A DNA stretch of 64,000 nucleotides, taken from positions 11,738 to 75,737 of the forward strand of contig JACPGP010000030.1 in the NCBI GenBank assembly GCA_016182425.1. Reading direction: 5' to 3'. Shown piece after piece: positions 1-64,000 of this stretch. The stretch comes from Candidatus Levyibacteriota bacterium (GTDB lineage: Bacteria; Patescibacteriota; Microgenomatia; Levybacterales; UBA12049). The position numbers and the translations under genes were made by a program. The notes beneath the pieces are model-generated. The model searched no databases. It saw nothing but the letters and a program-made list of their open reading frames with translations, and was not told the origin of the DNA. How positions within the stretch are numbered: the stretch's first letter is position 1; every line of letters starts with the position of its first letter.

Positions 1-30
1 GAGGTGGAATCCTATTGACACCTTGGGATT

Positions 31-441
31 TTAGTTCTTAAATACCACAACGTGGGTTTTGAGAAAGGTTGTATCAAATGTTTCTAAAAAACCCAATCTT
101 CCAAGTAAAGCAGGAACCTCATTTGTATCGAAAAAGGCAATCGGGACATCTCTTTCAAAGGGTCCAATTCTGGCTTTGATTTTTGATTTACAAAGATATA
201 TACTTTGTTCTCCTCCAATGCCAACCGTTGTGTCTTTCACGCAATCTTGTTCAAATGATATACCTAAATCTTTTGAGAGATACGCTGGCAAGATAGTAAA
301 ATCAGCTCCCGTATCAACTACCATCCATGTATCTGTCCAAATATTCTCTTTTGCAGACTTGAATGAAACTTTGGCTACTGGTCTTTTGACATTGCCAAAA
401 AAACTTTTCCCAACGTTCTCGAAGGAAAATTTTACATCCAT
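31..441 (-). CDS. retropepsin-like (clan AA) aspartic protease, copy 1
   Basis: VVDTGAD catalytic motif (D-T-G-A), GIGG flap-like motif and C-terminal LLGR motif typical of retropepsin fold. Paralogous to 25481..25906. Confidence 0.6.
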   Translation of the reverse strand: MDVKFSFENVGKSFFGNVKRPVAKVSFKSAKENIWTDTWMVVDTGADFTILPAYLSKDLGISFEQDCVKDTTVGIGGEQSIYLCKSKIKARIGPFERDVPIAFFDTNEVPALLGRLGFLETFDTTFLKTHVVVFKN

Positions 442-638
442 AAAATAAGTGAATGGGCTTTGGGGAGATAGGCTACTTCTGGTGTAACATGAGGATATTT
501 TTCCCTAATTTTTTTGAGGATTTCAGAAGCACCCTCTCCAGTTTTTGCGGTATACACACGTCCTGCTGCTAAAATGACATGTTTTCCTCGGTAACGAGGA
601 TTTTTAAATATGTCCATCATAGAGATTTTCGTTTTCAT
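432..638 (-). CDS. small protein (68 aa), conserved upstream partner of retropepsin-like protease
   Basis: Overlaps the downstream protease start by 10 nt. Paralog of 25897..26097 (KHVILAAGRVYTAKTGEGASEILKKI vs KWIAISSNKKAILTSGKSIKEIENKL). True start may be the second or third Met. Confidence 0.45.
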   Translation of the reverse strand: MKTKISMMDIFKNPRYRGKHVILAAGRVYTAKTGEGASEILKKIREKYPHVTPEVAYLPKAHSLILWM

Positions 639-727
639 GGCATCAGTATATACTAATTTTTTATCTCTGTAAACTATTCCAAAAACTTCTTGACACGGGA
701 AGTCATTTGATGCTAACTTAGTAGTAT

Positions 728-997
728 ATGATCGATACTGCCCAGGTGGTTTTACTTTTTGTACTTCTCGTTTTAACGATTCTCGTTTTAGTGTTAGGAA
801 TTCAGGTGTTTTTTATCTTACGAGAATTGCGGCAAACAGTTTCAAAGGCAAATAAGGTACTTGATGATGCAGGAGTAATTACTAAGAGCGTGTCTGGGCC
901 GATAGCAACTATGTCTAGTCTGGCCACGGGTGTTAAAACAGGAGCGCTTATTGCAGGCTTACTTAAACGTAAGAAAAAGGAGAAACACAATGAATAG
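728..997 (+). CDS. small membrane protein, DUF948/YtxG-like
   Basis: N-terminal TM helix, coiled region and basic C-terminus. Directly upstream of and overlapping a YtxH-like gene, as in the Bacillus ytxGH pair. Confidence 0.4.
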   Translation: MIDTAQVVLLFVLLVLTILVLVLGIQVFFILRELRQTVSKANKVLDDAGVITKSVSGPIATMSSLATGVKTGALIAGLLKRKKKEKHNE

Positions 998-1253
998 CAA
1001 TAATAACGGCGGTGGATTTTCTCACGGATTTCTTTTGGGAATAATTATTGGCGGTGGTGTCGTCTTTTTACTGGGAACAAAAAAAGGTAAAAAACTCTTA
1101 AAAACAATTACAGAAGAGGGTTTGGAAGGCATTGCCGAACTGGAAGATCTTGTCGAGGACGAGGCTTTGGAGCAAGAGGATACTCCTCCAGCAGAATCAA
1201 AAAGCGAAGAATCTCCCCGCCGCCTCTTCAAAGGCATTCCCAAAAAGAGTTAA
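990..1253 (+). CDS. YtxH-like membrane protein
   Basis: GFLLGIIIGGGVVFLLG glycine-zipper TM followed by an acidic coiled-coil tail. AGGAG 7 nt upstream of ATG 990. The longer ORF from 930 is rejected. Confidence 0.45.
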   Translation: MNSNNNGGGFSHGFLLGIIIGGGVVFLLGTKKGKKLLKTITEEGLEGIAELEDLVEDEALEQEDTPPAESKSEESPRRLFKGIPKKS

Positions 1254-2206
1254 AGTCCGTATTTGATAATGTTGGCGTCGTGTTCTTCCCGATCTTTCGC
1301 ATAGTGATTGTTTCCTTGTTTGTCTGACAGGTAATAGAGATAGTTAGTTTTTGCTGGATTTGCTGCCGCGTTTAACGCGGCTAGTCCTGGATTGGCAATA
1401 GGGGTTGGTGGAAGGCTAGGGTTTCTATATGTATTGTATGGGGAATTAAAATCAATATCCTCTCTAGTTAATGCTTTTTTCCACCATGATTTTTCCGTTT
1501 GCTGATACCCAAGAGCATATTGAATTGTGGCATCTATATCAAGCTTCATGCCAATGTTTAGTCTATTGGTAATAACTGATGCCACCAGTAATCTATCTTG
1601 ACTGTGTTTTGCTTCGCGTTCAACCAGGGAAGCAATAATGACAATATCATTTTTTGTAAAACCATTTTTTCGTGTTTGAATTTGGACGTATTGTTTTTCG
1701 AAATTGTTTTTCATAATATTAACAATCAAATTAATATCAGCATTTTTGGGAATAAGATAAGTATCTGGAAAAAGATATCCCTCATGTTTTACAAGTTCTT
1801 GCCTCCATGATTCTTGAAAGGAAGGAATTTTTTCTTTTAAGATATCTGCTATTTCTTCTGCTCGTTTTCCTTCGGGGATAGTGACCCATACATCAATGGT
1901 TCCATGTGTTAAATTTTCTGCAATTTCTCTTGTTGTCATAGAAGGTGAGAGACGAAAATCTCCTGCTTGAATTTTGCCATCAAATCCTTCTTTTTTAACT
2001 AGTAAGAAAAAGATGACGGGATCGCTGATGAGGTTTTCTTTTTTTAATTTATTGGCAATTTCTCGTACTCCAGCACCTTTTTCAACCACAAAGATGCGTG
2101 TTTTGGTATCGTTTGGATTTACCGAAGACAACCCGTTTTTCCACCAAAAAGCCAGGGCCGCAAAAGCTAGTATGATAATACCAAACACAATAGTTATTTT
2201 TTTCAT
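1250..2206 (-). CDS. mltG: endolytic murein transglycosylase MltG (YceG-like)
   Basis: N-terminal TM and YceG-like domain architecture, about 318 aa. Confidence 0.8.
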   Translation of the reverse strand: MKKITIVFGIIILAFAALAFWWKNGLSSVNPNDTKTRIFVVEKGAGVREIANKLKKENLISDPVIFFLLVKKEGFDGKIQAGDFRLSPSMTTREIAENLTHGTIDVWVTIPEGKRAEEIADILKEKIPSFQESWRQELVKHEGYLFPDTYLIPKNADINLIVNIMKNNFEKQYVQIQTRKNGFTKNDIVIIASLVEREAKHSQDRLLVASVITNRLNIGMKLDIDATIQYALGYQQTEKSWWKKALTREDIDFNSPYNTYRNPSLPPTPIANPGLAALNAAANPAKTNYLYYLSDKQGNNHYAKDREEHDANIIKYGL

Positions 2207-2212
2207 GTTTCC

Positions 2213-3487
2213 TTATGAGAGCTCAAGAATCGGAAATTGCCGAAGCGAATCTTTTGCCTCCTGCAGATTATACACGGTTTCGCTGTAAAGTGTATAGAGC
2301 AGCTCATCCTTTTTTACCTGCTCGCCAATTTTCTTATGAAAAAAAATGCCGGCTCCTTTTTGCATTGGGCTTCCCAGGATTTTGGCAACCATGGTGATAT
2401 TTTTATTATGAATTTTTTTGACTGTTTTATGATTGGTGGCCCGTTGTTCGTAAGTAAATTTTCCAGCACATAGATCGTCGCTTGTGATATGGGGATTTCC
2501 GCCCTGCTCTTTGATGATCTCGCGCATTTTTTGCCAAGCACCGCCACTTTGTAAAATACGCTCTGCCCAAACAGCGCAGTTTTTGTAGGTTTTTTTAATC
2601 TGCTCTATTTTTGTTTTTGGAGCGTCATTAAGACAAAGCTCAAGAAGATTACTTGCCAGATAAAGACTTTTTTTCTCAAGTTCAAGCGGTCTGTCTGCTT
2701 TTTGCTCCAATACCTTAAGTCCATCTTTTGCTTCAAGCACAGGCCCAACGCCATTTCCAGCAGGCTCTTCAACCGCATTAATCAGCACGCGAATTTTTAT
2801 GCCAAAGCGTTTGGCAAGCTGCTCAAATTTACTCTTGATGATCTCAGCGTCGCTTAACCTATGTACCTTGACAGTTGGGCCATAAGGAAGGTCAATAATA
2901 ACATGCGTTGAACCAAAAGCTACCTTTTTTGCCATAATGGAAACTAAGATTTTATCATAGCTTTCAAAAAGCAGAGGCTCCTCGACTTTAATCATCACAT
3001 CGTCAGCTGGCGCGATACGAAAACTGCCGCCCCACACAATGCACCCTTTAGTTTTTTTCACTATATCGTAAATTTTTTTCTTCTCAAATATCACCGGCGC
3101 CAGTGTTTCCATGGTATCTGCTGTGCCACTGGGCGTAGTGATGGCGCGGGACGAGCTTTTGGGAATAGTAAAACCGGCTGCTGCTACAATAGGTACCACA
3201 ATCAGCGTGGTGCGTGTTCCCGGCATGCCTCCTATTGAATGCTTGTCCGCAACTAAGCCACGAAACTTTAGTTTTTGCCCTGTTTCTACCATAGCTTTGG
3301 TCAAAAAATATATTTCGTCATTTGTAAAACCCTTGGCATATCCGGACGCGGCAAAATAAGTAGTTAAAATATCACCTAATCTATTCCTGGCGATTTCATC
3401 CATAATCGCGTAGATTTCTTGGTAGGTAAGTTTTTTTCCGACCAGTTTTTTTCTAATCGCATCGATGGCAATTTCTTTTTCGTCCAT
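2213..3487 (-). CDS. thymidine/pyrimidine-nucleoside phosphorylase family protein (possible AMP phosphorylase)
   Basis: Glycosyltransferase family 3 motifs HSIGGMPGTRTT and TPSGTADTMETLA. Start set at internal Met (MDEKEIAIDA) because the longer ORF overlaps the upstream sortase gene. Confidence 0.75.
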   Translation of the reverse strand: MDEKEIAIDAIRKKLVGKKLTYQEIYAIMDEIARNRLGDILTTYFAASGYAKGFTNDEIYFLTKAMVETGQKLKFRGLVADKHSIGGMPGTRTTLIVVPIVAAAGFTIPKSSSRAITTPSGTADTMETLAPVIFEKKKIYDIVKKTKGCIVWGGSFRIAPADDVMIKVEEPLLFESYDKILVSIMAKKVAFGSTHVIIDLPYGPTVKVHRLSDAEIIKSKFEQLAKRFGIKIRVLINAVEEPAGNGVGPVLEAKDGLKVLEQKADRPLELEKKSLYLASNLLELCLNDAPKTKIEQIKKTYKNCAVWAERILQSGGAWQKMREIIKEQGGNPHITSDDLCAGKFTYEQRATNHKTVKKIHNKNITMVAKILGSPMQKGAGIFFHKKIGEQVKKDELLYTLYSETVYNLQEAKDSLRQFPILELS

Positions 3488-3497
3488 AATGATTAAG

Positions 3498-4235
3498 TTA
3501 AATCGGCACCAGCCTTCCTCTGATAATGAGTCGTTTCCAAGTGGTGCCGGGAGGGGTACAAGTAACCAGGGTAAGATACGAACCATCAAAATTTTGCGAA
3601 AAAACAGATGTGTCGGTAGGATCAACCACAAAAATGGTTTTTACCTTGTATCGATACGAGACACCCTCCAAAGTGGCGATAATCTCGTCATTTATTCTTA
3701 GTTTATAGGCATTTGCAAAAATCGTGGCGTAGTCGTTGGGATTAAAAAGTTGAGGAAGTGTGGAGTGTCCAAAGATAACCGCATTGCCGTTTTGAGGAGG
3801 CAGGCTTGTTCCCGGGTAGTGTACTAGATGATGGTTCAAATCATAATCGGTTGTTGAGACTATAGCTTCTTTAATTCCCAAGGCGGGGATAGATAAATTA
3901 TACCGCTCTACTTTTATGGCTGATTGGTTACTTTCTTTATTTTGATAGGAAGGAAACCAGTTTTGGGCATCTTTGTAATCAACGCCGTTTGCCATTTGCG
4001 ATGCCCAAAACTTAAGGCTTTTAATAGTTTCTTCGGTGACTATGGTGGTTTTTGGAATTGGCGCGGTAATATCTTGCGAGGCAAATACCGGATCAAAATA
4101 AATGTGCCAGGAAAAAAGAGGAAACGATACGTAGCCTGCCATGCTTATTCCCAAGATAACAAGCACCAGCGCTAAGATGCGAAAGAGGAAGCGGCGATTT
4201 GCGCCCCCACCCCTTTTATAATAGTAGGCAGTCAT
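3498..4235 (-). CDS. sortase family transpeptidase
   Basis: N-terminal TM, His motif VIFGHS, catalytic TLVTCTP (TLxTC) motif and a conserved Arg near the C-terminus. Confidence 0.7.
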   Translation of the reverse strand: MTAYYYKRGGGANRRFLFRILALVLVILGISMAGYVSFPLFSWHIYFDPVFASQDITAPIPKTTIVTEETIKSLKFWASQMANGVDYKDAQNWFPSYQNKESNQSAIKVERYNLSIPALGIKEAIVSTTDYDLNHHLVHYPGTSLPPQNGNAVIFGHSTLPQLFNPNDYATIFANAYKLRINDEIIATLEGVSYRYKVKTIFVVDPTDTSVFSQNFDGSYLTLVTCTPPGTTWKRLIIRGRLVPI

Positions 4236-6397
4236 TCTTTTTCAACGATAATAGTTATATTACGCGATAGTTTAGGAAGAAGTTTTGGCAGAAGTGGGAG
4301 ATTCGGCGAAAGTTTTATCCGCGCGCTGACGACCTGGGGCAGCCTTTTAAGCGTGTTTTGGGCATCGTCGAAAGATTTCCCCTCGACTTGTTTTCCGATT
4401 TTTTCCTTCTCAAATTTAGGCAATAAAAATGTTTGTGCTCGGATAATACCTGTTGCCTCACCGTCATTTTTCTTCTGCTCGTTTTCCACCTGATAGGAAA
4501 TGTCATCTAACACGCCCAAGCGGTTACCCTTTTCTTTTAAGAGATCTTTGGCCAGCTTCCTAAGATCGTTCTCTTGGTAGGAAAGATTCTCGTAGGTGAC
4601 GCTTCCTGCAAGAGTAAATGATTTTGCCTCTTCGTCTATTTTATTGCTGATATTTTTTTGAGAAAACTTGGCATTGGTAATAAGAGGAAAAAGTTTGGTT
4701 TTAGAGTCAATTTTTCCCTCCAGATCTTTTTTGGCTTTTTCCTCAAGCTGTTTTGTTAGTTCAGACACGGCATCCTCAACGTCTTTTTTGGAAACAACGC
4801 TGACTTCCTTTTTTGTTCCACCCGAAAATGCCTCTTCATTTTTCGCTTCTACCGATGCGGCATTAAACGAGGATAGAGTAAATTTGACGCCCGATGGTAA
4901 ATTAAACTCCTTGCCAATATCTTTAGCAATAACCGCCGCTTTGACAGTTTTTTGTCCATCGCTGGCGCCTGATACAGATGCCACTTTCACTGTCTGATCC
5001 AACAGAAACTCCAGTTTGTTGGTGGCTGTCAGCACGGTTCCTTTAGAAAATGTTTGTTCATTTGTCAGGTTGCTGTAAATTGTGATATTACCTTTGGCTT
5101 TTTCTCCTAAGTCTTTTTTGCCTGTGGCAGGTTTTGTTATTTTTCCTTCTTCCTCAACGTTCACTATTTGCGCGGCAATAATCTTTTTCCCCACATCTGT
5201 TGGGGTGACACTTGAAAATGTCACAGCCTGTTTTTGCTCGATGACTTCGGGTTTAACGACCAAGGTGATAGTTGCTTTAAGGAAGAAAACGTAAGAAAGA
5301 AGAATAACAATAGCCAGAAAAACTAGAGCGGGAGGTATAAAAAGAAGGATTTTTTTCCTTGGCGGCTGGTCATAAGACCTGGTAAAGGTGGGGAATCGGA
5401 GCAAGCGGACAGCCGCGAATATTTTTTTTGCGGCAGAAAAAACCATTTTCCAAATTGTCGTAATCAGTTTTTGATGTTGTTTGGTAGCGTAGTGAATTTT
5501 GAGAGAGTCTGCTTTACCAGATGTTTTTTTAATATCTTCTTCTTTAATAAAACCAAATTCTTCTTCTTTTTCTTCTTCTTGTGGTTGTGGTGTGGGCGCG
5601 TTTTCTTCTGTAGAGAGTTCTTCTTCGGTGGCATTTTTTTCCTGGGGCAGCATCTCCAGTCCCATCTGTGATGCCGCTCCAAAAAGGATTGCTCTAATGT
5701 CAAAACCCTTTGGTAAAAGTGTAATCTGCGGGACGTGGAGAAATGGAAGACTTTTGCTCCAGGAGTGTCCAATAAATGTTTGCGAAAGTGTTTCGTTATC
5801 ATCTTTATCTGATAGAACGATAATTCTTGATGGGAGCACTTCGTAGCTGGTAAAGTGATGCAGTAGGCGGTCGGTAATTTTGGCTGCATCATCCTCTATT
5901 TTTGTCCGTTTTGCTTCAATGATTCTTCCCGCGCGAAGGAGCGAAACAATAATGTTTTTTTGCCCGATTTCCACTAGGATTCCCGAAACCGGCGCGCCCT
6001 CTTCTTGCTGAAGAAGGTGCGCAATCGCCTCGTTAATTATTAAAAAGCCTATGGGGATAAGACCAAGGGCATCGCTGGTTTTTTTTAATTTTATCAAGTA
6101 TTCTTTTTTGATTTTTGTTTCTTCTACCCAGTTTTCTTTTATACCAAAAATTGTTTCTTGGGTTTCGATGCCCTCTGGTAAGGCGCTTTCTGCCCCAGAG
6201 ATAGCTTTGTCCAAGACCTCCAGCCACTCCTCTAGGGTAGCCGTTTCCAGATTATTGACGTATGCTTCTTTTTTCCCGATAATCCGTACTACGCCGGTGA
6301 TTTTCTCAAAAATTACAGCCGTGACTTTTTCGTCCCGCAAGAGGAGGGTTAAAAAATATTCTTTTTCTTCTTTTTTCCTCAAAAAAGGCAAATTCAT
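4232..6397 (-). CDS. membrane protein with N-terminal FtsA/PilM-like actin-fold domain and large Lys/Thr/Glu-rich extracytoplasmic region
   Basis: Segments resembling actin-like ATPase phosphate/adenosine motifs (GILVEIGQKNIIVSLLRAGRI, LGLIPIGFLIINEAIAHLL). Acidic low-complexity linker and one TM (LLFIPPALVFLAIVILLSYVFFL). Four-nt overlap with the sortase gene. Confidence 0.35.
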   Translation of the reverse strand: MNLPFLRKKEEKEYFLTLLLRDEKVTAVIFEKITGVVRIIGKKEAYVNNLETATLEEWLEVLDKAISGAESALPEGIETQETIFGIKENWVEETKIKKEYLIKLKKTSDALGLIPIGFLIINEAIAHLLQQEEGAPVSGILVEIGQKNIIVSLLRAGRIIEAKRTKIEDDAAKITDRLLHHFTSYEVLPSRIIVLSDKDDNETLSQTFIGHSWSKSLPFLHVPQITLLPKGFDIRAILFGAASQMGLEMLPQEKNATEEELSTEENAPTPQPQEEEKEEEFGFIKEEDIKKTSGKADSLKIHYATKQHQKLITTIWKMVFSAAKKIFAAVRLLRFPTFTRSYDQPPRKKILLFIPPALVFLAIVILLSYVFFLKATITLVVKPEVIEQKQAVTFSSVTPTDVGKKIIAAQIVNVEEEGKITKPATGKKDLGEKAKGNITIYSNLTNEQTFSKGTVLTATNKLEFLLDQTVKVASVSGASDGQKTVKAAVIAKDIGKEFNLPSGVKFTLSSFNAASVEAKNEEAFSGGTKKEVSVVSKKDVEDAVSELTKQLEEKAKKDLEGKIDSKTKLFPLITNAKFSQKNISNKIDEEAKSFTLAGSVTYENLSYQENDLRKLAKDLLKEKGNRLGVLDDISYQVENEQKKNDGEATGIIRAQTFLLPKFEKEKIGKQVEGKSFDDAQNTLKRLPQVVSARIKLSPNLPLLPKLLPKLSRNITIIVEKE

Positions 6398-6398
6398 A

Positions 6399-8195
6399 TT
6401 ACCCCACCATTGCGTATAGCCGCCTCTGTCCGTGTCCGATATTTTCTTGCTTTATTATTCTAACCTGTTTTAGCTTCGTTGTAAAATCAACGTGCGGTCC
6501 TCCGCAAAATTCGGCCGAGTATGGCTTTTTATTTCCTATAAAATAGACTTTCACGTTGTCTTGATACTTTTCGTCAAAGAGTCCGATTGCCCCTAAGTTT
6601 TTTGCTTCTGTAAGCGGCATGATTTCAAAATGTACCGGCAGGTTTTCTTTTATTTTTTCATTCACAATATCCTCAACACGTCTTAATTGTTCATCGGTCA
6701 ATTTTTTATCATAATTGAAGTCAAAACGAAGCCTCTCCGTTGTAATATTTGAACCTGTTTGGTGGATTTTACTACCAAGCACATCACGGATAGCCTGATG
6801 CAAAAGATGAGTTGCCGTATGCCCCATAATTGTTTTTTCGCTATGGTCTGCTAAGCCCCCAGCAAATTTCTTATTAGCTCCAGCTCTTGAAATATTTTGA
6901 TGTTCTTTCATTTTCTCTGCAAATTCTTGTTCATTAAATAGAAGTCCCAAGCTTTTTATTTGGGTCGGGGAAAGTCCATGAGTTGTATAGATTTCAAATG
7001 CATCTCTAGCTGATATCTCAATTTGGCCTTTCAATTCATCGCCAGTTTTTTTGTATCTACTTTTTATAAATTGTGTGACATCAATTAATAACTTAGTATA
7101 TTTTTGTAATTCCTCATAGAGAGTATTTTTTATGAATTCATAATTTTCGATTAGCTGAGGGTCTGTTTCTTTATATGTTCCAATGATTGAGTCAAGAATT
7201 GAGTAGATGTTATCACTTCCTAGATTATCAGAAGCGCGTCTTATTAAACGTCTTAAAATATATCCTTGTTCTTTATTGGAAGGCGTAACGCCGTTTGCAA
7301 TCATAAAGGCAGCCGAGATAAAATGGTCGGCAATAATACGCATTTCTTTTGCATGGGTTGTATACTTTTTGGCAGTTTGTATTTCGATGGCTTTTATTAT
7401 TGGATTAAACAAACTTGTTTGGAAGATATCTTGTTTGTTTTCAACGGCAGCCAAAAGTCTTTCTAACCCTCCTCCAAAATCTACATTCTTTTTTGAAAGT
7501 GGTTTTAAGCTGTCGTCAGTTGACTTTTTATATTCCATAAAAACGCTATTGCAAATTTCAATATATCTTCCACAATCACAATTAAGATGACATTTTTTTC
7601 CAAATCTTGTGTCATGCGGCGTTTGAAAATCAAAAAAAACTTCGCTGCTTGGTCCTCCAGGTTCGTTTACAGGCATTTTATCTGGTGTACCCGCACGTGA
7701 CCACCAATTTTTATCAGCACCATAGTAAAAAATTCTTCCTTTTGGATCTATGTTATTTTCCTTAAAAATTTCTTCCCAAATTTTTACCGACTCATTATCT
7801 TTTTGTATTTCTTTATATCCATCAAAAACAGTTATGTACAATTTTTCCTTTGGAAGTCCCAAATCTTTTGTTAGGAACTCATACATCCAAGGGAGTTGTT
7901 CTTTTTTAAAATAACCACCTAAAGACCAATTGCCCAGCATGCGAAAAAATGTAGTGTGGCGATTGTCGCCAATTTCATCAATATCTTGTGCCCGAAAGCA
8001 ATTTTGGACGTTAACCAATCGTTTTCCCTGCGGGTGTTCCTCACCTAAAAGGTAGGGAACAAGAGGCTGCATACCAGAGCTGGTAAAAAGAGTCGTTGGA
8101 TCGTTTTCGGGAACGAGAGAAGCGTTGGGGATTTGTTTGTGTTTTTTATCCTTAAAAAAAGATATATATAAATCAACAATATTTTTAGCTGTCAT
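6399..8195 (-). CDS. alaS: alanine--tRNA ligase, short form lacking C-terminal C-Ala domain
   Basis: Class II AlaRS catalytic core (FTSSGMQPLVPY, FRMLGNWSLGGYFK) plus editing-domain HxxxH and CGGPHV motifs. Only 598 aa. Confidence 0.85.
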   Translation of the reverse strand: MTAKNIVDLYISFFKDKKHKQIPNASLVPENDPTTLFTSSGMQPLVPYLLGEEHPQGKRLVNVQNCFRAQDIDEIGDNRHTTFFRMLGNWSLGGYFKKEQLPWMYEFLTKDLGLPKEKLYITVFDGYKEIQKDNESVKIWEEIFKENNIDPKGRIFYYGADKNWWSRAGTPDKMPVNEPGGPSSEVFFDFQTPHDTRFGKKCHLNCDCGRYIEICNSVFMEYKKSTDDSLKPLSKKNVDFGGGLERLLAAVENKQDIFQTSLFNPIIKAIEIQTAKKYTTHAKEMRIIADHFISAAFMIANGVTPSNKEQGYILRRLIRRASDNLGSDNIYSILDSIIGTYKETDPQLIENYEFIKNTLYEELQKYTKLLIDVTQFIKSRYKKTGDELKGQIEISARDAFEIYTTHGLSPTQIKSLGLLFNEQEFAEKMKEHQNISRAGANKKFAGGLADHSEKTIMGHTATHLLHQAIRDVLGSKIHQTGSNITTERLRFDFNYDKKLTDEQLRRVEDIVNEKIKENLPVHFEIMPLTEAKNLGAIGLFDEKYQDNVKVYFIGNKKPYSAEFCGGPHVDFTTKLKQVRIIKQENIGHGQRRLYAMVG

Positions 8196-8290
8196 TCCAG
8201 ATTCTATTATAGCACGAAGCTTCTGTACTAGAGAGTATCTTGTATTTTTTATCTCTCTTGCCTTATAATCCAGTTAGATAGAAAGAACCT

Positions 8291-8476
8291 ATGAATCTCC
8301 AAACAAAATTCCTCCAAATATATGCTAATTTGCCCCTCAATCAAAGAGCAGAGATTGTAGTGGTTGTTGATAACGAGCCACTCACTTGGAATGCAGCAAG
8401 AATTGAAATTGAAAATAATACTGATAAAGGGCAAGAAATTTTAGAAAAATTAGTTACATTAGGGATTATAAAGTGA
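8291..8476 (+). CDS. hypothetical small protein (61 aa), first gene of low-GC island operon
   Basis: ORF with GTGA overlap to the next gene. Low GC relative to flanks. No recognisable motif. Confidence 0.3.
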   Translation: MNLQTKFLQIYANLPLNQRAEIVVVVDNEPLTWNAARIEIENNTDKGQEILEKLVTLGIIK

Positions 8477-8700
8477 GTAAGAATAATAAACAAATACAAG
8501 AGGATATTAAGAATCTCGTATTGGCACGAATTATGGCTGCTTCTGATGATTTAAGAATTGCAATTGGTTCAATAGAGTATACAAAAACGGAAATAATAAA
8601 AAATGTAAAAATAGGAAATGAAGTTGGTAAAGAAATAATGGAAATACAAATGGAGTATTTGCGGGATATGGCATCAGGGGCAATTTATCAATCCTCCTAA
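8473..8700 (+). CDS. hypothetical small protein (75 aa)
   Basis: GTG start overlapping the upstream stop. Its stop is immediately followed by the ATG of the next gene. Confidence 0.3.
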   Translation: MSKNNKQIQEDIKNLVLARIMAASDDLRIAIGSIEYTKTEIIKNVKIGNEVGKEIMEIQMEYLRDMASGAIYQSS

Positions 8701-9348
8701 ATGAGTAAAGCAATTCTTATTACACGACCCGACCACGACCTTATAACCACATATTTATTTCAATGGAGTGAACATGTGATACATTTAGCAAACAAGAAAA
8801 ATATAAAAGTATTGGATCTATCAGGCAAGAGAGCAAATGAGAAAACGTTTACGAGTTACATGATTAAGAATGAGCCTGTTCTTGTATTTTTTAATGGACA
8901 TGGAAACGAAGATGTTATAACGGGTTATAACAATGAACCACTAGTGGCAGTTAATAAAAACGAAAAATTACTTGAAAAAAAGATTGTGTATGCGAGAAGT
9001 TGTAATGCCGCAGAAAATTTAGGTGAATTGTGTATAAAAAATAAAACACTTGTTTTTATTGGTTATAAAAAGAAGTATACAATTTGTTATTCCCATGCAA
9101 GTGTTAGCCATCCGTTACAAGATGATATTGCCAAATTGTTTATTACTCCTTCAAATTTAGTTCCTATGTCTTTCCTTAAAGGGAATACGGCAAAAGATGC
9201 GTACAGAAAATCACAGGAATCTATGGCTCGTAATTTTTCTTATATGCTTTCTACCAGAGCAATATCTGCACAAAAAGATGCCGCACCTTATTTATGGATC
9301 AATAAAAAATATCAAGTTCTTCTTGGTGATCCAAACGCAAGCATGTAA
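8701..9348 (+). CDS. predicted caspase-like (clan CD-like) cysteine peptidase, minimal 215-aa form
   Basis: Hydrophobic strand followed by HG (PVLVFFNGHGNEDVITG), and about 37 residues later a hydrophobic strand followed by SC (KIVYARSCNAAEN). This mirrors the caspase LLSHGEEG / IIQACRG layout. Confidence 0.4.
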   Translation: MSKAILITRPDHDLITTYLFQWSEHVIHLANKKNIKVLDLSGKRANEKTFTSYMIKNEPVLVFFNGHGNEDVITGYNNEPLVAVNKNEKLLEKKIVYARSCNAAENLGELCIKNKTLVFIGYKKKYTICYSHASVSHPLQDDIAKLFITPSNLVPMSFLKGNTAKDAYRKSQESMARNFSYMLSTRAISAQKDAAPYLWINKKYQVLLGDPNASM

Positions 9349-9371
9349 TTTCCCTCGCCGTCAGCATGTAT

Positions 9372-10073
9372 TTATGTTTTAAGATTTACAAATTTCATCA
9401 GCTCTGCTATACCTTCCTCATCGCCCCATGAGGCTTCTTTCCTAATCATTTTTGCTTCCTCTGTAAATCTTCTCGTAATTGGAGCAACTTCTTGAAAGGG
9501 CAATGTCATAGGATTTACTAATTTTGGATCTAATCCATATTCAAATATATCAAGACCGTTTGCTTCACCAAATTTAAATACAAGGTCTCTTGTGTCCTGT
9601 AATGAGCTATCAAATGGTTGTTTTGTAATAGGATCAAACGATGGTCCTTGATACAACATCATTCCTTCTTCATGCGCAACTATTTGAGGGGTAGTTGTAC
9701 CAGAATAGGTAGCTACAATTGCATCAGAAAATGAAGGAGCATTTGCTCCTCGTCTTTTCTCACCAAGAGGGGGATGTGTATGAAGATATAATCTTGAATG
9801 TCTCATCCTACTAAGTAGATCGGGGTCATCGCCAATATCATCCTGTGTTCCTGTTGACAATATTACTCTATTATTTTTTTCAGTTAAGGCAACTTCAAAA
9901 GGAAGTAAAAGAAGGTTTCTTATATCATCTGGTTTAATTTCTCCTAACACTTCGTGCTCATAAAAAGTCTTTTCTGGATGAAACGCTGGACGTCTAAGAA
10001 AAGCGATAATTTCTCCTATTGGTTTAGGAGCCTGAGGGTTTTCTTGTTTTCCATGATCGCCTGGTTCTAACAT
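9372..10073 (-). CDS. hypothetical protein with divergent JAB/MPN-like HxH...SxxD motif
   Basis: LYLHTHPPLGEKRRGANAPSFSD (H-x-H then S-x-x-D with a 6-residue insertion relative to canonical JAMM), with a Glu about 50 residues upstream. Low GC. Convergent with the caspase-like operon. Confidence 0.3.
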   Translation of the reverse strand: MLEPGDHGKQENPQAPKPIGEIIAFLRRPAFHPEKTFYEHEVLGEIKPDDIRNLLLLPFEVALTEKNNRVILSTGTQDDIGDDPDLLSRMRHSRLYLHTHPPLGEKRRGANAPSFSDAIVATYSGTTTPQIVAHEEGMMLYQGPSFDPITKQPFDSSLQDTRDLVFKFGEANGLDIFEYGLDPKLVNPMTLPFQEVAPITRRFTEEAKMIRKEASWGDEEGIAELMKFVNLKT

Positions 10074-10097
10074 AGGTTAAAAGAAACAATAAAACAA

Positions 10098-10127
10098 CTC
10101 TGTTATAGTATAACAATAATAACAGAG
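10098..10127. repeat. 9-bp perfect inverted repeat CTCTGTTAT/ATAACAGAG with 12-nt loop
   Basis: Read directly from the sequence. Lies in the divergent intergenic region between 9372..10073(-) and rpoB(+). Confidence 0.6.
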
Positions 10128-10166
10128 AAATAGAAAGAATGTTTAACAGTATTCTACTATAGGTTA

Positions 10167-10196
10167 TTGACAGACCATTTGCGTTTATGGTATACA
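10167..10196 (+). promoter_or_regulatory. candidate sigma70-like promoter for rpoB (TTGACA-18-TATACA)
   Basis: TTGACA at 10167-10172 and TATACA at 10191-10196, about 95 nt upstream of the rpoB ATG. Confidence 0.3.
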
Positions 10197-10289
10197 AATA
10201 AAGCTCTCATCAAGAAAAAAATAGGAGGGTAGCTTACCCAGCTGCTTTTTTTGTTGTATTAAGAGAGAATAGGCCTGCCGGAACTTCAA

Positions 10290-13200
10290 ATGCCAAAGCA
10301 CAATACAGACGAAAATATTAGACAGAATTGGGGAAGATCGTATGCTTACCTTCCCAAACTCGACCTTCTTAATATCCAGAAAGAATCTTATAGATGGTTT
10401 ACCCAAGAAGCAATTGGCGAAATACTCAATGAAGTATCCCCGATAGATGATTTTACAGAAAAGAATTGGAGTTTACATCTGGGAGAATACCGTTTTGGTA
10501 AAACTTCCACAACTCCGCAGGTAGCACTTATTAAAGGAACAACATTTGACTCACCGTTGTATGTCAAAGCCACCCTCACCAATAAAAAGACCGGCAAAAG
10601 CCAAACGCAAGAAGTGTTTTTAGGCGATATCCCCCAAATGACAGAACGAGGAACATTTATTGTTAATGGTATTGAGCGGGCTGTGGTAAATCAGCTCGTG
10701 CGATCTCCGGGCGCATTTTTTACTGCCCTCTCCGACGCGGTGACAGGGAAAACTCTCTACATGGCCGAGATACGGCCATCCCATGGCTCATGGTTGGAAT
10801 TCGTGACCACCAGGCATGATACGATTACAGTAAAAATCGACAGGAGAAGAAAATTTTTGATGAGTACATTCTTGCGGGCAATAGGCCTTTCTTCAAACGA
10901 GCAGATACAAGACAAGTTTAAGGCAGTTTCTGAATACGACAAAAATGGTTTTGTAAAAAATACTATCATCAAAGATGAAACAGCAACCGAGCAAGAGGCG
11001 CTGATGGAGATTTTCCGCAAGATGCACCCGGGAGAGCCGGTCGTTTTGGATAAAGTAAGAGAAAACTTTCGCGGGCTGTTTTTTAATAGCAGACGTTATG
11101 ATATTGGTAAGGTGGGAAGATACAAGCTTAATAAAAAGCTTAAAGAAGTTCCCGGTTTTTTTCTCTCACAGGAGCGTTCGCTTTCGGCTGATGATATTAT
11201 TGGCACGATAAGCTATCTTATTCTGCTTACCCAGGGAATGGGCAACGTTGATGATATCGACAGTCTGGCCAATAGACGCGTGCGAAGAGTGGGCGAACTG
11301 GTCGCCACCACTGCATTTCGTGTGGGAATGCTTCGTCTTGAGCGCAGCATTAAAGAACGAATGAGCCTGATTCAGCCAGACGTGCCTGTGGTTATCTCCA
11401 GTCTTATTAACGCCCGACCCATCATGGCCTCGATCAACGAATTCTTCCGGACGTCGCAACTTTCTACGATTTTGGATCAAACCAATCCGCTCTCAGAAAT
11501 CGACAATCTCAACAGGCTGACCGTGATGGGAACGGGCGGTATATCACGGGAACGGGCGTCATTTTCTATTCGAGACATCAATAGTTCTCAATACAGTAGA
11601 ATTTGTCCGATTCGCTCTCCCGAAGGACCAAACATCGGCTTGGTAACCTACGTGGCGTCGTATGCCCGGGTCAACGAGTACGGGTTTTTGGAGGCTCCGT
11701 ACAGAAAAATTATTACCCAGATAAAAGGCGACAAAAAAGTGATAAAAGCCACAGATGAAATTGTCTACTTGGATGCCGAAGACGAGCGAAAATATTATAT
11801 AACACATGCGATGGCGGTTGATGAGCATGGTTATATTACCGAAAGCAGAGTCCCCGCGCGTTACAATGGCGAATTTTTAGAGGTCGATAAAGAGAAAATA
11901 AATTATGTGGATGTGATATCTCGTCAGGTGGTAGGCAGTGCTGCCTCGCTTATTCCTTTTGTAGCTCATGATGAGGCAAATAGGGCTTTAATGGGAACAC
12001 ACATGCAGTGTCAGGCAGTGCCGCTGGTTAAGCCACAATCACCAGTTGTTGGTACAGGCATGGAAAAAGCCGTGGCTGAAGTGATGGGGCGAGTAGTGAG
12101 GGCGCCGTTTGATGGCAGGGTAGACTTTGTTGATGCCACCAAGCTTGTTTTTGAAGGAACAAGGGGACAGAAAGCCACATTTATGATTGATTCATTTAAG
12201 CGAACAGCCCAGGCCACATCATACACACAAAAAGCCCGGGTGGAGAGTGGAGATAGGGTAAAATCTGGTCAGGTACTTATTGATGGGCCGGCAGCAGACG
12301 CGGGAGAGCTGGCCCTTGGGCAAAACTTGCTTATTGCCTATTGTTCGCTCGACGGGCTGGGATACGAGGATGCTATTGTTATTTCTGACCGCTTAGTGAA
12401 ACAGGATGTTCTTTCCTCCATTCACATCGAAAAGTACGAAGCGTCCGTGGTGGAGACAAAACTTGGACCCGAAGAAACAACACAAGACATTCCTAACGTG
12501 TCGGAAGAAGATTTAGCGAATCTCGACGAAGACGGGATCGTGGTGGTGGGAAGCGAGGTTAGCCCGGGAGATATCTTGGTTGGGAAAATCGCGCCCAAAG
12601 GAGAAACAGAGCTGACCGCCGAAGAGCGCCTGCTTAGAGCCATCTTTGGCGAGCAAGCCAGAGAGGTGCGCGACACCAGTCTTCGCATACCCCACGGCGA
12701 GCGGGGTACTGTTATAAGCGTGCAGATACTTGATAGAAAGCATGGTGATGAGCTGGAGCCCGGGACATTGCGGAAAATTCTGGTGGAAGTGGCTCAGTTT
12801 CGTCACGTGGTGGTGGGAGACAAACTGGCCGGACGACACGGAAACAAAGGAGTTATTTCCAAGATTTTGCCACAGGGAGATATGCCTTATCTTTCGGATG
12901 GGACACCGGTTGATATTGTTATCTCTCCAATTTCAGTTCTGGCCCGTATGAACTTAGGACAGCTTTTGGAAGCGCATTTAGGCTGGGCAGCTAAAACTTT
13001 AGGGATAAAAGTGGCAGTTCCTGTCTTCGAAAATATTAGTGAAGATAAAATTGTTTCTTTACTGGAGAAATCAGGTTTGCCGATAAGCGGGAAGGCGATA
13101 CTCTATGACGGCAGAACAGGTAAACCTTACGAAAATCCGGTAGTGGTGGGTATTGAATATATTATGAAGTTAATCCATATGGTGGAGGACAAAACGCACG

Positions 13201-13646
13201 CCCGTTCCACCGGTCCATATTCTCTTGTTACTCAGCAGCCGCTTGGTGGAAAGGCTCAGATGGGAGGACAGCGCTTAGGAGAAATGGAAGTGTGGGCTCT
13301 TGAGGCTCATCGGGCGCGTTACACTCTGCAGGAAATGCTTACCATAAAATCAGACGATATTGTAGGCCGCGCCAAAGCCTTTGAGGCAATTGTTAAAGGG
13401 GTTGATATTCCCACACCGAAGGTTCCGGAATCATTTAAGGTTCTTATTAAAGAACTTCAGGCACTGGCGCTTAACGTGGTGCCGATTGGAGTAATGGTGC
13501 AAAGCCATCAATTGCCACCAGCAGTTGATCAAAAAGTTGAGCAAGAAGCAAAAGAATTACAAGAAACATTAGGCGGAGAGGTCAAAGCAGATGTTGAGGA
13601 AGAGACAGGGATTCATGTCGCGGTAGCGGAGAAAGGGCAAGCATGA
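10290..13646 (+). CDS. rpoB: DNA-directed RNA polymerase subunit beta
   Basis: 1118 aa with conserved rpoB blocks throughout. ATGA overlap with rpoC. Confidence 0.95.
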   Translation: MPKHNTDENIRQNWGRSYAYLPKLDLLNIQKESYRWFTQEAIGEILNEVSPIDDFTEKNWSLHLGEYRFGKTSTTPQVALIKGTTFDSPLYVKATLTNKKTGKSQTQEVFLGDIPQMTERGTFIVNGIERAVVNQLVRSPGAFFTALSDAVTGKTLYMAEIRPSHGSWLEFVTTRHDTITVKIDRRRKFLMSTFLRAIGLSSNEQIQDKFKAVSEYDKNGFVKNTIIKDETATEQEALMEIFRKMHPGEPVVLDKVRENFRGLFFNSRRYDIGKVGRYKLNKKLKEVPGFFLSQERSLSADDIIGTISYLILLTQGMGNVDDIDSLANRRVRRVGELVATTAFRVGMLRLERSIKERMSLIQPDVPVVISSLINARPIMASINEFFRTSQLSTILDQTNPLSEIDNLNRLTVMGTGGISRERASFSIRDINSSQYSRICPIRSPEGPNIGLVTYVASYARVNEYGFLEAPYRKIITQIKGDKKVIKATDEIVYLDAEDERKYYITHAMAVDEHGYITESRVPARYNGEFLEVDKEKINYVDVISRQVVGSAASLIPFVAHDEANRALMGTHMQCQAVPLVKPQSPVVGTGMEKAVAEVMGRVVRAPFDGRVDFVDATKLVFEGTRGQKATFMIDSFKRTAQATSYTQKARVESGDRVKSGQVLIDGPAADAGELALGQNLLIAYCSLDGLGYEDAIVISDRLVKQDVLSSIHIEKYEASVVETKLGPEETTQDIPNVSEEDLANLDEDGIVVVGSEVSPGDILVGKIAPKGETELTAEERLLRAIFGEQAREVRDTSLRIPHGERGTVISVQILDRKHGDELEPGTLRKILVEVAQFRHVVVGDKLAGRHGNKGVISKILPQGDMPYLSDGTPVDIVISPISVLARMNLGQLLEAHLGWAAKTLGIKVAVPVFENISEDKIVSLLEKSGLPISGKAILYDGRTGKPYENPVVVGIEYIMKLIHMVEDKTHARSTGPYSLVTQQPLGGKAQMGGQRLGEMEVWALEAHRARYTLQEMLTIKSDDIVGRAKAFEAIVKGVDIPTPKVPESFKVLIKELQALALNVVPIGVMVQSHQLPPAVDQKVEQEAKELQETLGGEVKADVEEETGIHVAVAEKGQA

Positions 13647-16600
13647 TAATAGATAAGAAAATAAAAGATCAAACCATTGTTGATTTTAAGTCGCTGAAGA
13701 TTCTTTTGGCGAATAAAAACGATATTATTTCATGGTCGTACGGAGAAGTAATAAAGCCAGAAACAATCAACTATCGCACGCTGCGGCCGGAAAAAGACGG
13801 ACTCTTTGACGAGCGGATTTTTGGTCCAACTAAAGATTGGGAGTGTTACTGTGGCAAATATAAGCGAATTCGCTACAAAGGGATTGTTTGCGACAAATGC
13901 GGTGTAGAGGTTACCTTGTCTAGGGTACGTCGCGAGAGAACAGGGCATATTTCTCTGGCCTGTCCGGTTGGGCATGTTTGGTTCTTTAAAGGTCCTTCTT
14001 CCCCCCTTTCTCTTATTTTAGATATTCCACAAAAGAGTCTGGAATCAGTCATTTACTACGCGTCGTATCTGATCATTCATATAGACGATAAGAAAAAAGA
14101 AGAAGCACTTAGCAAATTTGCCAAGATGATGGAAGAGCGGGGAGCAAAAGCGAAAAAAGATATGCAAGAGCAAGTAAAAAGCATCGAGGAGGAGACGGAA
14201 GAGAAAAAGAAAGAGACAAAAGGAAAAAAGACTATTCCCGAACAACGGGAACTGATTGTATCCGAGCTGGAGCTGATCAAGAGGCAAAAGATTGCCGCGC
14301 TTAAAAAACAGTTCGAGGAGGAAAGCGCTAAGCTAACAGAGTTTTCAGATGCTTTGACCAAGCTCCTGAAAAGTTTAAGAGTGGGGAGCGTTTTGTCTGA
14401 GGATGAGTACTTTAAGTTTCTTGAGTATGATATTCCCGTCTTTTTTACGATCCAAACGGGAGCAGAGGGACTCCACTCGCTTTTGGGGAAAATAGATCTT
14501 ATCAAACTTATTGCTGTACTTCGTGAAGAAGCCGAAAAATCAACAGGAGCTAAGTACTTAAAAGTTATTAAAAGACTGCGGCTTATCGAGTCAATGCGAA
14601 ACGCTCAGGTGGCGCCACAGGCTATGATTATGACCGTGCTTCCTGTTATTCCGCCAGATCTTCGCCCAATGGTTCAACTGGTGGGAGGACGTTTTGCCAC
14701 CTCCGACTTAAACGATCTCTACAGAAGAATTATTAATCGAAACAGCCGTCTTAAGCATCTGATGCTTTTGGGAGCGCCAGAGATCATTTTGCGAAACGAA
14801 AAACGGATGCTGCAGGAGTCTGTAGATTCGCTAATAGACGCATCGCAGCGAAATCAAATAATTTCCGCGCCGCTTCGTTCGCTTTCTGACATGCTGCGGG
14901 GCAAACAGGGAAGATTCCGGCAAAACCTGCTGGGGAAAAGGGTTGATTACTCTGGGCGGTCGGTTATTGTGGTTGGTCCTCAGCTTAAACTATCACAGTG
15001 CGGGTTGCCAAAAGAAATGGCGCTGGAGATGTTTAAGCCGTTTGTGTTACGGGAGGTTATTGTGAGGAATCTGGCTCCCAACATCAAGTCTGCCAAGCGG
15101 TATATCGAAAAGAGGCCGCCGCAGATCTTCGATATTTTGGAGGAAATAACCAAAGATCACCCGGTGTTGCTTAATCGGGCTCCCACTCTGCATAAACTTG
15201 GTATCCAGGCTTTCTATCCGGTACTGATTGAGGGCGCTGCTATTCAGCTGCATCCTTGCGTTTGCGCAGGGTATAACGCGGATTTTGACGGAGATCAAAT
15301 GGCAGTACACATACCGCTTTCCAAAAGGGCCCAACAAGAAGCAGCAAAGCTGATGATGTCCAGCAATAATCTTCTCAAGCCGGCAGACGGCAGCCCGATT
15401 ACCCTACCAAATAAAGAGATGGCTGTAGGAATATTCTATCTGACTTCTTTGGACGAAACACTGCGCAAAGATGTTTTACCGACATTTTCCGAAATAAACG
15501 AAGCAATACTTGCCTACTCGCTGGAGAAAATACGGCTTAGAGAACCAATTAATGTGCGCATGTCAACTGGGAAGAGAACAGAAATTGTGGAAACAACAAT
15601 CGGTAGACTTCTCTTTTACGAGCAACTGCCCAAGACAATTGGATTTATCAACGAAGCAGTAAAAGCATCGGGGATAAACAGAATTATCCGCCAGGCGTCA
15701 GCGCAATGCGCGCCCGAGGAAACGGCGGATTTAATAGATGCCATAAAGAATCTTGGATTTATCGCGGTCACACTTTCTGGTATTTCTGTTTCGGTTTTCG
15801 ATAACCAGATGGTGCAAGACAAAGACAGACTGATTGCGCAAGCAGAGAAAAAGATATCAGAAACAGAGCAGGAGTATCAGAAAGGACTTATTACCATGGA
15901 AGAGAAAAAACGAATCTCCAACGATGTGTGGCTAAAGACTACCGATAAAATAGCTGACCTAACCTGGAACAGCTTGCAATCGACTAATATGATTAAAACC
16001 ATTATCGACTCAGAAGGCGCCAGGGCGGGGAAAGAGCAATTAAAGCAGTTATCCGCGATGAGAGGATTAATTTTAGACCCGCTGGGCAAAATTGTAGAGC
16101 TTCCTATTAAATCAAATTTCCGTGGTGGGCTGTCTATTTTTGAGTATGTTGCTTCTGCCCGTGGTTCTAGAAAGGGATTGACTGATTCGGCTCTAAAAAC
16201 AGCCAACGCCGGATATCTGACGCGAAGACTGGTGGACGTAGCTCACGATGTGATCGTGCGGGAAGAAGATTGCGGGGCAACCGAGGGAATCCTTATTTCA
16301 GACAGCGATAATAGAACGGCTTCGTTTGCAATACGTATAGTAGGTAGAACCGCGGCTAAAGGTGTGGTATCAAAGAAAACCAGAAAGATGCTTTTGGAAT
16401 CTGGGGAAGAAATAACAGAAGAGAAAGCAGCTTTACTTATTAAAAACGACATCCATGAAGTGGTGGTTTGCTCGGCTCTTCATTGCAAACTGGTTTACGG
16501 TGTGTGTGCGCGTTGCTATGGATGGGATTTTGCCAGGAGAAATAAAGTTGAGCTGGGCGTGCCGGTAGGTATTATTGCCGCTCAATCGATTGGAGAACCG

Positions 16601-17383
16601 GGAACTCAACTGACAATGCGGGTTCGTCATTTCGGAGGTGTGGTCATGTCGGATGTGACACAAGGACTGCCCAGGGTAGAAGAGCTTTTTGAAATGCGAA
16701 CGCCCAAGAATTTTTCTCCCATCTCTGAAATTACCGGGAAAATTACTATTGAAACAAGAGAGGACGGATATGTTATTAAAGTAAGAAACGTGCGCATCAA
16801 GCCGGTGGAGGAAAAAGAGTACTTTGTGCCATTGGCGGCAAATCTTCTTGTTTCCGATAATGAAGAGGTTATTGCCGGAACACCATTTGCCCAAGGATAT
16901 CTAGATCCAAAAGAGGTGCTCAAAGTGAAGGGGCTTACCTACACGCAGCGTCACATTATTGATGAGGCTCAAAAGGTATACGAATCTCAGGGCATTACCA
17001 TTGATGATAAACACTTTGAGGTAATTTTGCGCAAGATGTCAGACAAAATAATAGCTGAAACAATCGGAGATACCTCGTTTGTGCCGGGCGATTTTGTTAC
17101 TAAGACGCGATTTGAGGAAGTAAACGCTGAAGTAATTGCTCAGGGTGGAGAGCCGGCTACAGGAAGAAGAGTAATTTTGGGCGTTACGAAAGCATCGCTT
17201 TTTTCTGACTCGTGGCTTTCTGCAGCATCGTTTCAGGAAACCACTAAGGTGCTTACAGAAGCGGCGCTTGAGGGAAGGGAAGATAAGCTTTTAGGAATGA
17301 AGGAAAATGTTATTATCGGGCGTCTTATTCCTGTTGACTCCGAGAAAGTTGAAGTTGAAGGCCCGCCTCCTGTTGAGGTATAA
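13643..17383 (+). CDS. rpoC: DNA-directed RNA polymerase subunit beta'
   Basis: 1246 aa. Zn-finger [31 protein letters not shown] catalytic motif. Confidence 0.95.
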
Positions 17384-17393
17384 TACATATTCT

Positions 17394-17873
17394 ATGCCGA
17401 CATTATCACAGCTTGCCAAAAGAGGAAGAAAGAAAAAAGGGAAAAAAACCCGTTCCACCGCTTTGCGGCGCTTGTACAATGCTAAAGAGCGTAAATATAA
17501 AGCAATACTTTCGCCTCAAAAACGAGGGGTGGTAACTTTAGTTAAAACAATGACCCCAAAGAAACCAAACTCAGCTCTAAGAAAAGTAGCTAGAGTCAAG
17601 CTTTCAAATAGAATGGAGGTTACAGCCTACATTCAGGGGATAGGCCACTCGCTCTCAGAGCACGGCATTGTGCTGGTTCGTGGGGGCAGAGTTAAGGATC
17701 TTCCAGGAGTAAAATATCACATTGTGCGGGGAAAGTTTGACCTTTTGGGCGTGGAGAGTAGAAAAAGATCAAGAAGCAAATACGGGACAAAACGGGGAGG
17801 AGGCGGGCCATCGCCCAAGGTGGTAGCCGGAACGGCTGCCTCCCCAAACGTGGCCGTACCAGCAGCCCCTTAA
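17394..17873 (+). CDS. rpsL: 30S ribosomal protein S12 with Gly/Pro/Ala-rich C-terminal extension
   Basis: [12 protein letters not shown] start, conserved [10 protein letters not shown] and [13 protein letters not shown]. The longer upstream ORF overlapping rpoC is rejected. Confidence 0.9.
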
Positions 17874-17876
17874 CTT

Positions 17877-18350
17877 ATGAGGCATAAAAAGACAGAAAAA
17901 CGGGAAATATCTTTAGATCCGATATATAAGAATCGTTTGGTGGCAAAATTTGTCAATCGAATAATGCGGGATGGCAAGAAAGCAGTGGCAGAAAAAACCT
18001 TTTACCAAGCGCTTACTTTAATCGAAGGAAAGGGGCATAGTCCGCTGGATGTGTTTGAAAAAGCCCTGCAAATAGTTGCCCCTAAACAAGAGGTTAAAGC
18101 AAGGCGAGTGGGAGGAGCCAATTATCAAGTGCCCGCGGAAGTGCGAGGAGACAGAAAAGTATCGCTGGCAATTCGCTGGATAATCCAGGCCGCCAAAGAC
18201 AGACCAAGTACGCAGTTTCATACCTTCTCAGAAAAACTGGCAGCAGAACTTTTGGATGCCACCCAAAATCAAGGTGCAGCCATTAAAAAACGCGACACAG
18301 TGCATCGCATGGCCGAAGCCAACAAAGCCTTTTCCCACTTCCGTTGGTAA
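17877..18350 (+). CDS. rpsG: 30S ribosomal protein S7
   Basis: Conserved S7 sequence. Position follows rpsL. Confidence 0.9.
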   Translation: MRHKKTEKREISLDPIYKNRLVAKFVNRIMRDGKKAVAEKTFYQALTLIEGKGHSPLDVFEKALQIVAPKQEVKARRVGGANYQVPAEVRGDRKVSLAIRWIIQAAKDRPSTQFHTFSEKLAAELLDATQNQGAAIKKRDTVHRMAEANKAFSHFRW

Positions 18351-18358
18351 AAATCTTC

Positions 18359-18387
18359 TTGACAAGTTGTACAACATCTTGTACGAT
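18359..18387 (+). promoter_or_regulatory. sigma70-like promoter (TTGACA-17-TACGAT) with embedded TTGTAC direct repeats (operator-like) for antitoxin gene
   Basis: TTGACA at 18359-18364 and TACGAT at 18382-18387. TTGTAC at 18367-18372 and 18379-18384, and TTGTACAA palindrome. ATG at 18396. Confidence 0.45.
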
Positions 18388-18395
18388 ATAACCAT

Positions 18396-18638
18396 ATGAC
18401 TAATGTTGTTGCGATATCAGACGCTCGGGCGAATCTTCCAGAACTTGTAAACAAGGTACATAAAACCCTTCAGCGGTTTGTTATTACTATTAAAGGGCAG
18501 CCGAAAGCAACCTTAATCAGTGCTGAAGAACTTGAGTCTCTTGAAGAGACAGCAGAAATTCTTTCAATTCCTGGAGCAAAAGATAGTATTAAGCAGGGGT
18601 TACTGCAAGCAAAAAAAGGACAAGGGGTGTATACATAA
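18396..18638 (+). CDS. Phd/YefM family type II antitoxin (orphan, no adjacent toxin)
   Basis: ISDARANLPELVNKV ... ITIKGQPKATLISAEELESLEETAEILS matches the Phd/YefM fold signature. 80 aa. Confidence 0.7.
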   Translation: MTNVVAISDARANLPELVNKVHKTLQRFVITIKGQPKATLISAEELESLEETAEILSIPGAKDSIKQGLLQAKKGQGVYT

Positions 18639-18650
18639 TCTTGTTGAGAA

Positions 18651-19283
18651 TTATTCAACAGTTATTCCGAGGATCTTATCATTGATTTCGAGTTTTTGGA
18701 CAACATCCATGCCTTTTTTCACAATGCCAAAGTTTGTATATTGACCATTTAGCCAGACTGCTTCTTTTTTGGTAATAAAAAACTGGGCGTCGTTTTGGGT
18801 TTTGCCATCATTTCTACTTGCAGCGCCTATAGATCCAGCAACAAATGGTTTGTTGTTGAACTCAACAATCATATTGTTTCCTCCTGTACCATCTCCCCTT
18901 GGATCACCACCTTGCACTACCCAATCTTCTATTCTGTGAAAGGTAAGGTTGTTATAGAAGCCATTGGTTGATTTTGAAAGAAAATTATAGACAGTATTTG
19001 GCGCTTCCCGAGCAAAAAAAGAAAGGGTAATATCACCTTTGGTGGTTTTAATCGTTGCACTTCTTGTTGCCATATCTTCTATAATTTGCTGCGCACTAAT
19101 AGTTGCTACTGGGGGTTTTGGCGTAATTGTTGGTGTTGGTGGAATAGTTGGGGTTGGAGTTGGGACAGGTGGAGGAATGGTTGGGATAATAGTAGATGTT
19201 TTTTCCCCAGAAGAATTTGCTAAGAAAAGTACAGAGGAAAGGCCAATAGTTGCCAAAATAACAAAAAGAAAAATCTTCCCCAT
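18651..19283 (-). CDS. cyclophilin-type peptidyl-prolyl cis-trans isomerase with signal/TM anchor and Pro/Thr-rich linker
   Basis: Cyclophilin motifs FHRIEDWVVQGGDPRGDGTGG and NDAQFFIT. N-terminal hydrophobic segment, then a PPPVPTPTPTIPPTPTITPKPP linker. Start chosen at MGKIFLF. Confidence 0.75.
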   Translation of the reverse strand: MGKIFLFVILATIGLSSVLFLANSSGEKTSTIIPTIPPPVPTPTPTIPPTPTITPKPPVATISAQQIIEDMATRSATIKTTKGDITLSFFAREAPNTVYNFLSKSTNGFYNNLTFHRIEDWVVQGGDPRGDGTGGNNMIVEFNNKPFVAGSIGAASRNDGKTQNDAQFFITKKEAVWLNGQYTNFGIVKKGMDVVQKLEINDKILGITVE

Positions 19284-19362
19284 GTGCGCCACATTGTAGC
19301 ACATAAATAAAAAGTATGGTATACTATTTTGACAAATTCGGTAGCGAATTTTTTTATTATTT

Positions 19363-21480
19363 ATGGCTGACGAAAAATCAAGACTTACAGAATTAGATAA
19401 AATTAGAAACATCGGTATTATTGCTCACATTGATGCTGGAAAAACCACCACCACCGAGCGCATTTTGTACTACACAGGCAAGACCTACAAAATCGGCGAC
19501 ATTGACGAAGGAAATACTCAAATGGACTGGATGGAACAAGAGCGAGAGCGCGGTATTACTATTGTTTCTGCAGCTACAACCGCATTTTGGAAAGATTACA
19601 GAATCAATATTATCGATACTCCAGGACATGTTGATTTTACAGCAGAGGTTGAACGTTCGCTTCGAGTTTTGGATGGCGGCATCACAGTTTTAGATGCAGA
19701 AGAAGGTGTGCAGTCACAATCGGAAACTGTGTGGCGCCAAGCAGATAAATATAAAGTGCCTCGTCTTTGCTTTGTCAATAAAATGGATAAATTAGGAGCC
19801 GACTTTTTAGCAACTGTTAAAAGTATAGAAGATCGGCTTGGCGCAAACCCGGCCATTATGGTCTTACCAATTGGGCGTGAGCAAGATTTTAAGGGCATTT
19901 TTGATTTACTTACCATGAAAGCAATTGTCTGGACTGGTGAGGAACTAGGCGCAAAATTTACAGTAACTGATGATATTCCAGAGGGAATGGACGTCCAGAT
20001 TAAAGAATACAGAAACAAGCTGATTGAGAAAATTTCCGAGACCGACGATGTCTTGTTAGAAAAATATCTTTCTGGCACAGAACCAACTGTTGAAGAGCTC
20101 AAAATTGCGCTTCGGAAAGCTGTTATTGCCTATAAGCTCGTGCCAATTTTTGCAGGATCATCGCTTCGAAATAAAGGAGTACAACCGTTACTTGATGCAG
20201 TTGTTGATTATCTTCCTTCCCCTGTTGACCTTGCAGAAGTAAAGGGAATACATCCAAAAACAAATCAAGAGGAGGTAAGAAAACTTGTGCCGCAAGAACA
20301 CTTGGCAGGATTAGCATTTAAAATTCAAAATGATCCCCATGTGGGAAAACTGACGTATTTTCGAGTATATTCAGGAAAAATCGAGGCTGGATCGTATATT
20401 TATAACAGTACAAAGAATATCCGCGAACGTGTTGGCAGGCTGCTTTTAATGCATGCAAATCAAAGAGAAGAAATTAAAGAGGGATATGCCGGAGAAATTG
20501 TAGCAGTTGTTGGGTTAAAAGATACTACAACTGGAGATACCCTTTGTGATGAGGCAAAACCAATCGTTTTGGAAAAAATTTCCTTCCCAGATCCAGTTAT
20601 CTCTTTAGCAATTGAGCCAAAGACAAAGTCAGACCAAGAAAAACTTGGATATTCACTAAAGCGTTTAATGGATGAGGATCCAACCTTTCATGTCAAAACA
20701 AATCACGAGACAGGACAAACCATTATTTCTGGAGTTGGAGAGTTGCAGCTGGAGATTATGGTTGATCGGATGAAACGCGAATTTAATGTGTTGGCAAATG
20801 TTGGCGCTCCGCAAGTTGCTTACAAAGAAACAATCAGTAGAAATGCCGAAGCAGAAGGAAAGTATATTAGGCAATCCGGAGGACGGGGGCAGTATGGTCA
20901 CTGTTTCCTGCGCGTTGAACCAAAACCACGGGGTGAGGGTTTTGAATTTGTTGATGCAATTAAAGGCGGGGCGATTCCTGCCGAGTTTATTAGCTCTGTT
21001 GAAAAAGGCGTCAAAGAAACTATGGAGAATGGGATTTTGCTTGGCTATCCTATGGTTGATATGACAGTAACGCTTTACGATGGTAGTTTCCACGAAGTTG
21101 ACTCTTCTGATATTGCCTTTAAGATTGCTGCTAGTCAAGCCTTGCAGGCTGCCACCAAAAAAGCAGATATAACCCTTCTTGAGCCAATCATGAAGGTGGA
21201 GGTGACAACACCTTCTGAATTTATGGGTGATGTGATTGGTGATTTATCAGCCAAGCGGGCACAGATTTTAGGCACAGAAGAGCGGCATAAAGCAACGATT
21301 ATTTTAGCCATGGTACCACTGGCAGAACTTTCGGGTTACGCCACAACGCTGCGAAGCATGTCTCAGGGCAGAGCAAATTATTATATGGAGCCTTCCCACT
21401 ACGAAGAAGTGCCGCGAAATATTATTGCGGCCATGCTTGCTAAATCTACCTTCACCGGCCGCATCTCCGCGCAGCAATAA
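19363..21480 (+). CDS. fusA: elongation factor G
   Basis: [16 protein letters not shown]-domain motifs and full-length EF-G architecture (705 aa). Confidence 0.95.
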
Positions 21481-21497
21481 TATTTGAGAGAGTCAAA

Positions 21498-21506
21498 TGG
21501 TATAAT
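21498..21506 (+). promoter_or_regulatory. extended -10 element TGGTATAAT, 6 nt upstream of ATG (leaderless-type)
   Basis: TGnTATAAT at 21498-21506. ATG of the downstream gene at 21513. Confidence 0.35.
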
Positions 21507-21512
21507 GGGGGC

Positions 21513-22569
21513 ATGAAAGGGATCCTTTTAGGAGTTGTAGTTTTGGTTTTGGCCCTTGGTTTTGTTGTATTCAATAGCAATCTTAAAGAAGATAAAAAAT
21601 CAGCACCCGAAAATCCGGCTCCGACAAAAGCTCATGTACTATCTGCAACAAATAGCAAAGAAACAAAACTACTTTTTGTCCCATATTGGGGGCAGACGCA
21701 AGAGAGGATTCCAGACTCATTTGGGGAGGAGCTTGTTTATTTTGGTATTGCTCCAGGTAGTGATGGAATTGACAAAGAAGAACCAGGATACATGGGGTTG
21801 GCACGATTTGAGGCTATTTCAGAAGGGCGAGATACATTGTTAACACTTCGCATGATTGATCAGAATATGAGCTTCCCAATACTCAAAGACAAACCAAGAC
21901 AAAAAAAAAATAATTGACGAGTCAATTGCAATTGCAAAGCAATATAATTTTGAAGGAATAGTTTTGGATCTTGAAATTAGCAGTCTTCCTTTCGCCTCTG
22001 TTACTGAGCAGATGAATAGTTTTGTTGAGGAATTTTCTAAAGCAGCAAAAAAAGAAAATCTCACATTTTCCATGATGTTTTTCGGCGATACGTTTTTTAA
22101 ACTCCGGCCATACGATGTAACTGTATTACGGCAGTATCTAGATATTGTTTTTGTTATGGCATATGATTTTCATAAAGCAAATGCCAATCCAGGACCTAAT
22201 TTCCCTTTTCCTGATTTTACTCTTATGGTGCAAGATTTTTTAAATATCGTTCCCAAAGAAAAACTGGTGATTGTGTTTGGTATGTTTGGGTATGATTGGG
22301 AAATTGATGAACATAATAAATCTGTAGAACAAGCAAGGGCAGTAACACTAACTGTGGCAAAAAAGCAGTTTCTTGATCAATGCATTTTTCGAAACTGTAA
22401 AGTTTTAAGAGATGAAAAATCAAAGGAAACAACAGTGACGTATATTGATAAGAATGGAGACAAGCATATTGTCTGGTTTGAAGATGAAGAATCAGTAGCT
22501 AAAAAAACAGAATTTCTTAAAGAAAAAGGAATTAATAGTGTCGGCTTTTGGGCATACTCATACTTCTAA
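21513..22569 (+). pseudogene. glycoside hydrolase family 18-like protein interrupted by a frameshift at an A10 homopolymer
   Basis: ORF 21513..21917 (TM plus LLFVPYWG, LVYFGIAP, TLLTL strands) and ORF 21964..22569 (FEGIVLDLE resembling the DGIDIDWE catalytic block, MAYDF, GINSVGFWAYSY). They rejoin if the tract at 21901-21910 changes by one base. Confidence 0.5.
21901..21910. repeat. A10 homopolymeric tract inside GH18-like gene
   Basis: Read directly from the sequence. Marks the frame-switch point. Confidence 0.9.
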
Positions 22570-23286
22570 AACGTAGGGCGTTTTATGTTTATATTCATTT
22601 TCTTTGACTCTTTTGATCACTTTTTTGGCATTTATTAATTCTTTTTTAACTATTTCTTCAATAGGCAGTTTTTGCTCAAAATAATAATAAAGTACTTGGT
22701 CGGCTTCTTCATAGGTAAAGCCAAATTCTTCTTCATCAGTTTGGCCTTGCCATAGTCCTGCAGTTGGTGGTATATTGATAATTTCTTGCGGAACATTAAG
22801 ATATTTTGCAAGCTCATACACCTGCGTTTTATACAAGTGTTGTATTGGTTCAATATCAGATGCACTATCACCAAAACGAGTAAAATAGCCAAGGAGATGT
22901 TCGGACTTATTTTCTGTGCCAACCACCAGCGCTTTATTTTTTTTTGCCAAATCATATAAAAAGATCATTCGAACCCGTGCCATAATGTTTCCGATACGAA
23001 CATTGTCGTTTCGACTTACGCCAAGATTTTGTACACAAGCGTCAACAGCCTCTTTTATTGAAAGATCATAATTTTTTTTTGGAATGGCAACATAAGGTGA
23101 AAAATAGGCAAGAGAAATAGGAAAAATATTTTTTTCTGGGATAGCTCTTTTAAGAAGCAAAAAACTTACTGCTGAATCAATGCCGCCAGAAAGACCAATC
23201 ACGGCGTTTTTAATTTTTTGTTCTGCAAAAGTTTTTTTGAGAAAGGCTATAATTCGCTCTGTTTCTTTTTTAGGGTCGGTTTTCAT
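22558..23286 (-). CDS. nadE: ammonia-dependent NAD+ synthetase
   Basis: PP-loop GLSGGIDSAV. About 242 aa. Confidence 0.8.
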   Translation of the reverse strand: MKTDPKKETERIIAFLKKTFAEQKIKNAVIGLSGGIDSAVSFLLLKRAIPEKNIFPISLAYFSPYVAIPKKNYDLSIKEAVDACVQNLGVSRNDNVRIGNIMARVRMIFLYDLAKKNKALVVGTENKSEHLLGYFTRFGDSASDIEPIQHLYKTQVYELAKYLNVPQEIINIPPTAGLWQGQTDEEEFGFTYEEADQVLYYYFEQKLPIEEIVKKELINAKKVIKRVKENEYKHKTPYVLEV

Positions 23287-23849
23287 AGGTATAGTTTGTG
23301 TTTGGTAATATACGCCTCTACTTCTTTTGGCACAAGATGTGTGATAGGTAATTTCTTTTTTATTCTTTCGCGAATTATTGTTGAGGAGAGATTTGTTGTT
23401 ATAAGATCTTCTCCTGTAATTATCTCAAACCCTTTAGGAAGTTTTTTAGGTTTGGAAAATGGATCTCTGGGAAACACCAGAAATGTAGCTAGATTTGTTA
23501 AATTTTCTGTCTTTTCCCACCGAGAAAATTCCAAAAGTATATCACTCCCTACTATCCAATATATATCGTGATTAAACCTCTTTTTAATATCCCGGATGGT
23601 ATCAATGGCATAACTTACTCCTCCTCGCCTAAGTTCTGTATCAGAGACTTTCATGGAGTTATTTACAAAATATTTAAGCATCGAAAGTCTATCGGCACCT
23701 TTTGCTTCTATCGGCTTCCATTGGTGTTTATTTGCCGGAATAAACAAAACCTCTTTGATATCTGGTCTTTTTTCTAAAATTTGTTTGGCAACAAGCCAGT
23801 GCCCAATATGCGGAGGGTCAAACCTTCCCCCAAAAATAGCAATTCTCAT
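23283..23849 (-). CDS. nadD: nicotinate-nucleotide adenylyltransferase
   Basis: IFGGRFDPPHIGH (HxGH) motif. Four-nt overlap with nadE. Confidence 0.8.
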   Translation of the reverse strand: MRIAIFGGRFDPPHIGHWLVAKQILEKRPDIKEVLFIPANKHQWKPIEAKGADRLSMLKYFVNNSMKVSDTELRRGGVSYAIDTIRDIKKRFNHDIYWIVGSDILLEFSRWEKTENLTNLATFLVFPRDPFSKPKKLPKGFEIITGEDLITTNLSSTIIRERIKKKLPITHLVPKEVEAYITKHKLYL

Positions 23850-23881
23850 AAGTCTTAGTGGGGATTATATCATTTTGGGTA

Positions 23882-23910
23882 TTGACGGGCAAAGAAAAAT
23901 ATTGTAAGAT
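23882..23910 (+). promoter_or_regulatory. sigma70-like promoter for tuf (TTGACG-17-TAAGAT)
   Basis: TTGACG at 23882-23887 and TAAGAT at 23905-23910, 46 nt upstream of the tuf ATG. Confidence 0.5.
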
Positions 23911-23956
23911 TGTGTCTAACCTCACAAACTGAGGTTTATTATTTTCTTGCAATTTT

Positions 23957-25144
23957 ATGGCAGACGTTAAAAAGTTTGAGCGAACAAAACCCCACGTTAA
24001 TATTGGCACCATTGGTCATGTAGATCATGGAAAGACTACTCTTACTGCCGCTATCTGTACTGTCTTGGCAAAGTCAGGAAAAGCCCAAGCAAAAAAATAC
24101 GAGGACATAGATAATGCTCCAGAGGAAAAAGCACGAGGCGTCACCATTAACATTTCTCACCTTGAGTACGAAACAGACAAGAGACACTATGCGCACATTG
24201 ACGCTCCGGGACATGCCGATTATATTAAAAATATGATTACAGGAGCCGCCCAAATGGATGGCGCGATTTTAGTGGTATCGGCGCCTGATGGCCCCATGCC
24301 GCAAACGCGAGAGCACATTCTTTTAGCTCGTCAGGTTGGTGTTCCGGCAATTGTGGTGTTTCTTAATAAAGTTGATATGGTGGAAGACGCAGAACTTTTG
24401 GATTTGGTCGAAATGGAAGTCAGAGAACTTTTAACAAAATATCAATACCCGGGTAATGAAATACCAATCATTCGCGGTTCGGCGCTCAAAGCGCTCAATG
24501 GCGACGCGGAAGCAGAAAAACAGATTCTGCAACTTATGGAAACAGTCGACAGCTATATTCCCACCCCTCAAAGAGATATTGATAAGCCGTTTCTGATGCC
24601 CATAGAAGATGTCTTTTCTATTAAAGGACGGGGAACAGTAGTAACAGGAAGAGCAGAGAGAGGAAAGGTAAAAGTTAACGATACGATTGAAATTATTGGT
24701 ATCAGAGACACCAAACCAACCGTAGTTACAGGCGTGGAGATGTTTAGAAAACAGCTTGACGAGGCGCAAGCAGGTGATAATGTGGGATTGCTTCTGCGAG
24801 GTATCGAAAAGGCAGATGTGGAAAGAGGACAGGTTATTGCCAAGCCGGGTAGCATTACTCCTCACAAAGAGTTTGAGGCAGAAGTTTATATCTTAACCAA
24901 AGAAGAAGGCGGCCGCCACACACCATTTTTTACCGGATACAGGCCGCAATTTTATATTCGAACGACCGACGTTACAGCAGAGGTAGCTTTGCCAAAAGGC
25001 GTGGAAATGGTAATGCCGGGAGACAGTACAAAAATGACAGTAAAACTGATTGTTCCTATTGCCCTGGAAGAGGGACTTAGATTTGCGGTTAGAGAGGGCG
25101 GAAAGACAGTTGGAGCAGGAGTTATTAGCAAAATCATTGCTTAA
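23957..25144 (+). CDS. tuf: elongation factor Tu
   Basis: [46 protein letters not shown]. 395 aa. Confidence 0.95.
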
Positions 25145-25161
25145 GGTACATTAAAACCATA

Positions 25162-25470
25162 ATGCCAAGAGGAAGAATTAGAGTACGTTTAAAAAGCTAC
25201 GATGCTAGGGTTATCGACAACTGCTGTCAGCAGATTTTAGATACTGCTATCCGAACTGGCGCAAAGGTTGTTGGTCCAATTCCTCTACCAACAGAAAGAA
25301 GTGTCTACGCCATTAACAAATCTCCATTTATTGATAAAGATGCAAGGGATCACTTTGAAATTCGAGTGCACAAACGACTGATAGATATTATTTCCCCAAC
25401 CGATCGAACCATAGACCAATTAACCCACCTCGAACTACCCGCAGGTGTGGATGTGACAATTAAAATGTAA
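25162..25470 (+). CDS. rpsJ: 30S ribosomal protein S10
   Basis: IRVRLKSYDARVID...GPIPLPTER conserved S10 sequence. Confidence 0.9.
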   Translation: MPRGRIRVRLKSYDARVIDNCCQQILDTAIRTGAKVVGPIPLPTERSVYAINKSPFIDKDARDHFEIRVHKRLIDIISPTDRTIDQLTHLELPAGVDVTIKM

Positions 25471-25480
25471 AAATCGAAAT

Positions 25481-25906
25481 TCAATACTCAAGCGTAACTA
25501 TGTGGTCTTTTTCTCGAAACGTTATTCGCTCAAAATATTTAAAAAATCCTTCTCTACCAAGTAATGGAAATTGCTGTTCGTAACTAAAATCAGCTTCGGT
25601 TTCGAAATGGTAAACTCCGATATAAAGTTTCACTTTGTGCCGATATGCTTTTATGTCTTTTTTGCCTATGCCGTAATGTGTTACTTCTTTTCCTGATTTT
25701 ATTTTTAATCTAACCATTTCTCCCCATTCCGCAGGAAATAAATTCTTGTCTGCACCTGAATCAAGTAAGCAATTCACAGGAAATTTACTAAATATATGCT
25801 TATTACATAATCGTGTGGGAATAAGTGGTCGATAGATGTAATTTACTTTTCCAGTTTCTTGGTTTATGAAAACCTCGGGAGTATAGCTAAATTTAATTAC
25901 AGGCAT
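25481..25906 (-). CDS. retropepsin-like (clan AA) aspartic protease, copy 2
   Basis: LLDSGAD (D-S-G-A) catalytic motif, GIGK flap region and PLLGREGFF C-terminal motif. Paralog of 31..441. Confidence 0.6.
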   Translation of the reverse strand: MPVIKFSYTPEVFINQETGKVNYIYRPLIPTRLCNKHIFSKFPVNCLLDSGADKNLFPAEWGEMVRLKIKSGKEVTHYGIGKKDIKAYRHKVKLYIGVYHFETEADFSYEQQFPLLGREGFFKYFERITFREKDHIVTLEY

Positions 25907-26097
25907 AAAAGGGGCGAGAGGTACTTGTTTGCAGGTGGAACGAAAGAAATTATTGCATCCTTAACACGCAATTTAGTTAATTTGTTTTCGATCTCTTTTA
26001 TTGACTTGCCCGATGTAAGAATAGCTTTTTTATTACTAGATATTGCTATCCATTTATTTTGATTTTTCAAGAGATTTTTTGAATCAATTTTATTCAT
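25897..26097 (-). CDS. small protein (66 aa), upstream partner of retropepsin-like protease, copy 2
   Basis: Ten-nt overlap with the protease start. Paralog of 432..638. TATAAT 6 nt upstream of its ATG. Confidence 0.45.
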   Translation of the reverse strand: MNKIDSKNLLKNQNKWIAISSNKKAILTSGKSIKEIENKLTKLRVKDAIISFVPPANKYLSPLLCL

Positions 26098-26504
26098 ATG
26101 TATATTATAGCATACTATTTTTCCAGACTCCGCATGAAAAGCTATTTTATTGTGGTTTGAATAGAAAGGGACTAATTAAAAAAAGTACAAGAAGAAAAAA
26201 CGCTACTATTATGGTTGCCCAGTCGTGAGCTTTGGAAAAATAAAAACCAATAACTAGGGTAATAAATCCTGAAAAAAGGAAATAGAATTTATTTTGGATA
26301 ATTGATTTAATAAACACTGTAATTGCAGTATAGCATATTGATCAATTTCTTGGGAATAGAAGTTATCCTTAACAGTTTTTACCCAACCCCCGTATTGCAT
26401 TTCAGGCCATCTTTCTATATAATAAGAAAACTAAATCATGACATACCGATTGGAGGTTGATTTGGCTACATAGCGTATTCGTTTTAGGGTGTTTCCTAGA
26501 AGGA

Positions 26505-26535
26505 GCGACTGTATGTAGTCGCTTTTTTGGTTTTT
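26505..26535 (+). terminator. hairpin GCGACUguauguAGUCGC followed by U-tract immediately upstream of rplC start (terminator/attenuator-like)
   Basis: 6-bp GC-containing stem 26505-26510/26517-26522, then TTTTTTGGTTTTT at 26523-26535. ATG of rplC at 26538. Confidence 0.35.
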
Positions 26536-26537
26536 AT

Positions 26538-27182
26538 ATGCAAGCATTTATTGGACAAAAACAAGATCAATCACAGGCATTTTTGGAAGATGGGGCGAGG
26601 ATTCCAATTACTCGAATTTCGGCTCCCACACTTCCTGTGGTGGCAATTAAAACCAAGGAAAAAGATGGCTACTTTGCAATGCAACTTGGTCTTGGTATTA
26701 GAAAGCGAGAGGCAAAAGGAGAAAAAGCCCCTCGCTTTTTTCGTGAAGTTCGTGTTGCTGAGACAGAGGTAAAGCAACCAGGAGAAATGATAAACGCAAC
26801 AGATGTCTTTAAAATAGGAGATATTGTTGATGTTTCTGGTGTTTCTAAAGGGAAAGGATTTGCGGGGGTGGTAAAGCGCCACCATTTTAAAGGGGGGCCA
26901 AGGACCCATGGACAATCAGATAGAGAACGAGCTCCTGGTAGTATTGGACAAACGACCACCCCTGGACGTGTATACAAGGGAAAAAGAATGGCAGGAAGAA
27001 TGGGAGGAAAAAGCGCCACGGTCAGAAACTTAGAGGTGGTCGAAGTAACAGAGAACTCAGTTTTGGTAAAAGGACTTATTCCAGGAAATAAAGATAGTGT
27101 TGTCGTTATTAAAAAAGTTGGAGAAAAGAAGAAATTCGTACCGCTGTACAAAGAGGAGGTAAAAGAAGATGCCAGTAAGTAA
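26538..27182 (+). CDS. rplC: 50S ribosomal protein L3
   Basis: L3 conserved blocks (GVSKGKGFAGVVKRHHF, PGSIGQTTTPGRVYKGKRMAGRMG). The upstream extension containing the hairpin is rejected. Confidence 0.85.
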   Translation: MQAFIGQKQDQSQAFLEDGARIPITRISAPTLPVVAIKTKEKDGYFAMQLGLGIRKREAKGEKAPRFFREVRVAETEVKQPGEMINATDVFKIGDIVDVSGVSKGKGFAGVVKRHHFKGGPRTHGQSDRERAPGSIGQTTTPGRVYKGKRMAGRMGGKSATVRNLEVVEVTENSVLVKGLIPGNKDSVVVIKKVGEKKKFVPLYKEEVKEDASK

Positions 27183-27849
27183 AGTCAAAAAATCCACCTT
27201 TGCAATAGATGTTTTTGACACAAAAGGGAAAGTGAAAGAGCAGATGAGCTTACCTAAAGAAATATTTGGTGTGGAGGTTAATAAAAAGCTTTTGGCCCAA
27301 GCAGTAAGAGTGTACCTGGCAAATCAGAGGAGTGGCGCCGCGTCAACAAAAACAAGAGGCGAAGTGACAGGGTCTACTCGAAAAATTTATCGGCAAAAAG
27401 GAACCGGACGAGCACGGCACGGTGGAATTAGAGCGCCAATTTTTGTCCATGGAGGCATTGCGCATGGTCCAAAACCCAAAGACCACTCGCTTAAATTTCC
27501 CCAAAAAATGAAAAAGCTCGCTCTCTTTTCGGCTTTATCTTTCGCGTACCAAAAGGGAGGATTAAAAATTGTTTCGGGCCTAGAGAAACTTCCTCCCAAA
27601 ACAAAATCTATGGTAGAGGTGCTTACAAGATTGTCGCTTTTTGCTCCCAAAAAAGGATTACAAAACAACATTTTACTGGTAGATACGAAAGAAAACAAAA
27701 ATGTTTCGCGGGCTGCGCGAAACATTTACGGTATGACAATTACCAAAGCCACGCAGTTAAATACATACGAAGTGTTGCGCCACCGCACGCTTCTTTTTGC
27801 CAAGGACACAATAAATATATTAGCAGGACAATATCTTAAAAAGGAGTAA
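27169..27849 (+). CDS. rplD: 50S ribosomal protein L4
   Basis: YRQKGTGRARHGGIRAPIFVHGGIAHGPKP conserved L4 block. Confidence 0.9.
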   Translation: MPVSKVKKSTFAIDVFDTKGKVKEQMSLPKEIFGVEVNKKLLAQAVRVYLANQRSGAASTKTRGEVTGSTRKIYRQKGTGRARHGGIRAPIFVHGGIAHGPKPKDHSLKFPQKMKKLALFSALSFAYQKGGLKIVSGLEKLPPKTKSMVEVLTRLSLFAPKKGLQNNILLVDTKENKNVSRAARNIYGMTITKATQLNTYEVLRHRTLLFAKDTINILAGQYLKKE

Positions 27850-27855
27850 TAGGGT

Positions 27856-28161
27856 ATGGTAAAAGGAGAGAATAGTATTATAAGACCAATTATTACCGAG
27901 AGATCTATGCAAGACGCCAACACAGGAAAATTTACCTTTGCAGTAAACAGAGACTCTGACAAAAAACAAATAGGACAGGCAGTTGAGAAACAATTTGATG
28001 TCCACGTGGTTTCTGTTGCCACAAGTATTGTCAAGGGCAGGAGTAAACGAGCAGGAAAGCAGCGAGGCATAGTGAAGGAATCTCCTTGGAAAAAGGCAGT
28101 AGTAAAGGTAGCAAAGGGAGAGAAAATTGCTGTATTTGATATAGGAGGAGATAAAAAGTGA
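27856..28161 (+). CDS. rplW: 50S ribosomal protein L23
   Basis: Position and size (101 aa) consistent with L23; KFTFAVNRDSDKKQI block. Confidence 0.85.
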   Translation: MVKGENSIIRPIITERSMQDANTGKFTFAVNRDSDKKQIGQAVEKQFDVHVVSVATSIVKGRSKRAGKQRGIVKESPWKKAVVKVAKGEKIAVFDIGGDKK

Positions 28162-28895
28162 AATTGAAAGTTATTAAAAAGAAACATTCAGGCAGAAACG
28201 CCAGCGGCAAGGTTACTGTCAGACACCAGGGTGGATTCCACAAACGATATCTTCGCGCGATCGATTTTAAGCGAAACAAGCAGGGCATTTTGGGTAAGGT
28301 TATTTCCTTGGAATACGATCCAAATAGAACCTGCGATATCGCCCTTTTGCAGTACGCAGATGGCGAGAAACGCTACATTCTAAAACCAGAGGGACTCAAA
28401 CTGGGAGATACGGTTATGGCCTCTTCTGACGCCGAAGTTAAGGTGGGAAACGCGCTGCCCATGGACGTTTTGCCTATTGGGACTATTATTCATAATGTCG
28501 AGTTAATACCAGGCAGAGGTGGTCAGATGGCCAGATCAGCGGGGACAGGAGCTATTATTCAAGCAAAAGAAGGAGGATTTGTACATCTTAAACTACCCTC
28601 CGGCGAAATCCGAAAAGTAAACGCCCGCGCCCTGGCTACAATAGGACAGCTTGGTAATATAGAGTGGAAAAATGAGGTGTTGGGAAAAGCGGGGAGAGCA
28701 AGAAACATGGGCAGACGTCCCACGGTTAGGGGTGTAGCGCAAAACCCGAGGTCTCACGCTCATGGCGGGGGAGAAGGAAGATCGGGTATTGGAATGACCA
28801 CGCCCAAAACCTACGTCGGAAGACGTGCGGTTGGAAAAACAAGAAAGAAACATAAATATTCCAATAAATATATTTTGCAAAGGAGGAAGAAATAA
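28158..28895 (+). CDS. rplB: 50S ribosomal protein L2
   Basis: [46 protein letters not shown] motifs. Confidence 0.9.
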
Positions 28896-29179
28896 TGTCA
28901 AGAAGTACAAAGAAAGGTCCGTATATTGATCCGAAATTACTCAAAAAAGTTATGCGGCAAAAACAAAACGGTGATAGAGCAGCAATTAAAACTTGGTCTC
29001 GTGCTTGTCAAATTCCGCCGGAATTTGTTGGACACACGTTTTTGGTCCATAATGGGAAAACATTTATTAATGTTTTTATTACCGAGGCAATGGTTGGTTA
29101 CAGATTGGGTGAGTTTTCGTCAACTCGGACGTTTCGATCGCACGGAAGAGTAGTAGCTCGGGAAATCTCAAAGACATAA
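28895..29179 (+). CDS. rpsS: 30S ribosomal protein S19
   Basis: [19 protein letters not shown]...[23 protein letters not shown]. Confidence 0.9.
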
Positions 29180-29182
29180 CAT

Positions 29183-29530
29183 ATGGAAATAAAAGCAGAA
29201 AGTCATAATGTTCGAATAAGTCCAAGAAAAGTGAGGCTTATTGCGGATGCCATTCGTGAGCATTCGGTACAAGAAGCATTACGCATTCTTTCGGTTTTGT
29301 ATAAAAGAGCGGGAGGAGCGCTTCAGAAAACATTAAAAAGCGCTATTGCAAATGCGGTAAATAACAAAAAGCTAAAAGAAGAGAATTTACGGATTAAAAG
29401 CATTGAGATAGGAGGAGGAATGGCATTAAAACGCTATCACCCATCAACTCGAGGAAGAATGCATCCATATAAAAAACGAGCAAGCCATATAAAAGTTATA
29501 TTAGAGGAGGTACATGGGACAAAAAATTAA
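29183..29530 (+). CDS. rplV: 50S ribosomal protein L22
   Basis: RISPRKVRLIADAIR conserved start. 115 aa. Confidence 0.9.
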   Translation: MEIKAESHNVRISPRKVRLIADAIREHSVQEALRILSVLYKRAGGALQKTLKSAIANAVNNKKLKEENLRIKSIEIGGGMALKRYHPSTRGRMHPYKKRASHIKVILEEVHGTKN

Positions 29531-30161
29531 TCCACAGGTATTACGAATTGGTCCAATCTATGACTGGGTAAGTCATTGGTTTGAAAAGAAACGGTACAAG
29601 AATATTTTACTTGAGGATTACATTATTAGAAAAAAGTTGATGGCGCGTTTAAGAAGCGCGGGGGTTGCCAAGATAGAAATAGACCGCTCAATCAACAGCA
29701 TAAAAATTACGGCATTTGTGTCAAAACCAGGTATGGTAATTGGCAGGGCCGGAACAGGACTTGAGGAGCTGAAGAAGTTCTTGTTAAGCATTATGAAATC
29801 ATTTGCCAAGACAAAGAATTTATCCAAGCTAGATATCAGAATTGAGCCGGTCAAGGAGCCGAATCTTGACGCGTTTCTAATCGCAAATACGATCGCGGAC
29901 CAGCTCGTCAGGCGTCTTTCCTACAAACGGGTAATGCTTCAGGCAGCAGAAAAGGTGATGAGTTCGGGAGCAAAAGGAGTTAGAATTATTTTATCGGGAA
30001 GAATCGCAGGAGCAGAAATTAGCAGGCGAGAAAAGATTCAACGGGGAACAGTGCCGCTTTCAACAATCAGAGAGCATATATATTTTGCCAGCGTCCCCGC
30101 GCTTACCAAAAAAGGATACATAGGAGTTAAGGTGTGGATTAATAGACCGGAGGGGAAATAA
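29514..30161 (+). CDS. rpsC: 30S ribosomal protein S3
   Basis: [14 protein letters not shown] start, KH domain, [15 protein letters not shown]. Confidence 0.9.
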
Positions 30162-30162
30162 T

Positions 30163-30567
30163 ATGTTAGTTCCAAAGAGAGCAAAGTATCGTAAAGCTCA
30201 CAGGGGGAGAATGAGAGGCAATGCCCATTCTGGCACAGATATTTCTTTTGGCGAATATGGGCTGTTGTCATCCGAAAGAGCCTGGGTAACGAGTCGACAG
30301 ATAGAAGCAGCCAGGCGCGCCATAACTCATTATACTCAGCGGGGAGGAAGGGTATGGATTCGCATTTTCCCAGATAAACCAATCACCAAAAAGCCCGCGG
30401 AAACCAGAATGGGGAGCGGAAAGGGTGATGTATATGAGTATGTCGCGGTGGTAAAACCAGGCAGAGTCATCTTTGAGATGGGTGGAGTAACAAAAGATAT
30501 TGCTTTTGCAGCACTGCGGCTGGCTTCGCACAAGTTGCCTGTCAAAGCGAAAATAATTGAAAAATAA
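30163..30567 (+). CDS. rplP: 50S ribosomal protein L16
   Basis: [19 protein letters not shown] start and TRMGSGKG motif. Confidence 0.9.
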
Positions 30568-30781
30568 AAATATGAAAATAAAAGAAAAAAAAGAATTACA
30601 CCATAAAACAGCAGTAGAATTAAAGGCGCTTATTTCTCAGGCGAAAGACGAACTAGCCATACTTAAGATGTCTAAAAAGCGAGGAAAAATAAAAAACACG
30701 AGTGCACTTTTACACAAAAGAAAAGATATTGCTAGAATGTATAGTATTTTGCGAGAAAGGCAGCTTGATGAAAACGCTTAA
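30557..30781 (+). CDS. rpmC: 50S ribosomal protein L29
   Basis: [20 protein letters not shown] helical L29 pattern. Start may be the downstream Met at 30572. Confidence 0.8.
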
Positions 30782-30998
30782 AGGCATTGTGTTATCAAAA
30801 AACATGGAGAAAACAGCAGTCGTTGTTGTTGAGCAGATAAAGATTCACTCCTTATACAAGAAGCGGTTTAAAAGACACCAGAAATATAAGGTAGATACGG
30901 GGGAGATGTCTGTTTCGGTGGGCGATACCGTGCGCATTACTGAGACAAAGCCAATTTCAAAAGAAAAACATTTTAGGATAATGGAGGTTTTAAAATAA
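30768..30998 (+). CDS. rpsQ: 30S ribosomal protein S17
   Basis: [22 protein letters not shown]...VGDTVRITETKPISKEKHF. Overlaps the rpmC end. Confidence 0.85.
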   Translation: MKTLKGIVLSKNMEKTAVVVVEQIKIHSLYKKRFKRHQKYKVDTGEMSVSVGDTVRITETKPISKEKHFRIMEVLK

Positions 30999-31001
30999 TC
31001 T

Positions 31002-31376
31002 ATGGTTCAGCATAAAACAGTATTGAAGGTTGCAGATAACTGTGGAGCAAAATCGCTTATTGTAATACATATCTTCGGCGGATCGAAACGCAAGTTTGGT
31101 TACCTGGGAGACGTCCTCAATTGCGTGGTAAGGGAGGCATCTCCCATCGGTCAAGTGAAAGACGCAGAGATAGTAAAAGTAGTGTTGGTTCGTACTAAAA
31201 AGGAGCATCAGCGTCCTGACGGTTCGTACATACGATTTTCTGATAACGCTGGGGTAGTGATTGATAATCCAAAAGATAAAAATCCCAAAGGAACCAGAAT
31301 TTTTGGACCGATCGCCCGCGAAGTAAAAAACAAAGGATTCACAAAAATTGCCAGCATGGCAACAGAAGTCGTATAG
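31002..31376 (+). CDS. rplN: 50S ribosomal protein L14
   Basis: LKVADNCGAK and FGPIAREV conserved blocks. Confidence 0.9.
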   Translation: MVQHKTVLKVADNCGAKSLIVIHIFGGSKRKFGYLGDVLNCVVREASPIGQVKDAEIVKVVLVRTKKEHQRPDGSYIRFSDNAGVVIDNPKDKNPKGTRIFGPIAREVKNKGFTKIASMATEVV

Positions 31377-31379
31377 CGT

Positions 31380-31685
31380 ATGAAACTAAAAAAAGGAGAC
31401 GAGGTAAAAGTTGTTATGGGTAAAGATAAAGGAAAAACGGGAAAGGTAGAGAAGGTTTTTCCAGATAAGCAGAGAGTGTTGGTTTCGGGTGTCAATCAGT
31501 ATAAAAGGCACTTGAAAGCACGTTCGCAGAAACAGCCGTCAGAAATTGTTACAATCACAAAGCCGCTGGCGGTGGCAAATGTGATGAGAATCTGCCCTAA
31601 ATGCCATTTGGGGAGCAGGATTTTTTACCAAACTATAGAAGAGAAGAAAGAAAGGATGTGTCAAAAATGCCAAAAAGCGATATAA
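31380..31685 (+). CDS. rplX: 50S ribosomal protein L24 with C-terminal C4 zinc-ribbon extension
   Basis: KOW motif [20 protein letters not shown], then CPKCH...CQKC near the C-terminus. Confidence 0.85.
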
Positions 31686-32218
31686 AAAACAAAACATTAC
31701 TATTACAAGAGAAACTTGGTATTAAAAACCCAATGGCAGTGCCACGACTTTCTAAAATTGTGGTTAACATTGGAGTAAAAGATGCCGTGTCTGACAAGAA
31801 GAACATGGAAAAAGTTCTTTCTATTCTGCCTGAAATAACCGGCCAGAAACCAAAAGTAGCCCGCGCTAAGAAATCAATAGCGGGATTTAAGCTGCGAGAG
31901 AAAGACGCGATAGGAGCGGTTGTGACTCTGCGCGGAAAGCGAATGTATGATTTTTTTGTAAAACTTGTTAATATTGTGTTGCCGAGACTTCGAGACTTTC
32001 ACGGGGTGGGAAGAGGACATTTTGACGGGCATGGAAATTATACTCTAGGATTTACGGAACATACAGTTTTTCCAGAAATTGATCTGGGGAAAGTTGATAA
32101 GGTTTTTGGCCTTGAAGTTGTTATTGTGACCACGGCCAAAAACGATAAAGAGGGGTTAATACTTTTAGAAATGCTTGGTATGCCCTTCCAGAAAGGACAG
32201 GATGGCAAAAAAATCTGA
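31667..32218 (+). CDS. rplE: 50S ribosomal protein L5
   Basis: Start chosen at [11 protein letters not shown]. Conserved L5 blocks ([19 protein letters not shown]). Overlaps the rplX 3' end by 19 nt. Confidence 0.9.
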
Positions 32219-32387
32219 CATAGTAAAATTTAAAAAAAAACAAAAATACGAAGTTAGACAAAGAAATAGATGCAATCTTTGTGGAAGGGCGCGAAGCTAC
32301 ATGCGTCGTTTTGGGCTATGCAGAATGTGTTTTCGAGAGTTGGCGGTAAAAGGAGAATTGCCGGGCGTAACTAAGGCAAGTTGGTAA
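32202..32387 (+). CDS. rpsZ: 30S ribosomal protein S14 type Z (zinc-binding)
   Basis: [26 protein letters not shown]4 motif. 61 aa. Confidence 0.85.
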
Positions 32388-32388
32388 T

Positions 32389-32766
32389 ATGCAAGATTTT
32401 GTTATTAGAGTAAAAAATGCCGCTTTGGCGCGCAGGAAAGAAGTGATACTTCCGTATTCAAAAATAAATAAAGCGGTCGGGGGTATTTTGGTAAAAGCTG
32501 GATTTTTGGAAACACTAAAGGAGGAAGGAAAAGGAAAGAAAGTACTTGTGGCAAAAATACGGTACCAGAAGAGTAAACCAGTTCTGATTGATGTTTGTCT
32601 TATCTCAAAACCGTCGCTTCGTATTTATGCAAATGCTAAACATGTCAAGATGGGAAAAGGTATGTCCCGTGGTATCGAGATTATTTCTACCAGCCAGGGG
32701 GTTATGACAGGGGGAGAAGCAAAGAAACTTGGTATTGGCGGAGAAGTACTGTTTAGAATTTGGTAA
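32389..32766 (+). CDS. rpsH: 30S ribosomal protein S8
   Basis: Position, size (125 aa) and conserved S8 blocks. Confidence 0.9.
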   Translation: MQDFVIRVKNAALARRKEVILPYSKINKAVGGILVKAGFLETLKEEGKGKKVLVAKIRYQKSKPVLIDVCLISKPSLRIYANAKHVKMGKGMSRGIEIISTSQGVMTGGEAKKLGIGGEVLFRIW

Positions 32767-32770
32767 AACT

Positions 32771-33322
32771 ATGTCAAAAATTGGGAAAATACCGGTTATC
32801 CTTAAAGAAGGAGTAACAGCCACAATCGAAGGCCAAAAGATAATGATAAGTGGGCCAAAGGGAACACTATCATACACTTTTCCTTTGGAGATTGATGTCG
32901 ATATCAAGGGTGGAAAAATTGTGGTTTCGCCAAAAAAAGAAGCACAAGAATCAGGCAAAGCGGCATTTGGTTTAACACGCGCGATGATTGGGAATATGAC
33001 AAAGGGCGTCACCGAGGGGTTTGAAAAAAAACTTGAGCTGACAGGCGTTGGGTATAGGGCTCAGGTTATGGGTAAAGACCTGTCTGTCTCGGTGGGTTTT
33101 TCTCATCCGGTAAAAGTGGCTGCTCCTTTGGGAATTCAATTTGCTGTTTTGGAAAACACCATTGTTATTTCCGGAATAGATAAGACATTGGTTGGTAATG
33201 TGGCGGCAACAATTCGTAGGATTCGCCCCCCAGAACCATACAAAGGGAAGGGCATCAAGTATGCAGGAGAACGAATACGTCGAAAAGCAGGTAAAGCAGC
33301 CAAGGCAGTAGGAACAAAGTAG
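32771..33322 (+). CDS. rplF: 50S ribosomal protein L6
   Basis: MSKIGKIPVIL start, two-domain L6 pattern. Confidence 0.9.
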   Translation: MSKIGKIPVILKEGVTATIEGQKIMISGPKGTLSYTFPLEIDVDIKGGKIVVSPKKEAQESGKAAFGLTRAMIGNMTKGVTEGFEKKLELTGVGYRAQVMGKDLSVSVGFSHPVKVAAPLGIQFAVLENTIVISGIDKTLVGNVAATIRRIRPPEPYKGKGIKYAGERIRRKAGKAAKAVGTK

Positions 33323-33333
33323 AATTTAGAGTT

Positions 33334-33663
33334 ATGAATAAAAAAAGGCAAAAAAGAGTCAGAGCAAAAGTGAGGGGTACAAAGGATATGCCAAGATTAT
33401 CCATGTATAGATCTAATAGATATCTTTATGGGCAGCTTATTAATGATGAGAAAGCTGTAACAATTGTTGGTATATCGGAAAAAGAGCTTGAAAATAAAAA
33501 GGTAACAAAAAGTGCCAGGGCAAAAACACTAGGAACACTTTTTGCTAAAAAGGTGATTGCCAAAAAGATAAAAAAAGTTAGATTTGATCGAGGAAGCTAC
33601 AAATACCACGGACGAGTAAAAGCGTTTGCAGAAGGTGCTAGAGAGGGAGGGTTAAAATTTTAA
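33334..33663 (+). CDS. rplR: 50S ribosomal protein L18
   Basis: PRLSMYRSNRYLYGQLINDE... conserved L18 start. Confidence 0.85.
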   Translation: MNKKRQKRVRAKVRGTKDMPRLSMYRSNRYLYGQLINDEKAVTIVGISEKELENKKVTKSARAKTLGTLFAKKVIAKKIKKVRFDRGSYKYHGRVKAFAEGAREGGLKF

Positions 33664-34115
33664 TGGAGAGAGAATTTGAAGAAAAAATTGTCCAGATAAA
33701 CAGAGTTTCCAAGAAAACCAAAGGAGGTAATAAAATTGGTTTTTCGGTGGTTGTGGTAGTGGGAGACAGAAAGGGTAAAGTTGGGGTGGGCTTAGGAAAG
33801 GCAGTGGATGTATCATCGTCTATTCGCAAAGGGGTGGAAGTGGCCAAGAAACACATGCTATCTGTACCAATTGTCCAGGGTACTATCCCGCTTTCGATTT
33901 TAATAAAAAGAGGCGCCGCCAAAGTACTCTTAAAACCAGCCCCTCCGGGTAGCGGGGTTATTGCCGGAGGAGCGGTGCGAAGTGTAGTTGAGGCAGCAGG
34001 CATCCACAATATCTCATCCAAGGTTTTAGGAACAAAAAATCAAGCATCCAATGTGTATGCCACACTGGAAGCGCTGATGCGTATATCAGAGCTGTATAAG
34101 AGGGAGAAAAAATGA
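33663..34115 (+). CDS. rpsE: 30S ribosomal protein S5
   Basis: RVSKKTKGGNKIGFSVVVVVGDRKGKVGVGLGKA conserved S5 block. Directly followed by rplO, with no rpmD (L30). Confidence 0.9.
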   Translation: MEREFEEKIVQINRVSKKTKGGNKIGFSVVVVVGDRKGKVGVGLGKAVDVSSSIRKGVEVAKKHMLSVPIVQGTIPLSILIKRGAAKVLLKPAPPGSGVIAGGAVRSVVEAAGIHNISSKVLGTKNQASNVYATLEALMRISELYKREKK

Positions 34116-34558
34116 GCGAGCTTAATAATTTGGTCAAGCTGGTGAAAAATAAGAAGAAACGTTTAGGGCAAGGCCACGGATCAGGAAGAGGAAAAACCGC
34201 CGGTCGTGGCACCAAGGGTCAAAAGGCCCGAGGAAAGATCCCCTCCTATTTTGAAGGAGGAGCGTTGCCTTTAATAAAACGTCTTCCTTTTAGGCGGGGG
34301 AAAGGTAAAAATAAGCTATTTAAGAAAAAGCCCATTATTGTAAACGTGAAGACGCTAAATCTTTTGCCAAAAGGTGCGACTGTTGATATTAAGACATTAG
34401 TTTTGCATAATATTGTCGATGAGAAAGACGCGGTAGAAAACGGCGTGAAGATCTTAGGAGACGGAACACTGACTGTTTTACTAACTGTTGCTTTGCCGAC
34501 ATCAAAGGGCGCACGTGGGAAGATTGAAAAAATGGGCGGAAAAGTCACTTCGTTGTAA
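34112..34558 (+). CDS. rplO: 50S ribosomal protein L15
   Basis: GQGHGSGRGKTAGRGTKGQKAR glycine-rich L15 N-terminus. Confidence 0.85.
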   Translation: MSELNNLVKLVKNKKKRLGQGHGSGRGKTAGRGTKGQKARGKIPSYFEGGALPLIKRLPFRRGKGKNKLFKKKPIIVNVKTLNLLPKGATVDIKTLVLHNIVDEKDAVENGVKILGDGTLTVLLTVALPTSKGARGKIEKMGGKVTSL

Positions 34559-34561
34559 TAG

Positions 34562-35848
34562 ATGAAAGACGTCTTTCGGATTTTTCAAAATAGCATAAAA
34601 ACACAGGATGTACGGAGAAAAATTCTCTTTACCATAGGCATTTTTGTGGTTTTTAGAATTTTTGCCTATATCCCGGTCAGCGGAGTGAATCTAGCAAGTC
34701 TTAAAGCGCTTTTTTCCCAGAATCAATTTTTAGGTTTACTCGATATATTTTCTGGCGGAACTCTGGCCAACTTTTCGGTAATGGCGCTAGGTCTTAACCC
34801 GTATATTAATGCCTCAATTATTTTACAGCTTGCGACACTGGTTTTTCCCAAACTGGAAGCTCTTTCTAAAGAAGGTGAAGCCGGGCGCCAAAAGATAAAT
34901 CAGTATACCAGGTTTTTAACAGTGCCGCTGGCGGCGGTGCAGGCAATTGGAATGTATACTCTTCTTCGCAACCAGGGAATTATTGCCACGTTGGTGCCAA
35001 TACAGCTTGTTTCGTTTATTGTGACCATGACGGCCGGAACAATGTTTTTGGTCTGGTTGGGCGAGCTTATTTCCGAGAAAGGTATTGGAAATGGCATATC
35101 GATTCTTATCTTTGCCGGAATTGTGGGGAGGATTCCCGTGGTCTTTGTGCAGACCGTGCAGACGGTGACTAGCGAGAACATACTTAGCATTTTAACGTTT
35201 CTTTTTATAGGAGTGGTGGTTATTGCGGCAATCATTTTTATGAATGAAGCAGTGCGGCAAATAGCAGTGTACTATGCCAAGCGGGTGAGAGGAAGTAAAA
35301 TGTATGGCGGACAAACGACTCATCTTCCCTTGCGACTCAATCAGGCAGGAGTAATTCCTATTATTTTTGCTGTGTCTTTGGTGCTTTTTCCTTCTCTTAT
35401 TGGCAACTACTTAATTGCTTCGAAAAACAACATTGTTCACGTTATTGGTCTATCAATGTCATCTCTTTTCAATCCTGTAGGATTATTCTACAACGCACTT
35501 TACTTCTTTTTAGTGGTGGGATTTACTTACTTTTACACTGCTGTTATTTTTAACCCCAAAAAAATTTCCGATGAAATACAAAAATATGGAGGGTTTATTC
35601 CAGGTATTCGTCCGGGAACACCTACCGCCCATTATCTTAATTACATCTTAACCAGAATCACCTTGGCGGGAGCCACCTTTTTAGGCAGCATCGCAATTCT
35701 TCCCATGATTGCCCGCGCTGCAACAGGTATTGAAACGCTGCTGTTGGGAGGAACGGGAATCCTCATCGTTGTGTCTGTTGTTTTAGAAACTGTTCGAACA
35801 TTAGAGGCGCAGTTAGTCATGCGAAATTACGAGCGATTTGTTAAATGA
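34562..35848 (+). CDS. secY: preprotein translocase subunit SecY
   Basis: 10-TM protein at the canonical position after rplO. 428 aa. Confidence 0.9.
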
Positions 35849-36390
35849 AAATAGTGCTTATTGGCATTCAGGGATCTGGAAAATCAACCCAGGGAAACCT
35901 GCTTTCTAAAAAATTGAAAATTCCCTATCTTTCGACAGGGCATATTTTTAGAGAATTAGCAAAAGAGCGCACAAATCTTGGGCGTTACATCAAAGAAGTT
36001 ATGAACGCAGGATATCTTATCCCAGATGATAAGACTCTTGAGATAGTATCTGAGTATTTAAAAAGAGATGAATATAAAAACGGATATATTCTTGATGGAT
36101 TTCCACGAACACCATTGCAAGCTAAAGCATTCAAAAATGGCATCGATAAAGTTATTTATCTTAAAGTATCCGATAAGGAAGCGCTTTGGCGTCTTTCTCT
36201 TCGTAATGATGGTGAGGGGCGAGAGGATGATACATTAAGGGCAATTCATAAACGTATTGAGCTTTTTCATAAATTTACCGAGCCGGTTCTTTCTTTTTAC
36301 AAAAAGATCGGTGAACTGGTGGAAATAGATGGTGAGGCGGATATTAAGATAATACACAGACAGATTCTTAAAGTCTTGGGGGTGGCATGA
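35845..36390 (+). CDS. adk: adenylate kinase (short, no zinc lid)
   Basis: [11 protein letters not shown]-loop. 181 aa. Canonical position after secY. Confidence 0.85.
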
Positions 36391-36953
36391 GCAAAAAACA
36401 GATTCTCGCGTTTGTAGGCATGCCCGGTTCTGGTAAGAGTTTAGTTGCCTCGTACTTACAAAAAAAAGGATTGCCATTTGTTCGTTTTGGTGATCTTACC
36501 AAGCAAGAAATTGCTCGTCGAAAACTTACCCTATCGCCGGAGAATGAGCAAGTGGTCCGTGAATCCATAAGGCAGGAGTTTGGCATGGCTGCATTTGCTA
36601 CAAAAGCAAAACCCAAAATTAAGGAGTTATTTTTATCCCACGACACTGTAGCTATAGACGGGATGTATTCGTGGGAAGAATATTTGTTTCTTAAAGAAAC
36701 ATTTTCTTATGTTTTTGTTATTCATATTTTTGCAAATCGCAGCATTCGTTACGAACGTTTGGCAAAGCGAAAGGCTCGTCCTTTTACAACAAAGCAGGCT
36801 CAAAAAAGGGATTTTGCAGAGATAGAAAAACTTAATAAAGGCGGCCCAATTGCAATTGCAGATTATCTTATAGATAACACAAGTGATAACAAAGAAGAAC
36901 TTTATAAAAAAATTGATAAATTGCTCTTAGTGCTTGGAATAAAAAATGGTTGA
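36387..36953 (+). CDS. P-loop nucleoside/nucleotide kinase family protein (dephospho-CoA kinase-like / UPF0200-like)
   Basis: GMPGSGKS Walker A, about 188 aa, ATGA overlap with adk. Specific substrate not assignable from sequence. Confidence 0.4.
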   Translation: MSKKQILAFVGMPGSGKSLVASYLQKKGLPFVRFGDLTKQEIARRKLTLSPENEQVVRESIRQEFGMAAFATKAKPKIKELFLSHDTVAIDGMYSWEEYLFLKETFSYVFVIHIFANRSIRYERLAKRKARPFTTKQAQKRDFAEIEKLNKGGPIAIADYLIDNTSDNKEELYKKIDKLLLVLGIKNG

Positions 36954-37695
36954 TATAAAAACAAAAAAGGATTTAGAAATAATGAGTAAGGGCGGAGCTA
37001 TTTTGACTGCGGTTCTACACGAGGTTTTAGAACATGTAAAGCCTGGAGTTTCAGAACTTGAGCTTGACAGGTTAGCAGAAAAGCTTATTTTGCAAAAAGG
37101 TGGGGAGCCTGGGTTTAAAAAAATTCCTGGATATAAGCATACAATTTGCATATCAACAAACGACGTTGTAGTGCATGGTATCCCGACTAACTACAAGTTA
37201 AGAGAAGGAGATATTGTAGGAATTGACTGTGGTGTATTTTATAACGGTTTTCATACAGATATGGCAGAGACAGTACAAATTCAAAATGACAACGAAAAAA
37301 TCAAAAAGTTTTTAGATACCGGGAAACATGCATTGGAAGAGGCAATTAAACAGGCAAGAATAGGAAATAGGATTGGGCATATTTCAAAAACAATACAAGA
37401 AATTGTTGAGCGTGATGGATACTCAGCGGTCAGGAGTCTTATTGGACACGGTGTGGGACGGGAACTTCATGAGGAGCCCGAGGTGCCAGGCTTCTTAAAC
37501 CGAAAAATCGAAAAAACGCCACTTTTAACAGAAGGCATGACTATTGCAATTGAGGTGATCTATAATATGGGAAAGCATGACGTGGTCTACTCAAATCAGG
37601 ACGGATGGACAATAAAAACTGCTGATGGCAGCATTTCCGGGCTTTTTGAACGAACAATAGCAATTATAAAAAACGGTGCGCGCATTCTTACATAA
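36946..37695 (+). CDS. map: type I methionine aminopeptidase
   Basis: Pita-bread fold metal ligands (DIVGIDCGVFYNGFHTDMAET, GHGVGRELHEEP). Confidence 0.85.
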   Translation: MVDIKTKKDLEIMSKGGAILTAVLHEVLEHVKPGVSELELDRLAEKLILQKGGEPGFKKIPGYKHTICISTNDVVVHGIPTNYKLREGDIVGIDCGVFYNGFHTDMAETVQIQNDNEKIKKFLDTGKHALEEAIKQARIGNRIGHISKTIQEIVERDGYSAVRSLIGHGVGRELHEEPEVPGFLNRKIEKTPLLTEGMTIAIEVIYNMGKHDVVYSNQDGWTIKTADGSISGLFERTIAIIKNGARILT

Positions 37696-37706
37696 TAAGT
37701 AATAAG

Positions 37707-37735
37707 TTGCTGTTTATAGGATAGTTTGGTATAAT
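37707..37735 (+). promoter_or_regulatory. promoter TTGCTG-17-TATAAT with extended -10 (TGGTATAAT), 9 nt before infA ATG (near-leaderless)
   Basis: TTGCTG at 37707-37712, TGGTATAAT at 37727-37735, ATG at 37745. Confidence 0.4.
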
Positions 37736-37744
37736 TTCTTTTCT

Positions 37745-37963
37745 ATGGCTCATCAGGGATCGTTCGAAGTAGAAGGCGTTGTTAAAGAATCGTTGCCTAA
37801 TACTTTGTTTCGTGTTCAAACTTCGGATGGAAACTTGCTGTTATGCCACCTTTCCGGTAAAATGCGGATGCATTTTATCAAGATTTTGCCAGGAGACAGG
37901 GTTCGGGTAGAAATGACGCCATACGATAAGAATAAAGGTAGAATAGTATACAGACATAAATAA
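37745..37963 (+). CDS. infA: translation initiation factor IF-1
   Basis: S1-like OB fold. 72 aa. [17 protein letters not shown]...GKMR. Confidence 0.9.
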
Positions 37964-37967
37964 ATTT

Positions 37968-38081
37968 ATGAAAGTCCAGGCCAGCGTTAAACAGCGGTGT
38001 GTGAAATGCAAAATTATTAAACGAAGAGGTGTCGTGCGAGTTGTCTGCGACAATCCACGACATAAACAAAGACAGGGATAA
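37968..38081 (+). CDS. rpmJ: 50S ribosomal protein L36 (not in supplied ORF track, 37 aa)
   Basis: Translates to [37 protein letters not shown] with a C-x2-C...C...H zinc ribbon. Canonical position between infA and rpsM. Confidence 0.8.
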
Positions 38082-38084
38082 CGT

Positions 38085-38522
38085 ATGAGAATCTCAGGAG
38101 TAAGTATTCCAGAGGGAAAAAGAATTGATATTGCTTTGACATACCTTTATGGTATTGGGAGAGGTAATGTATATGAGGTACTGCAAAAGGCAGAGGTTGA
38201 TCCAGCCAAGCGAGTAAAAACGCTTTCCGAAGAAGAGCAGAAACGGATTCAGAAGGCACTCGAAACGCACAAGATTGAAGGAGATCTGAGGGCAGAAGTA
38301 ACAGAAGTGATTAAGCGGCTGAAAGAGACAGGCAGTTATCGAGGAATGCGGCACATTCGAAATCTGCCAGCGCGAGGCCAGCGGACACGATCAAACGCGC
38401 GGACCAAAAGAGGAAAACGGGTGACAATCGGTGCTATCAAGAAGGAAGTTGCTACAAAGATGGGGCTTGATACTAAAGCCGAAACGCCAACAAAGACATC
38501 AGACCAAGGAGGTAAAAAGTAA
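38085..38522 (+). CDS. rpsM: 30S ribosomal protein S13
   Basis: [25 protein letters not shown] start and GSYRGMRH block. Confidence 0.9.
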
Positions 38523-38527
38523 AGAGT

Positions 38528-38938
38528 ATGGCAGAGAAGAAGTCCGTCAAAGGCCAATCGGCCTCTGGCCGGAAAAAAATAGGCGTAAAGGTGTCGCCTA
38601 AAGGAAGGGTGTATATTACATCAACATTTAACAATACGCTTATTACCATCACTAATGAGCAGGGAGACACGGTGGCGTGGGGATCATCGGGCGGAGCAGG
38701 GTTTAAGGGTACGCGAAAATCAACACCCTACGCGGCAACTGTGGCAATGGAACAAGCAGCAAAGAGGGCCATTGTCGATGGCATTAAGTCTGTGGATGTG
38801 TTTGTGAAAGGGCCGGGGTCCGGAAGAGATTCGGCGCTTCGCGCAATTAAAGCTGTCGGGATGTCGATAACGTCGATTGCGGATATTACACCCATTCCTC
38901 ACAATGGACCGCGGGCAAAAAAGAAAAGGAGAGTATAA
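38528..38938 (+). CDS. rpsK: 30S ribosomal protein S11
   Basis: [30 protein letters not shown] conserved S11 block. Confidence 0.9.
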
Positions 38939-38941
38939 ACT

Positions 38942-39544
38942 ATGGCAAGATATACGGGGCCAAAACATAGATTGGCAAGAAAAGAAGGGGTAAATATTAT
39001 CGATAAGGAGTCGCAGTCTCTAATCAGAAGACTTAGTATCCCTCCGGGAGTTCATGGGAAAAAGCGAAAAAGAGCGTTGTCGGAATTTGGTCAGCAGCTT
39101 AGAGAAAAACAGAAGGCAAAAGAGATGTATGGGGTGCTGGAGAAGCAATTTAGGAACCTTGTTGACCGACTGCAGAAGAAAAGAGGCGAAACAGGAGAGC
39201 TTTTGATATCACTTTTGGAAACAAGACTCGATAATGTAGTGTACCGTTTGGGGTTTGCAAAGTCGAGATTTCAAGCGCGTCAATTTGTTAATCACGGCCA
39301 AGTCTTGGTTAACGGCCAGAAAGTGACAATACCATCTTACCAGGTAAGGAAGGGGGAGAAAGTATCGCTCTCGGAGAAATTACAGAAGAATGCTGCAGTT
39401 TTGGAGATTATGAAAGAGAACAAACCTATACTTTCTTACCTTGTTCGGGAGAATAATTTTGGAACTCTGGTGCGATTTCCTACCCGCCAAGATGTTCAAG
39501 TTCCTTTTGATACGCAACTCATCATTGAATATTATTCAAGATAG
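38942..39544 (+). CDS. rpsD: 30S ribosomal protein S4
   Basis: MARYTGPKHRLARKEG start and S4 RNA-binding domain. Confidence 0.9.
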   Translation: MARYTGPKHRLARKEGVNIIDKESQSLIRRLSIPPGVHGKKRKRALSEFGQQLREKQKAKEMYGVLEKQFRNLVDRLQKKRGETGELLISLLETRLDNVVYRLGFAKSRFQARQFVNHGQVLVNGQKVTIPSYQVRKGEKVSLSEKLQKNAAVLEIMKENKPILSYLVRENNFGTLVRFPTRQDVQVPFDTQLIIEYYSR

Positions 39545-39568
39545 TGGTAGAATAGGATTTTTAGGATT

Positions 39569-40495
39569 ATGACAGACCCAGCTTTTAAGGTAAAAGAAGC
39601 AAAACACACCAGTGAATACGGGGAGTTTATTATTGAGCCATTGGAGCCGGGTTATGGACACACAGTAGGCAACGCGCTGCGTCGAGTTTTATTAACATCG
39701 ATTCCCGGAGCAGCGATAACATCGGTCAAGATTAGTGGAGTAAAGCACCGATTTTCTACCCTTTCGGGGCTCAAAGAAAATATCGTTGATTTACTCCTTA
39801 ATATAAAAGGTATCCATTTTCGCCTTATCGATACAAAATCCACTGCCACAGTTAGAATTTCTGAGAAAGGCCCCAAAACGGTCAAAGCGGGCGACATTGA
39901 GGTAAGCGATGGCGTTGAAGTAGTCAATAAAGATCATTACCTTGCTTCCTTAACGGATAAAAAGGCCAAGTTGGAAATGGAGATGATTGTGGAGAAAGGC
40001 GAGGGGTATACGCTCGCAGAAGAGCAGAAGACATCCGAGGTTGGTGTTATTTCAACCGATGCTATTTTTACACCAGTGCAGCGGGTAAGCTACAGTGTGT
40101 CGGCCACCCGTGTTGGTAGACAAACAAATTTAGATAGACTAACCCTTTCTGTTTGGACAAATGGCACTATAACGCCTCGGGAGGCGTTGCACCAGTCAGC
40201 AAAAATTCTTGCTTCTTTTTTCTTGCAAGTCTACGAACCAAAAGCAGCGTCTCTTTCTACAGAGGGAGTGGTAATAAGTCCTGCTGTTTCTGAAGACCTT
40301 CTTAAATTGACCGTGGATGAGCTTGATTTACCAACCCGCATTTATAACAGTCTGCGAAACGGCGGCATCGATACTCTTGGGCAGCTTCTTGGCACGTCAA
40401 AGAAGGACCTTATGACCATGCGAAATATGGGGAATAAATCAATAAGTGTTATCGAAGATAAACTGCGAGAAAAAGGAATCAGCCTAGGTGTATAA
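39569..40495 (+). CDS. rpoA: DNA-directed RNA polymerase subunit alpha
   Basis: N-terminal assembly domain plus C-terminal helix-hairpin-helix alpha-CTD (LDLPTRIYNSLRNGGIDTLGQL). Confidence 0.9.
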   Translation: MTDPAFKVKEAKHTSEYGEFIIEPLEPGYGHTVGNALRRVLLTSIPGAAITSVKISGVKHRFSTLSGLKENIVDLLLNIKGIHFRLIDTKSTATVRISEKGPKTVKAGDIEVSDGVEVVNKDHYLASLTDKKAKLEMEMIVEKGEGYTLAEEQKTSEVGVISTDAIFTPVQRVSYSVSATRVGRQTNLDRLTLSVWTNGTITPREALHQSAKILASFFLQVYEPKAASLSTEGVVISPAVSEDLLKLTVDELDLPTRIYNSLRNGGIDTLGQLLGTSKKDLMTMRNMGNKSISVIEDKLREKGISLGV

Positions 40496-40556
40496 TACAC
40501 GAATAGACACGAATGTATTAAGCAGTAATTGGGTATTCGTGTTTATTCGTTTTTTT

Positions 40557-40994
40557 ATGAGAAAAAGAGTTTTTGGCAGAAAACTAAAGAGAGATAAGAA
40601 TGAGAGAAAGGCTCTTTTTAAGAGTCTTATTTCATCACTTGTTTTATATGGGCATATTAAAACAACAGAGGCAAAAGCAAAGGCAATTAAAGGAACAGTT
40701 GAAAAACTTGTTACAAAGACAAGAAAAAGCAGCAAGGAATTCGCATATAGATTTTTAATGCTGTATTTATCTAATATTGCAATTGGGAAATTTATTAATG
40801 AGGTTGTTCCTGGTTTTACAAGTAGACAAGGTGGATATACGAGAATAACAAAAATTGGAAATAGACTTAAAGATAATGCGAATATGGTAATAATGGAATG
40901 GGTCGAGCAAAGTTCAAAACCAGACGAAAGAGAAACAAAAGAAGACGAAGAAAAAAAGCCAAGAAATAAAGAAACTAAGAAAAAAAAGAAATGA
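40557..40994 (+). CDS. rplQ: 50S ribosomal protein L17 with Lys/Glu-rich C-terminal tail
   Basis: Start at MRKRVFGRKLKR. Conserved L17 N-terminal region. C-terminus EDEEKKPRNKETKKKKK. Confidence 0.85.
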   Translation: MRKRVFGRKLKRDKNERKALFKSLISSLVLYGHIKTTEAKAKAIKGTVEKLVTKTRKSSKEFAYRFLMLYLSNIAIGKFINEVVPGFTSRQGGYTRITKIGNRLKDNANMVIMEWVEQSSKPDERETKEDEEKKPRNKETKKKKK

Positions 40995-41413
40995 AGTCAC
41001 AAACGAAGCCAACAAAAGCATCAGATATAAAGCGATCGTGGCACATGATTGATGTGAAAGAAAAAATATTGGGAAGGGCTGCCACAGAGATTGCAAAACT
41101 CTTAATGGGGAAAGCAAAACCGTATTTTGTTAGACATCTTGATTGCGGAGATTACGTGGTGGTAATTAATGCGAAAGAAGCAAAAGTCACCGGCGGAAAA
41201 GAGGGTAAGATTTACTATAGATATTCTGGATATCCGGGCGGATTAAAAAAAGAGACGCTTAGTGATCTTCGGCAGAGAAAACCAGAGGAGATTATTATTC
41301 ATGCGGTAAAGGGAATGTTGCCGCAGAACAGATTGCGAGATGCAATGCTTAGGCGGTTATTTGTGTTTGCGGATAAAGAACATCCATACGGTGATAAACT
41401 CAAAACTCAATGA
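40991..41413 (+). CDS. rplM: 50S ribosomal protein L13
   Basis: WHMIDVKEKILGRAATEIAKLLMGK conserved L13 block. Confidence 0.9.
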   Translation: MKSQTKPTKASDIKRSWHMIDVKEKILGRAATEIAKLLMGKAKPYFVRHLDCGDYVVVINAKEAKVTGGKEGKIYYRYSGYPGGLKKETLSDLRQRKPEEIIIHAVKGMLPQNRLRDAMLRRLFVFADKEHPYGDKLKTQ

Positions 41414-41907
41414 AATATATGGCAAAGAAAGAAAAAACAGAAGAAAAAGGAGTAACAAAGAATAAATCTTTAAAAAAGGATTACATTTATGCTCTGGGAA
41501 GGCGAAGAGAAGCTGTGGCGAGAGTGCGTTTTTATCCCAAGTCCCAAACAGAAGTCGTATTGGATGAGAAAAAACTTCAGCCCGGCGAGATCATTGTTAA
41601 TGGACAACCAATTGCCCAATATTTTTTTGGAGAAATTGCTAAAGTAAAATATGAGGGGCCGTTACACATCACCAGCATGCTGGGAAAATGTATAGTGACA
41701 GTGGTTGTTTCGGGTGGAGGAAAGGGCGGCCAGCTAGATGCGATTGTGCATGGCATAGCGCGAGCTATTGTGAAACATGATAAAGAACGGTTTCAATCAA
41801 TTCTTAAAAAGAAAGGGTTTTTAACTCGAGACCCACGCGCAAAAGAACGACGAAAAGTAGGCACAGGCGGAAAAGCGAGGAGAAAAAAACAGAGCCCAAA
41901 ACGATAA
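41410..41907 (+). CDS. rpsI: 30S ribosomal protein S9
   Basis: GRRREAVARVRF ... GGGKGGQ ... conserved S9 blocks and basic C-terminus. Confidence 0.9.
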   Translation: MKYMAKKEKTEEKGVTKNKSLKKDYIYALGRRREAVARVRFYPKSQTEVVLDEKKLQPGEIIVNGQPIAQYFFGEIAKVKYEGPLHITSMLGKCIVTVVVSGGGKGGQLDAIVHGIARAIVKHDKERFQSILKKKGFLTRDPRAKERRKVGTGGKARRKKQSPKR

Positions 41908-42941
41908 TGTTTGGAAAGCTTGTTCTTTTCGGTTCAGGAGAAACTTCCCCAACAGGCAAGAAAATTCATAGGAAGATTCTTCAATCATTTTCTCAAAAAC
42001 AGAATATTACGATTCTTGAAACTCCGGCAGGATTTCAGCCAAACTCTCACTTTGTTGCAGAGGAGATAGCAAAAGTTTTTCGTCAGAGCCTTTTAGAATT
42101 TATTTATGATGTTTTTATAATCCCCGATAACCCCGACAATCTCTCCATTCTCAAACCCCTAAAACAGGCAACATATATTTTCTTAGGTCCTGGTAGCCCA
42201 ACATATACGGTTAGGCAGTTACAAAAAACAAGAACACTTCAAATAATGTTAGATCGTTGGAAGAATGGAGCGACACTTTGTTTGTCAAGCGCTGCCGCAA
42301 TTGCCATTGGTAAATATACTCTTCCCGTTTATGAAATCTATAAAACAGGAAGTGATTTGTATTGGGAGAAAGGACTTAATATCTTTCAGCATGTTGGATT
42401 ATCATTTATTGTTATTACTCATTGGAACAATAAAGAAGGAGGAGAGCATCTTGACACACGGTATTGCTATATGGGGCAAGAGCGATTTGCAAAACTTAGA
42501 AAACTTCTTCCTAAAAATACTGCAATTCTGGGCATTGATGAACATACGGCAATTATTTTTGATTTTGAAAATAGAATATTTTCTATTGAGGGAGTCGGAA
42601 CGGCAACGCTTTTGAAAGATAAGAAAAAAGCAGTTTTTAATAACGGAAACTATTATATGTTTGATTCTTTTATTACATTTTCGCCTCATGTTATTCAATC
42701 ACCCAAAAAACCAATTATTAAAAAAAGGACTGTTGAGTATATAACGATCAAAAAGTACTCATTACCAAAAGATCTCCAAGTTCTTCTTAAACAGCGGGAG
42801 AAAGCAAAAGGAGAAAAAGATTTTACAAAAGCAGATGAGATTCGTCATCTTTTTGAAGAGAAGGGGTACAAAATTGAGGATACAAAAAAAGAACAAAAAG
42901 TCTATAAACAAACATTATCTGGTCAGGGTGGGCAGACTTGA
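41907..42941 (+). CDS. peptidase S51 (cyanophycinase/PepE-like, class I GATase-like fold) domain protein with C-terminal CysRS-tail-like motif
   Basis: LVLFGSGETS, GPGSPTY, LSSAAAIAIG (degenerate GxSAG position) and a His in HVGLSFIVITHW. C-terminal REKAKGEKDFTKADEIRHLFEEKGYKIEDT resembles the extreme C-terminus of cysteinyl-tRNA synthetases. The last 22 nt overlap tRNA-Pro. Confidence 0.45.
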   Translation: MFGKLVLFGSGETSPTGKKIHRKILQSFSQKQNITILETPAGFQPNSHFVAEEIAKVFRQSLLEFIYDVFIIPDNPDNLSILKPLKQATYIFLGPGSPTYTVRQLQKTRTLQIMLDRWKNGATLCLSSAAAIAIGKYTLPVYEIYKTGSDLYWEKGLNIFQHVGLSFIVITHWNNKEGGEHLDTRYCYMGQERFAKLRKLLPKNTAILGIDEHTAIIFDFENRIFSIEGVGTATLLKDKKKAVFNNGNYYMFDSFITFSPHVIQSPKKPIIKKRTVEYITIKKYSLPKDLQVLLKQREKAKGEKDFTKADEIRHLFEEKGYKIEDTKKEQKVYKQTLSGQGGQT

Positions 42942-42995
42942 ACTGCCGACTTCTGGACCCCCAGCCCAGCGTTCTACCAACTGAACTACACCCTG
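42920..42995 (-). tRNA. tRNA-Pro (anticodon GGG)
   Basis: Manual fold of the reverse complement: acceptor CAGGGTG/CACCCTG, D-arm GTTC-AGTTGGTA-GAAC, anticodon stem CTGGG/TCCAG with loop CTGGGGG (GGG at positions 34-36, G37), T-arm GGCAG-TTCAAGT-CTGCC, discriminator A and encoded CCA. Confidence 0.8.
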
Positions 42996-43045
42996 TTTTT
43001 GCTCTCTTGCATTATAACAAAAAGTTGTTACAATGAGAACCAATT

Positions 43046-44149
43046 ATGGCGCGGACTTCCTCATCAAAAAACCCAAATGGTCCAATCCGTTCTAGTTCGG
43101 GACAAGCAGAAAGTTCTCAAAAACTCGAGGCAGTGCGTCTGGCAATGGAGCAAATCGAAAAACAATACGGTCGCGGTTCTATTATGCGGTTTGGCGAGGT
43201 AGCGGCGAAGTTTGATATTTCGGTCATCTCAACTGGGTGTCTTCCTTTAGATTTAGCGCTAGGAGTAGGGGGTGTGCCAAGAGGACGGATTATCGAAATT
43301 TTTGGTCCCGAAGCATCGGGGAAAACGACTATTTGTTTATCAATCATCGCTCAAGCGCAAAAGCATGGAGGAGTCGCGGCGTTTATTGATGCTGAGCATG
43401 CGCTTGACCCCTTATGGGCAGAAAGAATCGGAATAAAACTTGATGAGCTTTTAATCTCTCAGCCCGATACTGGAGAACAGGCGCTGGAAATTGCCGAAAG
43501 TCTTATTCGAAGCGGCGGGGTTGATGTGTTGGTTATAGATTCTGTTGCGGCGCTGGTGCCGCGAGCAGAGATCGAAGGTGAGATGGGAGATGCCATGGTA
43601 GGACTTCAAGCCCGTCTTATGTCGCAAGCGTTGCGTAAGCTAACTGGAGTTATTTCAAAATCCAAAACTGTGGCCATTTTTACCAATCAGTTGCGGCAAA
43701 AAATTGGCATTATGTTTGGTAATCCCGAAACAACCACTGGCGGACTGGCTCTTAAATTTTATTCATCGGTGCGCATGGATGTTAGGAAGATCGAAACGCT
43801 TAAAGACGGCGATAAGGTTGTCGGCTCCAGACATAGGGTAAAAATTGTTAAAAACAAAGTTTCGTCACCTTTTAGGATTGCAGAATTTGACGTATCGGGA
43901 GATTTTGGTATTTCTCGAGAAGGGGGTATTATAGATGTTGGTGTTGAAATGGGTATCATTCAAAAGTCAGGAGCATTCTTCCGATTTGGAGAATTAATGC
44001 TTGGGCAGGGAAAGCAAGCGGCAGTAGGTTTTCTTCGAGAAAAAGGTGATGTGGCAAAAAAGATTGTCGATGAAATCCTCAAAAAAAATAAAGCAGGAGT
44101 GGCTCCGGTGGAAGTAGGCGTTGAAGAAAAAGAAGAACTTGCCGCATAA
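43046..44149 (+). CDS. recA: recombinase RecA (with short Ser-rich N-terminal extension)
   Basis: GPEASGKTT Walker [10 protein letters not shown] and L2 loop region. 367 aa. Confidence 0.9.
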
Positions 44150-44595
44150 TGGAGGTTTTTGATAAATTTTACAATAAAGCGCTCCGATTTTTGTCGTACC
44201 GTCCCCGGTCGGAAAAAGAAGTAAGAGAAAATCTCAAAAAGAAAAAAACAGAATCCGTAATCATTGAAAAAATTATCTTAAAACTAAAAGAACAAAATTT
44301 TATAAATGACGAAGAATTTGTAAAGTGGTGGATTGAGCAGCGGACAACAGTCAGGCCTAAGGGATTACGTGTTATCAAACTAGAACTGAAACAAAAGGGT
44401 ATAGATACTGATTTACGATTAAAAATTAACGATTTTGAGCAAGCCAAGAAACTTATTGAGAAGAAGGCCACACGTTATAAAGGATTAACTAAGCAAGAAC
44501 TTTATCGAAAACTGGGAGGTTTTCTTTCAAGGCGCGGATTCGATTACGATACCATAAAAAAGTCCATTGACGAGGTGACTAATAAAGGAGTATAA
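44149..44595 (+). CDS. recX: regulatory protein RecX
   Basis: Directly downstream of recA (ATG overlapping the stop). RecX-like repeated helical modules, about 148 aa. Confidence 0.75.
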   Translation: MEVFDKFYNKALRFLSYRPRSEKEVRENLKKKKTESVIIEKIILKLKEQNFINDEEFVKWWIEQRTTVRPKGLRVIKLELKQKGIDTDLRLKINDFEQAKKLIEKKATRYKGLTKQELYRKLGGFLSRRGFDYDTIKKSIDEVTNKGV

Positions 44596-44709
44596 TAAAA
44601 AGAGGTAAAAGTAAGAACGGTGTTTATGAAAAGGCAAATTCCCTATCCATATACATCTTTAATAAATCTTTAAAAGCAGGTTTATTCTTCTTTTGTCTAC
44701 AAATTATTT

Positions 44710-45960
44710 ATGCCAACACAAAATCAAGACCTCATTACTCTTGAGAAAAAGCTGATTGAAAAAGAAGAAAGGCTTGAACAAGAAAAAGAGGAAATTGTAA
44801 AACTAAAAGATAAATATATTAAAAAACTTGAGGAAATTTCCAGTTTTACAACAGAGGAGGTAAAAAGGGAACTTTTTCTGGAAGTCGAAAAAAAAGAGAG
44901 TCAAACAATTGCCCGAATCATCAAAGAGCGCGAGGAAGAAGCAAAACGGGAATCCGATCGGAAAGCGCAATCAATTCTGGTAGATAGCCTTCGTCATGGC
45001 GCGCTTGATTACATTGCCGAGTACACGGTTTCCACAATAAAAGTTGAAGACGAAGACGTAAAAGGTAGAATTATTGGCAAAGAAGGCCGCAACATTAGAG
45101 CGTTTGAGCAAGCAACGGGAGTAGATGTTAATTTAGACGAGGAGGGGGTTATTCGGCTTTCTTCCTTTGATCAGATTCGCCGCGAAATAGCACGGCGAGC
45201 TCTGGAAAAACTGGTTAAAGATGCTCGAATACAGCCATTTCGTATTGAAGAAGTGGTCGCACAAACAAAGAAAGAGGTTGAGAGGATTATGCTGGAGGAG
45301 GGAGAACGATTAGCGCACGAAGCTGGTGTTTACAATATTCCTGTCGAGCTCCTCGCTATTTTAGGCAGATTCAGATTCCGAACTTCATATGGACAAAACT
45401 TGGTTGTGCACACACTTGAGGAAACAAAAATTGGCGTTCACATAGCCTTAGAAATTGGCGCTGATTCCAATATTGTTCGTCTTGGATGTTTATTTCATGA
45501 CATTGGGAAAGTAGTAGAAGGAGAAGGAAGCCATGTAAAACTTGGCGTCGAACTCTTAAAACGTTTTAATATACCAGATCAGGTTGTTAATTGTGTCGCG
45601 GAACACCATGAAGATAAGCCTTTTTCATCAATTGAATCAATCATAGTGCACATTGCGGATGCAATCTCTGGTGCGCGGCCAGGGGCTAGGTATGAAGACT
45701 ATGAGGATTATGTAAAGAGGCTCTCCGAAATGGAAACAATCGCCAAGAGATACGAAGGGGTCGAAGACGCGTACGCTTTCGAAGCAGGAAGAGAACTGCG
45801 GGTTATTATAAGTCCTGAAAAGCTTGATGATGCTCAAACAGTAATTGTTGCTAATAAAATTCGCGAGGAGGTAAGCAAAGCCTTGGCAGTTCCAGGTGAA
45901 GTAAAAGTAACAGCCATTCGTGAATTCCGCGCAATATCCCCAGAAAGCCAAGCAGCATAA
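44710..45960 (+). CDS. rny: ribonuclease Y (KH + HD domains, no N-terminal TM)
   Basis: KH motif IIGKEGRNIRAFEQATGV and HD motif LFHDIGK...HH. N-terminal coiled coil. Confidence 0.8.
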   Translation: MPTQNQDLITLEKKLIEKEERLEQEKEEIVKLKDKYIKKLEEISSFTTEEVKRELFLEVEKKESQTIARIIKEREEEAKRESDRKAQSILVDSLRHGALDYIAEYTVSTIKVEDEDVKGRIIGKEGRNIRAFEQATGVDVNLDEEGVIRLSSFDQIRREIARRALEKLVKDARIQPFRIEEVVAQTKKEVERIMLEEGERLAHEAGVYNIPVELLAILGRFRFRTSYGQNLVVHTLEETKIGVHIALEIGADSNIVRLGCLFHDIGKVVEGEGSHVKLGVELLKRFNIPDQVVNCVAEHHEDKPFSSIESIIVHIADAISGARPGARYEDYEDYVKRLSEMETIAKRYEGVEDAYAFEAGRELRVIISPEKLDDAQTVIVANKIREEVSKALAVPGEVKVTAIREFRAISPESQAA

Positions 45961-46065
45961 CTAATTTTTTTACATTTTCCTATCTTGACAAACTTTGTGT
46001 TTTCATTGTATTGTTGAGCTGTTTAAATAATGAATATTTTTCTGCCCGGGAGGGGGTGAACTGCA

Positions 46066-46338
46066 TTGACAAAAAAAGACCTCATAGAACTAGTTGCTAA
46101 AAAAGCAAACCTTACCAATAAAGCGGCAAGAGATGCTACAGGGTCGTTTCTAAATGCGATTCGTGACTCACTGAAGCGTGGAGAAAAAGTTGTTATTACT
46201 GGTTTTGGAACTTTTTCGGTTAGAAACCGGGCAACACGGCCAGGCCGTAATCCAAAAACAGGGGAGAGAATAACAATTCAGGCTCGAAAAGCTCCTGGAT
46301 TTACACCTGGAAAGACCTTAAAGAAGGTGGTTAGATAG
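46066..46338 (+). CDS. hup: DNA-binding protein HU
   Basis: TTG start preceded by GGGAGGGGG. GFGTFSVRNRATRPGRNPKTGERI beta-arm motif. Confidence 0.8.
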   Translation: MTKKDLIELVAKKANLTNKAARDATGSFLNAIRDSLKRGEKVVITGFGTFSVRNRATRPGRNPKTGERITIQARKAPGFTPGKTLKKVVR

Positions 46339-46402
46339 TGCTTTCTTTTATAGAAAAGAAGTTTCTCTTTGCTGAGGGCTTCTTTTGCTATAATCAGCAG
46401 AA

Positions 46403-47380
46403 ATGATAATTTCTATTTCTCATTTATCCAAACATTACACTATCTATAAAAAAAATCCGGGATTCTTGGGCACAATCCAATCTTTTCTTACCCGAAAATA
46501 CGAGAAGGTAAAAGCCGTTGAGGATATATCGTTTAGCATTAATGAAGGGGAGCTGGTTGGGTTTATTGGGCCAAACGGCGCGGGCAAGACCACAACATTA
46601 AAATGTTTATCTGGACTTTTATATCCGACGCAAGGTAAAGCTTCAGTTTTAGGTTACGATCCATATCAACGAAAGAGTCTGTTTCTCAAACAGATTTCAT
46701 TAGTGATGGGCCAGAAAAATCAATTATGGTGGGATTTGCCGGTGATAGAAAGCGTAGCGCTTAATAAAGAAATCTATGGCGTGTCGGAGGGAGACTACAG
46801 TAAAACATTGTTAGAATTAACAGAGCTTTTAGAAATTGGCAATCTGCTTAACGTGCAAGCCAAAAAATTATCACTGGGCCAGCGGATGAAATGCGAGCTC
46901 ATGTCTGCCCTAATTCATAAGCCAAAAGTTCTTTTTTTGGATGAACCAACCATCGGACTTGATGTTTTGATGCAAAAAAAACTTCGGGAATTTATTAAAG
47001 AATACAACAAACGCTACAACGCGACAATTATGTTAACCAGCCACTACATGAGAGATGTTCAGGCTCTATGCAAACGGGTGATTATTATTAATCATGGAAG
47101 ACTGCTTTATGACGGACAGCTTTTAGAACTGATTAAAAAACATGCCCCTTATAAACTTATCAAAGTTATTTTTAAGGAGTTGGTTGACCCCAAAAAAGTA
47201 GAAAATTTGGGGCAAATAATGCGTTTTGTTTATCCCGAACTCGTGCTGCGGGTTCCACACAGCAAGATGGGTAAAATTGTGACAAAGGTTTTAGAAGAAT
47301 TTCCCGTCGAAGACCTTACCATAGAGGATCCGGATATAGAGTATGTTATCCGCGAAGTATTTTCTAAAAACATAAAATGA
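46403..47380 (+). CDS. ABC transporter ATP-binding protein (ABC-2 exporter type)
   Basis: Walker A GPNGAGKTT, signature LSLGQRMK, Walker B LFLDEPT. Confidence 0.8.
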   Translation: MIISISHLSKHYTIYKKNPGFLGTIQSFLTRKYEKVKAVEDISFSINEGELVGFIGPNGAGKTTTLKCLSGLLYPTQGKASVLGYDPYQRKSLFLKQISLVMGQKNQLWWDLPVIESVALNKEIYGVSEGDYSKTLLELTELLEIGNLLNVQAKKLSLGQRMKCELMSALIHKPKVLFLDEPTIGLDVLMQKKLREFIKEYNKRYNATIMLTSHYMRDVQALCKRVIIINHGRLLYDGQLLELIKKHAPYKLIKVIFKELVDPKKVENLGQIMRFVYPELVLRVPHSKMGKIVTKVLEEFPVEDLTIEDPDIEYVIREVFSKNIK

Positions 47381-48171
47381 GCAAATATTCTTCAATCATT
47401 ATAAATACATGGAATGAAATACTAACATATAGGTTAAGCTTTGTGATGTGGAGGTTGCGTACTATTTTCCAGCTTTTGACCATATATTTTTTATGGCATT
47501 CTCTTATTCCTAAAAGTCAAACACTTTTTGGATACTCGCAATCGGTAATGCTTACCTACATTGTTGGCACAGCTGTTCTTTCCGCAATTGTTTTTTCGAC
47601 TCGAACACATGAGATAGGAGAAAACATTAACAGTGGAAATTTATCCTCTTTTTTGACAAAGCCTATTAGCTATTTTGGCTACTGGTTTTGCCGAGATATA
47701 GGAGATAAATTGATGAATATCTCGTTTTCGATAATAGAGCTTTTTATACTGTTTTTTATTTTGCGCCCGTCCTTGTTTATTCAGACAAATATAGAATACC
47801 TGTTGTTTTTTCTTATAGCCATTGTTTTTGGCGTCCTGTTGTATTTTTTAATAGGCGCAATGCTTGGTATGATAGGTTTTTGGAGCCCCGAAGTATGGGC
47901 GCCTCGATTTATTTTTTTTATCTTAGTACAATTTTTTTCAGGGGCTCTTTTTCCTCTTGATATATTCCCCAAACCGATATTTGCCCTGTTTCAATTTTTG
48001 CCGTTTCCGTATCTGTTGTTTTTCCCTCTAAAAATATACCTTGGACAAATATCTTTTGCAGAAATAGCGCAAGGTTTGACAGTAACAATGGTGTGGATTT
48101 TTGTCCTTTGGCATGGCGTGGCTTTGGTTTGGCAAAAAGGTCTTAGAATGTATACTGCGTATGGGAATTAA
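47377..48171 (+). CDS. ABC-2 family transporter permease
   Basis: Six predicted TM helices. Translationally coupled to the ATPase gene. Confidence 0.55.
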   Translation: MSKYSSIIINTWNEILTYRLSFVMWRLRTIFQLLTIYFLWHSLIPKSQTLFGYSQSVMLTYIVGTAVLSAIVFSTRTHEIGENINSGNLSSFLTKPISYFGYWFCRDIGDKLMNISFSIIELFILFFILRPSLFIQTNIEYLLFFLIAIVFGVLLYFLIGAMLGMIGFWSPEVWAPRFIFFILVQFFSGALFPLDIFPKPIFALFQFLPFPYLLFFPLKIYLGQISFAEIAQGLTVTMVWIFVLWHGVALVWQKGLRMYTAYGN

Positions 48172-48949
48172 AAAATATTTTATGCTTTGGTGGCTTTTTA
48201 CCCGTATAACCACACAAGTGGCGTTACAGTCTAGGTTTGGGACTGTTATTTTTCTTGTTGGTAAGTTGCTTAGATTTACGTTTTTTCTTCTTTTTCTTGT
48301 TCTTTTAGTATCAAAAACAAAAAGTATTGCCAGTTATTCTTTTTGGCAAGTAATATTTTTCTTTGCCACATTTAACCTTCTTGATAGCATCCCTCAATTT
48401 CTTTGGCGGGAAGTCTATCGATTTAGAAACTATATTATGCGGGGGTTCTTTGACTATATTATTACCAAACCCATCTCGCCTCTTTTTCGCTGTCTGTTTG
48501 GAGGAAGCGATATTTTGGATCTTTTTATTCTTCTTATTTCTGTGGTTTTTGCAATCTACTCAGCAGGGCAGCTAAGTGTGGTAACTTTCACTGGAGTAAT
48601 CGTCTATATGCTGCTTATTATTAATGCGCTTCTTATTTCATTGGCATTTCATATTTTTGTTCTTTCAGTCGGCGTGGTTACTACAGAGGTCGATAATTCC
48701 ATTATGCTGTATCGCGATTTAACTCAAATGGGCAGAGTGCCTATCGATGTGTATCAAGAGCCCTTAAGAGGACTTTTGACATTTGTAATTCCGGTGGGGA
48801 TGATGATGACGTTTCCAGCCAAAGCATTGATGGGGATTTTATCTTTGGAAAACATGCTTTATGCTGTTTTGTTTTCAATCACTCTTCTTTTTTTGAGTCT
48901 TTATTTTTGGCAGTTTTCTCTTAAGAAATATGCCAGCGTTAGTAGTTGA
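48164..48949 (+). CDS. ABC-2 family transporter permease (second)
   Basis: Multi-TM. Start chosen at MGIKKYF, overlapping the upstream stop by 8 nt. Confidence 0.5.
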   Translation, partial: GIKKYFMLWWLFTRITTQVALQSRFGTVIFLVGKLLRFTFFLLFLVLLVSKTKSIASYSFWQVIFFFATFNLLDSIPQFLWREVYRFRNYIMRGFFDYIITKPISPLFRCLFGGSDILDLFILLISVVFAIYSAGQLSVVTFTGVIVYMLLIINALLISLAFHIFVLSVGVVTTEVDNSIMLYRDLTQMGRVPIDVYQEPLRGLLTFVIPVGMMMTFPAKALMGILSLENMLYAVLFSITLLFLSLYFWQFSLKKYASVSS

Positions 48950-50028
48950 AGAGGTGGTATAATAGAGAAACATTTATGACAATACGGCTTCGCACCGCGT
49001 TTTTTATAGTCATTGGTATTTTGCTATTGTGGTTTTTCTATCTTGAGCGAGCAATTCTTACACCGTTTATTCTAGCTGGCATTTTTGCTTATGTCTTTAA
49101 TCCTATTGTTAATTTATTGTTTCATAAGATAAGGCTTCCCAGATTGCTTTCTGTGATTATTATCTATGTGGTAATTATTGGTGTCATGATAAATCTTGGT
49201 GCAATTCTAAGCGGAAGAATAATTGAGGAGTCATCTCAGTTATCGCGCTATATCCGCGAAATCACAGAAACCACAAAAGAGCAGATCCATAGTCTTCCAG
49301 ATTGGGCACGGCCAACAGTTGAAGAAGCGCTTTTGTCGCTTGAAAAATCAAAACTTTTTTCTCCAGAGTATCTCTTTTCTCTTTTTCCGCAAGCTTTGTC
49401 TCGAATTGTAAGCTTTATTCTCTTTCTTTTCTCCGGCTTTTTTTTCTTAAAAGAGGGGAAAAATATATTTGATAAAGCGCTTACCTTTGTACCCAATGAT
49501 TATAAAATTGAAGTGGAGATTCTTATACGCCGGATAAATGCAGTACTCAATGGATATTTGCGCGGACAGCTTTTTATGGTGTTTCTGGTGTCGCTTGTTT
49601 TGTTTACCGCTTTATCAATTTTAGGAGTGAGATTCGCGCTTATTTTGGCAATTTTCTCCGGAGTGGCCGAGATAGTACCTATTGTTGGACCAATTGTGGC
49701 AACATCTGTTGCCGCAATAACGGTGTTCTTTAGTGGTACAGCTCATTTTTCTTTAACGCCAATACAGGGGACAGTGGCCGTTATAATTGTCTACACCGTG
49801 GCAAGGCAACTGCAGGATTACTTTGTGATTCCCTATGTCATGGGAAAAATAACAAAGCTTCATCCGCTGGTGATTTTATTTTCGGTGATTGCCGGAGAGC
49901 ACCTAATGGGGGTTTTAGGACTTATTCTTGGTGTGCCAATTGCCGCGACTATTAGAATTTTGTTGGAATACTCTTTAGATAAAGTAAACCAGCATAGTGT
50001 TCGGGCGTTGCCTCGCGGTAGTAAATAA
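48946..50028 (+). CDS. AI-2E family transporter (PerM/UPF0118-like)
   Basis: 8-TM protein with long loops typical of AI-2E family. 360 aa. Confidence 0.65.
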   Translation: MKRWYNRETFMTIRLRTAFFIVIGILLLWFFYLERAILTPFILAGIFAYVFNPIVNLLFHKIRLPRLLSVIIIYVVIIGVMINLGAILSGRIIEESSQLSRYIREITETTKEQIHSLPDWARPTVEEALLSLEKSKLFSPEYLFSLFPQALSRIVSFILFLFSGFFFLKEGKNIFDKALTFVPNDYKIEVEILIRRINAVLNGYLRGQLFMVFLVSLVLFTALSILGVRFALILAIFSGVAEIVPIVGPIVATSVAAITVFFSGTAHFSLTPIQGTVAVIIVYTVARQLQDYFVIPYVMGKITKLHPLVILFSVIAGEHLMGVLGLILGVPIAATIRILLEYSLDKVNQHSVRALPRGSK

Positions 50029-50037
50029 TGATATAAT
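50008..50037 (+). promoter_or_regulatory. candidate promoter for rnpB (TTGCCT-18-TATAAT)
   Basis: TTGCCT at 50008-50013 and TATAAT at 50032-50037. The RNase P RNA 5' region begins about 10 nt downstream. Confidence 0.35.
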
Positions 50038-50046
50038 ACGTCTTGC

Positions 50047-50372
50047 TTTAGGAAGAAGAGCCGCTACCCGCCAACAGCTGAGCAGTTGCGGGCGGGAGGA
50101 AAGTCCAGACAGGTGTAGGGTCGGGGATGGAGCGCAAGCTCCAGCTAGAAATAGCCGGTTTCCAAGTTTTTATCTCACTAAACGAAACTTGGAACAGGTT
50201 CTGAATTAACAGGACTTGAGAGCAACAGAGACGAGTGGGAGTGAAACGGGCAATCCTACCTGCTGCAACCTCCGAGAGCGTGCGTTAATACCTGCCTTAC
50301 GGGAGCACCAAAGTATGAGGGCATAGATAGATTGCGGTTACAAACAGAATCTGGCTTACTCTCTCCCTAGAG
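50047..50372 (+). ncRNA. rnpB: RNase P RNA (bacterial type, reduced ~325 nt)
   Basis: Universally conserved P4 strands: GGGAGGAAAGTCCAGAC near the 5' end, and ATAGATAGATTGCGGTTACAAACAGAATCTGGCTTA near the 3' end (compare E. coli AGGAAAGUCCGGGCUCC and ACAGAACCCGGCUUA). No protein-coding potential. Confidence 0.6.
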
Positions 50373-50376
50373 CATT

Positions 50377-53253
50377 TTAGGTAGTATTGCAGAGCATTTT
50401 GTATTCGCAGTTAAGACACAGAATATTTTTGCTGCAAGAAAAATCACTTTTTTCAATTTCTTCAATTTTTTCCAGTAATTTATCTTCCAGCGTGTCTAAG
50501 TCTGCTTTTGTAAAATGCATAGATTTTTTAATATTTCCATCCAAAAAATGAAGAGTCAGGGTAATATCTTTTGGATCACGATTTAAGATATTATCTTTTA
50601 CTCGAGTGGCGGCCAGAGCATAGATCGCTAGTTGCAGCGCGTGTGCTTTTTGCGCTTTAGGATTGTCTTCTCCGGTTTTATAGTCAATTATCTCAATACC
50701 GTTTCCTTTTGTGTCAATGCGATCAATTTTTCCAAAAACCTTTACACCATTTTTTAACGTAAAAGAAAAAGGAAGTTCCAATTCCAGTGGTTTTATAGCG
50801 GGATGGCACTCCTTTTTATAAAAATCTTCTAACATCTTAAGGCCTTGTGCAAAGCGTTCCTGCTCGTATTTTTTGCCATCATAACCATCAGAAACCCATT
50901 CTTTTTTAAGAATTTCTTTGAACTCTTTAAGAGACGGAGCAGACGAATTCTTTACTCTTTTATAAAAAGAATAAAGGGTGTTATGCATGGTTATACCAAA
51001 GCTCTGAACCGAAGCTGGAGGAGTTGGAATACCTAAAATCGCTTTTGCTTTATAGTGCAATGGGCAAATATCAAACATCTGGAGATTTGAAAATGTGATA
51101 TAGCTTATTTTAAGCGGTTGTTTTTTTTGAACTTTTTCGCTTTTTTTTTCATACGCAGAAATAATATCTGAAAACGAGAGTTGTTGATTATATTTTGCAG
51201 TCGCTTCTTGCTTTGCTAAGTTTGGGAGTGCTTCGTAAATAAAAGGAGAAAGTTTTTTGATCCGTTTCCCAGTGCCGTAGAAATCAGCCGCAGTAAAAAA
51301 AAGACATTCTTTTGCCCGGGTCATTCCTACATAAAAAAGCCTTCTTTCTTCTTGTTCGTGAAAATCAATATTCTCTGGTAGCTTTTCTTTAATAACCTCT
51401 TTTGGCAATGGGATTTTTTCAGCTCTTTCTCGAGAAGGGAAACGGTCCAAGACCAGATTTATTAAAAATACCACCTTAAACTCAAGTCCTTTTGAAGAAT
51501 GAACAGTTAAAATATTCACCGCATTTCTATCTCTGATGTCTATATCTGCTGCTGTGGGACTATCTTCCATTTGAATCATTAACAACAGCCAGTCTGCAAG
51601 AGTAAAAATGTTTGCGTCACTGCGTTCTGTCTCGAATTTTTTAATTCTGTCGAAAAACTTGGCGATATTTTGGACACGCTTTTCTTCTTCGACAGACTTG
51701 GTGTGTAAAAGGGTTTGATAGAGTTTTGAGTCAACTAAAAAATAATATAAAATTTGTCCTGCGCTGTCTTTCTTGACACGCGTTAAATGATGATCAACCA
51801 TTTTTCTAAATTCAAACAATTTTTTTTTAGATTCTGGTTTAATATAGGTTTGATCAGTAAAATTAAGCGCTTCAAAAAGAGGGATATTTTTTCTTTTGGC
51901 AAAATTTATTAGGTAATTAAGATCAGTATAGGGAATATCAAAAATATCCATTGATAAAACTCTAAAAAGAGAAACCGAATCTGAGAGGTTGGTGAGAAAA
52001 ATAAGATACGAAATAAGATCTTTTACCTCCTCTTGTTGAAATAAATATCCAGGGCCTAAAAACTGATAGGGTATCTTGTGTCTTTGCAGAGCGGTTGTGA
52101 TAAGTTGAGAGTGATTATTGGCTCTAACTAAAATTGCTATATCACGCAATTCATAAGATTTCTGATTAAGCTCTGTTATTTTTTTGGCAATTTCTTCCGC
52201 CTCGTCTTCTGCTCGTATTTGATGAATAATTTCTATGTCTTTCTCCGGCGCATTGGAATGACTCTCTAATTTCTTATCAATTTTCTCAACCACTTCCAGC
52301 CTGTTGGGATTATTGTGTTGGATGAGATTGTAAGCTGCATCAAGAATAGTTTTTGTTGATCGGTAATTATCGGTTAAAGTTATTATTTTCGCTTTTTTGA
52401 AGTTTTTCTTAAATTGCAGAACATTAGATACCGCCGCCCCTCGAAAGCGATAGATTGATTGGTCGTCATCAGCCACCACAGCAATATTATGGTCGTCTCC
52501 CGCAAGTAAAATTGCCAACTCATTCTGGGCGTAATTTGTGTCTTGGAATTCGTCAACCAGTAAAAAGCGAAACTGTTTTTGATAATGTTTAAGAATAGTT
52601 TTTCTGTTTCTAAAAAGAAGAAGGGTATTTGAAATAAGATCTGCAAAATCCATTATACTCTCTTTTACTTTAAGTTTTTCATATTCTTTGTAGGCGTGGG
52701 AGAGTTCAAGATAATGATCGATTTCCAATAAATCAGACCCATGCTTTTTCTTTATCCACAAGATATATTCATCTGGTGAAATGTCTTCATCTTTAAGTCT
52801 AGAGAAATGGGTTAGAAGTGCGTCAAGAAATTTGGTGGGATTCCCCAGTGGTCTAAAAAAACTAAGTCCCAATTCGAAAATATGCTGCCGCAAAAGAAGC
52901 ACTGATTCTGCTTGGTTGATAAGCTTAAAATTAGGGTCAAGACCTATGGTATACGCATCATCGCGCAAAACCCTTTCGCAAAAAGAATGAAATGTATGTA
53001 TCCAAAGATTGGTATATCCGTAAGGAAGAAGTATATCAACTCTCTCTTGCATTTCAAAGGCTGCCTTTTCCGTAAATGTAAGAGCAAGGATAGATGGGGG
53101 GGAAATGTTTTTATTAACAATTAGATGTTTGATGCGTTCTGTTATAACAGTTGTTTTTCCAGTTCCAGCCCCTGCGATAATTAAAAGTGGTCCATCTCCA
53201 TGTTCTACCGCTTGTCGTTGTTTTTCATTGAGAATTCTTGTATCTTTTACCAT
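50377..53253 (-). CDS. UvrD/PcrA-family helicase fused to C-terminal PD-(D/E)xK (RecB-like) nuclease with Cys cluster
   Basis: Walker A AGAGTGKTT and UvrD helicase motifs. C-terminal IDRID...IIDYKTG nuclease motif, followed by C-x2-C-x5-C and other Cys suggestive of an Fe-S cluster. Confidence 0.75.
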   Translation of the reverse strand: MVKDTRILNEKQRQAVEHGDGPLLIIAGAGTGKTTVITERIKHLIVNKNISPPSILALTFTEKAAFEMQERVDILLPYGYTNLWIHTFHSFCERVLRDDAYTIGLDPNFKLINQAESVLLLRQHIFELGLSFFRPLGNPTKFLDALLTHFSRLKDEDISPDEYILWIKKKHGSDLLEIDHYLELSHAYKEYEKLKVKESIMDFADLISNTLLLFRNRKTILKHYQKQFRFLLVDEFQDTNYAQNELAILLAGDDHNIAVVADDDQSIYRFRGAAVSNVLQFKKNFKKAKIITLTDNYRSTKTILDAAYNLIQHNNPNRLEVVEKIDKKLESHSNAPEKDIEIIHQIRAEDEAEEIAKKITELNQKSYELRDIAILVRANNHSQLITTALQRHKIPYQFLGPGYLFQQEEVKDLISYLIFLTNLSDSVSLFRVLSMDIFDIPYTDLNYLINFAKRKNIPLFEALNFTDQTYIKPESKKKLFEFRKMVDHHLTRVKKDSAGQILYYFLVDSKLYQTLLHTKSVEEEKRVQNIAKFFDRIKKFETERSDANIFTLADWLLLMIQMEDSPTAADIDIRDRNAVNILTVHSSKGLEFKVVFLINLVLDRFPSRERAEKIPLPKEVIKEKLPENIDFHEQEERRLFYVGMTRAKECLFFTAADFYGTGKRIKKLSPFIYEALPNLAKQEATAKYNQQLSFSDIISAYEKKSEKVQKKQPLKISYITFSNLQMFDICPLHYKAKAILGIPTPPASVQSFGITMHNTLYSFYKRVKNSSAPSLKEFKEILKKEWVSDGYDGKKYEQERFAQGLKMLEDFYKKECHPAIKPLELELPFSFTLKNGVKVFGKIDRIDTKGNGIEIIDYKTGEDNPKAQKAHALQLAIYALAATRVKDNILNRDPKDITLTLHFLDGNIKKSMHFTKADLDTLEDKLLEKIEEIEKSDFSCSKNILCLNCEYKMLCNTT

Positions 53254-53292
53254 GCAGCTATTTTACCATAAGCCACATGATATACTAAGAAA

Positions 53293-53997
53293 ATGCCAGA
53301 GGAATTTTTTCTATCTTTTCTAAAAAAAGAACAAATCGCCAAAGATACGTATGCATTTTATTTTTCAAGAGAAAAGAGTGATTTTGATTTTATAGCAGGT
53401 CAGTATATTCGAATAACTTTACCAGTTGAGCCTTCTCATCTTTTTTCCATTGCATCTTCTCCTTTAGAGAAAGGGTACATACGAATAATAACAAGAATAA
53501 CAGGGAGTCCATTTAAAAATGCACTTTTAACACTTACGCCCAATTCTGAAGTTAAGATTTTCGGACCAATAGGCAGATTTACCCTTCAGGATGAGGAAAA
53601 AGAATATGTTTTTCTTGCAGGAGGAATTGGCATTACGCCATTTGTTAGTATTATCGAATATGCTGCGGCGAAAAACCTTACAGTTCCAATTACTCTTTTT
53701 ACATCGTTTTCAACAGTTGAAGAAACAATATTTCATAAAGAATTTTTAGAAATTGCAAAAGCTCACCCAAATATAAAAATTATCCACACAATAACTCAAT
53801 TAGAAAGTGCAGTATTGTGGAATGGAGAGAAAGGACGAATCTCACCAGAGCTTATAAAAAAATATGTCAGCGATCCACTTTTACCTTTGTACTACATTGC
53901 CGGACCGCCAAAAATGGTTGAGGCGATGGAGAGAATTGTAAAAGCTATGAGTGTTTCCAACGATAAGATTAAAAAAGAGAATTTTATTGGGTATTAA
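53293..53997 (+). CDS. ferredoxin-NADP reductase-like FAD/NAD(P)-binding oxidoreductase
   Basis: FAD-binding RxYS-like FSIASSP and NAD-binding LAGGIGITP motifs. 234 aa. No Fe-S Cys cluster. Confidence 0.55.
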   Translation: MPEEFFLSFLKKEQIAKDTYAFYFSREKSDFDFIAGQYIRITLPVEPSHLFSIASSPLEKGYIRIITRITGSPFKNALLTLTPNSEVKIFGPIGRFTLQDEEKEYVFLAGGIGITPFVSIIEYAAAKNLTVPITLFTSFSTVEETIFHKEFLEIAKAHPNIKIIHTITQLESAVLWNGEKGRISPELIKKYVSDPLLPLYYIAGPPKMVEAMERIVKAMSVSNDKIKKENFIGY

Positions 53998-54959
53998 GCT
54001 TCTAAGCTTTTGGTGCTGCTTAGTTTTTGGCCAAGCTTTACAAAACCAGTGTTGACGTTATGGAACTGCGAAGACGCATTTCCCAAATGTTTTCCCAAAA
54101 CATCTAAATTTTCCTCCACTTTTTCGTAATCGATCTTAAGCGCCCGAAGTAGCTTAAAAACCTCATGAGAACGAGCTTCTATCTTTTTACCCTCAAACGA
54201 TAAAAGAATTGTTTGTAAATGTGCGTAGAGTGTGCTTGGGGAAACAATATACACGCGAGCGTGTCTTGCGTACTCCATAAGCGTTGTATTATTTACTAAT
54301 TCATAATATACAGATTCGCTGGGGACATACATCAGCGCAAAATCCATGGTTCCCTCTTCCGGCAAAATATATTTTTGGGAAATTGCGTCAATGTGTTTTT
54401 TGACATCTCGGATAAATTCTTTTTGTGCTGCGTCTTTCTCTCGGCCATTTTCCGCCTTAAACATTTTTTGGAAGTTTTCCATGGGAAATTTTGCGTCTAT
54501 TGGTAAAATGCCGGCATCAGTTTTAATTGCGGCATCAACCTTTTCGCCAGACTTAAATTGATATTGGAGATGGAAGCTGTTTTTGGGAAACATTTGAGAA
54601 ATTAAATCCTTGAGCACTTGTTCGCCAATGTTACCTCGAAGTTTTGGGCTTTTAAGAAACTCCTGGAGCTCTTTCATACTGCGGCCAATTTCGCTCATCT
54701 GTCCTACTTCTTTGCCAACGTCACGAATAACACTTGCTGCCCGGTCTAAGCGTTCATTGAGTTGTTTGGAGTGTTCTTGGAGAACCTTTGTCACATCGCT
54801 TGAGTTTGCTTGCATTGTTTCGTTTGTGCTTTTTAGCCACTCTAAAAGTGTTTCGTCTATTTTATTTTTCTCCATGTTGCCAAGTTTTTTATGAATAAGA
54901 AAAAAAAGTGCAGCAAAGCCGAGAAGAATTGTTATAATGACGGGCAGCTGATTTTCCAT
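53994..54959 (-). CDS. rmuC: DNA recombination protein RmuC
   Basis: N-terminal TM, long coiled coil and RmuC-like C-terminal region (FALMYVPSESVYYE). Confidence 0.7.
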   Translation of the reverse strand: MENQLPVIITILLGFAALFFLIHKKLGNMEKNKIDETLLEWLKSTNETMQANSSDVTKVLQEHSKQLNERLDRAASVIRDVGKEVGQMSEIGRSMKELQEFLKSPKLRGNIGEQVLKDLISQMFPKNSFHLQYQFKSGEKVDAAIKTDAGILPIDAKFPMENFQKMFKAENGREKDAAQKEFIRDVKKHIDAISQKYILPEEGTMDFALMYVPSESVYYELVNNTTLMEYARHARVYIVSPSTLYAHLQTILLSFEGKKIEARSHEVFKLLRALKIDYEKVEENLDVLGKHLGNASSQFHNVNTGFVKLGQKLSSTKSLEA

Positions 54960-55150
54960 GCGGCTATTTTATCATATTATGGCAAGGAGGTAATAAGTTG
55001 CAAGAGTTTTGGATAACCAAACATGCCATCAGGATTACTTAAGTGTTTGTAGTCATGTTCAATAATAAGAATAAGTTTCTGCACATATATCCTCAATACA
55101 AGTAAAATAAGGGTCTGAAGCTGTTTATTAAAATCTGCTACAATAGTCTC

Positions 55151-55975
55151 ATGGTAAAGACTACTAAAATTGCAATCTTTGAAGGTAAAAAAATTCGAAG
55201 ACATTGGGATGAAAAAAAGGAAAAGTGGTATTTCTCGGTTGTTGATGTTGTTGCCGCTCTTTCTGAAAGTGAAAACCCACAAGTGTACTGGCGGGTGATG
55301 AAAAAAAGATTGATAGACGAAGGCGCAAATGAAACCGTTACAAAATGTAACGGTTTGAAAATGTTAGCAGCCGACGGCAAAATGAGATTAACAGATGTTG
55401 CAGATACAGAAACTATGTTTCGTATTATCCAGTCTATTCCTTCTCCACATGCTGAACCATTTAAGTTGTGGCTTGCCAGAGTTGGTTATGAAAGGGTTGA
55501 AGAATCAGAAGATCCAGAAATTGCCATTCAAAGGGCAATACGCTTCTATCTCAAGCGCGGGTATTCCCAAAATTGGGTCAATCAAAGATTAAAAAGTATA
55601 GAAGTTAGAAAAGAATTAACAGATGAATGGGAGCAAAAGGGTGTTAAAGAAAACACAGAATTTGCTACGCTAACAGATGAAATTACTTTTGCATGGGCAG
55701 GAATGAAAACAAAAGATTACAAAAAATATAAAGAGCTTAAAAAAGAAAACTTACGAGATAACATGACTAATTTGGAACTTGTGCTAAATATGCTTGCGGA
55801 AGCATCGACAACAGAAATATCTAAAAAAGTTATGCCAAAAAGTTTTGAAGAAAATAGAAAAGTTGCAAAACAAGGTGGATCAATTGCAGGTTCTGCCAGA
55901 AAACAAATAGAAAACAAAACAGGAAAAAAAGTGGTTACGAAATTAAACGCTAAAGGTTTAGGGTTGCTTAAATAG
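55151..55975 (+). CDS. Bro-N domain protein, DinD-like (mobile-element/phage-associated)
   Basis: N-terminal Bro-N signature (FEGKKIRRHWDEKKEKWYFSVVDVVAALSESENP). Length 274 aa, like E. coli DinD. Slightly lower GC than the flanks. Confidence 0.55.
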   Translation: MVKTTKIAIFEGKKIRRHWDEKKEKWYFSVVDVVAALSESENPQVYWRVMKKRLIDEGANETVTKCNGLKMLAADGKMRLTDVADTETMFRIIQSIPSPHAEPFKLWLARVGYERVEESEDPEIAIQRAIRFYLKRGYSQNWVNQRLKSIEVRKELTDEWEQKGVKENTEFATLTDEITFAWAGMKTKDYKKYKELKKENLRDNMTNLELVLNMLAEASTTEISKKVMPKSFEENRKVAKQGGSIAGSARKQIENKTGKKVVTKLNAKGLGLLK

Positions 55976-56032
55976 AAGTTTTCCCAAATTGGGGCTTGGC
56001 AGAGTGGGGAGGGCTATGTTTTACTGGATTTA

Positions 56033-56242
56033 ATGGTAAATTCTCAAACCTCAACACCTGCAACTCCTGAAACTACCAAAAGTATTACTATATTACTGCT
56101 TATTTTTGCAGCTTCTATTGGCTTTTTCTTTATGTGCTACTGGACAAAATGGCCAATGGTGGTAAAAGTTCTTGTGTCTATATTATATGTTCCTTTAGCA
56201 ACAATCGTTTTCATCTCGGTAGTAGTGGCCATTATTAGATAG
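56033..56242 (+). CDS. hypothetical small membrane protein
   Basis: Two predicted TM helices. Follows the Bro-N gene. Confidence 0.25.
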   Translation: MVNSQTSTPATPETTKSITILLLIFAASIGFFFMCYWTKWPMVVKVLVSILYVPLATIVFISVVVAIIR

Positions 56243-56313
56243 TGGTAAATATGTTCGAGTACTCCTCAAGCAACAATAACAATTCCTACACCATAATATC
56301 TTTACCCTTTAGA

Positions 56314-57306
56314 CTAATCAAAATACAGCTCAGGGTCAGCTGTAATATGTCTCCAATCTATTGGTTTATAGTTAAAAAATGCTGCGGAGGCGATCATGGC
56401 AGCGTTGTCTGTACATAAGTTTTTTGGAGGAACGAAAAGCTCGATTGATGACTGCATAGCTTCTCTCAATTTTTGATTAGCGGCGACACCGCCGGAAAGG
56501 AGAATTGATCTCACTTTATATCTCTGTGCAGCTTTGAGGGTTTTTTGAGCAAGTACATCAATGACTGCGCTTTGTACCCCAGCAGAAATGTCGTTAACCA
56601 TTTGTTCATTAAGCTTTTTTATTTTCTGAACTTCTCGAAAAACTGCAGTTTTTAATCCCGAAAAAGAAAAGTCAAAATCTTCTGAATCAAGAAGTGGTCG
56701 AGGGAATGTAAATCGATTACTTTTTCCCTGCTGGGCTGCCTTTTCAATGGCTGGGCCTCCTGGGTATGAAAGCCCTAAGAGCCTGCCAATTTTATCGAAT
56801 GCTTCGCCTGCTGCATCATCGCGTGTTCCTCCAAGCCACTTTATTTTTCCGTGTTCTTTGAGTAATACCAAATCAGTATGTCCGCCAGAAACAATAAGAG
56901 CAAGAGCAGGAATTTTTGGTATCTCGTAAATAAAGTTTGCATAGATGTGGCCAATGAGGTGATTTACAGGAATAATTGGTTTATTCCAAACATAAGATAA
57001 TGTTTTTGCGGTTTCAACACCAACAAGAAGTGAGCCAATTAACCCCGGGCCATATGTTACCGCTATTGTATCTATTTCTGGACGATAGATGTTAGATTCT
57101 TTGAGGGCTTGTTCAATTACGGGAATAATATATTTTACTTGCCCTCTGGCGGCGATTTCTGGAATAATACCGCCGGTTTTGGCATGGAGAGGAAGAGATG
57201 AGCTAATAATGTTTGAAAGAAGTTTTACTGTTGGGGCTTGCAGATTTGCTTCTACAATTGCAGCGCTTGTTTCATCACACGATGTTTCAATACCTAAAAT
57301 CCTCAC
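56314..57306 (-). CDS. tsaD: tRNA N6-adenosine threonylcarbamoyltransferase
   Basis: MRILGIETSCDETSAAIV start. Kae1/TsaD His-His metal motif region. Confidence 0.85.
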   Translation of the reverse strand: MRILGIETSCDETSAAIVEANLQAPTVKLLSNIISSSLPLHAKTGGIIPEIAARGQVKYIIPVIEQALKESNIYRPEIDTIAVTYGPGLIGSLLVGVETAKTLSYVWNKPIIPVNHLIGHIYANFIYEIPKIPALALIVSGGHTDLVLLKEHGKIKWLGGTRDDAAGEAFDKIGRLLGLSYPGGPAIEKAAQQGKSNRFTFPRPLLDSEDFDFSFSGLKTAVFREVQKIKKLNEQMVNDISAGVQSAVIDVLAQKTLKAAQRYKVRSILLSGGVAANQKLREAMQSSIELFVPPKNLCTDNAAMIASAAFFNYKPIDWRHITADPELYFD

Positions 57307-57779
57307 AGATTTTCTATTTTTACCCCATCACCATTTTTGAAACCGTATTTTTTGGAAAGCCCTGCGTTGATCTCAAGCACCTTGTCTGCCGGCTCATCAG
57401 GCCTAAAAATTTGTAGATTATCTTCAGGGGATTTTGGCGCTTGTGCATTTTCAATAATAGTAACAATTTTGTCTTTGTTAATATAGATAATATCTACAGA
57501 AATCTTCATATTTTTCATCCAGAAAGAGTAGTAATCCGCCTTTTCGAAGGGAAACAGCATGCCAGAATTTTGAGGAAGCGATGTTTTTTCCGACAGTCCA
57601 ACCTCTTTTTCTTGAGGTGTTTTAGCAACAAGGATAGTAAATGTGTGATTTTTGATAGTAAGAGTCGGATTTTTTTCAAAAAACGGAAACGGCAAGTTTT
57701 TTTTAAGATCGCTTTGAAAAAAAACAATGCCAAACACAACAGCAAGAAGAAGCCCAAAAAGCAGAAGAACCATTTTCAT
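57303..57779 (-). CDS. DUF192 (COG1430) domain protein
   Basis: Signal/TM N-terminus and a conserved beta-rich DUF192 pattern. Confidence 0.5.
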   Translation of the reverse strand: MKMVLLLFGLLLAVVFGIVFFQSDLKKNLPFPFFEKNPTLTIKNHTFTILVAKTPQEKEVGLSEKTSLPQNSGMLFPFEKADYYSFWMKNMKISVDIIYINKDKIVTIIENAQAPKSPEDNLQIFRPDEPADKVLEINAGLSKKYGFKNGDGVKIENL

Positions 57780-58255
57780 ATAGATAAAAGTTTGGTTAAC
57801 TGACTTGTTGATGCATCCTTGACGCGTTCCATAACATCTATAACAGTTGTTCCCATAAGTTTTGCTTGTCTTTCTTTGTGATATCTTTTGGGATCTCCCT
57901 TTGTGGTTGCGATTATAGTAGGTTTTATTTTGAATAGCAAATTATCATAGTCACGGTCCTTATTAAGCGACGGAAGAAGAATGATGTAGTCAACCATATT
58001 TAAGGTGCTAAGTACTAAAGCGCGATCCTTTTGTGGGTGGATCGGACGTTTATTACCTTTTGTTAATTGAATTGTTTGATCGCTTTCTAACATTACAAAT
58101 AGCACATCTCCTTGTTGTTTTGCCTTCTCTAAAAACAGTACATGTCCAGGATGAAGAATATCAAAACAACCACCCACCAAAACGATTTTTTTTCCTTCAC
58201 TTCTTAACTTTTTTGAAAGTCGTTCTGCTTGTTCAATGGTTAAAATTTTATTCAT
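57776..58255 (-). CDS. cytidylyl/adenylyltransferase-like protein (HIGH-motif nucleotidyltransferase, RfaE-II/TagD-like)
   Basis: GGCFDILHPGH motif. Start chosen at MNKILT, abutting the VanW stop. Confidence 0.55.
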   Translation of the reverse strand: MNKILTIEQAERLSKKLRSEGKKIVLVGGCFDILHPGHVLFLEKAKQQGDVLFVMLESDQTIQLTKGNKRPIHPQKDRALVLSTLNMVDYIILLPSLNKDRDYDNLLFKIKPTIIATTKGDPKRYHKERQAKLMGTTVIDVMERVKDASTSQLTKLLSI

Positions 58256-59637
58256 TCCTTTGTTCCTTTTAAGTAAACTGCTTGCCAAGGTCTGTAATTT
58301 GACACAAACTTGTCATTTATAATAATTTTTCCGTTTTTTGCCACCTTTCTTGTAAATATCGATGTTGCACCTGCTGCTGCAAAGTCAGTTTGTCGTACCA
58401 CTCCCTTTGCCAGCGTTGGATCGTCTTGATAGAGGGGAGCTGGGGCTTGGGTCTCATTGGTAATTACAGGCTTGCTTATAGTAACTTGCCTTCCATCTGC
58501 TGTGCCATAGAGGGAAAAGGTTAGGCGCTCGGTGGTTGGATCAAGTTCAGTTTGGATGAGAATATGGTTTCCAGTATCATTTTTAAACCGTAAGTCAATG
58601 CTTGGAACATAGACAGTTGCGTCAAATCCAGGAGGAGAGTCTTGTTCGTAATAGCCAACGCGATAGTCATGTGCATGCCGTTCTACAATGGGAAGACCAG
58701 CAGCAAGAAGTGCGCGAAAAAAAGTGGTTGATACTTGGCATACTCCTCCGCCATCACCCAAGACAGTTCGTCCGTCTTGTATAATGTACGCCTGTTTATA
58801 GCCTGTAAAAGAAGAAATATCACCAAGCGCGTTGCCAAACGAAAAGGTTTCCCCAGGAAGAACAAGTAGTCCGTTAAGTCTTGTTGCCGCAAGAGTAATG
58901 TTATAGATCCTATTGGGTATTGAGTGTTGAAAAAGCGATGTTCCACTCCCGATGAGTTCTTTTATGCCAAGGTTATTTGCTTCGTCTGTAGTTACTTTTG
59001 GTTTTATAATCTTAATAGGAATATCAAATAATACTCTCTGAGGCTTTTCCAGCTGGACGATAAGCGGCGTTTTAAGGGAAATTTTTCTGGTGAGTATTTC
59101 CATATCGACTTTTTGCCCATTACTTGATGGTTTGAATGCGGCGACTCTCCCATTCCTAAATTTAAAGAGCGCGTCTACAGCTTCAATAGAAGCATTTTTA
59201 ACAATTGGAGCAAGAGTGTGTTGGAGTTTTTCATCGGAATACTGGTATGAAGCGGGGAGATTTATACCGTTAAGGTAGGATTGTAGTACAAGACTGATAT
59301 TTGCCAGTAAATCTTTAGATCTTCCAATACTGTAGGCCTGTTCGGCAAGTAGATTTTCGTTGTATCCAAGATTTAATTTTTCGGCAGATACAGTTGCCAC
59401 ACGCGTTTCGTAGATAAATACCATCTCTGTTTTTCCAATACGAGTATTTTTCTGGGCAAAAAAAGTTTTAACATCATTTTGGGTTTTTCCCCCAAATTCA
59501 ATTTCTGCAATGCTTATTCCAGGAAATATTCGATTGTTGTAGTATTTTTGGAATACAATAAAGGTAAAACTTATAAAGAAGAATAAGCCTAAGCCCGCGC
59601 CGATAAAAAACCAAAAGACGCCGTGCATTATTTTCAT
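58252..59637 (-). CDS. VanW family protein
   Basis: N-terminal TM, central PG-binding-like region and C-terminal VanW domain (PGETFSF...). Confidence 0.6.
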   Translation of the reverse strand: MKIMHGVFWFFIGAGLGLFFFISFTFIVFQKYYNNRIFPGISIAEIEFGGKTQNDVKTFFAQKNTRIGKTEMVFIYETRVATVSAEKLNLGYNENLLAEQAYSIGRSKDLLANISLVLQSYLNGINLPASYQYSDEKLQHTLAPIVKNASIEAVDALFKFRNGRVAAFKPSSNGQKVDMEILTRKISLKTPLIVQLEKPQRVLFDIPIKIIKPKVTTDEANNLGIKELIGSGTSLFQHSIPNRIYNITLAATRLNGLLVLPGETFSFGNALGDISSFTGYKQAYIIQDGRTVLGDGGGVCQVSTTFFRALLAAGLPIVERHAHDYRVGYYEQDSPPGFDATVYVPSIDLRFKNDTGNHILIQTELDPTTERLTFSLYGTADGRQVTISKPVITNETQAPAPLYQDDPTLAKGVVRQTDFAAAGATSIFTRKVAKNGKIIINDKFVSNYRPWQAVYLKGTKE

Positions 59638-59675
59638 TTGCCTTAATTCCCGTTTAGGTATTATACTATAAAGTT

Positions 59676-61031
59676 ATGGAGGAAAGTACCATTTTTCAGC
59701 GCGCAGAGTTACCGACGCCGATTAAAGAAGAAAAAGTATTTCCTTTTCCTCTTCTTATTAAAGGAGTATTTGGATTATTCATTGTTATTATTATTTTTGT
59801 TGTTTGGCAATTTGTTTTACCAAGATTTAAGGGAAGTAATAACGAAGTAATAACGCTTTCTCACTGGGGGTTGTGGGAAGAAGAAAATGTTATGCGGGTA
59901 GTATTGAATGATTTTGAAAAGCAAAATCCCCAGATTAAAGTCGATTATGTAAAACAAGATGTAAAACAGTACAGAAGTCGCATAATCACGCGAACAGAAA
60001 ATGGTACAGGGCCAGATGTGTTTTTGTTTCACAATACCTGGCTTCCGCAAATAATATCTAATCTTTTGCCAATGCCTTACGATGTTATGCCAAAAGACGA
60101 GCTGCAAAAAACATTCTATCCTGTTGTGGTAAACGACCTTACCCAAAAAGGTGCGATATACGGCGTTCCAGCAGGTATAGATACTCTAGCTTTGTTTATT
60201 AATTCTGAGATGTTTAAGCAGGCAGGGATTATACCCCCAACAAATTGGCAGGATTTTGGAACAGCGGCCAGAACGTTAACAGTTAAAGATGAGACCGGAA
60301 AAATTAAAACTGCAGGAGCAGCAATGGGAACATTTGATAATATTACTCACGCTCCTGATCTTATATCACTTCTTATGGTGCAAAATGGGGCAAATATTAA
60401 CGATATGGTAGAAACCAGAGAAAGCATTATTGATGCATTAGATTTTTATACATCTTTTGCAAAAGACGAGGGCAGAGTGTGGGATGCGACACTTGACCCA
60501 TCCCTTCTTGCCTTTGCAAAGGGAAATCTTGCCATGTATTTTGGCTACTCGTGGGACATTTTTGCCATAAAACAACTAAACCCTCAGCTTTCTTTCCAGA
60601 TTGTTCCAGTTCCTCATTTGCCAGGGAGAAATATGACTATGGCAAGCTATTGGGTAAATGGTGTAAACGCCAAGAGCAAATATCAAAAAGAAGCACTGCT
60701 TTTAATAAAATTTCTCTCTATGAAAGAGACGATGCAAAAAATCTTTTCCGAAAGCTCAAAAACAAGAACTTTTGGCGAGCCATATCCAAGAATTGACCTG
60801 GCAGATAGTCTTAAAGACAATTCTCTTGTGTATCCATTTATTACCTCGGCCAATGATGCCACATCTTCTTTTTTTGCCAGTGATACATTTGACGAGGGGA
60901 TAAATAATCAAATGAATGCCTACCTTGGGAATGCAGTGCGCTCGATTCTTGGCAATACCTCGTTAGATTCAGTAGTAGATACTCTTATCCAAGGCGTTAA
61001 TCAAGTACTGCAACAGTATGCAGAATTTTAG
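59676..61031 (+). CDS. extracellular solute-binding protein (ABC sugar-type, family 1)
   Basis: Signal anchor then periplasmic-binding-protein type 2 fold. 451 aa. Confidence 0.65.
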   Translation: MEESTIFQRAELPTPIKEEKVFPFPLLIKGVFGLFIVIIIFVVWQFVLPRFKGSNNEVITLSHWGLWEEENVMRVVLNDFEKQNPQIKVDYVKQDVKQYRSRIITRTENGTGPDVFLFHNTWLPQIISNLLPMPYDVMPKDELQKTFYPVVVNDLTQKGAIYGVPAGIDTLALFINSEMFKQAGIIPPTNWQDFGTAARTLTVKDETGKIKTAGAAMGTFDNITHAPDLISLLMVQNGANINDMVETRESIIDALDFYTSFAKDEGRVWDATLDPSLLAFAKGNLAMYFGYSWDIFAIKQLNPQLSFQIVPVPHLPGRNMTMASYWVNGVNAKSKYQKEALLLIKFLSMKETMQKIFSESSKTRTFGEPYPRIDLADSLKDNSLVYPFITSANDATSSFFASDTFDEGINNQMNAYLGNAVRSILGNTSLDSVVDTLIQGVNQVLQQYAEF

Positions 61032-61887
61032 TCTCCATAAAAGCATTCTCAAAACTCTTGCCTATGCAGATATATTTGATTCGCCATTGACGCTTCATCA
61101 GCTTTGGCAATTTCTTATTAGCGAAAGAAGAGTAGATAAAAACGTAGTGGAACGTAGCATAGCAACTATTCTTACTATTGAAAAGATAAATGACTACTTT
61201 TGTTTTCGGGGAAGAGCGCACATCGTAGATAAAAAAATTGCGACTATTGCAGATAGTAGCGAAAAATATAGGAGGGCGGCCAAAGCATCATTATTTCTCT
61301 CACGGATTCCAACAGTTGTTCTTATTGGTGTGAGTGGTGGCTTGGCAGTTGGAAATGTTTCAAAGGATGATGATATTGATTTGTTTATTATTGCCCAAAA
61401 GGGCACTCTATGGATGACACGATTTTTTAGTAACCTTTTATTAGATGCACTTAGAATGCGCAGAAAAAGAGGAGCAAGGGATATTTCTGGTAAAATATGT
61501 CTTAATATGTTTATCGAGGAGAGGGGTATTGCAATTCCTAAGAACAAACAAAATTTATATACTGCACACGAAATTGCGCAGATGATATTACTTTTTGAGA
61601 GAAATAATACCTATCAACGATTTTTACAGGCAAATACGTGGGTAGAGAAGTTTTTACCAAATAGTATAGATATTAAGAAAAAATTACCAATCTTAATATC
61701 TGAATATCTTAGTATCTTTTTATCTTCATTCGAGTTTCTTGCAAAGAAAGTACAGCTTTGGTATATGAAGAAGCATAGGACAAGAGAGGAAATTAATGAT
61801 TATATACTTGCTTTTTACCCATTTGATTATGAGAAGAAGTTGTTAAAAAAATATGAAGAGAGACTTAAAAAGTATCATATAGCATGA
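61018..61887 (+). CDS. Pol-beta-superfamily nucleotidyltransferase domain protein of unknown function
   Basis: hG[GS]-x(9-13)-DhDh signature: IGVSGGLAVGNVSKDDDIDLFI. Overlapping ends with neighbours on both sides. Confidence 0.4.
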   Translation: MQNFSLHKSILKTLAYADIFDSPLTLHQLWQFLISERRVDKNVVERSIATILTIEKINDYFCFRGRAHIVDKKIATIADSSEKYRRAAKASLFLSRIPTVVLIGVSGGLAVGNVSKDDDIDLFIIAQKGTLWMTRFFSNLLLDALRMRRKRGARDISGKICLNMFIEERGIAIPKNKQNLYTAHEIAQMILLFERNNTYQRFLQANTWVEKFLPNSIDIKKKLPILISEYLSIFLSSFEFLAKKVQLWYMKKHRTREEINDYILAFYPFDYEKKLLKKYEERLKKYHIA

Positions 61888-62873
61888 GACGATTTCGACT
61901 TGCTGCATGCGGGGGAACATTTGATCATTTTCATAAAGGACATAGAGATTTTTTGCAATTTGCCCTAAAGAATGCAGATAAGCTTATTATTGGTATCACA
62001 AGCGACAAGTATCCTGATAATAAACGGGAGGAGATAGAAAGCTTTTCTTCTCGGAAGTTAAGCGTTTATTCTTTTTTAGAAAGAGAAAGCGCTATAAACA
62101 AGACAGAAATTATATCAATAGATGATGTGTATGGCCCAACGATTTCAAAAGCAGTTCCAATAGAGGCAATTATTGTTTCTGAACAGACGCAAAAAGGCGC
62201 AGAGCTTATTAACAATTACAGGCAAGAACTTGGGTTATTGTCTCTTAAGATGCTGGTGTCTCCCATGACAAAAGCGCAAGATAATGGTATTATTTCTTCC
62301 TTAAGAATTAGGCGTGGTGAGATTGACAGGGAAGGAGAGTTGTATATGCATCCTTCTTTGTTATTCCAAAAGCGAGTGCTCCCAGAAGACCTACGACAAA
62401 AACTTAAAAAGCCTTTGGGAGTTCTTTTAAGAGGCAAAAGCATCCTTCGTGGTCTTGATCCTCAAAAAACAATAACAGTAGGAGATGTTGTTACAAAAAC
62501 GTGTAATGAGTCATCATTTGGTCAAAAAATATCGGTGATTGATTTTTATGTTGGAAGAGAAAAAAAATTTTCCAATATTTTAGAGCTTGGTTTTTTGGGG
62601 AAAGAGGAAATAATGTCAGTTACTAATCCTGCTGGAAGTTTAACGCCAGAACTTTTCAAAGCGGCAAGAGATATTTTTCTTACAGAAAAAGACAAGCGAT
62701 GCGTTGTAAAAGTTGAGGGAGAAGAAGATTTAGCAGTTTTGCCATTTCTACTTGCTGCTCCTTTGAGTTTTACCATTCTGTACGGACAGCCAAATGTTGG
62801 AGTTGTAAGAGTGAATGTTTCTGAAGAAATGAAGAACGTTGCCCGTAATATTGTTTCTCAATTCATCTCATAG
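61884..62873 (+). CDS. fusion protein: archaeal-type phosphopantetheine adenylyltransferase (N-terminal) + DUF359/COG1909-like domain (possible GTP-dependent dephospho-CoA kinase) (C-terminal)
   Basis: N-terminal CGGTFDHFHKGH, GITSD, AIIVSEQTQKGAELIN and ISSLRIRRG match archaeal PPAT. The C-terminal ~180 aa carry GDVVT and VEGEEDLAVLP motifs. Confidence 0.55.
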   Translation: MRRFRLAACGGTFDHFHKGHRDFLQFALKNADKLIIGITSDKYPDNKREEIESFSSRKLSVYSFLERESAINKTEIISIDDVYGPTISKAVPIEAIIVSEQTQKGAELINNYRQELGLLSLKMLVSPMTKAQDNGIISSLRIRRGEIDREGELYMHPSLLFQKRVLPEDLRQKLKKPLGVLLRGKSILRGLDPQKTITVGDVVTKTCNESSFGQKISVIDFYVGREKKFSNILELGFLGKEEIMSVTNPAGSLTPELFKAARDIFLTEKDKRCVVKVEGEEDLAVLPFLLAAPLSFTILYGQPNVGVVRVNVSEEMKNVARNIVSQFIS

Positions 62874-62977
62874 TATTTTTACTAGAGGTTCTTGACAAAA
62901 GCCAGTGGTATACTATACTATGCACTTGTTTTGTTTCCCTCCTTAAATTTATTTGCGAGGGATTTTTCTTTGAAAGT

Positions 62978-63457
62978 ATGGGAAAAGATAAAAAAATTTA
63001 TCTCACGAAAGAAGGTCTTGTAGAGCTTAAAAAAGAACATGATGATCTCACCAAGGTTCGTCGTCCAGAAGTTCTCGAACGGGTTTCGCAGGCAAGAAGT
63101 CTGGGTGATCTTTCGGAAAACGCAGAATACGCAGCCGCCAGGGAAGAACTTTCTTTTATTGACGGTAGAATTGATGAATTAGAAGAACTGCTTCGTCAGG
63201 TAAATATTATCAGCGAAGGAGGAAAAAGGGGGAAATCTGCTAAGGTAATAAAGCTTGGATCTAGAGTTTCTCTTCACGTGAATGGGAAAAAAGAGGAGTT
63301 TTTGGTGGTAGGAGAATGGGAAGCAGATCCCGCAGCCCAAAAAATTTCCCATGAATCTCCTTTAGGTAAAGCTTTAATCGGGAAAAAGATTGGAGATAAG
63401 GTTGAAGTTGCTGCCCCAGTAGGTAAAATTCTTTATACGGTTTTTGATGTTAGATAG
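62978..63457 (+). CDS. greA: transcription elongation factor GreA
   Basis: LTKEGLVELKKEHDDL start, coiled-coil then FKBP-like C-terminal domain. 159 aa. Confidence 0.85.
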   Translation: MGKDKKIYLTKEGLVELKKEHDDLTKVRRPEVLERVSQARSLGDLSENAEYAAAREELSFIDGRIDELEELLRQVNIISEGGKRGKSAKVIKLGSRVSLHVNGKKEEFLVVGEWEADPAAQKISHESPLGKALIGKKIGDKVEVAAPVGKILYTVFDVR

Positions 63458-63462
63458 ATTTT

Positions 63463-64000
63463 GTGAATAAGAAATCTTCTCTTGTTCTTAAATTTGGCGG
63501 CACGTCAGTTAGCACAAAGGAGCGAATTTTGACGATTCGCGACATTATCCGCAAAGAAAATAATCACCACATAGCAGTTGTTGTTTCCGCAGTAAGCGGA
63601 ATTACCGATCTTCTTTTATCCCTACCAAAAGAAACAAAAAAACAACAAGATGTAATTATTCAAAGAATAAAAAATGTGCACCTAGCACTTATTAATAATT
63701 TGTTAAATAACGAATCGGTAAAAAACAATGCATTACTGTATGTAGATAGAAAAATTATCGAGGTACAAAAACTCATGGGGAAAAAACGAAAAAATAAAGC
63801 TTTTCTTGACAAACTTGTTTCATATGGAGAAATACTTTCTTCTTACATTGTTGCTGAAACGTTACGTCTGCATGGCATACCAGCGTCTCAAATTGTTGCC
63901 ACCGAGCTAATTGTTACCGATGATAATTTTGGATCCGCCGAATTTTTGTTAGAACCAACACAAAAAAATATAAATCAAAAACTTAAACCACTTATAGAAA
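63463..64000 (+). CDS. lysC: aspartate kinase, N-terminal part (runs off window end)
   Basis: GTG start. LVLKFGGTSV amino-acid-kinase motif. Confidence 0.6.
   Translation, partial: MNKKSSLVLKFGGTSVSTKERILTIRDIIRKENNHHIAVVVSAVSGITDLLLSLPKETKKQQDVIIQRIKNVHLALINNLLNNESVKNNALLYVDRKIIEVQKLMGKKRKNKAFLDKLVSYGEILSSYIVAETLRLHGIPASQIVATELIVTDDNFGSAEFLLEPTQKNINQKLKPLIE

Follow-up and report, generated by a model that had tools for sequence, protein, structure and literature searches.

In cyanobacteria and plastids S10 goes with tuf, and L3 opens the 'S10 operon'. The E. coli operon has rpsJ next to rplC (PMC3616713), an arrangement that is usual among well-studied bacteria. Archaea always keep uS10 apart from uL3-uL4-uL23 (PMC10833476). 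The locus described here lies in a 64,000-nt stretch of Levybacteria DNA (the window) and shares with the archaeal arrangement a tuf-rpsJ unit that is separate from a rplC-rplD-rplW unit (PMC10833476). It differs from the archaeal, cyanobacterial and plastid arrangements in that the two units are usually still adjacent in Levybacteria, with variable cargo held at their boundary.

The L4/S10 leader of E. coli is confined to Gammaproteobacteria (PMC3616713). It has in common with the leader found here ahead of rplC a length of ~100-170 nt and the order of a hairpin and then a terminator hairpin before an r-protein operon that contains rplD (PMC3616713). The Levybacteria leader, however, precedes rplC and not rpsJ and bears no sequence or Rfam similarity to it; a conserved, translated-looking upstream ORF (uORF) ends in its predicted antiterminator strand, and we propose sensing of the ribosome rather than of L4. 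The attenuators of trp, his, pheST and pyrBI likewise combine a short uORF with mutually exclusive antiterminator and terminator helices (predicted here). As in attenuators generally, the rplC leader has a conserved short leader ORF and an intrinsic terminator between that ORF and the gene. Unlike trp, his, pheST and pyrBI, it has no regulatory codon run, it would control a ribosomal-protein operon, and its uORF is near-leaderless with an internal Shine-Dalgarno (SD)-like GGAGG. No relevant Rfam family was returned for the whole window or for positions 25100-26800, and none on the plus strand at E<=5. A literature search found descriptions of neither the rplC leader nor the DUF5678/retropepsin pair that lies upstream of it; the leader seems to be new, and its mini-gene/terminator switch appears to be previously undescribed.

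By the ORF list the rpsJ stop and the rplC start are 1,067 nt apart, in agreement with the roughly 1.07 kb of minus-strand accessory DNA that a preliminary description had placed between them. The best overall explanation, to which we assign a probability of about 0.65, is that the interval holds a mobile gene pair, a spacer and a native attenuator-type control region of rplC. Its division into three parts (module, spacer, control region) and the reality of a lineage-specific insertion are close to certain. A terminator scan found no terminator-like site 3' of rpsJ, and rplC is the first gene of the rplC-rplD-rplW-rplB... cluster. The features of the locus are as follows.

23957-25144, plus strand: tuf (EF-Tu), from the ORF list and the Pfam annotation of the identical gene in L001/L009
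About 60 nt 5' of tuf: putative tuf promoter, TTGACG, 17 nt, TGTAAGAT, read from the sequence
25162-25470, plus strand: rpsJ (S10), starting 17 nt after tuf; Pfam Ribosomal_S10, E 2.2e-33
25481-25906, minus strand: retropepsin-fold protein, 141 aa, tail to tail with rpsJ (10 nt stop to stop)
25897-26097, minus strand: DUF5678-like partner, 66 aa, its 3' end overlapping the protease start by 10 nt
25481-26114, minus strand: transferable module, 634 bp; 75% DNA homology to an ftsZ-side pair in L092 spans exactly these limits (blastn)
26104-26112, minus strand: putative pair promoter, extended -10 TGCTATAAT, ending 6 nt before the partner ATG (sequence read)
26115-26392: AT-rich spacer, 278 nt
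26393-26537: native rplC control region, 145 nt
26538-27182, plus strand: rplC (L3); Pfam Ribosomal_L3, E 8e-17, and ORF list

Among 71 related Levybacteria species the distance between rpsJ and rplC varies from 116 to 4,481 nt, with 27 species above 500 nt. What fills the gap has no relation between genomes: the cargo includes a restriction-modification methylase, a HigB/HigA-like pair, CAP, TPR, a PMT_2 glycosyltransferase, a histidine phosphatase, EamA and VTT. The HigB/HigA-like pair, found in L042, lies on the minus strand in the same orientation as the pair of the window. In relatives free of an insert, the promoter and leader start 4-20 nt past the rpsJ stop. Because the rplC promoter and leader occur in these relatives, the junction is very likely a transcription-unit boundary that existed beforehand, and an insertion hot spot in the phylum. 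Such a boundary, older than the insert, would explain why the module here and unrelated genes elsewhere are tolerated. The preliminary description had stated that the insert leaves L3 in need of its own promoter. A probable promoter of rplC is indeed present, but the need for it was not created by the insert: rplC probably had its own promoter before, since the control region is found in insert-free relatives.

The placement of a protease/partner pair between rpsJ and rplC is confirmed by the ORF list, by Pfam for the two ribosomal genes, and by an independent contig. The 141-aa protein carries DSGA at 49-52, GIG at 79-81 and LLGRE at 115-119. D49 and G51 are invariant in an alignment of 31 sequences, and a profile of these sequences matches the Ddi1, FIV and HTLV retropepsins in the PDB. 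The best Foldseek PDB matches of its AlphaFold model (pLDDT 94.7) are the Rickettsia protease APRc (5c9f; 2.9e-5) and the EIAV, HIV and FIV proteases. Judged by sequence, the protein has the catalytic D-[ST]-G-A and the C-terminal hh-G-R-[DNE] of retropepsin-like clan AA proteases; judged by the predicted structure, it has their beta-barrel fold. Against Pfam Asp_protease_2 it scores 15.8 bits, under the gathering cut-off of 24.3. The family comprises 4,034 cluster representatives, uniform stand-alone proteins of ~140 aa. Protease activity presumably requires homodimerisation. With Asp_protease_2 (PF13650), Rickettsia APRc and the RVP domain of Ddi1 the protein shares D[ST]GA, a GIG flap-like motif, hh-G-R-[DE] and a monomer of ~100-140 aa with a (predicted) retropepsin beta-barrel. 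It differs from them in its score below the Pfam gathering threshold, in having no membrane or UBL/UBA domains, and in its obligate pairing with a small DUF5678-like gene.

The 66-aa partner scores 18.8 bits against Pfam DUF5678 (cut-off 23.2). Its AlphaFold model (pLDDT 81) has the order alpha-beta-beta-alpha-beta, with no PDB match at E<0.7 and none in a profile search, and fold and profile searches recognised no DNA-binding or antitoxin fold (RHH, HTH, AbrB, Phd). Neither protein of the pair matches NCBIfam. Boxes resembling TGCTATAAT are found just 5' of the partner genes in L092, L093, L098 and L102, and the position of TGCTATAAT 6 nt before the ATG implies that the mRNA of the pair is leaderless or near-leaderless, as far as can be read from the DNA. 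A Gag-Pro-like programmed -1 frameshift fusing partner and protease was considered and rejected, as a slippery heptamer is lacking and homologues differ in the length and frame of the overlap (10, 11 or 13 nt, or a gap of 3 nt).

Homologous pairs with 55-76% identity occur at eight other genomic sites in relatives, none of them at rpsJ|rplC. They neighbour ftsZ, AhpC/nth-rpoB, AhpC/Peptidase_S51, RNase J/FtsK, VTT/LexA, a methyltransferase and def, with one additional site. The partner (62-66 aa) lies directly upstream of the protease in all nine contexts, window included, and the flanking genes all differ. The pairs adjoin housekeeping genes, with no obvious defence islands around them. DNA homology of the module to L092 stops exactly at 25481 and 26114 (blastn), and the pair is near rplC in none of 80 related species loci. 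On these sequence comparisons the module is mobile, and related modules move between intergenic sites beside housekeeping genes in other Levybacteria. The ends of the module (25471-25481 and 26114-26130) show only chance-level AT-rich matches and no terminal repeats or target duplication. No recombinase is present in any context of a homologous pair, and the module has neither the inverted repeats nor the target-site duplication or transposase of an IS or MITE.

Its layout is that of toxin-antitoxin modules, with adjacent, co-oriented, overlapping small genes moving as a unit. The likeness to type II systems includes a compact overlapping two-gene operon with the small gene first and a putative promoter of its own, as well as several divergent copies in one genome and a change of site from one related genome to the next; it does not include the folds, as the pair has no known toxin fold or recognisable antitoxin fold. 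A literature search for a retropepsin toxin found none. A DTGA/DSGA motif search of the window located a second pair:

31-638, minus strand: paralogous pair 'copy 1', with a 136-aa Asp_protease_2 protein (31-441) and a 68-aa DUF5678-like partner (432-638)

The copy 1 protease passes Pfam Asp_protease_2 at 33.8 bits and is 29% identical to the protease between rpsJ and rplC. The latter pair had been called copy 2 of a cassette; the name is kept here for convenience, but the two are distant paralogues rather than recent copies. The possibility of a recent duplicate in the window was dismissed, as tblastn and blastn found no near-identical copy. In PADLOC the copy 1 protease matches the B components PDC-M08B (9e-7) and PDC-M52B (7e-6), whereas the copy 2 protease has no match; neither partner matches any model, and neither copy combines the B model with the matching A component of PDC-M08 or PDC-M52.

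The control region of rplC contains the following elements.

26393-26423, plus strand: promoter block TATTGCAT-N-TATATAAT, invariant in 20 aligned species
26395-26400, plus strand: -35-like TTGCAT, followed by a 17-nt spacer
26418-26423, plus strand: -10 TATAAT
26438-26473, plus strand: uORF of 11 codons, MTYRLEVDLAT, stop TAG
26464-26472, plus strand: predicted antiterminator 5' strand GGCTACATA, the uORF end including the first two stop-codon bases, pairing with 26512-26520 in the MFE fold
26482-26501, plus strand: hairpin P1 (TTTTAGGG / TCCTAGAA); its sequence differs between species, and the variants still fold (by eye)
26503-26535, plus strand: intrinsic-terminator hairpin and T-run, ending 3 nt before the rplC ATG (terminator scan, RNAalifold); arms GAGCGACT (26503-26510) and AGTCGCTT (26517-26524), loop 26511-26516
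26512-26520, plus strand: predicted antiterminator 3' strand TATGTAGTC, the pairing partner of GGCTACATA

The promoter pattern has a single match in the whole window, and we infer from its sequence a conserved sigma-70-type promoter. About 145 nt of leader are conserved at the DNA level across species. Of 80 loci searched with a covariance model (R1), 44 have the leader at E<1e-4, always directly 5' of rplC; the model has no other match in 800 kb. Every one of these 44 leaders has an in-frame ATG uORF. Among 40 distinct sequences the uORF is 11 codons long in 31, the others differing by whole codons, and ends with TAG in 30 and TAA in 10. It is near-leaderless, with TATAAT 9-25 nt 5' of its ATG, and contains the SD-like GGAGG (26452-26456), whose nucleotides are conserved although the reading frame over them differs. 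A second clade has the same design with a different sequence: the uORF reads MEVxxx* and its end, AGCCTAG or AGCCTAA, is complementary to a terminator TAGGCT. The existence of a leader made of a uORF and a terminator is therefore highly probable. Two other readings of this stretch were set aside. In an SD-driven mini-ORF of three codons (TTG-GCT-ACA-TAG) the TTG varies, and it is the upstream ATG and the 11-codon length that are kept; an in-frame N-terminal extension of L3 from TTG 26457 conflicts with indels other than multiples of three and with compensatory hairpin changes between species.

The terminator helix is paired in 98.4% of cells across the leaders, with 4 compensated pairs. For the predicted antiterminator the figures are 91% and 85% of cells paired, where slid controls reach 25-45%. 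It has 3 compensated pairs and modest covariation; its support comes mostly from conservation, and one sub-clade with a 5-nt loop permits only 4-5 bp. The sequence of the terminator loop is conserved, and is complementary to the uORF end in two clades of divergent sequence. As free RNA, the 39 leaders folded have the antiterminator in the minimum-energy structure in 17 cases and the terminator in 20; with the footprint of a ribosome masked, the terminator folds in 38 of the 39. The T-run lies 3-45 nt from the rplC start and the promoter ~80 nt upstream of the terminator hairpin, so that transcripts of rplC must traverse the terminator.

These features suggest the following course of events. 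A 634-bp two-gene module with its own near-leaderless promoter would have landed 10 nt after the rpsJ stop. Its small protein may control a dimeric protease, the pair acting as a selfish toxin-antitoxin-like or defence-like module; this role is a guess, and we would sooner bet against it than for it. Downstream, the 3' end of the uORF would pair with the loop and 3' arm of the terminator to form the antiterminator. A terminating ribosome would favour the terminator, because the uORF stop lies inside the antiterminator strand, as in leader-peptide attenuators: upon completing the uORF it would mask this strand, the terminator would form, and transcription of the rplC operon would be attenuated. 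With ribosomes scarce or slow, the antiterminator could form and permit read-through. The net effect would be negative feedback from translation capacity to ribosomal-protein synthesis. The direction and mechanism of attenuation, deduced from sequence, fall slightly short of even odds. A broader proposal is more tentative still: Levybacteria, and perhaps other CPR, might place a ribosome-sensing attenuator on the rplC cluster, and the boundary ahead of it might be a phylum-wide landing pad for cargo, including a possibly toxin-antitoxin or defence DUF5678/retropepsin module. There, a near-leaderless uORF of 6-11 codons with an internal SD-like 'hold' sequence would end inside the antiterminator strand, and ribosome availability would directly set the frequency of termination 3 nt before rplC.

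The preliminary description regarded the site as very unusual. A reading in which a unique insertion broke a universal junction, forced a new promoter on rplC and abolished S10-leader control now looks very improbable. The pair is absent from the site in all related species examined and rpsJ-rplC adjacency is usual in well-studied bacteria (PMC3616713), as such an event would have it, but the junction is expanded by unrelated cargo in many Levybacteria, relatives without an insert retain the rplC promoter and leader, and Archaea have uS10 unlinked from uL3 (PMC10833476). S10-leader control is irrelevant to the locus: with 17 nt between tuf and rpsJ there is no S10 leader, and the L4 leader is an element of Gammaproteobacteria only (PMC3616713). 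That the assembly is chimeric here, or that the pair is an old, fixed trait of the lineage, is barely credible. Several Logan contigs share an end point at window position ~26533, which might be taken for a chimeric join. This common break falls in the leader core. Several species are 93-96% identical there, and in L016 the match extends to ~81% over 151 nt, so that the core acts as an inter-species repeat in metagenome graphs. An independent Logan contig of 7,954 nt (SRR4343429) spans tuf-rpsJ-pair-rplC-rplD at 99.987% identity to the window, with a single 1-nt indel outside the rpsJ-rplC interval. As the pair occupies rpsJ|rplC in no related species examined and its eight homologous contexts all differ, the earlier view of an insertion rather than an ancient feature stands.

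The hairpin and T-run might instead be a plain terminator of tuf-rpsJ or the cargo, or belong to a protein-binding (L4/L3) r-leader with an incidental uORF. Both are improbable, though there is something to be said for each. No terminator follows rpsJ, hence upstream transcripts must stop somewhere; the S10 attenuator of E. coli also pairs a hairpin with a downstream terminator hairpin near the first gene (PMC3616713); a candidate L4 leader lies 5' of rplC in Archaeoglobi (PMC7247131); and the covariation of the antiterminator is modest. A plain terminator is at odds with the conserved promoter, whose rplC transcripts must cross it, and an incidental uORF with the retention of frame, length and stop in 44/44 leaders, where every indel is a multiple of three, and with a conserved loop complementary to the uORF end in two divergent clades. 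Protein binding could be layered onto uORF attenuation, the two ideas being compatible. As to the pair, a housekeeping role in maturation or quality control (a protease with its substrate, pro-peptide or chaperone), its position being due to neutral drift, is unlikely, if less so than a plain terminator or r-leader. It would accord with a partner lacking an antitoxin-like DNA-binding fold, with the absence of a PADLOC match for copy 2, with a large, uniform family of stand-alone ~140-aa proteins, and with the location of pairs among housekeeping genes rather than in obvious defence islands. It would not account for a different site in every genome examined, for the presence of two or more divergent copies in 64 kb, for a putative promoter belonging to the pair and its compact overlapping genes, for the matches of the copy 1 protease to PDC-M08B and PDC-M52B, or for the true HigB/HigA-like pair of L042, which fills this gap with the same orientation.

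If the reading of a mobile pair, a spacer and a native attenuator is correct, the locus would exemplify a protein-independent feedback on ribosome synthesis, undescribed for any r-protein operon, and an uncatalogued conserved cis-regulatory element ahead of ~25 ribosomal genes in unculturable organisms. It would provide a testable model for the tuning of ribosome synthesis in reduced genomes without known r-protein leaders. The rpsJ-rplC junction would not be inviolable, which bears on synteny-based binning and on the concatenation of ribosomal-protein markers. A large stand-alone family of retropepsin-fold proteins, of ~4,000 clusters and partnered in each case by a DUF5678-like gene, would behave as a mobile two-gene module.

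The base composition of the interval differs from that of the genes around it. GC content is 32.6% in the pair and 30.5% in the spacer, against 42.6-44.6% in rplC and tuf and a window mean of 39.8%. The contrast noted in the preliminary description is real, but it is not a foreign signature: other ordinary, non-ribosomal genes of the window have 30.8-34%, a range that includes the pair, and the contrast reflects GC-rich ribosomal genes rather than a foreign insert. The spacer (26115-26392) has no homology to relatives by blastn or tblastx. The only ORFs in it are two putative ones on the minus strand, of 56 aa (26147-26317) and 48 aa (26254-26400), the last 8 nt of the latter span extending beyond the spacer into the promoter block. 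Further along the ribosomal cluster, the rplC|rplD gaps of relatives seem large, with a median of ~300 nt by a crude tblastn estimate that may reflect C-terminal extensions of L3.

The window belongs to a MAG of Candidatus Levybacteria (CPR/Microgenomates), and within it a minus-strand gene pair separates rpsJ from rplC. The genes and putative control elements of the region are arranged as follows:

23957-25144, plus strand: tuf, from the ORF list
25162-25470, plus strand: rpsJ, starting 17 nt past tuf
25481-25906, minus strand: 141-aa ORF, the protease of the pair (NCBI locus tag HYV39_03615), its stop codon lying 10 nt beyond that of rpsJ
25897-26097, minus strand: 66-aa ORF, the partner, upstream of the protease ORF and overlapping it by 10 nt
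26393-26423, plus strand: putative rplC promoter block TATTGCAT-N-TATATAAT (-35-like TTGCAT at 26395-26400, 17-nt spacer, -10 TATAAT at 26418-26423)
26438-26473, plus strand: uORF of 11 codons, MTYRLEVDLAT
26482-26501, plus strand: hairpin P1, variable
26503-26535, plus strand: GC-rich hairpin and T-run (terminator), ending 3 nt ahead of the rplC ATG
26538, plus strand: start of rplC, the end of which is overlapped by rplD

Gene order and an independent contig bear out the accessory pair reported here in the preliminary description, the interpretation of which is only partly supported. The assembly error considered there was checked, and the arrangement is no artefact, because a single Logan contig from an independent run covers tuf through rplW in the same order, with a 1-nt indel outside the rpsJ-rplC interval as the sole difference in 7,954 nt. 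The low GC content ascribed to the insert holds relative to rplC and tuf (32.6% in the pair and 30.5% in the spacer, against 42.6-44.6%), but several ordinary genes of the window are equally low (30.8-34.3%; window mean 39.8%), and the GC-rich outliers are the ribosomal and RNA-polymerase genes. Two minus-strand ORFs in the spacer, one of 56 aa with a GTG start and the appearance of two transmembrane helices (26147-26317) and one of 48 aa predicted by the Logan gene caller in some contigs (26254-26400), have no family matches and may have arisen by chance, the strand being rich in T.

The rpsJ-rplC boundary is a phylum-wide insertion hot spot. We fetched 80 species-representative Levybacteria loci around rplC, 71 of which also contain rpsJ. 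The gap between the two genes ranges in these 71 species from 116 to 4,481 nt (median 236), exceeding 500 nt in 27 and 1,000 nt in 17; the 1,067 nt of the window rank 55th. Within this phylum the site is thus not the very unusual one it had been taken for. The protease pair itself was not found in the gaps of the 71 relatives, as expected of an insertion, but their rpsJ and rplC are often not contiguous either. Their cargo consists mostly of unrelated genes, many of them unknowns and most co-oriented with the ribosomal genes, including CAP, TPR, PMT_2 glycosyltransferase, histidine phosphatase, EamA, VTT, Cass2/GyrI-like and an N6 DNA methylase that has a type I specificity domain (L024:2087-4153 and further gap ORFs in L013-L088). 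Another locus (L042:1438-2178, minus strand) carries a Gp49/HigB-like toxin (141 aa) with an HTH_3 antitoxin (89 aa) in the orientation of the window pair, and looks like a genuine pair of toxin-antitoxin type that was inserted independently at the same site. The tuf-rpsJ junction is less variable, with 8 of 69 gaps above 300 nt. Archaeal uS10 is never linked to uL3-uL4-uL23 (PMC10833476). By a crude tblastn estimate, rplC and rplD matches in relatives lie a median of ~300 nt apart, where the window genes overlap; either C-terminally extended L3 proteins or genuine spacers could account for the distance.

The boundary is defined by a uORF/terminator leader upstream of rplC. The ~145 nt that immediately precede rplC show DNA-level conservation among species whose L3 proteins are only 55-68% identical, so the AT-rich spacer of the preliminary description includes the native rplC control region. 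The putative promoter block is invariant in 20 aligned species, and the uORF ATG sits 9-25 nt downstream of its -10 box. In relatives free of an insert (L016, L032, L047, L052) the block begins 4-20 nt past the rpsJ stop, so that their whole intergenic region consists of promoter and leader. A separate rplC promoter, proposed as a consequence of the insertion, thus has a conserved candidate, but one also present where nothing is inserted. The window has the module plus 278 nt of unassigned spacer in this slot, between the rpsJ stop and the promoter block; both units stay intact, which would explain why the insert is tolerated. The hot-spot boundary and the leader, which is apparently previously undescribed, are in our view of more interest than the insertion of the pair, itself unremarkable at so permissive a boundary.

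Covariance model R1, derived from 20 sequences, found the element in 44 of the 80 loci (cut-off E<1e-4), each time immediately 5' of rplC, and the rest of the 800 kb gave no hit; Rfam 15 holds no match. Model R1 captures neither a second clade of leaders, ~120 nt upstream of rplC (L015, L018, L026, L031, L033, L039, L043, L070, L076), with TATAGTATAAT, a 6-codon uORF (MEVxxx*) and a GGTAGCC...GGCTACC terminator, nor a third group (L045, L049, L053, L055, L072) with a TACAAT promoter, an MIQ... uORF and a GGTGGCC hairpin. Seven independent Logan contigs (L002-L008) stop at one base of the leader T-run, window ~26533. Several Levybacteria species share 93-96% identity in the terminator core, which therefore probably behaves as a repeat common to different species, so that metagenome assembly graphs break at it, just ahead of rplC.

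An in-frame ATG...stop is kept in all 44 leaders. Among 40 distinct sequences the uORF has 11 codons in 31 and 9, 12, 13 or 22 in the others, so that indels comprise whole codons; the stop is TAG in 30 and TAA in 10. This comparison provides evidence that ribosomes read the uORF. Its internal GGAGG is an RNA-level signal, because it is conserved as nucleotides in different reading frames (LEV, RRV, QEV); one possibility is that it holds the terminating ribosome via anti-SD contact. Pairing in the terminator helix reaches 98.4%, and four of its pairs are compensated. The uORF end GGCTACATA (26464-26472) is complementary to the terminator loop and 3' arm TATGTAGTC (26512-26520). This second pairing is found in 85-91% of cells, against 25-45% with the partners slid, and shows compensatory changes in three pairs. 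In the second clade, the uORF end AGCCTAG or AGCCTAA complements TAGGCT in the terminator; for the majority of the ten leaders with a called uORF, the stability of this duplex exceeds that of shuffled controls by over 2 SD. In predicted folds of the free RNA, the antiterminator form is taken by the window leader and, overall, by 17 of 39 leaders; when the uORF end is hidden to mimic a bound ribosome, 38 of 39 form the terminator. One sub-clade, with loops of 5 nt, gives the antiterminator weaker support.

Transcripts from the rplC promoter and read-through from tuf-rpsJ would both reach the leader, and a terminator scan found no terminator after tuf-rpsJ and no terminator-like site on either strand between rpsJ and the pair. 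Convergent transcription is a predicted consequence, with this read-through running antisense to the pair and transcripts of the pair running antisense to rpsJ. A ribosome finishing the uORF would cover the antiterminator strand, letting the terminator form and stopping transcription before rplC; with no ribosome at the uORF end, the antiterminator would form and the operon be transcribed. Translation capacity would in this way feed back negatively on the operon. The S10 leader of E. coli likewise places a hairpin and a terminator hairpin just before its operon (PMC3616713), but the Levybacteria element precedes rplC, differs in sequence and is proposed to use a uORF rather than L4; L4 or L3 may also bind at the rplC leader.

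The 141-aa protein carries DSGA (49-52), GIG (79-81) and LLGRE (115-119) motifs, with D49, G51, G79-I80-G81 and G117-R118 invariant in 31 homologues. Its Pfam score is under threshold, its PDB profile matches are retropepsin-fold chains only (Ddi1, 3e-4; FIV, HTLV and EIAV proteases), and its predicted structure, confident at pLDDT 94.7, resembles those of Rickettsia APRc and of proteases from retroviruses. The partner resembles DUF5678, also below the Pfam threshold, and no solved structure resembles its model (pLDDT 81). The protease of copy 1, the paralogous pair at 31-638 (minus strand), is only 29% identical, passes Pfam Asp_protease_2 and matches the untested PADLOC candidates PDC-M08B and PDC-M52B. 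The family comprises 4,034 cluster representatives at 50% identity, nearly all stand-alone and ~140 aa long.

The DUF5678/retropepsin pair is mobile. In eight further genomic contexts of homologues 55-76% identical, a partner of 62-66 aa always lies directly upstream of the protease, and the neighbours differ at every site: beside ftsZ, AhpC / nth-rpoB, AhpC / Peptidase_S51, RNase J / FtsK, VTT / LexA, methyltransferase / aminotransferase, peptide deformylase and one additional site. At the DNA level, the window and the closest pair are similar over exactly 25481-26114, and a putative extended -10 box, TGCTATAAT, ends 6 nt ahead of the partner ATG; the module shows neither terminal repeats nor associated recombinase genes. 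With the window included as a ninth context, six of nine pairs lie tail to tail with a housekeeping gene 0-25 nt away, which suggests a preferred insertion geometry; the stops so approached include those of ftsZ, LexA, def and rpsJ (L092, L098, L100, L103; window 25470-25481). We tentatively read the pair as a selfish toxin-antitoxin-like or defence-like module, at roughly one chance in three, and consider a housekeeping role almost as likely.

The str cluster, read over 17307-23849, is also interrupted, at rpsG/fusA by a minus-strand cyclophilin PPIase (18651-19412) and at fusA/tuf (21513-23849) by GH18 and minus-strand nadE and nadD. The GH18 glycosyl-hydrolase gene is broken into two ORFs (21513-21917 and 21964-22569), and is a single 351-aa gene in the Logan contig that a lone 1-nt indel in 7,954 nt separates from the window; the split is either a strain pseudogene or a homopolymer error in one assembly. 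Upstream of tuf, a promoter-like TTGACG-17-TGTAAGAT of its own lies at ~23884-23912.

Follow-up and report, generated by a model that had tools for sequence, protein, structure and literature searches.

A widespread family of S51-type serine hydrolases with a tail derived from cysteinyl-tRNA synthetase, possibly acting on Cys-tRNA-Cys

The complete open reading frame at positions 41907-42941 (+) of the 64-kb Levybacteria window, i.e. the whole stretch of DNA analysed here, encodes a 344-aa protein in which an S51-like hydrolase domain is connected by a linker to an anticodon-binding mini-domain of the cysteinyl-tRNA synthetase (CysRS) type, and it belongs to a very large, uncharacterised family of proteins of this kind. 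Building on what was directly observed, namely the fold, the conserved triad, the homology of the tail, the conservation of anticodon contacts, the size of the family and its operon contexts, we propose that the product may be a serine acyl-hydrolase or transferase which docks on tRNA-Cys and acts on Cys-tRNA-Cys, a reading to which we give slightly less than an even chance. An enzyme type of this sort is not yet described.

The S51 domain, of the PepE/cyanophycinase fold, covers approximately aa 5-255 (41919-42671, +), as supported by Pfam (PF03575), AF2 and Foldseek. It is followed by a variable linker of approximately aa 256-285 (42672-42761, +) with gappy, poorly conserved alignment columns, by the CysS_C mini-domain at approximately aa 286-335 (42762-42911, +), homologous to E. 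coli CysRS residues ~403-460, and by a non-conserved C-terminal extension (aa 336-344, TLSGQGGQT, with the stop codon; 42912-42941, +), which reaches into a tRNA gene. The Peptidase_S51 match (aa 5-218) has an E-value of 1.4e-8 and 35.1 bits against a gathering cut-off of 23.9, and the CysS_C match (PF23493, aa 286-331) has an E-value of 9.4e-6 and 26.1 bits against a cut-off of 23; since both scores exceed the curated thresholds, the predicted two-domain architecture is beyond chance. Together with PDB matches for each half, this bears out the original prediction of an S51-like protein carrying the C-terminal tail of CysRS. The AF2 model of the whole product (pLDDT 93.7, pTM 0.81) exceeds a pLDDT of 90 across most of the S51 domain and reaches 95-98 in the mini-domain, with the lowest internal values, 73-84, in the linker; in the extension, pLDDT falls below 50 from aa 338 or 340 to aa 344, and most relatives have gaps at aa 338-344 in the family alignment.

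In a phmmer search of the PDB, the N-terminal part matches 6nqc at 1.4e-5, which the family profile raises to 3e-18, while Foldseek finds the same structure with an E-value of 1.5e-16 and a TM of 0.81, normalised to the target. The top 20 Foldseek matches are S51 structures throughout, including cyanophycinase 3en0/7uqw and PepE 6a4r/1fy2, the E-values against S51 structures ranging from 1e-16 to 1e-9. In the sequence alignment, the residues Ser128, His172 and Glu212 fall on the corresponding triad residues of 6nqc. Namely, the predicted nucleophile (codon AGC, 42288-42290, +, motif L-S-S-A-A-A) aligns with the Ser of 'GCSAGAM' in 6nqc, the predicted triad histidine (CAT, 42420-42422, +, motif HWNN) with 'VIPHFN' and the predicted triad acid (GAA, 42540-42542, +, motif GIDEHTA) with 'GIDEVTA'. 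The G-x-S-A-G elbow is absent, as the nucleophile motif reads 'LCLSSAAAIA', that is, L-S-S-A-A, and it was from this that the original prediction drew the idea of a possibly degenerate active site and of a binding-only protein. A degenerate site is ruled out by conservation over 389 relatives from at least three phyla: position 128 is Ser in 388/389, position 172 is His in 388/388 and position 212 is Glu in 385/387, so that each triad residue is retained in 385-388 of the 389 sequences, and with the triad kept in this way the step from LSSAAA to a binding-only protein is not supported either. Besides the triad, about 30 more pocket residues are invariant across the family. At the elbow, the family has A or S in position 127, and the nucleophile Ser128 is followed by A129 and A130 (366/389). 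Judging from the alignment, [AS]-S-A-A is a version of the nucleophile elbow peculiar to this family, and the predicted Ser128-His172-Glu212 triad is intact.

Two more specific identities were considered for the catalytic domain and rejected. Namely, the protein is not orthologous to cyanophycinase because its score against the cyanophycinase equivalog TIGR02069, about 33.2 bits, lies far under the cut-off of 126.6. The identical NCBI entry (Candidatus Levybacteria) is named 'Type 1 glutamine amidotransferase-like domain-containing protein', a name that reflects the superfamily fold only: the Cys-His-Glu triad of class I glutamine amidotransferases is absent, the nucleophile being Ser and not Cys.

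The tail matches residues 452-499 of CysRS 3sp1 at 1.8e-5 (phmmer against the PDB), and the family profile finds CysRS C-termini in the PDB at 2.1e-12 (3tqo) to 2.2e-7, which places the segment with CysRS, as originally called. In the alignment, R297, K301, F306, D310, R313, G320 and D325 correspond to R423, R427, W432, D436, R439, G446 and D451 of E. coli CysRS, where R427, W432, D436 and R439 are reported to contact the GCA anticodon (PMC13449415). The equivalents of these contact residues are close to invariant in the family, with R or K at the R427 position (K301 here) in 363/363 relatives, an aromatic W, F or Y at the W432 position (F306) in 354/359, D at the D436 position (D310) in 351/357 and R at the R439 position (R313) in 354/357, and tRNA-Cys is the expected partner of the tail. 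The tail is found in 92% of family members, and no separate tail gene was seen beside the remaining, tail-less ~8%.

The rest of the synthetase is missing from the ORF product. In particular, the N-terminal 255 aa have the S51 fold, the Rossmann-fold catalytic domain with its HIGH and KMSKS motifs is absent, and the NCBIfam cysS models match only over model positions ~416-486, the extreme C-terminus, with 20-24 bits against cut-offs of 340-780. The GenBank label 'cysteinyl-tRNA synthetase' carried by several relatives is wrong because they lack this catalytic domain and its motifs and the cysS models reach only the last ~50 positions. The helical bundle with which CysRS binds the anticodon stem is likewise absent, a ~30-aa linker standing in its place. 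Relatives of 400-450 aa, here called long forms, have both the helical bundle and the C-terminal domain of CysRS, and the long-form profile matches residues 360-487 of CysRS 8qhp at 1.4e-17 and residues 337-460 of E. coli CysRS (1li5/1u0b) at 8.8e-14. The order of parts in the ORF product, with the catalytic domain N-terminal and the anticodon reader C-terminal, is the same as in CysRS.

A search with the ORF product yields more than 7,000 proteins of the same architecture, in 327 clusters at 50% identity (E <= 1e-30), and the long-form query adds at least 7,997 further proteins; they come from Chloroflexota, CPR, Desulfobacterales and other lineages. On GTDB contigs, with one genome per species, at least 599/600 matching stretches among the matches listed encode a relative. 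The original prediction had allowed that the architecture might turn out to be both common and already characterised: common it is, with thousands of copies, but a functional characterisation was not found. In particular, our literature search, which included the topics of mycothiol/Cys-tRNA and S51/tRNA, gave no paper on the S51 + CysRS-tail architecture, which is also absent from a 2026 review of aminoacyl-tRNA-dependent enzymes and from the 2017 SepRS survey.

In the window, the ORF follows rpsI (41410-41907, +), which closes the ribosomal cluster and whose TAA stop (41905-41907) overlaps the ATG of the ORF (41907-41909) in the sequence TAATG, implying translational coupling of the two genes. 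The order of rpsI and then the ORF is repeated in another Levybacteria locus, L169. Consequently, the gene is indeed joined to the 3' end of the ribosomal cluster, as first noted, but the link is confined to Levybacteria and is not a family trait, other CPR loci being arranged differently. At its other end, the ORF overlaps by 22 nt (42920-42941) the convergent tRNA-Pro(GGG) gene, which has an encoded CCA and lies at 42920-42995 (-) according to ARAGORN (Rfam, 42923-42995, 64 bits). The overlap is real, but the significance first attached to it is not upheld: it is incidental because it is confined to the non-conserved, low-confidence extension and is absent from the Levybacteria orthologue in L169, where the gene ends at 6038 and the tRNA (6541-6612) lies ~500 nt past the stop. 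What is more, no tRNA gene is a consistent neighbour in the 120 related loci scanned, tRNA-Pro being found in Levybacteria only, and a functional link between the ORF and tRNA-Pro is rejected. A promoter-like site, TTCTCA-17-TATAAT with an extended TG (43011-43039, -), found by its match to the consensus, lies just upstream of tRNA-Pro, and a scan between the ORF and tRNA-Pro gave no terminator-like site. Ten further ORFs of the window examined with Pfam do not include cysS. Members of the Fem-like, MshA-like, PIG-L, Ino1, GFO, HAD and alpha/beta-hydrolase families were not found in the window either (tblastn, E <= 1e-3).

The long-form clade of Desulfobacterales has a richer context. Its operon comprises the family gene, a Fem-like GNAT gene, an MshA-like GT4 gene and a PIG-L deacetylase gene, with Ino1, HAD, two IolG-like GFO genes and an S51 paralogue as optional members; the family gene is followed by the Fem-like gene in a conserved order, and the canonical S51 paralogue lies upstream in 7/28 long-form loci. 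In locus L179, the four-gene operon spans 10001-14791. The AF2 model of the operon GNAT (pLDDT 92.7) has its nearest structural matches in FemX, FemA, Sba18/Sbb17 and MprF, all of them aminoacyl-tRNA-dependent transferases. An MshD-like identity is disfavoured because the TM of this model is 0.53-0.68 against FemX, Sba18 and MprF and 0.37-0.49 against acetyl-CoA tandem GNATs, and MshD itself lies outside the top 50. No gene with an MshC/CysRS catalytic domain was found in 179 flanks, the query being an approximate E. coli CysRS whose single-sequence sensitivity missed even the tails. Taken as a whole, the operon resembles a tRNA-dependent pathway for making a Cys-GlcN-inositol compound, similar to mycothiol or bacillithiol. 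Outside Desulfobacterales, the contexts include alpha/beta-hydrolase (a neighbour, frequently coupled, in 25/86 loci), UDG, QueA (14 Chloroflexota loci have queA, a tRNA modification gene, 2-3 kb upstream) and ribosomal genes, none with a direct link to tRNA-Cys, and the majority of the family (Chloroflexota, CPR and a second long-form clade) lacks a neighbouring Fem-like gene.

How would such a protein work? We picture a cytosolic, two-domain enzyme whose C-terminal mini-domain, the GCA-reading module of CysRS, would dock it on tRNA-Cys, while the Ser128-His172-Glu212 triad of the S51 domain would attack the ester that joins the amino acid to the 3' end of charged tRNA-Cys. The attack would form a cysteinyl-enzyme (acyl-Ser128). 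Water could then resolve this intermediate, for deacylation or quality control, or an amine acceptor could do so, for cysteinyl transfer. In the present Levybacteria genome, no partner genes of the operon kind lie in the window, and either transfer to an acceptor or plain hydrolysis may apply. The retained tail residues, the CysRS-like order of domains, the invariance of the triad, the presence of the tail in most members and the FemX-like operon partner all argue for a proposal of this kind. By analogy, so does the mode of cleavage by S51 enzymes such as PepE, which cut the bond immediately following an N-terminal residue whose amino group is free, a geometry that an aminoacyl ester shares. 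The original suggestion of a tRNA- or aminoacyl-tRNA-directed activity is therefore strengthened, as a prediction, by the anticodon contacts kept in some 355 relatives, by the whole CysRS anticodon-binding region of the longer relatives and by the FemX-like partner in one clade, while the neighbouring tRNA-Pro, part of its initial appeal, is irrelevant to it. Against the proposal stands the short form, which lacks the helical bundle: a ~340-aa monomer may not span the ~70 Å between anticodon and CCA unless it dimerises or its linker extends. The catalytic domain can evidently work without a tail because ~8% of members have none; in the operon, the Fem-like enzyme could by itself account for a Cys-tRNA transferase, which makes the part of the S51 protein less obvious; and neither a tRNA-Cys gene nor cysS is consistently adjacent to family members (120 loci scanned for tRNAs; 179 flanks).

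A broader version of the proposal is doubtful, and is stated here for its scope. It would hold that the family is a new class of aminoacyl-tRNA-dependent enzymes in which an S51 serine acyl-transferase, steered by a CysRS-derived reader, takes Cys from Cys-tRNA-Cys. In Desulfobacterales, together with the FemX-like transferase, the MshA-like glycosyltransferase, PIG-L and Ino1, this would supply a mycothiol/bacillithiol-like thiol (Cys-GlcN-inositol) outside Actinobacteria by a pathway that depends on tRNA and not on ATP, functionally replacing MshC/BshC; the short forms of CPR and Chloroflexota would use the same donor chemistry with other acceptors.

Rather unlikely, in our estimate, is an ordinary S51 peptidase or amidase which acts on a small peptide, an aminoacyl-sugar or a cyanophycin-like substrate and whose tail is re-used for a purpose other than tRNA, such as oligomerisation or the binding of another RNA or a polyanion. 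Peptidases are indeed the closest structures, tail-less members exist, the alpha/beta-hydrolase neighbour and the S51 paralogue fit a hydrolytic pathway and no tRNA gene is linked; but near-invariant base-contact residues across phyla would be unexpected in a re-purposed domain, as would the co-occurrence with the CysRS helical bundle in long forms, and the pocket motifs, like the low equivalog score, are unlike those of PepE or cyanophycinase. Unlikely, too, is a role as adaptor or sequestering factor for tRNA-Cys, in which the protein binds (Cys-)tRNA-Cys and hands it to another enzyme, such as the Desulfobacterales Fem-like transferase, with the S51 domain as a binding or proofreading module and not the main catalyst; the originally suggested binding-only protein belongs under this heading. 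Since it is chiefly the acceptor arm that FemX-type enzymes recognise, they could gain specificity from an anticodon reader, and the FemX-like gene is already in the operon, in a conserved order after the family gene; the invariant triad and pocket residues nevertheless argue for catalysis, and most members have no Fem-like neighbour. Very unlikely is a local action at the anticodon loop of tRNA-Cys, i.e. hydrolysis of an ester or amide that a modified nucleotide carries there, and not at the acceptor end. Only some 30 linker residues separate the catalytic domain from the anticodon reader in the short form, and queA is nearby in Chloroflexota; but the queA linkage occurs in a single lineage and has the appearance of inherited synteny, long forms repeat the CysRS layout, which directs the N-terminal domain to the acceptor arm, and we know of no hydrolysable ester or amide modification in this loop. 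Finally, a chance ORF extension, mis-assembly or pseudogene at the ribosomal operon end has a negligible probability: the accidental-looking part is confined to the last 9 codons (336-344), a read-through into the tRNA gene, and for the ORF as such this reading is refuted by the family size and the AF2 confidence given above.

If the preferred reading, action on Cys-tRNA-Cys, is true, a widespread family represents an unrecognised use of charged tRNA outside translation, and a tRNA-dependent route to low-molecular-weight thiols would be exposed in sulfate-reducing and other anaerobic bacteria, with a bearing on which thiols anaerobes use and on how cysteine gets ligated in such pathways. The minimal translation-associated toolkit of CPR would likewise gain a translationally coupled, tRNA-Cys-targeting gene at the end of a ribosomal operon. 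The database labels 'cysteinyl-tRNA synthetase', 'peptidase E' and 'cyanophycinase-like exopeptidase' are corrected for family members.

Among known systems, the MEROPS S51 enzymes (PepE, CphB and the acI-B1 actinobacterial peptidase 6nqc) share with the ORF product the fold and the positions of the Ser-His-Glu triad. They have the G-x-S-A-G elbow, whereas the present family has [AS]-S-A-A, its own invariant motifs (GSGE, TPAGFQxN, GPGSPTY, PVYEIYKxG and HWNNxEGG..DT..C.MG..R) and, alone among them, a synthetase-derived tail; to our knowledge, the S51 fold has never been linked to tRNA. With CysRS (E. coli complex with tRNA-Cys, 1U0B), the homology is restricted to the C-terminal anticodon-binding region, the ORF product having no Rossmann catalytic domain, HIGH/KMSKS motifs, CP domain or SC-fold domain. 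The trans-editing deacylases YbaK/ProXp, AlaX and DTD, which sometimes employ synthetase-derived domains, offer a working analogy only, that of a hydrolase acting in trans on charged tRNA: there is no homology, their catalytic folds are different, none has the S51 serine triad, and the YbaK/ProX, AlaX and DTD families give no match to the ORF product in Pfam/NCBIfam at E <= 10. Fem-type transferases (FemX, FemA, Sba18/Sbb17 and the MprF C-domain) acylate amines from aminoacyl-tRNA, including amino-sugar-like acceptors, as Sba18 does with streptothrisamine. The long-form operon partner is structurally one of them, while the ORF product has the S51 fold and not a tandem GNAT, and the window has no Fem-like gene. 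A further parallel is MshC, a CysRS paralogue which is reported to keep the CysRS catalytic domain and to use ATP and free Cys, with no tRNA (PMC9736012). There, too, parts of CysRS were recruited for non-translational cysteine chemistry, as we propose for the present family, which keeps the opposite half of CysRS, without the ATP-binding domain. In Desulfobacterales, the S51-tail protein and the Fem-like gene occupy the place expected of a cysteine ligase such as MshC or BshC, beside the MshA-like and MshB/BshB-like genes.

The 344-residue protein encoded at 41907-42941 on the plus strand combines an S51 domain (the PepE/cyanophycinase-type serine hydrolase fold) with a tail of the CysRS type, and every element of this architecture noted in the original prediction is real and lies above curated thresholds. 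Namely, Pfam places Peptidase_S51 on residues 5-218 (E 1.4e-8; 35.1 bits, cut-off 23.9) and CysS_C, the 'cysteinyl-tRNA ligase anticodon binding domain', on residues 286-331 (E 9.4e-6; 26.1 bits, cut-off 23), and PDB sequence searches match the N-terminal part to 6nqc, a 'cyanophycinase-like exopeptidase' (1.4e-5), and the tail to the final 48 residues of the CysRS 3sp1 (1.8e-5). An AlphaFold2 model using an alignment of 72 homologues (pTM 0.81; pLDDT 93.7) is weak only in the linker (73-84) and the final five residues (<50). The best 20 Foldseek matches in the PDB are all S51 structures; 6nqc gives an E of 1.5e-16 and a TM of 0.81 normalised to target, and matches include cyanophycinase (3en0, 7uqw) and PepE (6a4r, 1fy2). 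It had also been suggested, from LSSAAA standing in place of GxSAG at the nucleophile, that the active site might be degenerate and the protein binding-only. This has to be abandoned, since the triad pairs with that of 6nqc and is near-invariant among 389 aligned members: in HMMER alignments Ser128 falls on the serine of 'GCSAGAM' (conserved in 388/389), His172 on 'VIPHFN' (388/388) and Glu212 on 'GIDEVTA' (385/387). Some 30 more positions are equally fixed, including GSGE 9-12, TPAGFQxN 39-46, GPGSPTY 94-100, PVYEIYKxG 140-148, W153, HWNN 172-175, D183-T184, C187 (375/389), G190 and R193. Judged by this conservation, the protein is predicted to be an enzyme with a defined pocket and not a binding-only relic, [AS]-S-A-A being the family's own form of the nucleophile elbow.

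The tail, found in 356 of the 389 members (92%), looks like a functional copy of the module with which CysRS reads the anticodon. Five CysRS structures match the family profile at their C-termini (2.1e-12 to 2.2e-7), E. coli CysRS (1li5/1u0b) over residues 403-460. In relatives of 400-450 residues, here called long forms, about 90 additional, helical residues separate the S51 domain from the tail, and the profile of their whole C-terminal region matches residues 360-487 of the CysRS 8qhp (E 1.4e-17) and 337-460 of E. coli CysRS (E 8.8e-14). With the domain boundaries described for 1LI5/1U0B, this takes in the C-terminal alpha/beta domain together with the helical bundle that precedes it, and so the complete anticodon-binding half. 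According to an engineering study of E. coli CysRS (2026, based on 1U0B), Arg427, Trp432, Asp436 and Arg439 contact the anticodon, with Arg427 hydrogen-bonding G34 O6 (PMC13449415). The equivalent residues are K301 (R/K in 363/363 members), F306 (W/F/Y in 354/359), D310 (D in 351/357) and R313 (R in 354/357), and E. coli R423 and D451 correspond to R297 (R in 356/363) and D325 (D in 348/354). That base-contacting residues should be kept over such a phylogenetic span would be hard to explain unless the tail still bound the GCA anticodon of tRNA-Cys. Tail-less proteins of 264-289 residues (P0029, P0032-P0037 and P0039, the last at L174:4001-4846) come closest to the S51 domain of the window protein (55-59% identity), and no separate tail gene adjoins them.

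In its family, which is very common and uncharacterised, the gene is a typical case. A search of 8,000 scored candidates gave 7,005 matches at E <= 1e-3, a long-form query at least 7,997 further ones at E <= 1e-30, and a 50%-identity library 1,055 clusters at E <= 1e-3, 327 of them at E <= 1e-30. In GTDB contigs, with one genome per species, a relative is encoded in 599 of 600 among the matches listed, hence in at least 599, and the best 80 of at least 600 stretches are all from Chloroflexota. The NCBI entry with an identical sequence is named 'Type 1 glutamine amidotransferase-like domain-containing protein [Candidatus Levybacteria...]', in keeping with the CPR-like order of genes in the window (rpoBC, ribosomal cluster, then recA-recX-rny). 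What is new is thus the functional reading and not the gene. Members are named 'cyanophycinase-like exopeptidase', 'peptidase E', 'hypothetical protein' or, wrongly, 'cysteinyl-tRNA synthetase'; the last label or 'Cysteinyl-tRNA ligase...' is borne by P0005, P0076, P0095 and P0307 (UniRef name), which have no catalytic domain, and is an annotation error spread from the 50-residue tail. Some Anaerolineales members (P0157, P0275; 448-558 residues) carry a family-2 glycosyltransferase (GT2) domain C-terminal to the tail, and one CPR member has a GT2 gene some 2.6 kb downstream (L171:8624-9553), a hint of a sugar-linked acceptor.

For the Chloroflexota short forms, 86 loci (80 Chloroflexota genome loci and 6 further ones) were compared, and the commonest neighbour is a same-strand Abhydrolase_1 alpha/beta-hydrolase (25 of the 86), the two genes often overlapping or standing 0-7 nt apart; its best NCBIfam matches are generic (haloalkane dehalogenase, MenH, proline iminopeptidase family). 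These adjoining hydrolase genes, often translationally coupled, lie at L068:5095-5979, L077:2604-3470, L084:7135-8001 and in 22 other loci, and the pairing is seen both in Chloroflexota and in a separate long-form lineage (L084-L087), in the latter in the order of two GFO genes, hydrolase and family gene. UDG (19 loci), queA (14) and pyrimidine-nucleoside phosphorylase (13) look like lineage synteny. In seven Anaerolineae loci an AhpC/redoxin-like (thiol peroxidase-type) ORF, as at L029:5667-5993, stands between the hydrolase and the family gene, directly upstream of the latter.

At the locus itself, the rpsI TAA stop and the ORF ATG have one base in common (TAATG, 41905-41909), and the convergent tRNA-Pro(GGG) occupies 42920-42995 by ARAGORN or 42923-42995 by Rfam (64 bits), so that the last 22 nt of the ORF overlap it. 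The overlap encodes residues 338-344 (SGQGGQT), which lie outside the conserved domain, are gapped in most relatives and have a pLDDT <50. A Levybacteria locus with 58% identity (L169) keeps the order rpsI-gene-recA-recX-rny, its family gene stopping at 6038 and its tRNA-Pro(GGG) lying at 6541-6612 without overlap, and other CPR members adjoin ATP synthase, GT2 or BacA genes; ribosomal fusion and tRNA overlap are therefore traits of this compact genome and not of the system. No particular tRNA gene is associated with the family across 120 related loci. Isolated cases, too few as evidence, are tRNA-Gly and tRNA-Cys some 1.7-2 kb upstream in two Pelolinea loci (L020:4271-4342; L064:272-343) and tRNA-SeC about 290 nt upstream in one Anaerolineales locus (L049:5618-5712, minus strand); tRNA-Glu lies downstream in three of the 120 loci. 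A good match to a sigma-70-like promoter (TTCTCA-17-TATAAT, preceded by TG; 43011-43039, minus strand) stands just upstream of tRNA-Pro, within the 50-nt gap that separates the tRNA from recA, and a terminator scan between ORF and tRNA-Pro found no terminator-like site. Elsewhere in the window, an ORF at 61884-62870 (plus strand) joins a cytidylyltransferase-like domain (PF01467, PPAT-like) to DUF359 (PF04019), the archaeal-type dephospho-CoA kinase, and may be a fused enzyme for the last two CoA steps in a CPR bacterium; a fusion of an AddA-like UvrD helicase with a PD-(D/E)XK nuclease (50380-53253, minus) and tsaD (56317-57306, minus) are ordinary genes.

A clear operon is seen in a clade of metagenome-derived long forms, Desulfobacterales or Deltaproteobacteria wherever they bear a name, in which the family gene, at times preceded by an S51 paralogue, is followed by two optional GFO/IolG-like oxidoreductases, a GNAT (Acetyltransf_6/FemAB_like), GT4, PIG-L and, optionally, Ino1 and HAD genes (for example L125:7179-16689, L179:10001-14791 and L088:7223-13917). 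Among the 24 clade loci with at least 2.5 kb downstream, GNAT occurs in 14, GT4 in 13, the oxidoreductase pair in 12, PIG-L in 10 and Ino1 in 4, and the Desulfobacterales MAG GCA_016784985.1 has a minimal version of four genes; in 11 loci of a second long-form clade there is one PIG-L match and none of GNAT, GT4, oxidoreductase pair or Ino1. The best NCBIfam match of GT4 is mycothiol MshA (5.7e-74, under the equivalog cut-off), PIG-L best matches BshB1, BshB2, Mca and MshB, and the oxidoreductases are similar to inositol 2-dehydrogenase and sugar dehydrogenases. The model of the GNAT (pLDDT 92.7, pTM 0.88) has as its 19 top PDB matches only aminoacyl-tRNA-dependent transferases (TM 0.53-0.68): FemX, FemA, Sba18/Sbb17 (described in the PDB as 'aminoacyl-tRNA-dependent peptide synthase complexed with streptothrisamine') and the C-terminal domains of MprF and aa-PG synthase. 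An MshD-like reading is disfavoured, acetyl-CoA tandem GNATs having lower TM values of 0.37-0.49 and MshD being absent from the top 50. In this operon, genes for chemistry of the GlcNAc-inositol type thus stand beside two features that independently indicate charged tRNA, tRNA-Cys being specified by one. No CysRS/MshC catalytic-domain gene was detected in 179 flanks, a weak test given that the approximate E. coli CysRS query missed even the tails. All this suggests that a Cys-GlcN-inositol-like compound is made by a tRNA-dependent route. The operon looks like a tRNA-dependent pathway of the mycothiol/bacillithiol kind outside Actinobacteria, and our literature search found no paper describing such a system.

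How might the protein work? In the best-supported reading, which we put forward tentatively, at slightly less than an even chance, the tail would dock the protein on tRNA-Cys, Ser128 would attack the aminoacyl ester to give a cysteinyl-enzyme, and water or an amine acceptor would resolve the latter. We favour it because the triad is intact, the domains follow one another from N to C terminus as in CysRS, and the operon points to charged tRNA. Moreover, the site at which S51 enzymes such as PepE cut lies just behind an N-terminal residue whose amine is free, a geometry shared by aminoacyl esters. Against it, a short-form monomer may be too short to stretch from anticodon to CCA end. The tRNA- or aminoacyl-tRNA-directed activity raised in the original prediction is supported by the anticodon contacts and the operon, and the interpretation given there is, on the whole, partly supported. 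The bolder proposal, that the family represents a novel class of acyl-transferases which depend on Cys-tRNA and are tied to the tRNA-dependent making of a thiol, we regard as doubtful. Within the 64-kb window, the partner families of the Desulfobacterales operon have no member. A peptidase or amidase whose tail has been turned to another use is unlikely; for it speak the tail-less members, which, having no adjoining tail gene, imply that the catalytic domain is able to function without the anticodon reader, and against it the retained anticodon contacts. Still less probable is an adaptor, against which the invariant triad argues. Beside the Fem-like enzyme, the family protein may itself transfer the cysteine while that enzyme contributes a different step; it could also be a hydrolytic or proofreading partner of that enzyme, or a tRNA-Cys-specific adaptor serving it. 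Chemistry on the anticodon loop is quite improbable. An artefact, finally, can practically be dismissed given the size of the family.

Compared with known systems, the window protein can be placed in the S51 fold family as a divergent representative, having its fold and triad and exceeding the Pfam threshold, but it lacks the GxSAG motif and falls outside the cyanophycinase equivalog; at 33 bits against a TIGR02069 cut-off of 126.6, it is not a cyanophycinase orthologue. Nor is it a class I glutamine amidotransferase, because its nucleophile is Ser and not Cys, or a CysRS, whose catalytic domain it lacks, and it is unrelated to YbaK, AlaX and DTD. In its working it would resemble the trans-acting aminoacyl-tRNA hydrolases and transferases; to our knowledge, neither an S51 domain nor an anticodon reader from CysRS is used by any of those described. 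Its mirror image is MshC, keeping the catalytic half of CysRS, using ATP and free cysteine, and dropping the tRNA.

Follow-up and report, generated by a model that had tools for sequence, protein, structure and literature searches.

The open reading frame at 61884..62873 (+) of a 64-kb window, the whole stretch of DNA analysed here, joins an archaeal-type phosphopantetheine adenylyltransferase (PPAT) to a DUF359 domain of the dephospho-CoA kinase (DPCK) family in a single polypeptide, and does so in a bacterial genome. With a probability of about 0.85, the product is a bifunctional enzyme for the last two steps of CoA synthesis, built from archaeal-type catalytic domains and kept vertically in its lineage. 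The PPAT domain (aa 4-154) would transfer AMP from ATP to 4'-phosphopantetheine, forming dephospho-CoA, and the DUF359 domain (aa 166-327) would complete CoA by phosphorylating dephospho-CoA at its 3'-hydroxyl. GTP is probably the phosphate donor, judging by the Thermococcus enzyme; we infer this preference, like the two activities, from homology. The ORF listing gives one frame of 329 aa with an ATG start, and both Pfam and NCBIfam match two domains on it. An exact match at NCBI carries the name 'MAG: pantetheine-phosphate adenylyltransferase [Candidatus Levybacteria bacterium]'. The AF2 model of the 329-aa fusion has a pLDDT of 92.4 and a pTM of 0.88. The N-terminal half contains GGTFD (aa 10-14), HKGH (17-20), GITSD (37-41) and ISSLRIR (137-143), and the C-terminal half contains GDVVT (200-204) and GEEDLA (279-284). 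All motifs quoted in an earlier note on this DNA are present, and the domain boundaries it drew agree with those of Pfam and NCBIfam.

The PPAT domain, of the archaeal/eukaryotic type, occupies 61893..62345 (+). It scores 143.5 bits with the NCBIfam model NF001985 (cut-off 104), aa 4-154 aligning to profile positions 4-153 of 157, and the Pfam family CTP_transf_like spans aa 9-144. With TIGR01510, the model of bacterial CoaD, the fusion reaches 18.4 bits against a cut-off of 103.3. The archaeal PPAT of A. fulgidus (PDB 3do8) matches the domain with an E-value of 5e-18; in Foldseek it superimposes with a TM of 0.80-0.85 at 28-30% identity, compared with about 0.58-0.66 and 14-20% for bacterial CoaD structures. 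By both the profile scores and the TM values, which favour 3do8, the domain is clearly of the archaeal PPAT type and not a CoaD, as had been proposed. The HxGH nucleotide-binding motif (H17-K-G-H20; 61932..61943, +), whose role is known from the HIGH nucleotidyltransferase superfamily, has H17, G19 and H20 invariant in 83 of 83 fusions. The ISSxRIR motif (I137-S-S-L-R-I-R143; 62292..62312, +) aligns to ISSTRIK of 3do8, and among the 83 homologues S139 is conserved in 79, R141 in 74 and R143 in 80.

The DPCK domain, of the DUF359/arCOG04076 family, lies at 62379..62858 (+; aa 166-325), its end falling at about aa 325-327 by Pfam and NCBIfam. PF04019 (DUF359) matches aa 203-327 with 99.5 bits (cut-off 25, E 1.4e-28) and is covered over profile positions 1-125 of 126; the HMM search that the earlier note had suggested for its DUF359 assignment is therefore positive. 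The T. kodakarensis DPCK structure 8jvc matches the domain with an E-value of 1e-20, and Foldseek aligns the two over 176 columns (E 2e-14, TM 0.81, 35% identity). NF041125 (deph_CoA_kin_Thcocales), the model of the GTP-dependent DPCK, matches aa 166-325 with 90.3 bits (E 1e-25); its equivalog cut-off of 300, set on a model built for Thermococcales, is not reached by the fusion. This shortfall indicates that the domain is not a close orthologue of the Thermococcales clade and leaves its membership of the DUF359 family unaffected. Because NF041125 is specific to Thermococcales, orthology to the Thermococcales DPCK is presumed.

In the T. kodakarensis enzyme TK1697, Asp48, Asp67 and Asp125 matter by mutagenesis, and D48A impairs the enzyme severely (PMC6650551). 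In the alignment with 8jvc, these residues correspond to D201 within the GDVVT motif (62481..62495, +), to D220 (62541..62543, +) and to D282 within the GEEDLA motif (62718..62735, +). D201 and D220 are invariant in 83 of 83 fusions, a wider conservation set drawn from bacteria and archaea, as are G279, E280 and D282 of GEEDLA and Y300 and G301 of a YGQP motif (62781..62792, +) common to TK1697. In the 38 close homologues, D201, D220 and D282 are again invariant together with H17, G19 and H20 of the PPAT domain.

Very probably, neither domain has shifted to another substrate in such a way that no CoA is made. Under such a shift, the substrate adenylylated by the N-terminal domain could be FMN, NMN or a sugar phosphate, and the DUF359 domain might act on a substrate other than dephospho-CoA. 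The cytidylyltransferase-like superfamily is functionally diverse and has three members in the window (NadD, an RfaE-domain-II-like protein and the fusion), but the fusion passes the PPAT subfamily model above its curated cut-off, while the NMNAT, RfaE, G3P-cytidylyltransferase and CoaD models give 17-24 bits. On the kinase side, the missed DPCK equivalog cut-off and the distant kinship of DUF359 to thiamine pyrophosphokinases (PMC6650551) stand against the invariance of every mutagenesis-validated DPCK residue and family motif. The colinear fusion, moreover, recurs in hundreds of genomes from both domains of life, and because of this recurrence two consecutive reactions are the simplest account.

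The host belongs to the Levybacteria (Microgenomates group, Patescibacteria/CPR), a lineage that is confirmed, and the 64-kb window carries rpoB/C, a ribosomal-protein cluster, secY-adk-map, recA and greA, in support of a bacterial host. An archaeal fragment misassembled or misbinned into a bacterial contig, or two genes joined by a sequencing error, would be conceivable, since the two domains belong to archaeal signature families and CheckM sets use PF04019 as a single-copy marker for archaea. Misbinning does occur in the fusion family, since a 'Kaiserbacteria' contig (L047) clusters with an archaeal contig at 100% bootstrap. Here, however, the fusion is flanked on its own contig by a bacterial solute-binding protein (SBP) gene upstream and greA downstream, with rpoB/C and the ribosomal cluster in the same window. 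Three sequencing runs, assembled independently, give the identical protein in an identical gene order, and a complete 762-kb Levyibacteriota chromosome (CP066685.1) has the same arrangement. The composition of the gene is native (GC 0.371, GC3 0.276), similar to that of its neighbours, and the two domains lie in one unbroken ORF, PPAT N-terminal and DPCK C-terminal, in 82 of 82 related loci. An artefact is effectively refuted, its remaining chance being negligible. The fusion is confirmed as genuine and conserved, and the earlier claim of an archaeal-type PPAT joined to a DUF359/DPCK domain in a bacterial genome is upheld by the HMM scores, by the conservation of catalytic residues and by the fold.

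Database searches return 703 homologues of the fusion, both domains being present in all of the top 120; together with the DUF359 E-value, this lies far outside what chance would produce. At least 487 loci of GTDB species representatives encode relatives. Each of the best 80 of these loci has the two domains in a single ORF; 11 are archaeal, and the lineages represented among the 80 are Microgenomatia, some Paceibacteria, DPANN archaea and Marine Group II. The arrangement had been thought unusual for a bacterial genome, an expectation that does not survive: Levybacteria and other Microgenomatia typically have it, and archaeal cases have been published. Roizmanbacteria-type relatives carry an added NMN adenylyltransferase domain. 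Short matches that might pass for standalone DUF359 proteins in CPR are fragments on small contigs or shorter gene calls.

Neighbour-joining trees with bootstraps, computed for the DUF359 domain alone and for the full-length protein, leave the deep nodes unresolved, with 0-4% bootstrap for a split between Archaea and Bacteria. A recent transfer finds no support in the composition, which shows no anomaly relative to the neighbouring genes, and the fusion gene is a long-standing resident of Levybacteria that is vertically maintained. Because both domains are archaeal signature families, we infer the direction of an ancient exchange: the gene, fused beforehand, most probably passed from archaea into the CPR lineage.

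Fusions of PPAT with arCOG04076 in uncultured archaea were the clue by which the archaeal DPCK was identified (Shimosaka, Makarova, Koonin & Atomi 2019, mBio, PMC6650551). Archaeal fusions of the type of AIF21550.1 (group II/III Euryarchaeota) combine the same two families in the same N-to-C order in a single polypeptide, and those of Marine Group II (Poseidoniales) and DPANN are 31-39% identical to and colinear with the window protein and share all catalytic residues. The difference lies in the host, which here is a bacterium (Levybacteria, CPR); in place of the archaeal host of the known fusions, the family here spans both domains of life. The searches of 2019 retrieved arCOG04076 members from archaea only (PMC6650551), and in the literature searched on CPR with PPAT, DPCK and DUF359 no description of a bacterial PPAT-DUF359 fusion was found. 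The nearest mention is of a general kind: enzymes leading from pantothenate to CoA are encoded in some MAGs of Microgenomatia and Paceibacteria. The bacterial member is what is new; the fusion itself and both activities were already established in archaea.

Taken singly, each domain has a known counterpart. TK1697 (the T. kodakarensis GTP-dependent DPCK; PDB 8jvc, 8jvf and 8jvg) is homologous to the C-terminal domain over its full length, with equivalents of Asp48, Asp67 and Asp125 and the GEEDLA and YGQP motifs present in the window domain, but it is a standalone protein of a hyperthermophile, whereas the window DPCK domain is fused. The N-terminal domain is of the same type as the archaeal PPATs (COG1019 type: A. 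fulgidus 3do8, TK2128 and that of P. abyssi) and the PPAT domain of eukaryotic CoA synthase. It shares the HxGH and ISSxRIR motifs with the archaeal PPATs and differs from them in being fused to a DPCK, in a bacterium. In the eukaryotic CoA synthase (COASY), too, a single polypeptide contains PPAT and DPCK. Its PPAT is likewise of the archaeal/eukaryotic kind, but its kinase domain is of the P-loop CoaE type, a fold unrelated to that of DUF359 (PMC6650551), to which the window kinase domain belongs. COASY and the PPAT-DUF359 fusions arose independently. Bacterial CoaD and CoaE catalyse the same two reactions as those predicted for the fusion, but each has its own gene. The window PPAT domain is related to CoaD only distantly, at the superfamily level, and CoaE has an unrelated P-loop fold.

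DUF359, treated until now as an archaeal hallmark, is regularly present across a large section of the CPR bacteria. The family belongs to the pan-archaeal core and serves as an archaeal completeness marker. CPR bins can accordingly mislead archaeal marker sets and contamination estimates. Automated naming covers one half of the protein, PPAT at NCBI and DPCK for relatives at UniProt and JGI; therefore metabolic reconstructions may overlook the last step of CoA synthesis in such organisms.

Within the window, other genes were considered as CoaD or CoaE. A P-loop kinase at 36387..36953 had been put forward as a possible bacterial-type alternative, a suggestion that its scores do not bear out. 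It reaches 20.6 bits with PF01121 (cut-off 27), over aa 7-71 only, the P-loop, and 27.5 bits with TIGR00152 (cut-off 65.55). Its remaining matches are to generic AAA_17/18, and its best full-length relative is SSO1041 (archaeal UPF0200/AdkA-like, E 3e-12). In T. kodakarensis, the P-loop CoaE homologues (arCOG01045) are without DPCK activity. The TK1334 primer encodes a 'VTGMP' start as in SSO1041, a candidate relationship based on the shared start only. As a hidden CoaD, the gene at 23283..23849 is rejected: it is NadD (144 bits with TIGR00482, cut-off 112; 26.5 with the coaD model) and adjoins NadE. The gene at 57776..58288 is RfaE-domain-II-like and is likewise rejected. The fusion protein itself has no CoaE match in Pfam or NCBIfam. 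Canonical coaD and coaE, whose presence the earlier note would have counted against its reading, were not found within the 64-kb window.

How the substrate of the fusion is supplied bears on its physiological role. The fusion may finish a complete pathway. At somewhat less than an even chance, the earlier part of CoA synthesis (pantothenate kinase, CoaBC) is missing from the organism, and the fusion would be the sole route to CoA, from 4'-phosphopantetheine or dephospho-CoA imported from a host or the surroundings. This is a physiological refinement of the bifunctional-enzyme reading and no contradiction of it. No further CoA-pathway gene was found in the 64-kb window, a span that is only part of the genome, and of the NAD steps the window has just the last two, NadD and NadE, as a pair. 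The NMN adenylyltransferase domain of the Roizmanbacteria-type relatives similarly joins the end steps of two cofactor pathways. The fusion is also common to DPANN archaea, which are reduced episymbionts too, and T. kodakarensis mutants without the early steps grow on CoA-derived compounds (PMC6650551). On the other side, a full lysine-biosynthesis cluster lies just downstream in the same Levybacterium, which, since it retains this cluster, is not maximally reduced; no transporter is specifically linked, the adjoining SBP being of a generic sugar type and kept only in Levybacteria. A broader proposal is more speculative and rather unlikely: Microgenomatia and some other CPR would obtain CoA only by two-step salvage of host-derived 4'-phosphopantetheine, through a bifunctional enzyme of archaeal origin exchanged between CPR and DPANN, the two large radiations of ultra-small episymbionts, forming a cross-domain 'cofactor end-step' module. 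If so, the module would have grown in the Roizmanbacteria type into a three-enzyme NMNAT::PPAT::DPCK polypeptide serving both NAD and CoA. The bifunctional enzyme offers a testable handle on how genome-reduced episymbionts acquire CoA, perhaps by 4'-phosphopantetheine salvage.

Directly upstream of the fusion, the gene at 61018..61887 (+) encodes a 289-aa protein with a winged-helix-like N-terminus and, by AF2 and Foldseek, a Pol-beta-superfamily nucleotidyltransferase core (GxSG...DDDIDLF). Its stop overlaps the start codon of the fusion by 4 nt (ATGA). The protein has no Pfam match above threshold, NTP_transf_2 and Polbeta giving about 14 bits in three orthologues, and its 1314 homologues are named 'hypothetical'; D119, I120 and D121 are invariant. 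Its AF2 model (pLDDT 91.7) retrieves the MNT, AadA, ANT and GlnE nucleotidyltransferases in Foldseek. A role as a CitX/MdcG-like dephospho-CoA transferase was rejected, given these folds and an adjacency found only in some Levybacteria. Only about 19 Levy-type loci, approximately half of those of Levybacteria type, have the gene next to the fusion, and no locus outside them does. The earlier description of a Pol-beta nucleotidyltransferase in the same operon holds for the fold and for the overlap with the fusion start, but the adjacency extends to only about half of the Levybacteria-type loci, and because of this limited range a functional link between the two genes is at best tentative. In the lineages examined, the fusion has no CoA-related gene linked to it, and no neighbour family shared across classes was found, the immediate neighbours being unrelated housekeeping genes.

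The SBP gene (59676..61031, +; Pfam SBP_bac_8 and SBP_bac_1), which encodes an extracellular protein and overlaps the nucleotidyltransferase gene by 14 nt, is probably the first gene of the fusion's transcription unit. A promoter-like site with 9 of 12 matches is located at 59638-59667. Downstream of the fusion, a sigma-70-like promoter (TTGACA, 16 nt, TATACT; 62892..62919, +), a strong match at 11 of 12 positions, precedes greA (62978..63457, Pfam) and, as predicted from its sequence, marks the 3' boundary of the unit. Across Levybacteria, the order TsaD-DUF192-CTP_transf-VanW | SBP-(NT)-fusion-GreA is kept at 40-60% protein identity.

The open reading frame at 61884..62873 (+) begins with ATG and encodes 329 amino acids, exactly where the earlier note had placed it. 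It carries all the motifs quoted there in the order given: GGTFD (aa 10-14), HKGH (aa 17-20, phosphopantetheine adenylyltransferase or PPAT half), GITSD (aa 37-41), ISSLRIR (aa 137-143, PPAT half), and GDVVT (aa 200-204) and GEEDLA (aa 279-284) in the DUF359 half. In Pfam searches, CTP_transf_like covers aa 9-144 (54.7 bits), and PF04019 (DUF359) is matched by its full profile at aa 203-327, scoring 99.5 bits where the gathering threshold is 25. Among NCBIfam models, the archaeal-type PPAT model NF001985 is matched at aa 4-154 (143.5 bits, cut-off 104), while the bacterial CoaD model TIGR01510 gives just 18.4 bits, as the proposed archaeal assignment of this half had it. NF041125 (GTP-dependent dephospho-CoA kinase, DPCK) spans aa 166-325 with an E-value of 1e-25, scoring below its clade-specific equivalog cut-off of 300. 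At the level of sequence, the PPAT-DUF359 fusion is confirmed.

In sequence comparisons with proteins of solved structure, the C-terminal half matches 8jvc, the DPCK of Thermococcus kodakarensis (E 1e-20), and the N-terminal half matches 3do8, a PPAT-type protein of A. fulgidus (E 5e-18). The T. kodakarensis protein TK1697 is a GTP-dependent DPCK, in which D48A and D67A lead to very poor growth and D125A is an impaired mutant (Shimosaka et al. 2019, PMC6650551). HMMER aligns the three positions with D201, D220 and D282 of the fusion, all unchanged throughout 38 homologues at 45-70% identity. Also invariant among these homologues are four residues of the nucleotide-binding loop in the PPAT half (T12, D14, H17, G19) and the two arginines of ISSxRIR (R141, R143). 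Twelve positions (H17, G19, H20, D201, D220, R225, G279, E280, D282, Y300, G301 and G306) are shared by 83/83 bacterial and archaeal fusions. AlphaFold2, run on the alignment, gives a high-confidence model (pLDDT 92.4, pTM 0.88). In Foldseek searches of the PDB this model superposes on 8jvc (E 2e-14, TM 0.81, 35% identity) and 3do8 (TM 0.80-0.85), with bacterial CoaD structures at a TM of about 0.6 and 15-18% identity. Because the residues are conserved and the model matches 8jvc and 3do8, both active sites appear intact and under purifying selection, and the protein is predicted to have PPAT and DPCK activities.

The host of the window is a bacterium. The window contains rpoB/rpoC, a ribosomal-protein cluster with fusA and tuf, secY-adk-map, rpoA, recA, RNase Y, tsaD and greA. 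The exact fusion protein is deposited at NCBI as 'MAG: pantetheine-phosphate adenylyltransferase [Candidatus Levybacteria bacterium]'; this lineage, Levyibacteriota, belongs to the Microgenomates group of Patescibacteria. A solute-binding protein (SBP) gene at 59676..61031 overlaps by 14 nt the gene at 61018..61887 (+), which in turn overlaps the start of the fusion as ATGA; the co-oriented run ends with the fusion. The next gene, greA, is preceded by its own strong promoter-like site (11/12 matches). The block TsaD-DUF192-CTP_transf-VanW / SBP-(nucleotidyltransferase)-fusion-GreA is kept at 40-60% protein identity in relatives, including a complete 762-kb Levyibacteriota chromosome and many species-representative genomes. 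Assemblies from three independent runs give the identical protein and gene order, and the fusion's GC (0.371) and GC3 (0.276) are similar to those of neighbouring genes. The fusion is therefore a long-resident part of the genome; contamination or recent import is rejected by synteny, assemblies and composition alike.

The gene at 61018..61887 had been described as a Pol-beta nucleotidyltransferase in one operon with the fusion. The fold call is right, since the NTP_transf_2 and Polbeta matches in Pfam, though sub-threshold, are consistent and the model core matches MNT, AadA, ANT and GlnE nucleotidyltransferases. The confident model (pLDDT 91.7) places a Pol-beta nucleotidyltransferase core between a winged-helix-like N-terminus and a helical C-terminus. 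The family has 1314 homologues, all 'hypothetical' and CPR-restricted (candidate-phyla-radiation bacteria), with an invariant D119-I-D121 motif. Among the loci compared, however, the gene adjoins the fusion in only about 19 of Levybacteria type and is absent beside it elsewhere, so it is best regarded as context rather than a component.

Homologues of the protein number 703 in a collection of 5.8 billion proteins, and the best 120 carry both Pfam domains. A search with the DUF359 domain alone retrieves 2134 clusters (50% identity, E<=1e-3). Among the 150 best of these, almost every one has a length near 330 aa and carries DUF359 in its C-terminal half. GTDB species representatives contain at least 487 loci with relatives, and in the best 80 of these both domains lie in a single uninterrupted ORF (80/80). 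Bacterial hosts among the best 80 are Levy-, Gottesman-, Chisholm-, Beckwith-, Roizman- and Woesebacteria, unclassified Microgenomates and Paceibacterota; the 11 archaeal genomes belong to Micrarchaeota/Norongarragalinales, Aenigmatarchaeota and Poseidoniales (Marine Group II), the last being the group of the original fusion example (PMC6650551). Many TPA_asm MAG records (L004, L005, L007, L008, L010, L012, L013, L016, L022, L024 and others) titled 'uncultured Gammaproteobacteria' or 'Pseudomonadales' show Levybacteria-type synteny, with GreA at 60-72% identity and SBP and VanW present; they are evidently mislabelled Patescibacteria.

In neighbour-joining trees, shallow clades are recovered (bootstrap 100% for Marine Group II, about 62% for a Micrarchaeota group, 100% for a Roizmanbacteria-type clade); the backbone is poorly supported, with 0-4% for the split between Archaea and Bacteria. 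DUF359 had been the last family of the pan-archaeal core still lacking characterisation. Because both domains belong to families that are archaeal signatures, an archaeal source for the CPR gene is the parsimonious reading, the trees fixing neither direction nor number of transfers. The fusion on a 9.5-kb 'Kaiserbacteria' contig (L047, MFMA01000018.1) groups at 100% bootstrap with that of a Norongarragalinales archaeon (L041, DPANN), and both have a neighbouring cytidylyltransferase-like match at identical coordinates; the contig is either misbinned archaeal DNA or a very recent cross-domain transfer.

Members of the Roizmanbacteria-type clade carry an additional N-terminal domain of about 160 aa on the PPAT::DPCK ORF, classed as archaeal-type NMN adenylyltransferase ('GRFQPFHxGH...GIGSAN'). 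The NF002243 model gives it 130.3 bits in L052 (cut-off 127) and 117-119 in L073 and L080. By these matches the clade has an NMNAT::PPAT::DPCK triple fusion of about 495 aa, found at L052:3494-4984, L070:3503-5026, L073:3503-4990, L074:3506-5050 and L080:~3500-4996. In L048, a two-domain fusion (3983-5002) follows a separate cytidylyltransferase-like gene (3478-3948) after a gap of 35 bp; this arrangement may represent the unfused precursor state.

The best-supported mechanism has two steps. The PPAT domain would convert 4'-phosphopantetheine and ATP to dephospho-CoA and PPi, and the DPCK domain would then convert dephospho-CoA and NTP to CoA, with both steps on a single polypeptide; by analogy, GTP is the probable phosphate donor of the second. 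No CoA-pathway genes lie beside the fusion in any lineage checked, and none other was found within the 64-kb window. On the evidence of these 64 kb, the fusion may either end a complete CoA pathway or serve stand-alone salvage of imported 4'-phosphopantetheine. Salvage is in keeping with the pairing of NadD and NadE in the window, the triple fusion of relatives and the occurrence of the fusion in DPANN too. Against it speak the lysine biosynthesis retained by this genome and a CPR survey that reports enzymes leading from pantothenate to CoA in some Microgenomatia and Paceibacteria. The window's contig past greA (L083:8130-13883) holds a full lysine/diaminopimelate cluster directly downstream (aspartate kinase, DapB, DapA, Asd, aminotransferase, LysA), a biosynthetic capacity above what is usually assumed for CPR.

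As a bacterial-type alternative for the DPCK step, the P-loop kinase at 36387..36953 (+), between adk and map at the spc-operon tail, had been put forward. CoaE PF01121 gives 20.6 bits (cut-off 27) over the P-loop only, and the remaining matches are generic AAA_17/18. Its best full-length solved relative is the archaeal, AdkA-like SSO1041 of Sulfolobus (UPF0200, E 3e-12). Two P-loop CoaE homologues of T. kodakarensis (arCOG01045) lack DPCK activity, and the N-terminus encoded by the TK1334 primer resembles those of SSO1041 and the window kinase. Such a role is not demonstrable from these comparisons. The gene is another archaeal-flavoured one within a core bacterial operon.

The PPAT-DUF359 fusion of uncultured archaea, the clue that identified the archaeal DPCK, has the same architecture as the window protein, and arCOG/DUF359 members in that 2019 study were archaeal only (PMC6650551). 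Automatic names exist already (PPAT at NCBI; GTP-dependent dephospho-CoA kinase for relatives in UniProt and JGI), PF04019 is still in use as an archaeal marker, and a targeted literature search found no paper describing the PPAT-DPCK family in CPR bacteria. The novelty is therefore confined to the bacterial host, a modest surprise; the interpretation given in the earlier note is correct and the fusion anatomy well supported. In Gottesmanbacteria RBG_16_37_8 (L031, MFJA01000039.1, 4001-5011), the deposited OGG03128.1, named 'GTP-dependent dephospho-CoA kinase' by UniRef, has 190 aa and is the DPCK half only; on the DNA, the ORF runs through both domains without interruption for about 353 aa, so some annotations under-call the fusion.

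The window's other two cytidylyltransferase-like genes are rejected as CoA genes. One encodes a bacterial-type NadD (TIGR00482, 144 bits, cut-off 112) paired with NadE (NF010587, 257.8 bits, cut-off 255) at 22558..23849 (-), between fusA and tuf and on the strand opposite to the rest of the str/S10 ribosomal region, which is co-oriented. The final two steps of NAD synthesis are thus encoded side by side as well. The other, at 57776..58288 (-), is RfaE-domain-II-like (TIGR02199, 107 bits, below the cut-off of 181) and is conserved beside DUF192 and TsaD in the Levybacteria synteny block; the organism probably lacks LPS. A thymidine/AMP-phosphorylase-like protein with Glycos_trans_3N and PYNP_C (2213..3631, -) may be part of the archaeal-type route of nucleoside salvage that has been reported in CPR. 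At 3498..6397 (-), a sortase gene adjoins one for a 721-aa protein with a weak Baseplate_J-like match (24 bits). Between rmuC and tsaD, 55151..55975 (+) encodes a protein with a Bro-N domain, which is typical of phage and mobile-element genes.
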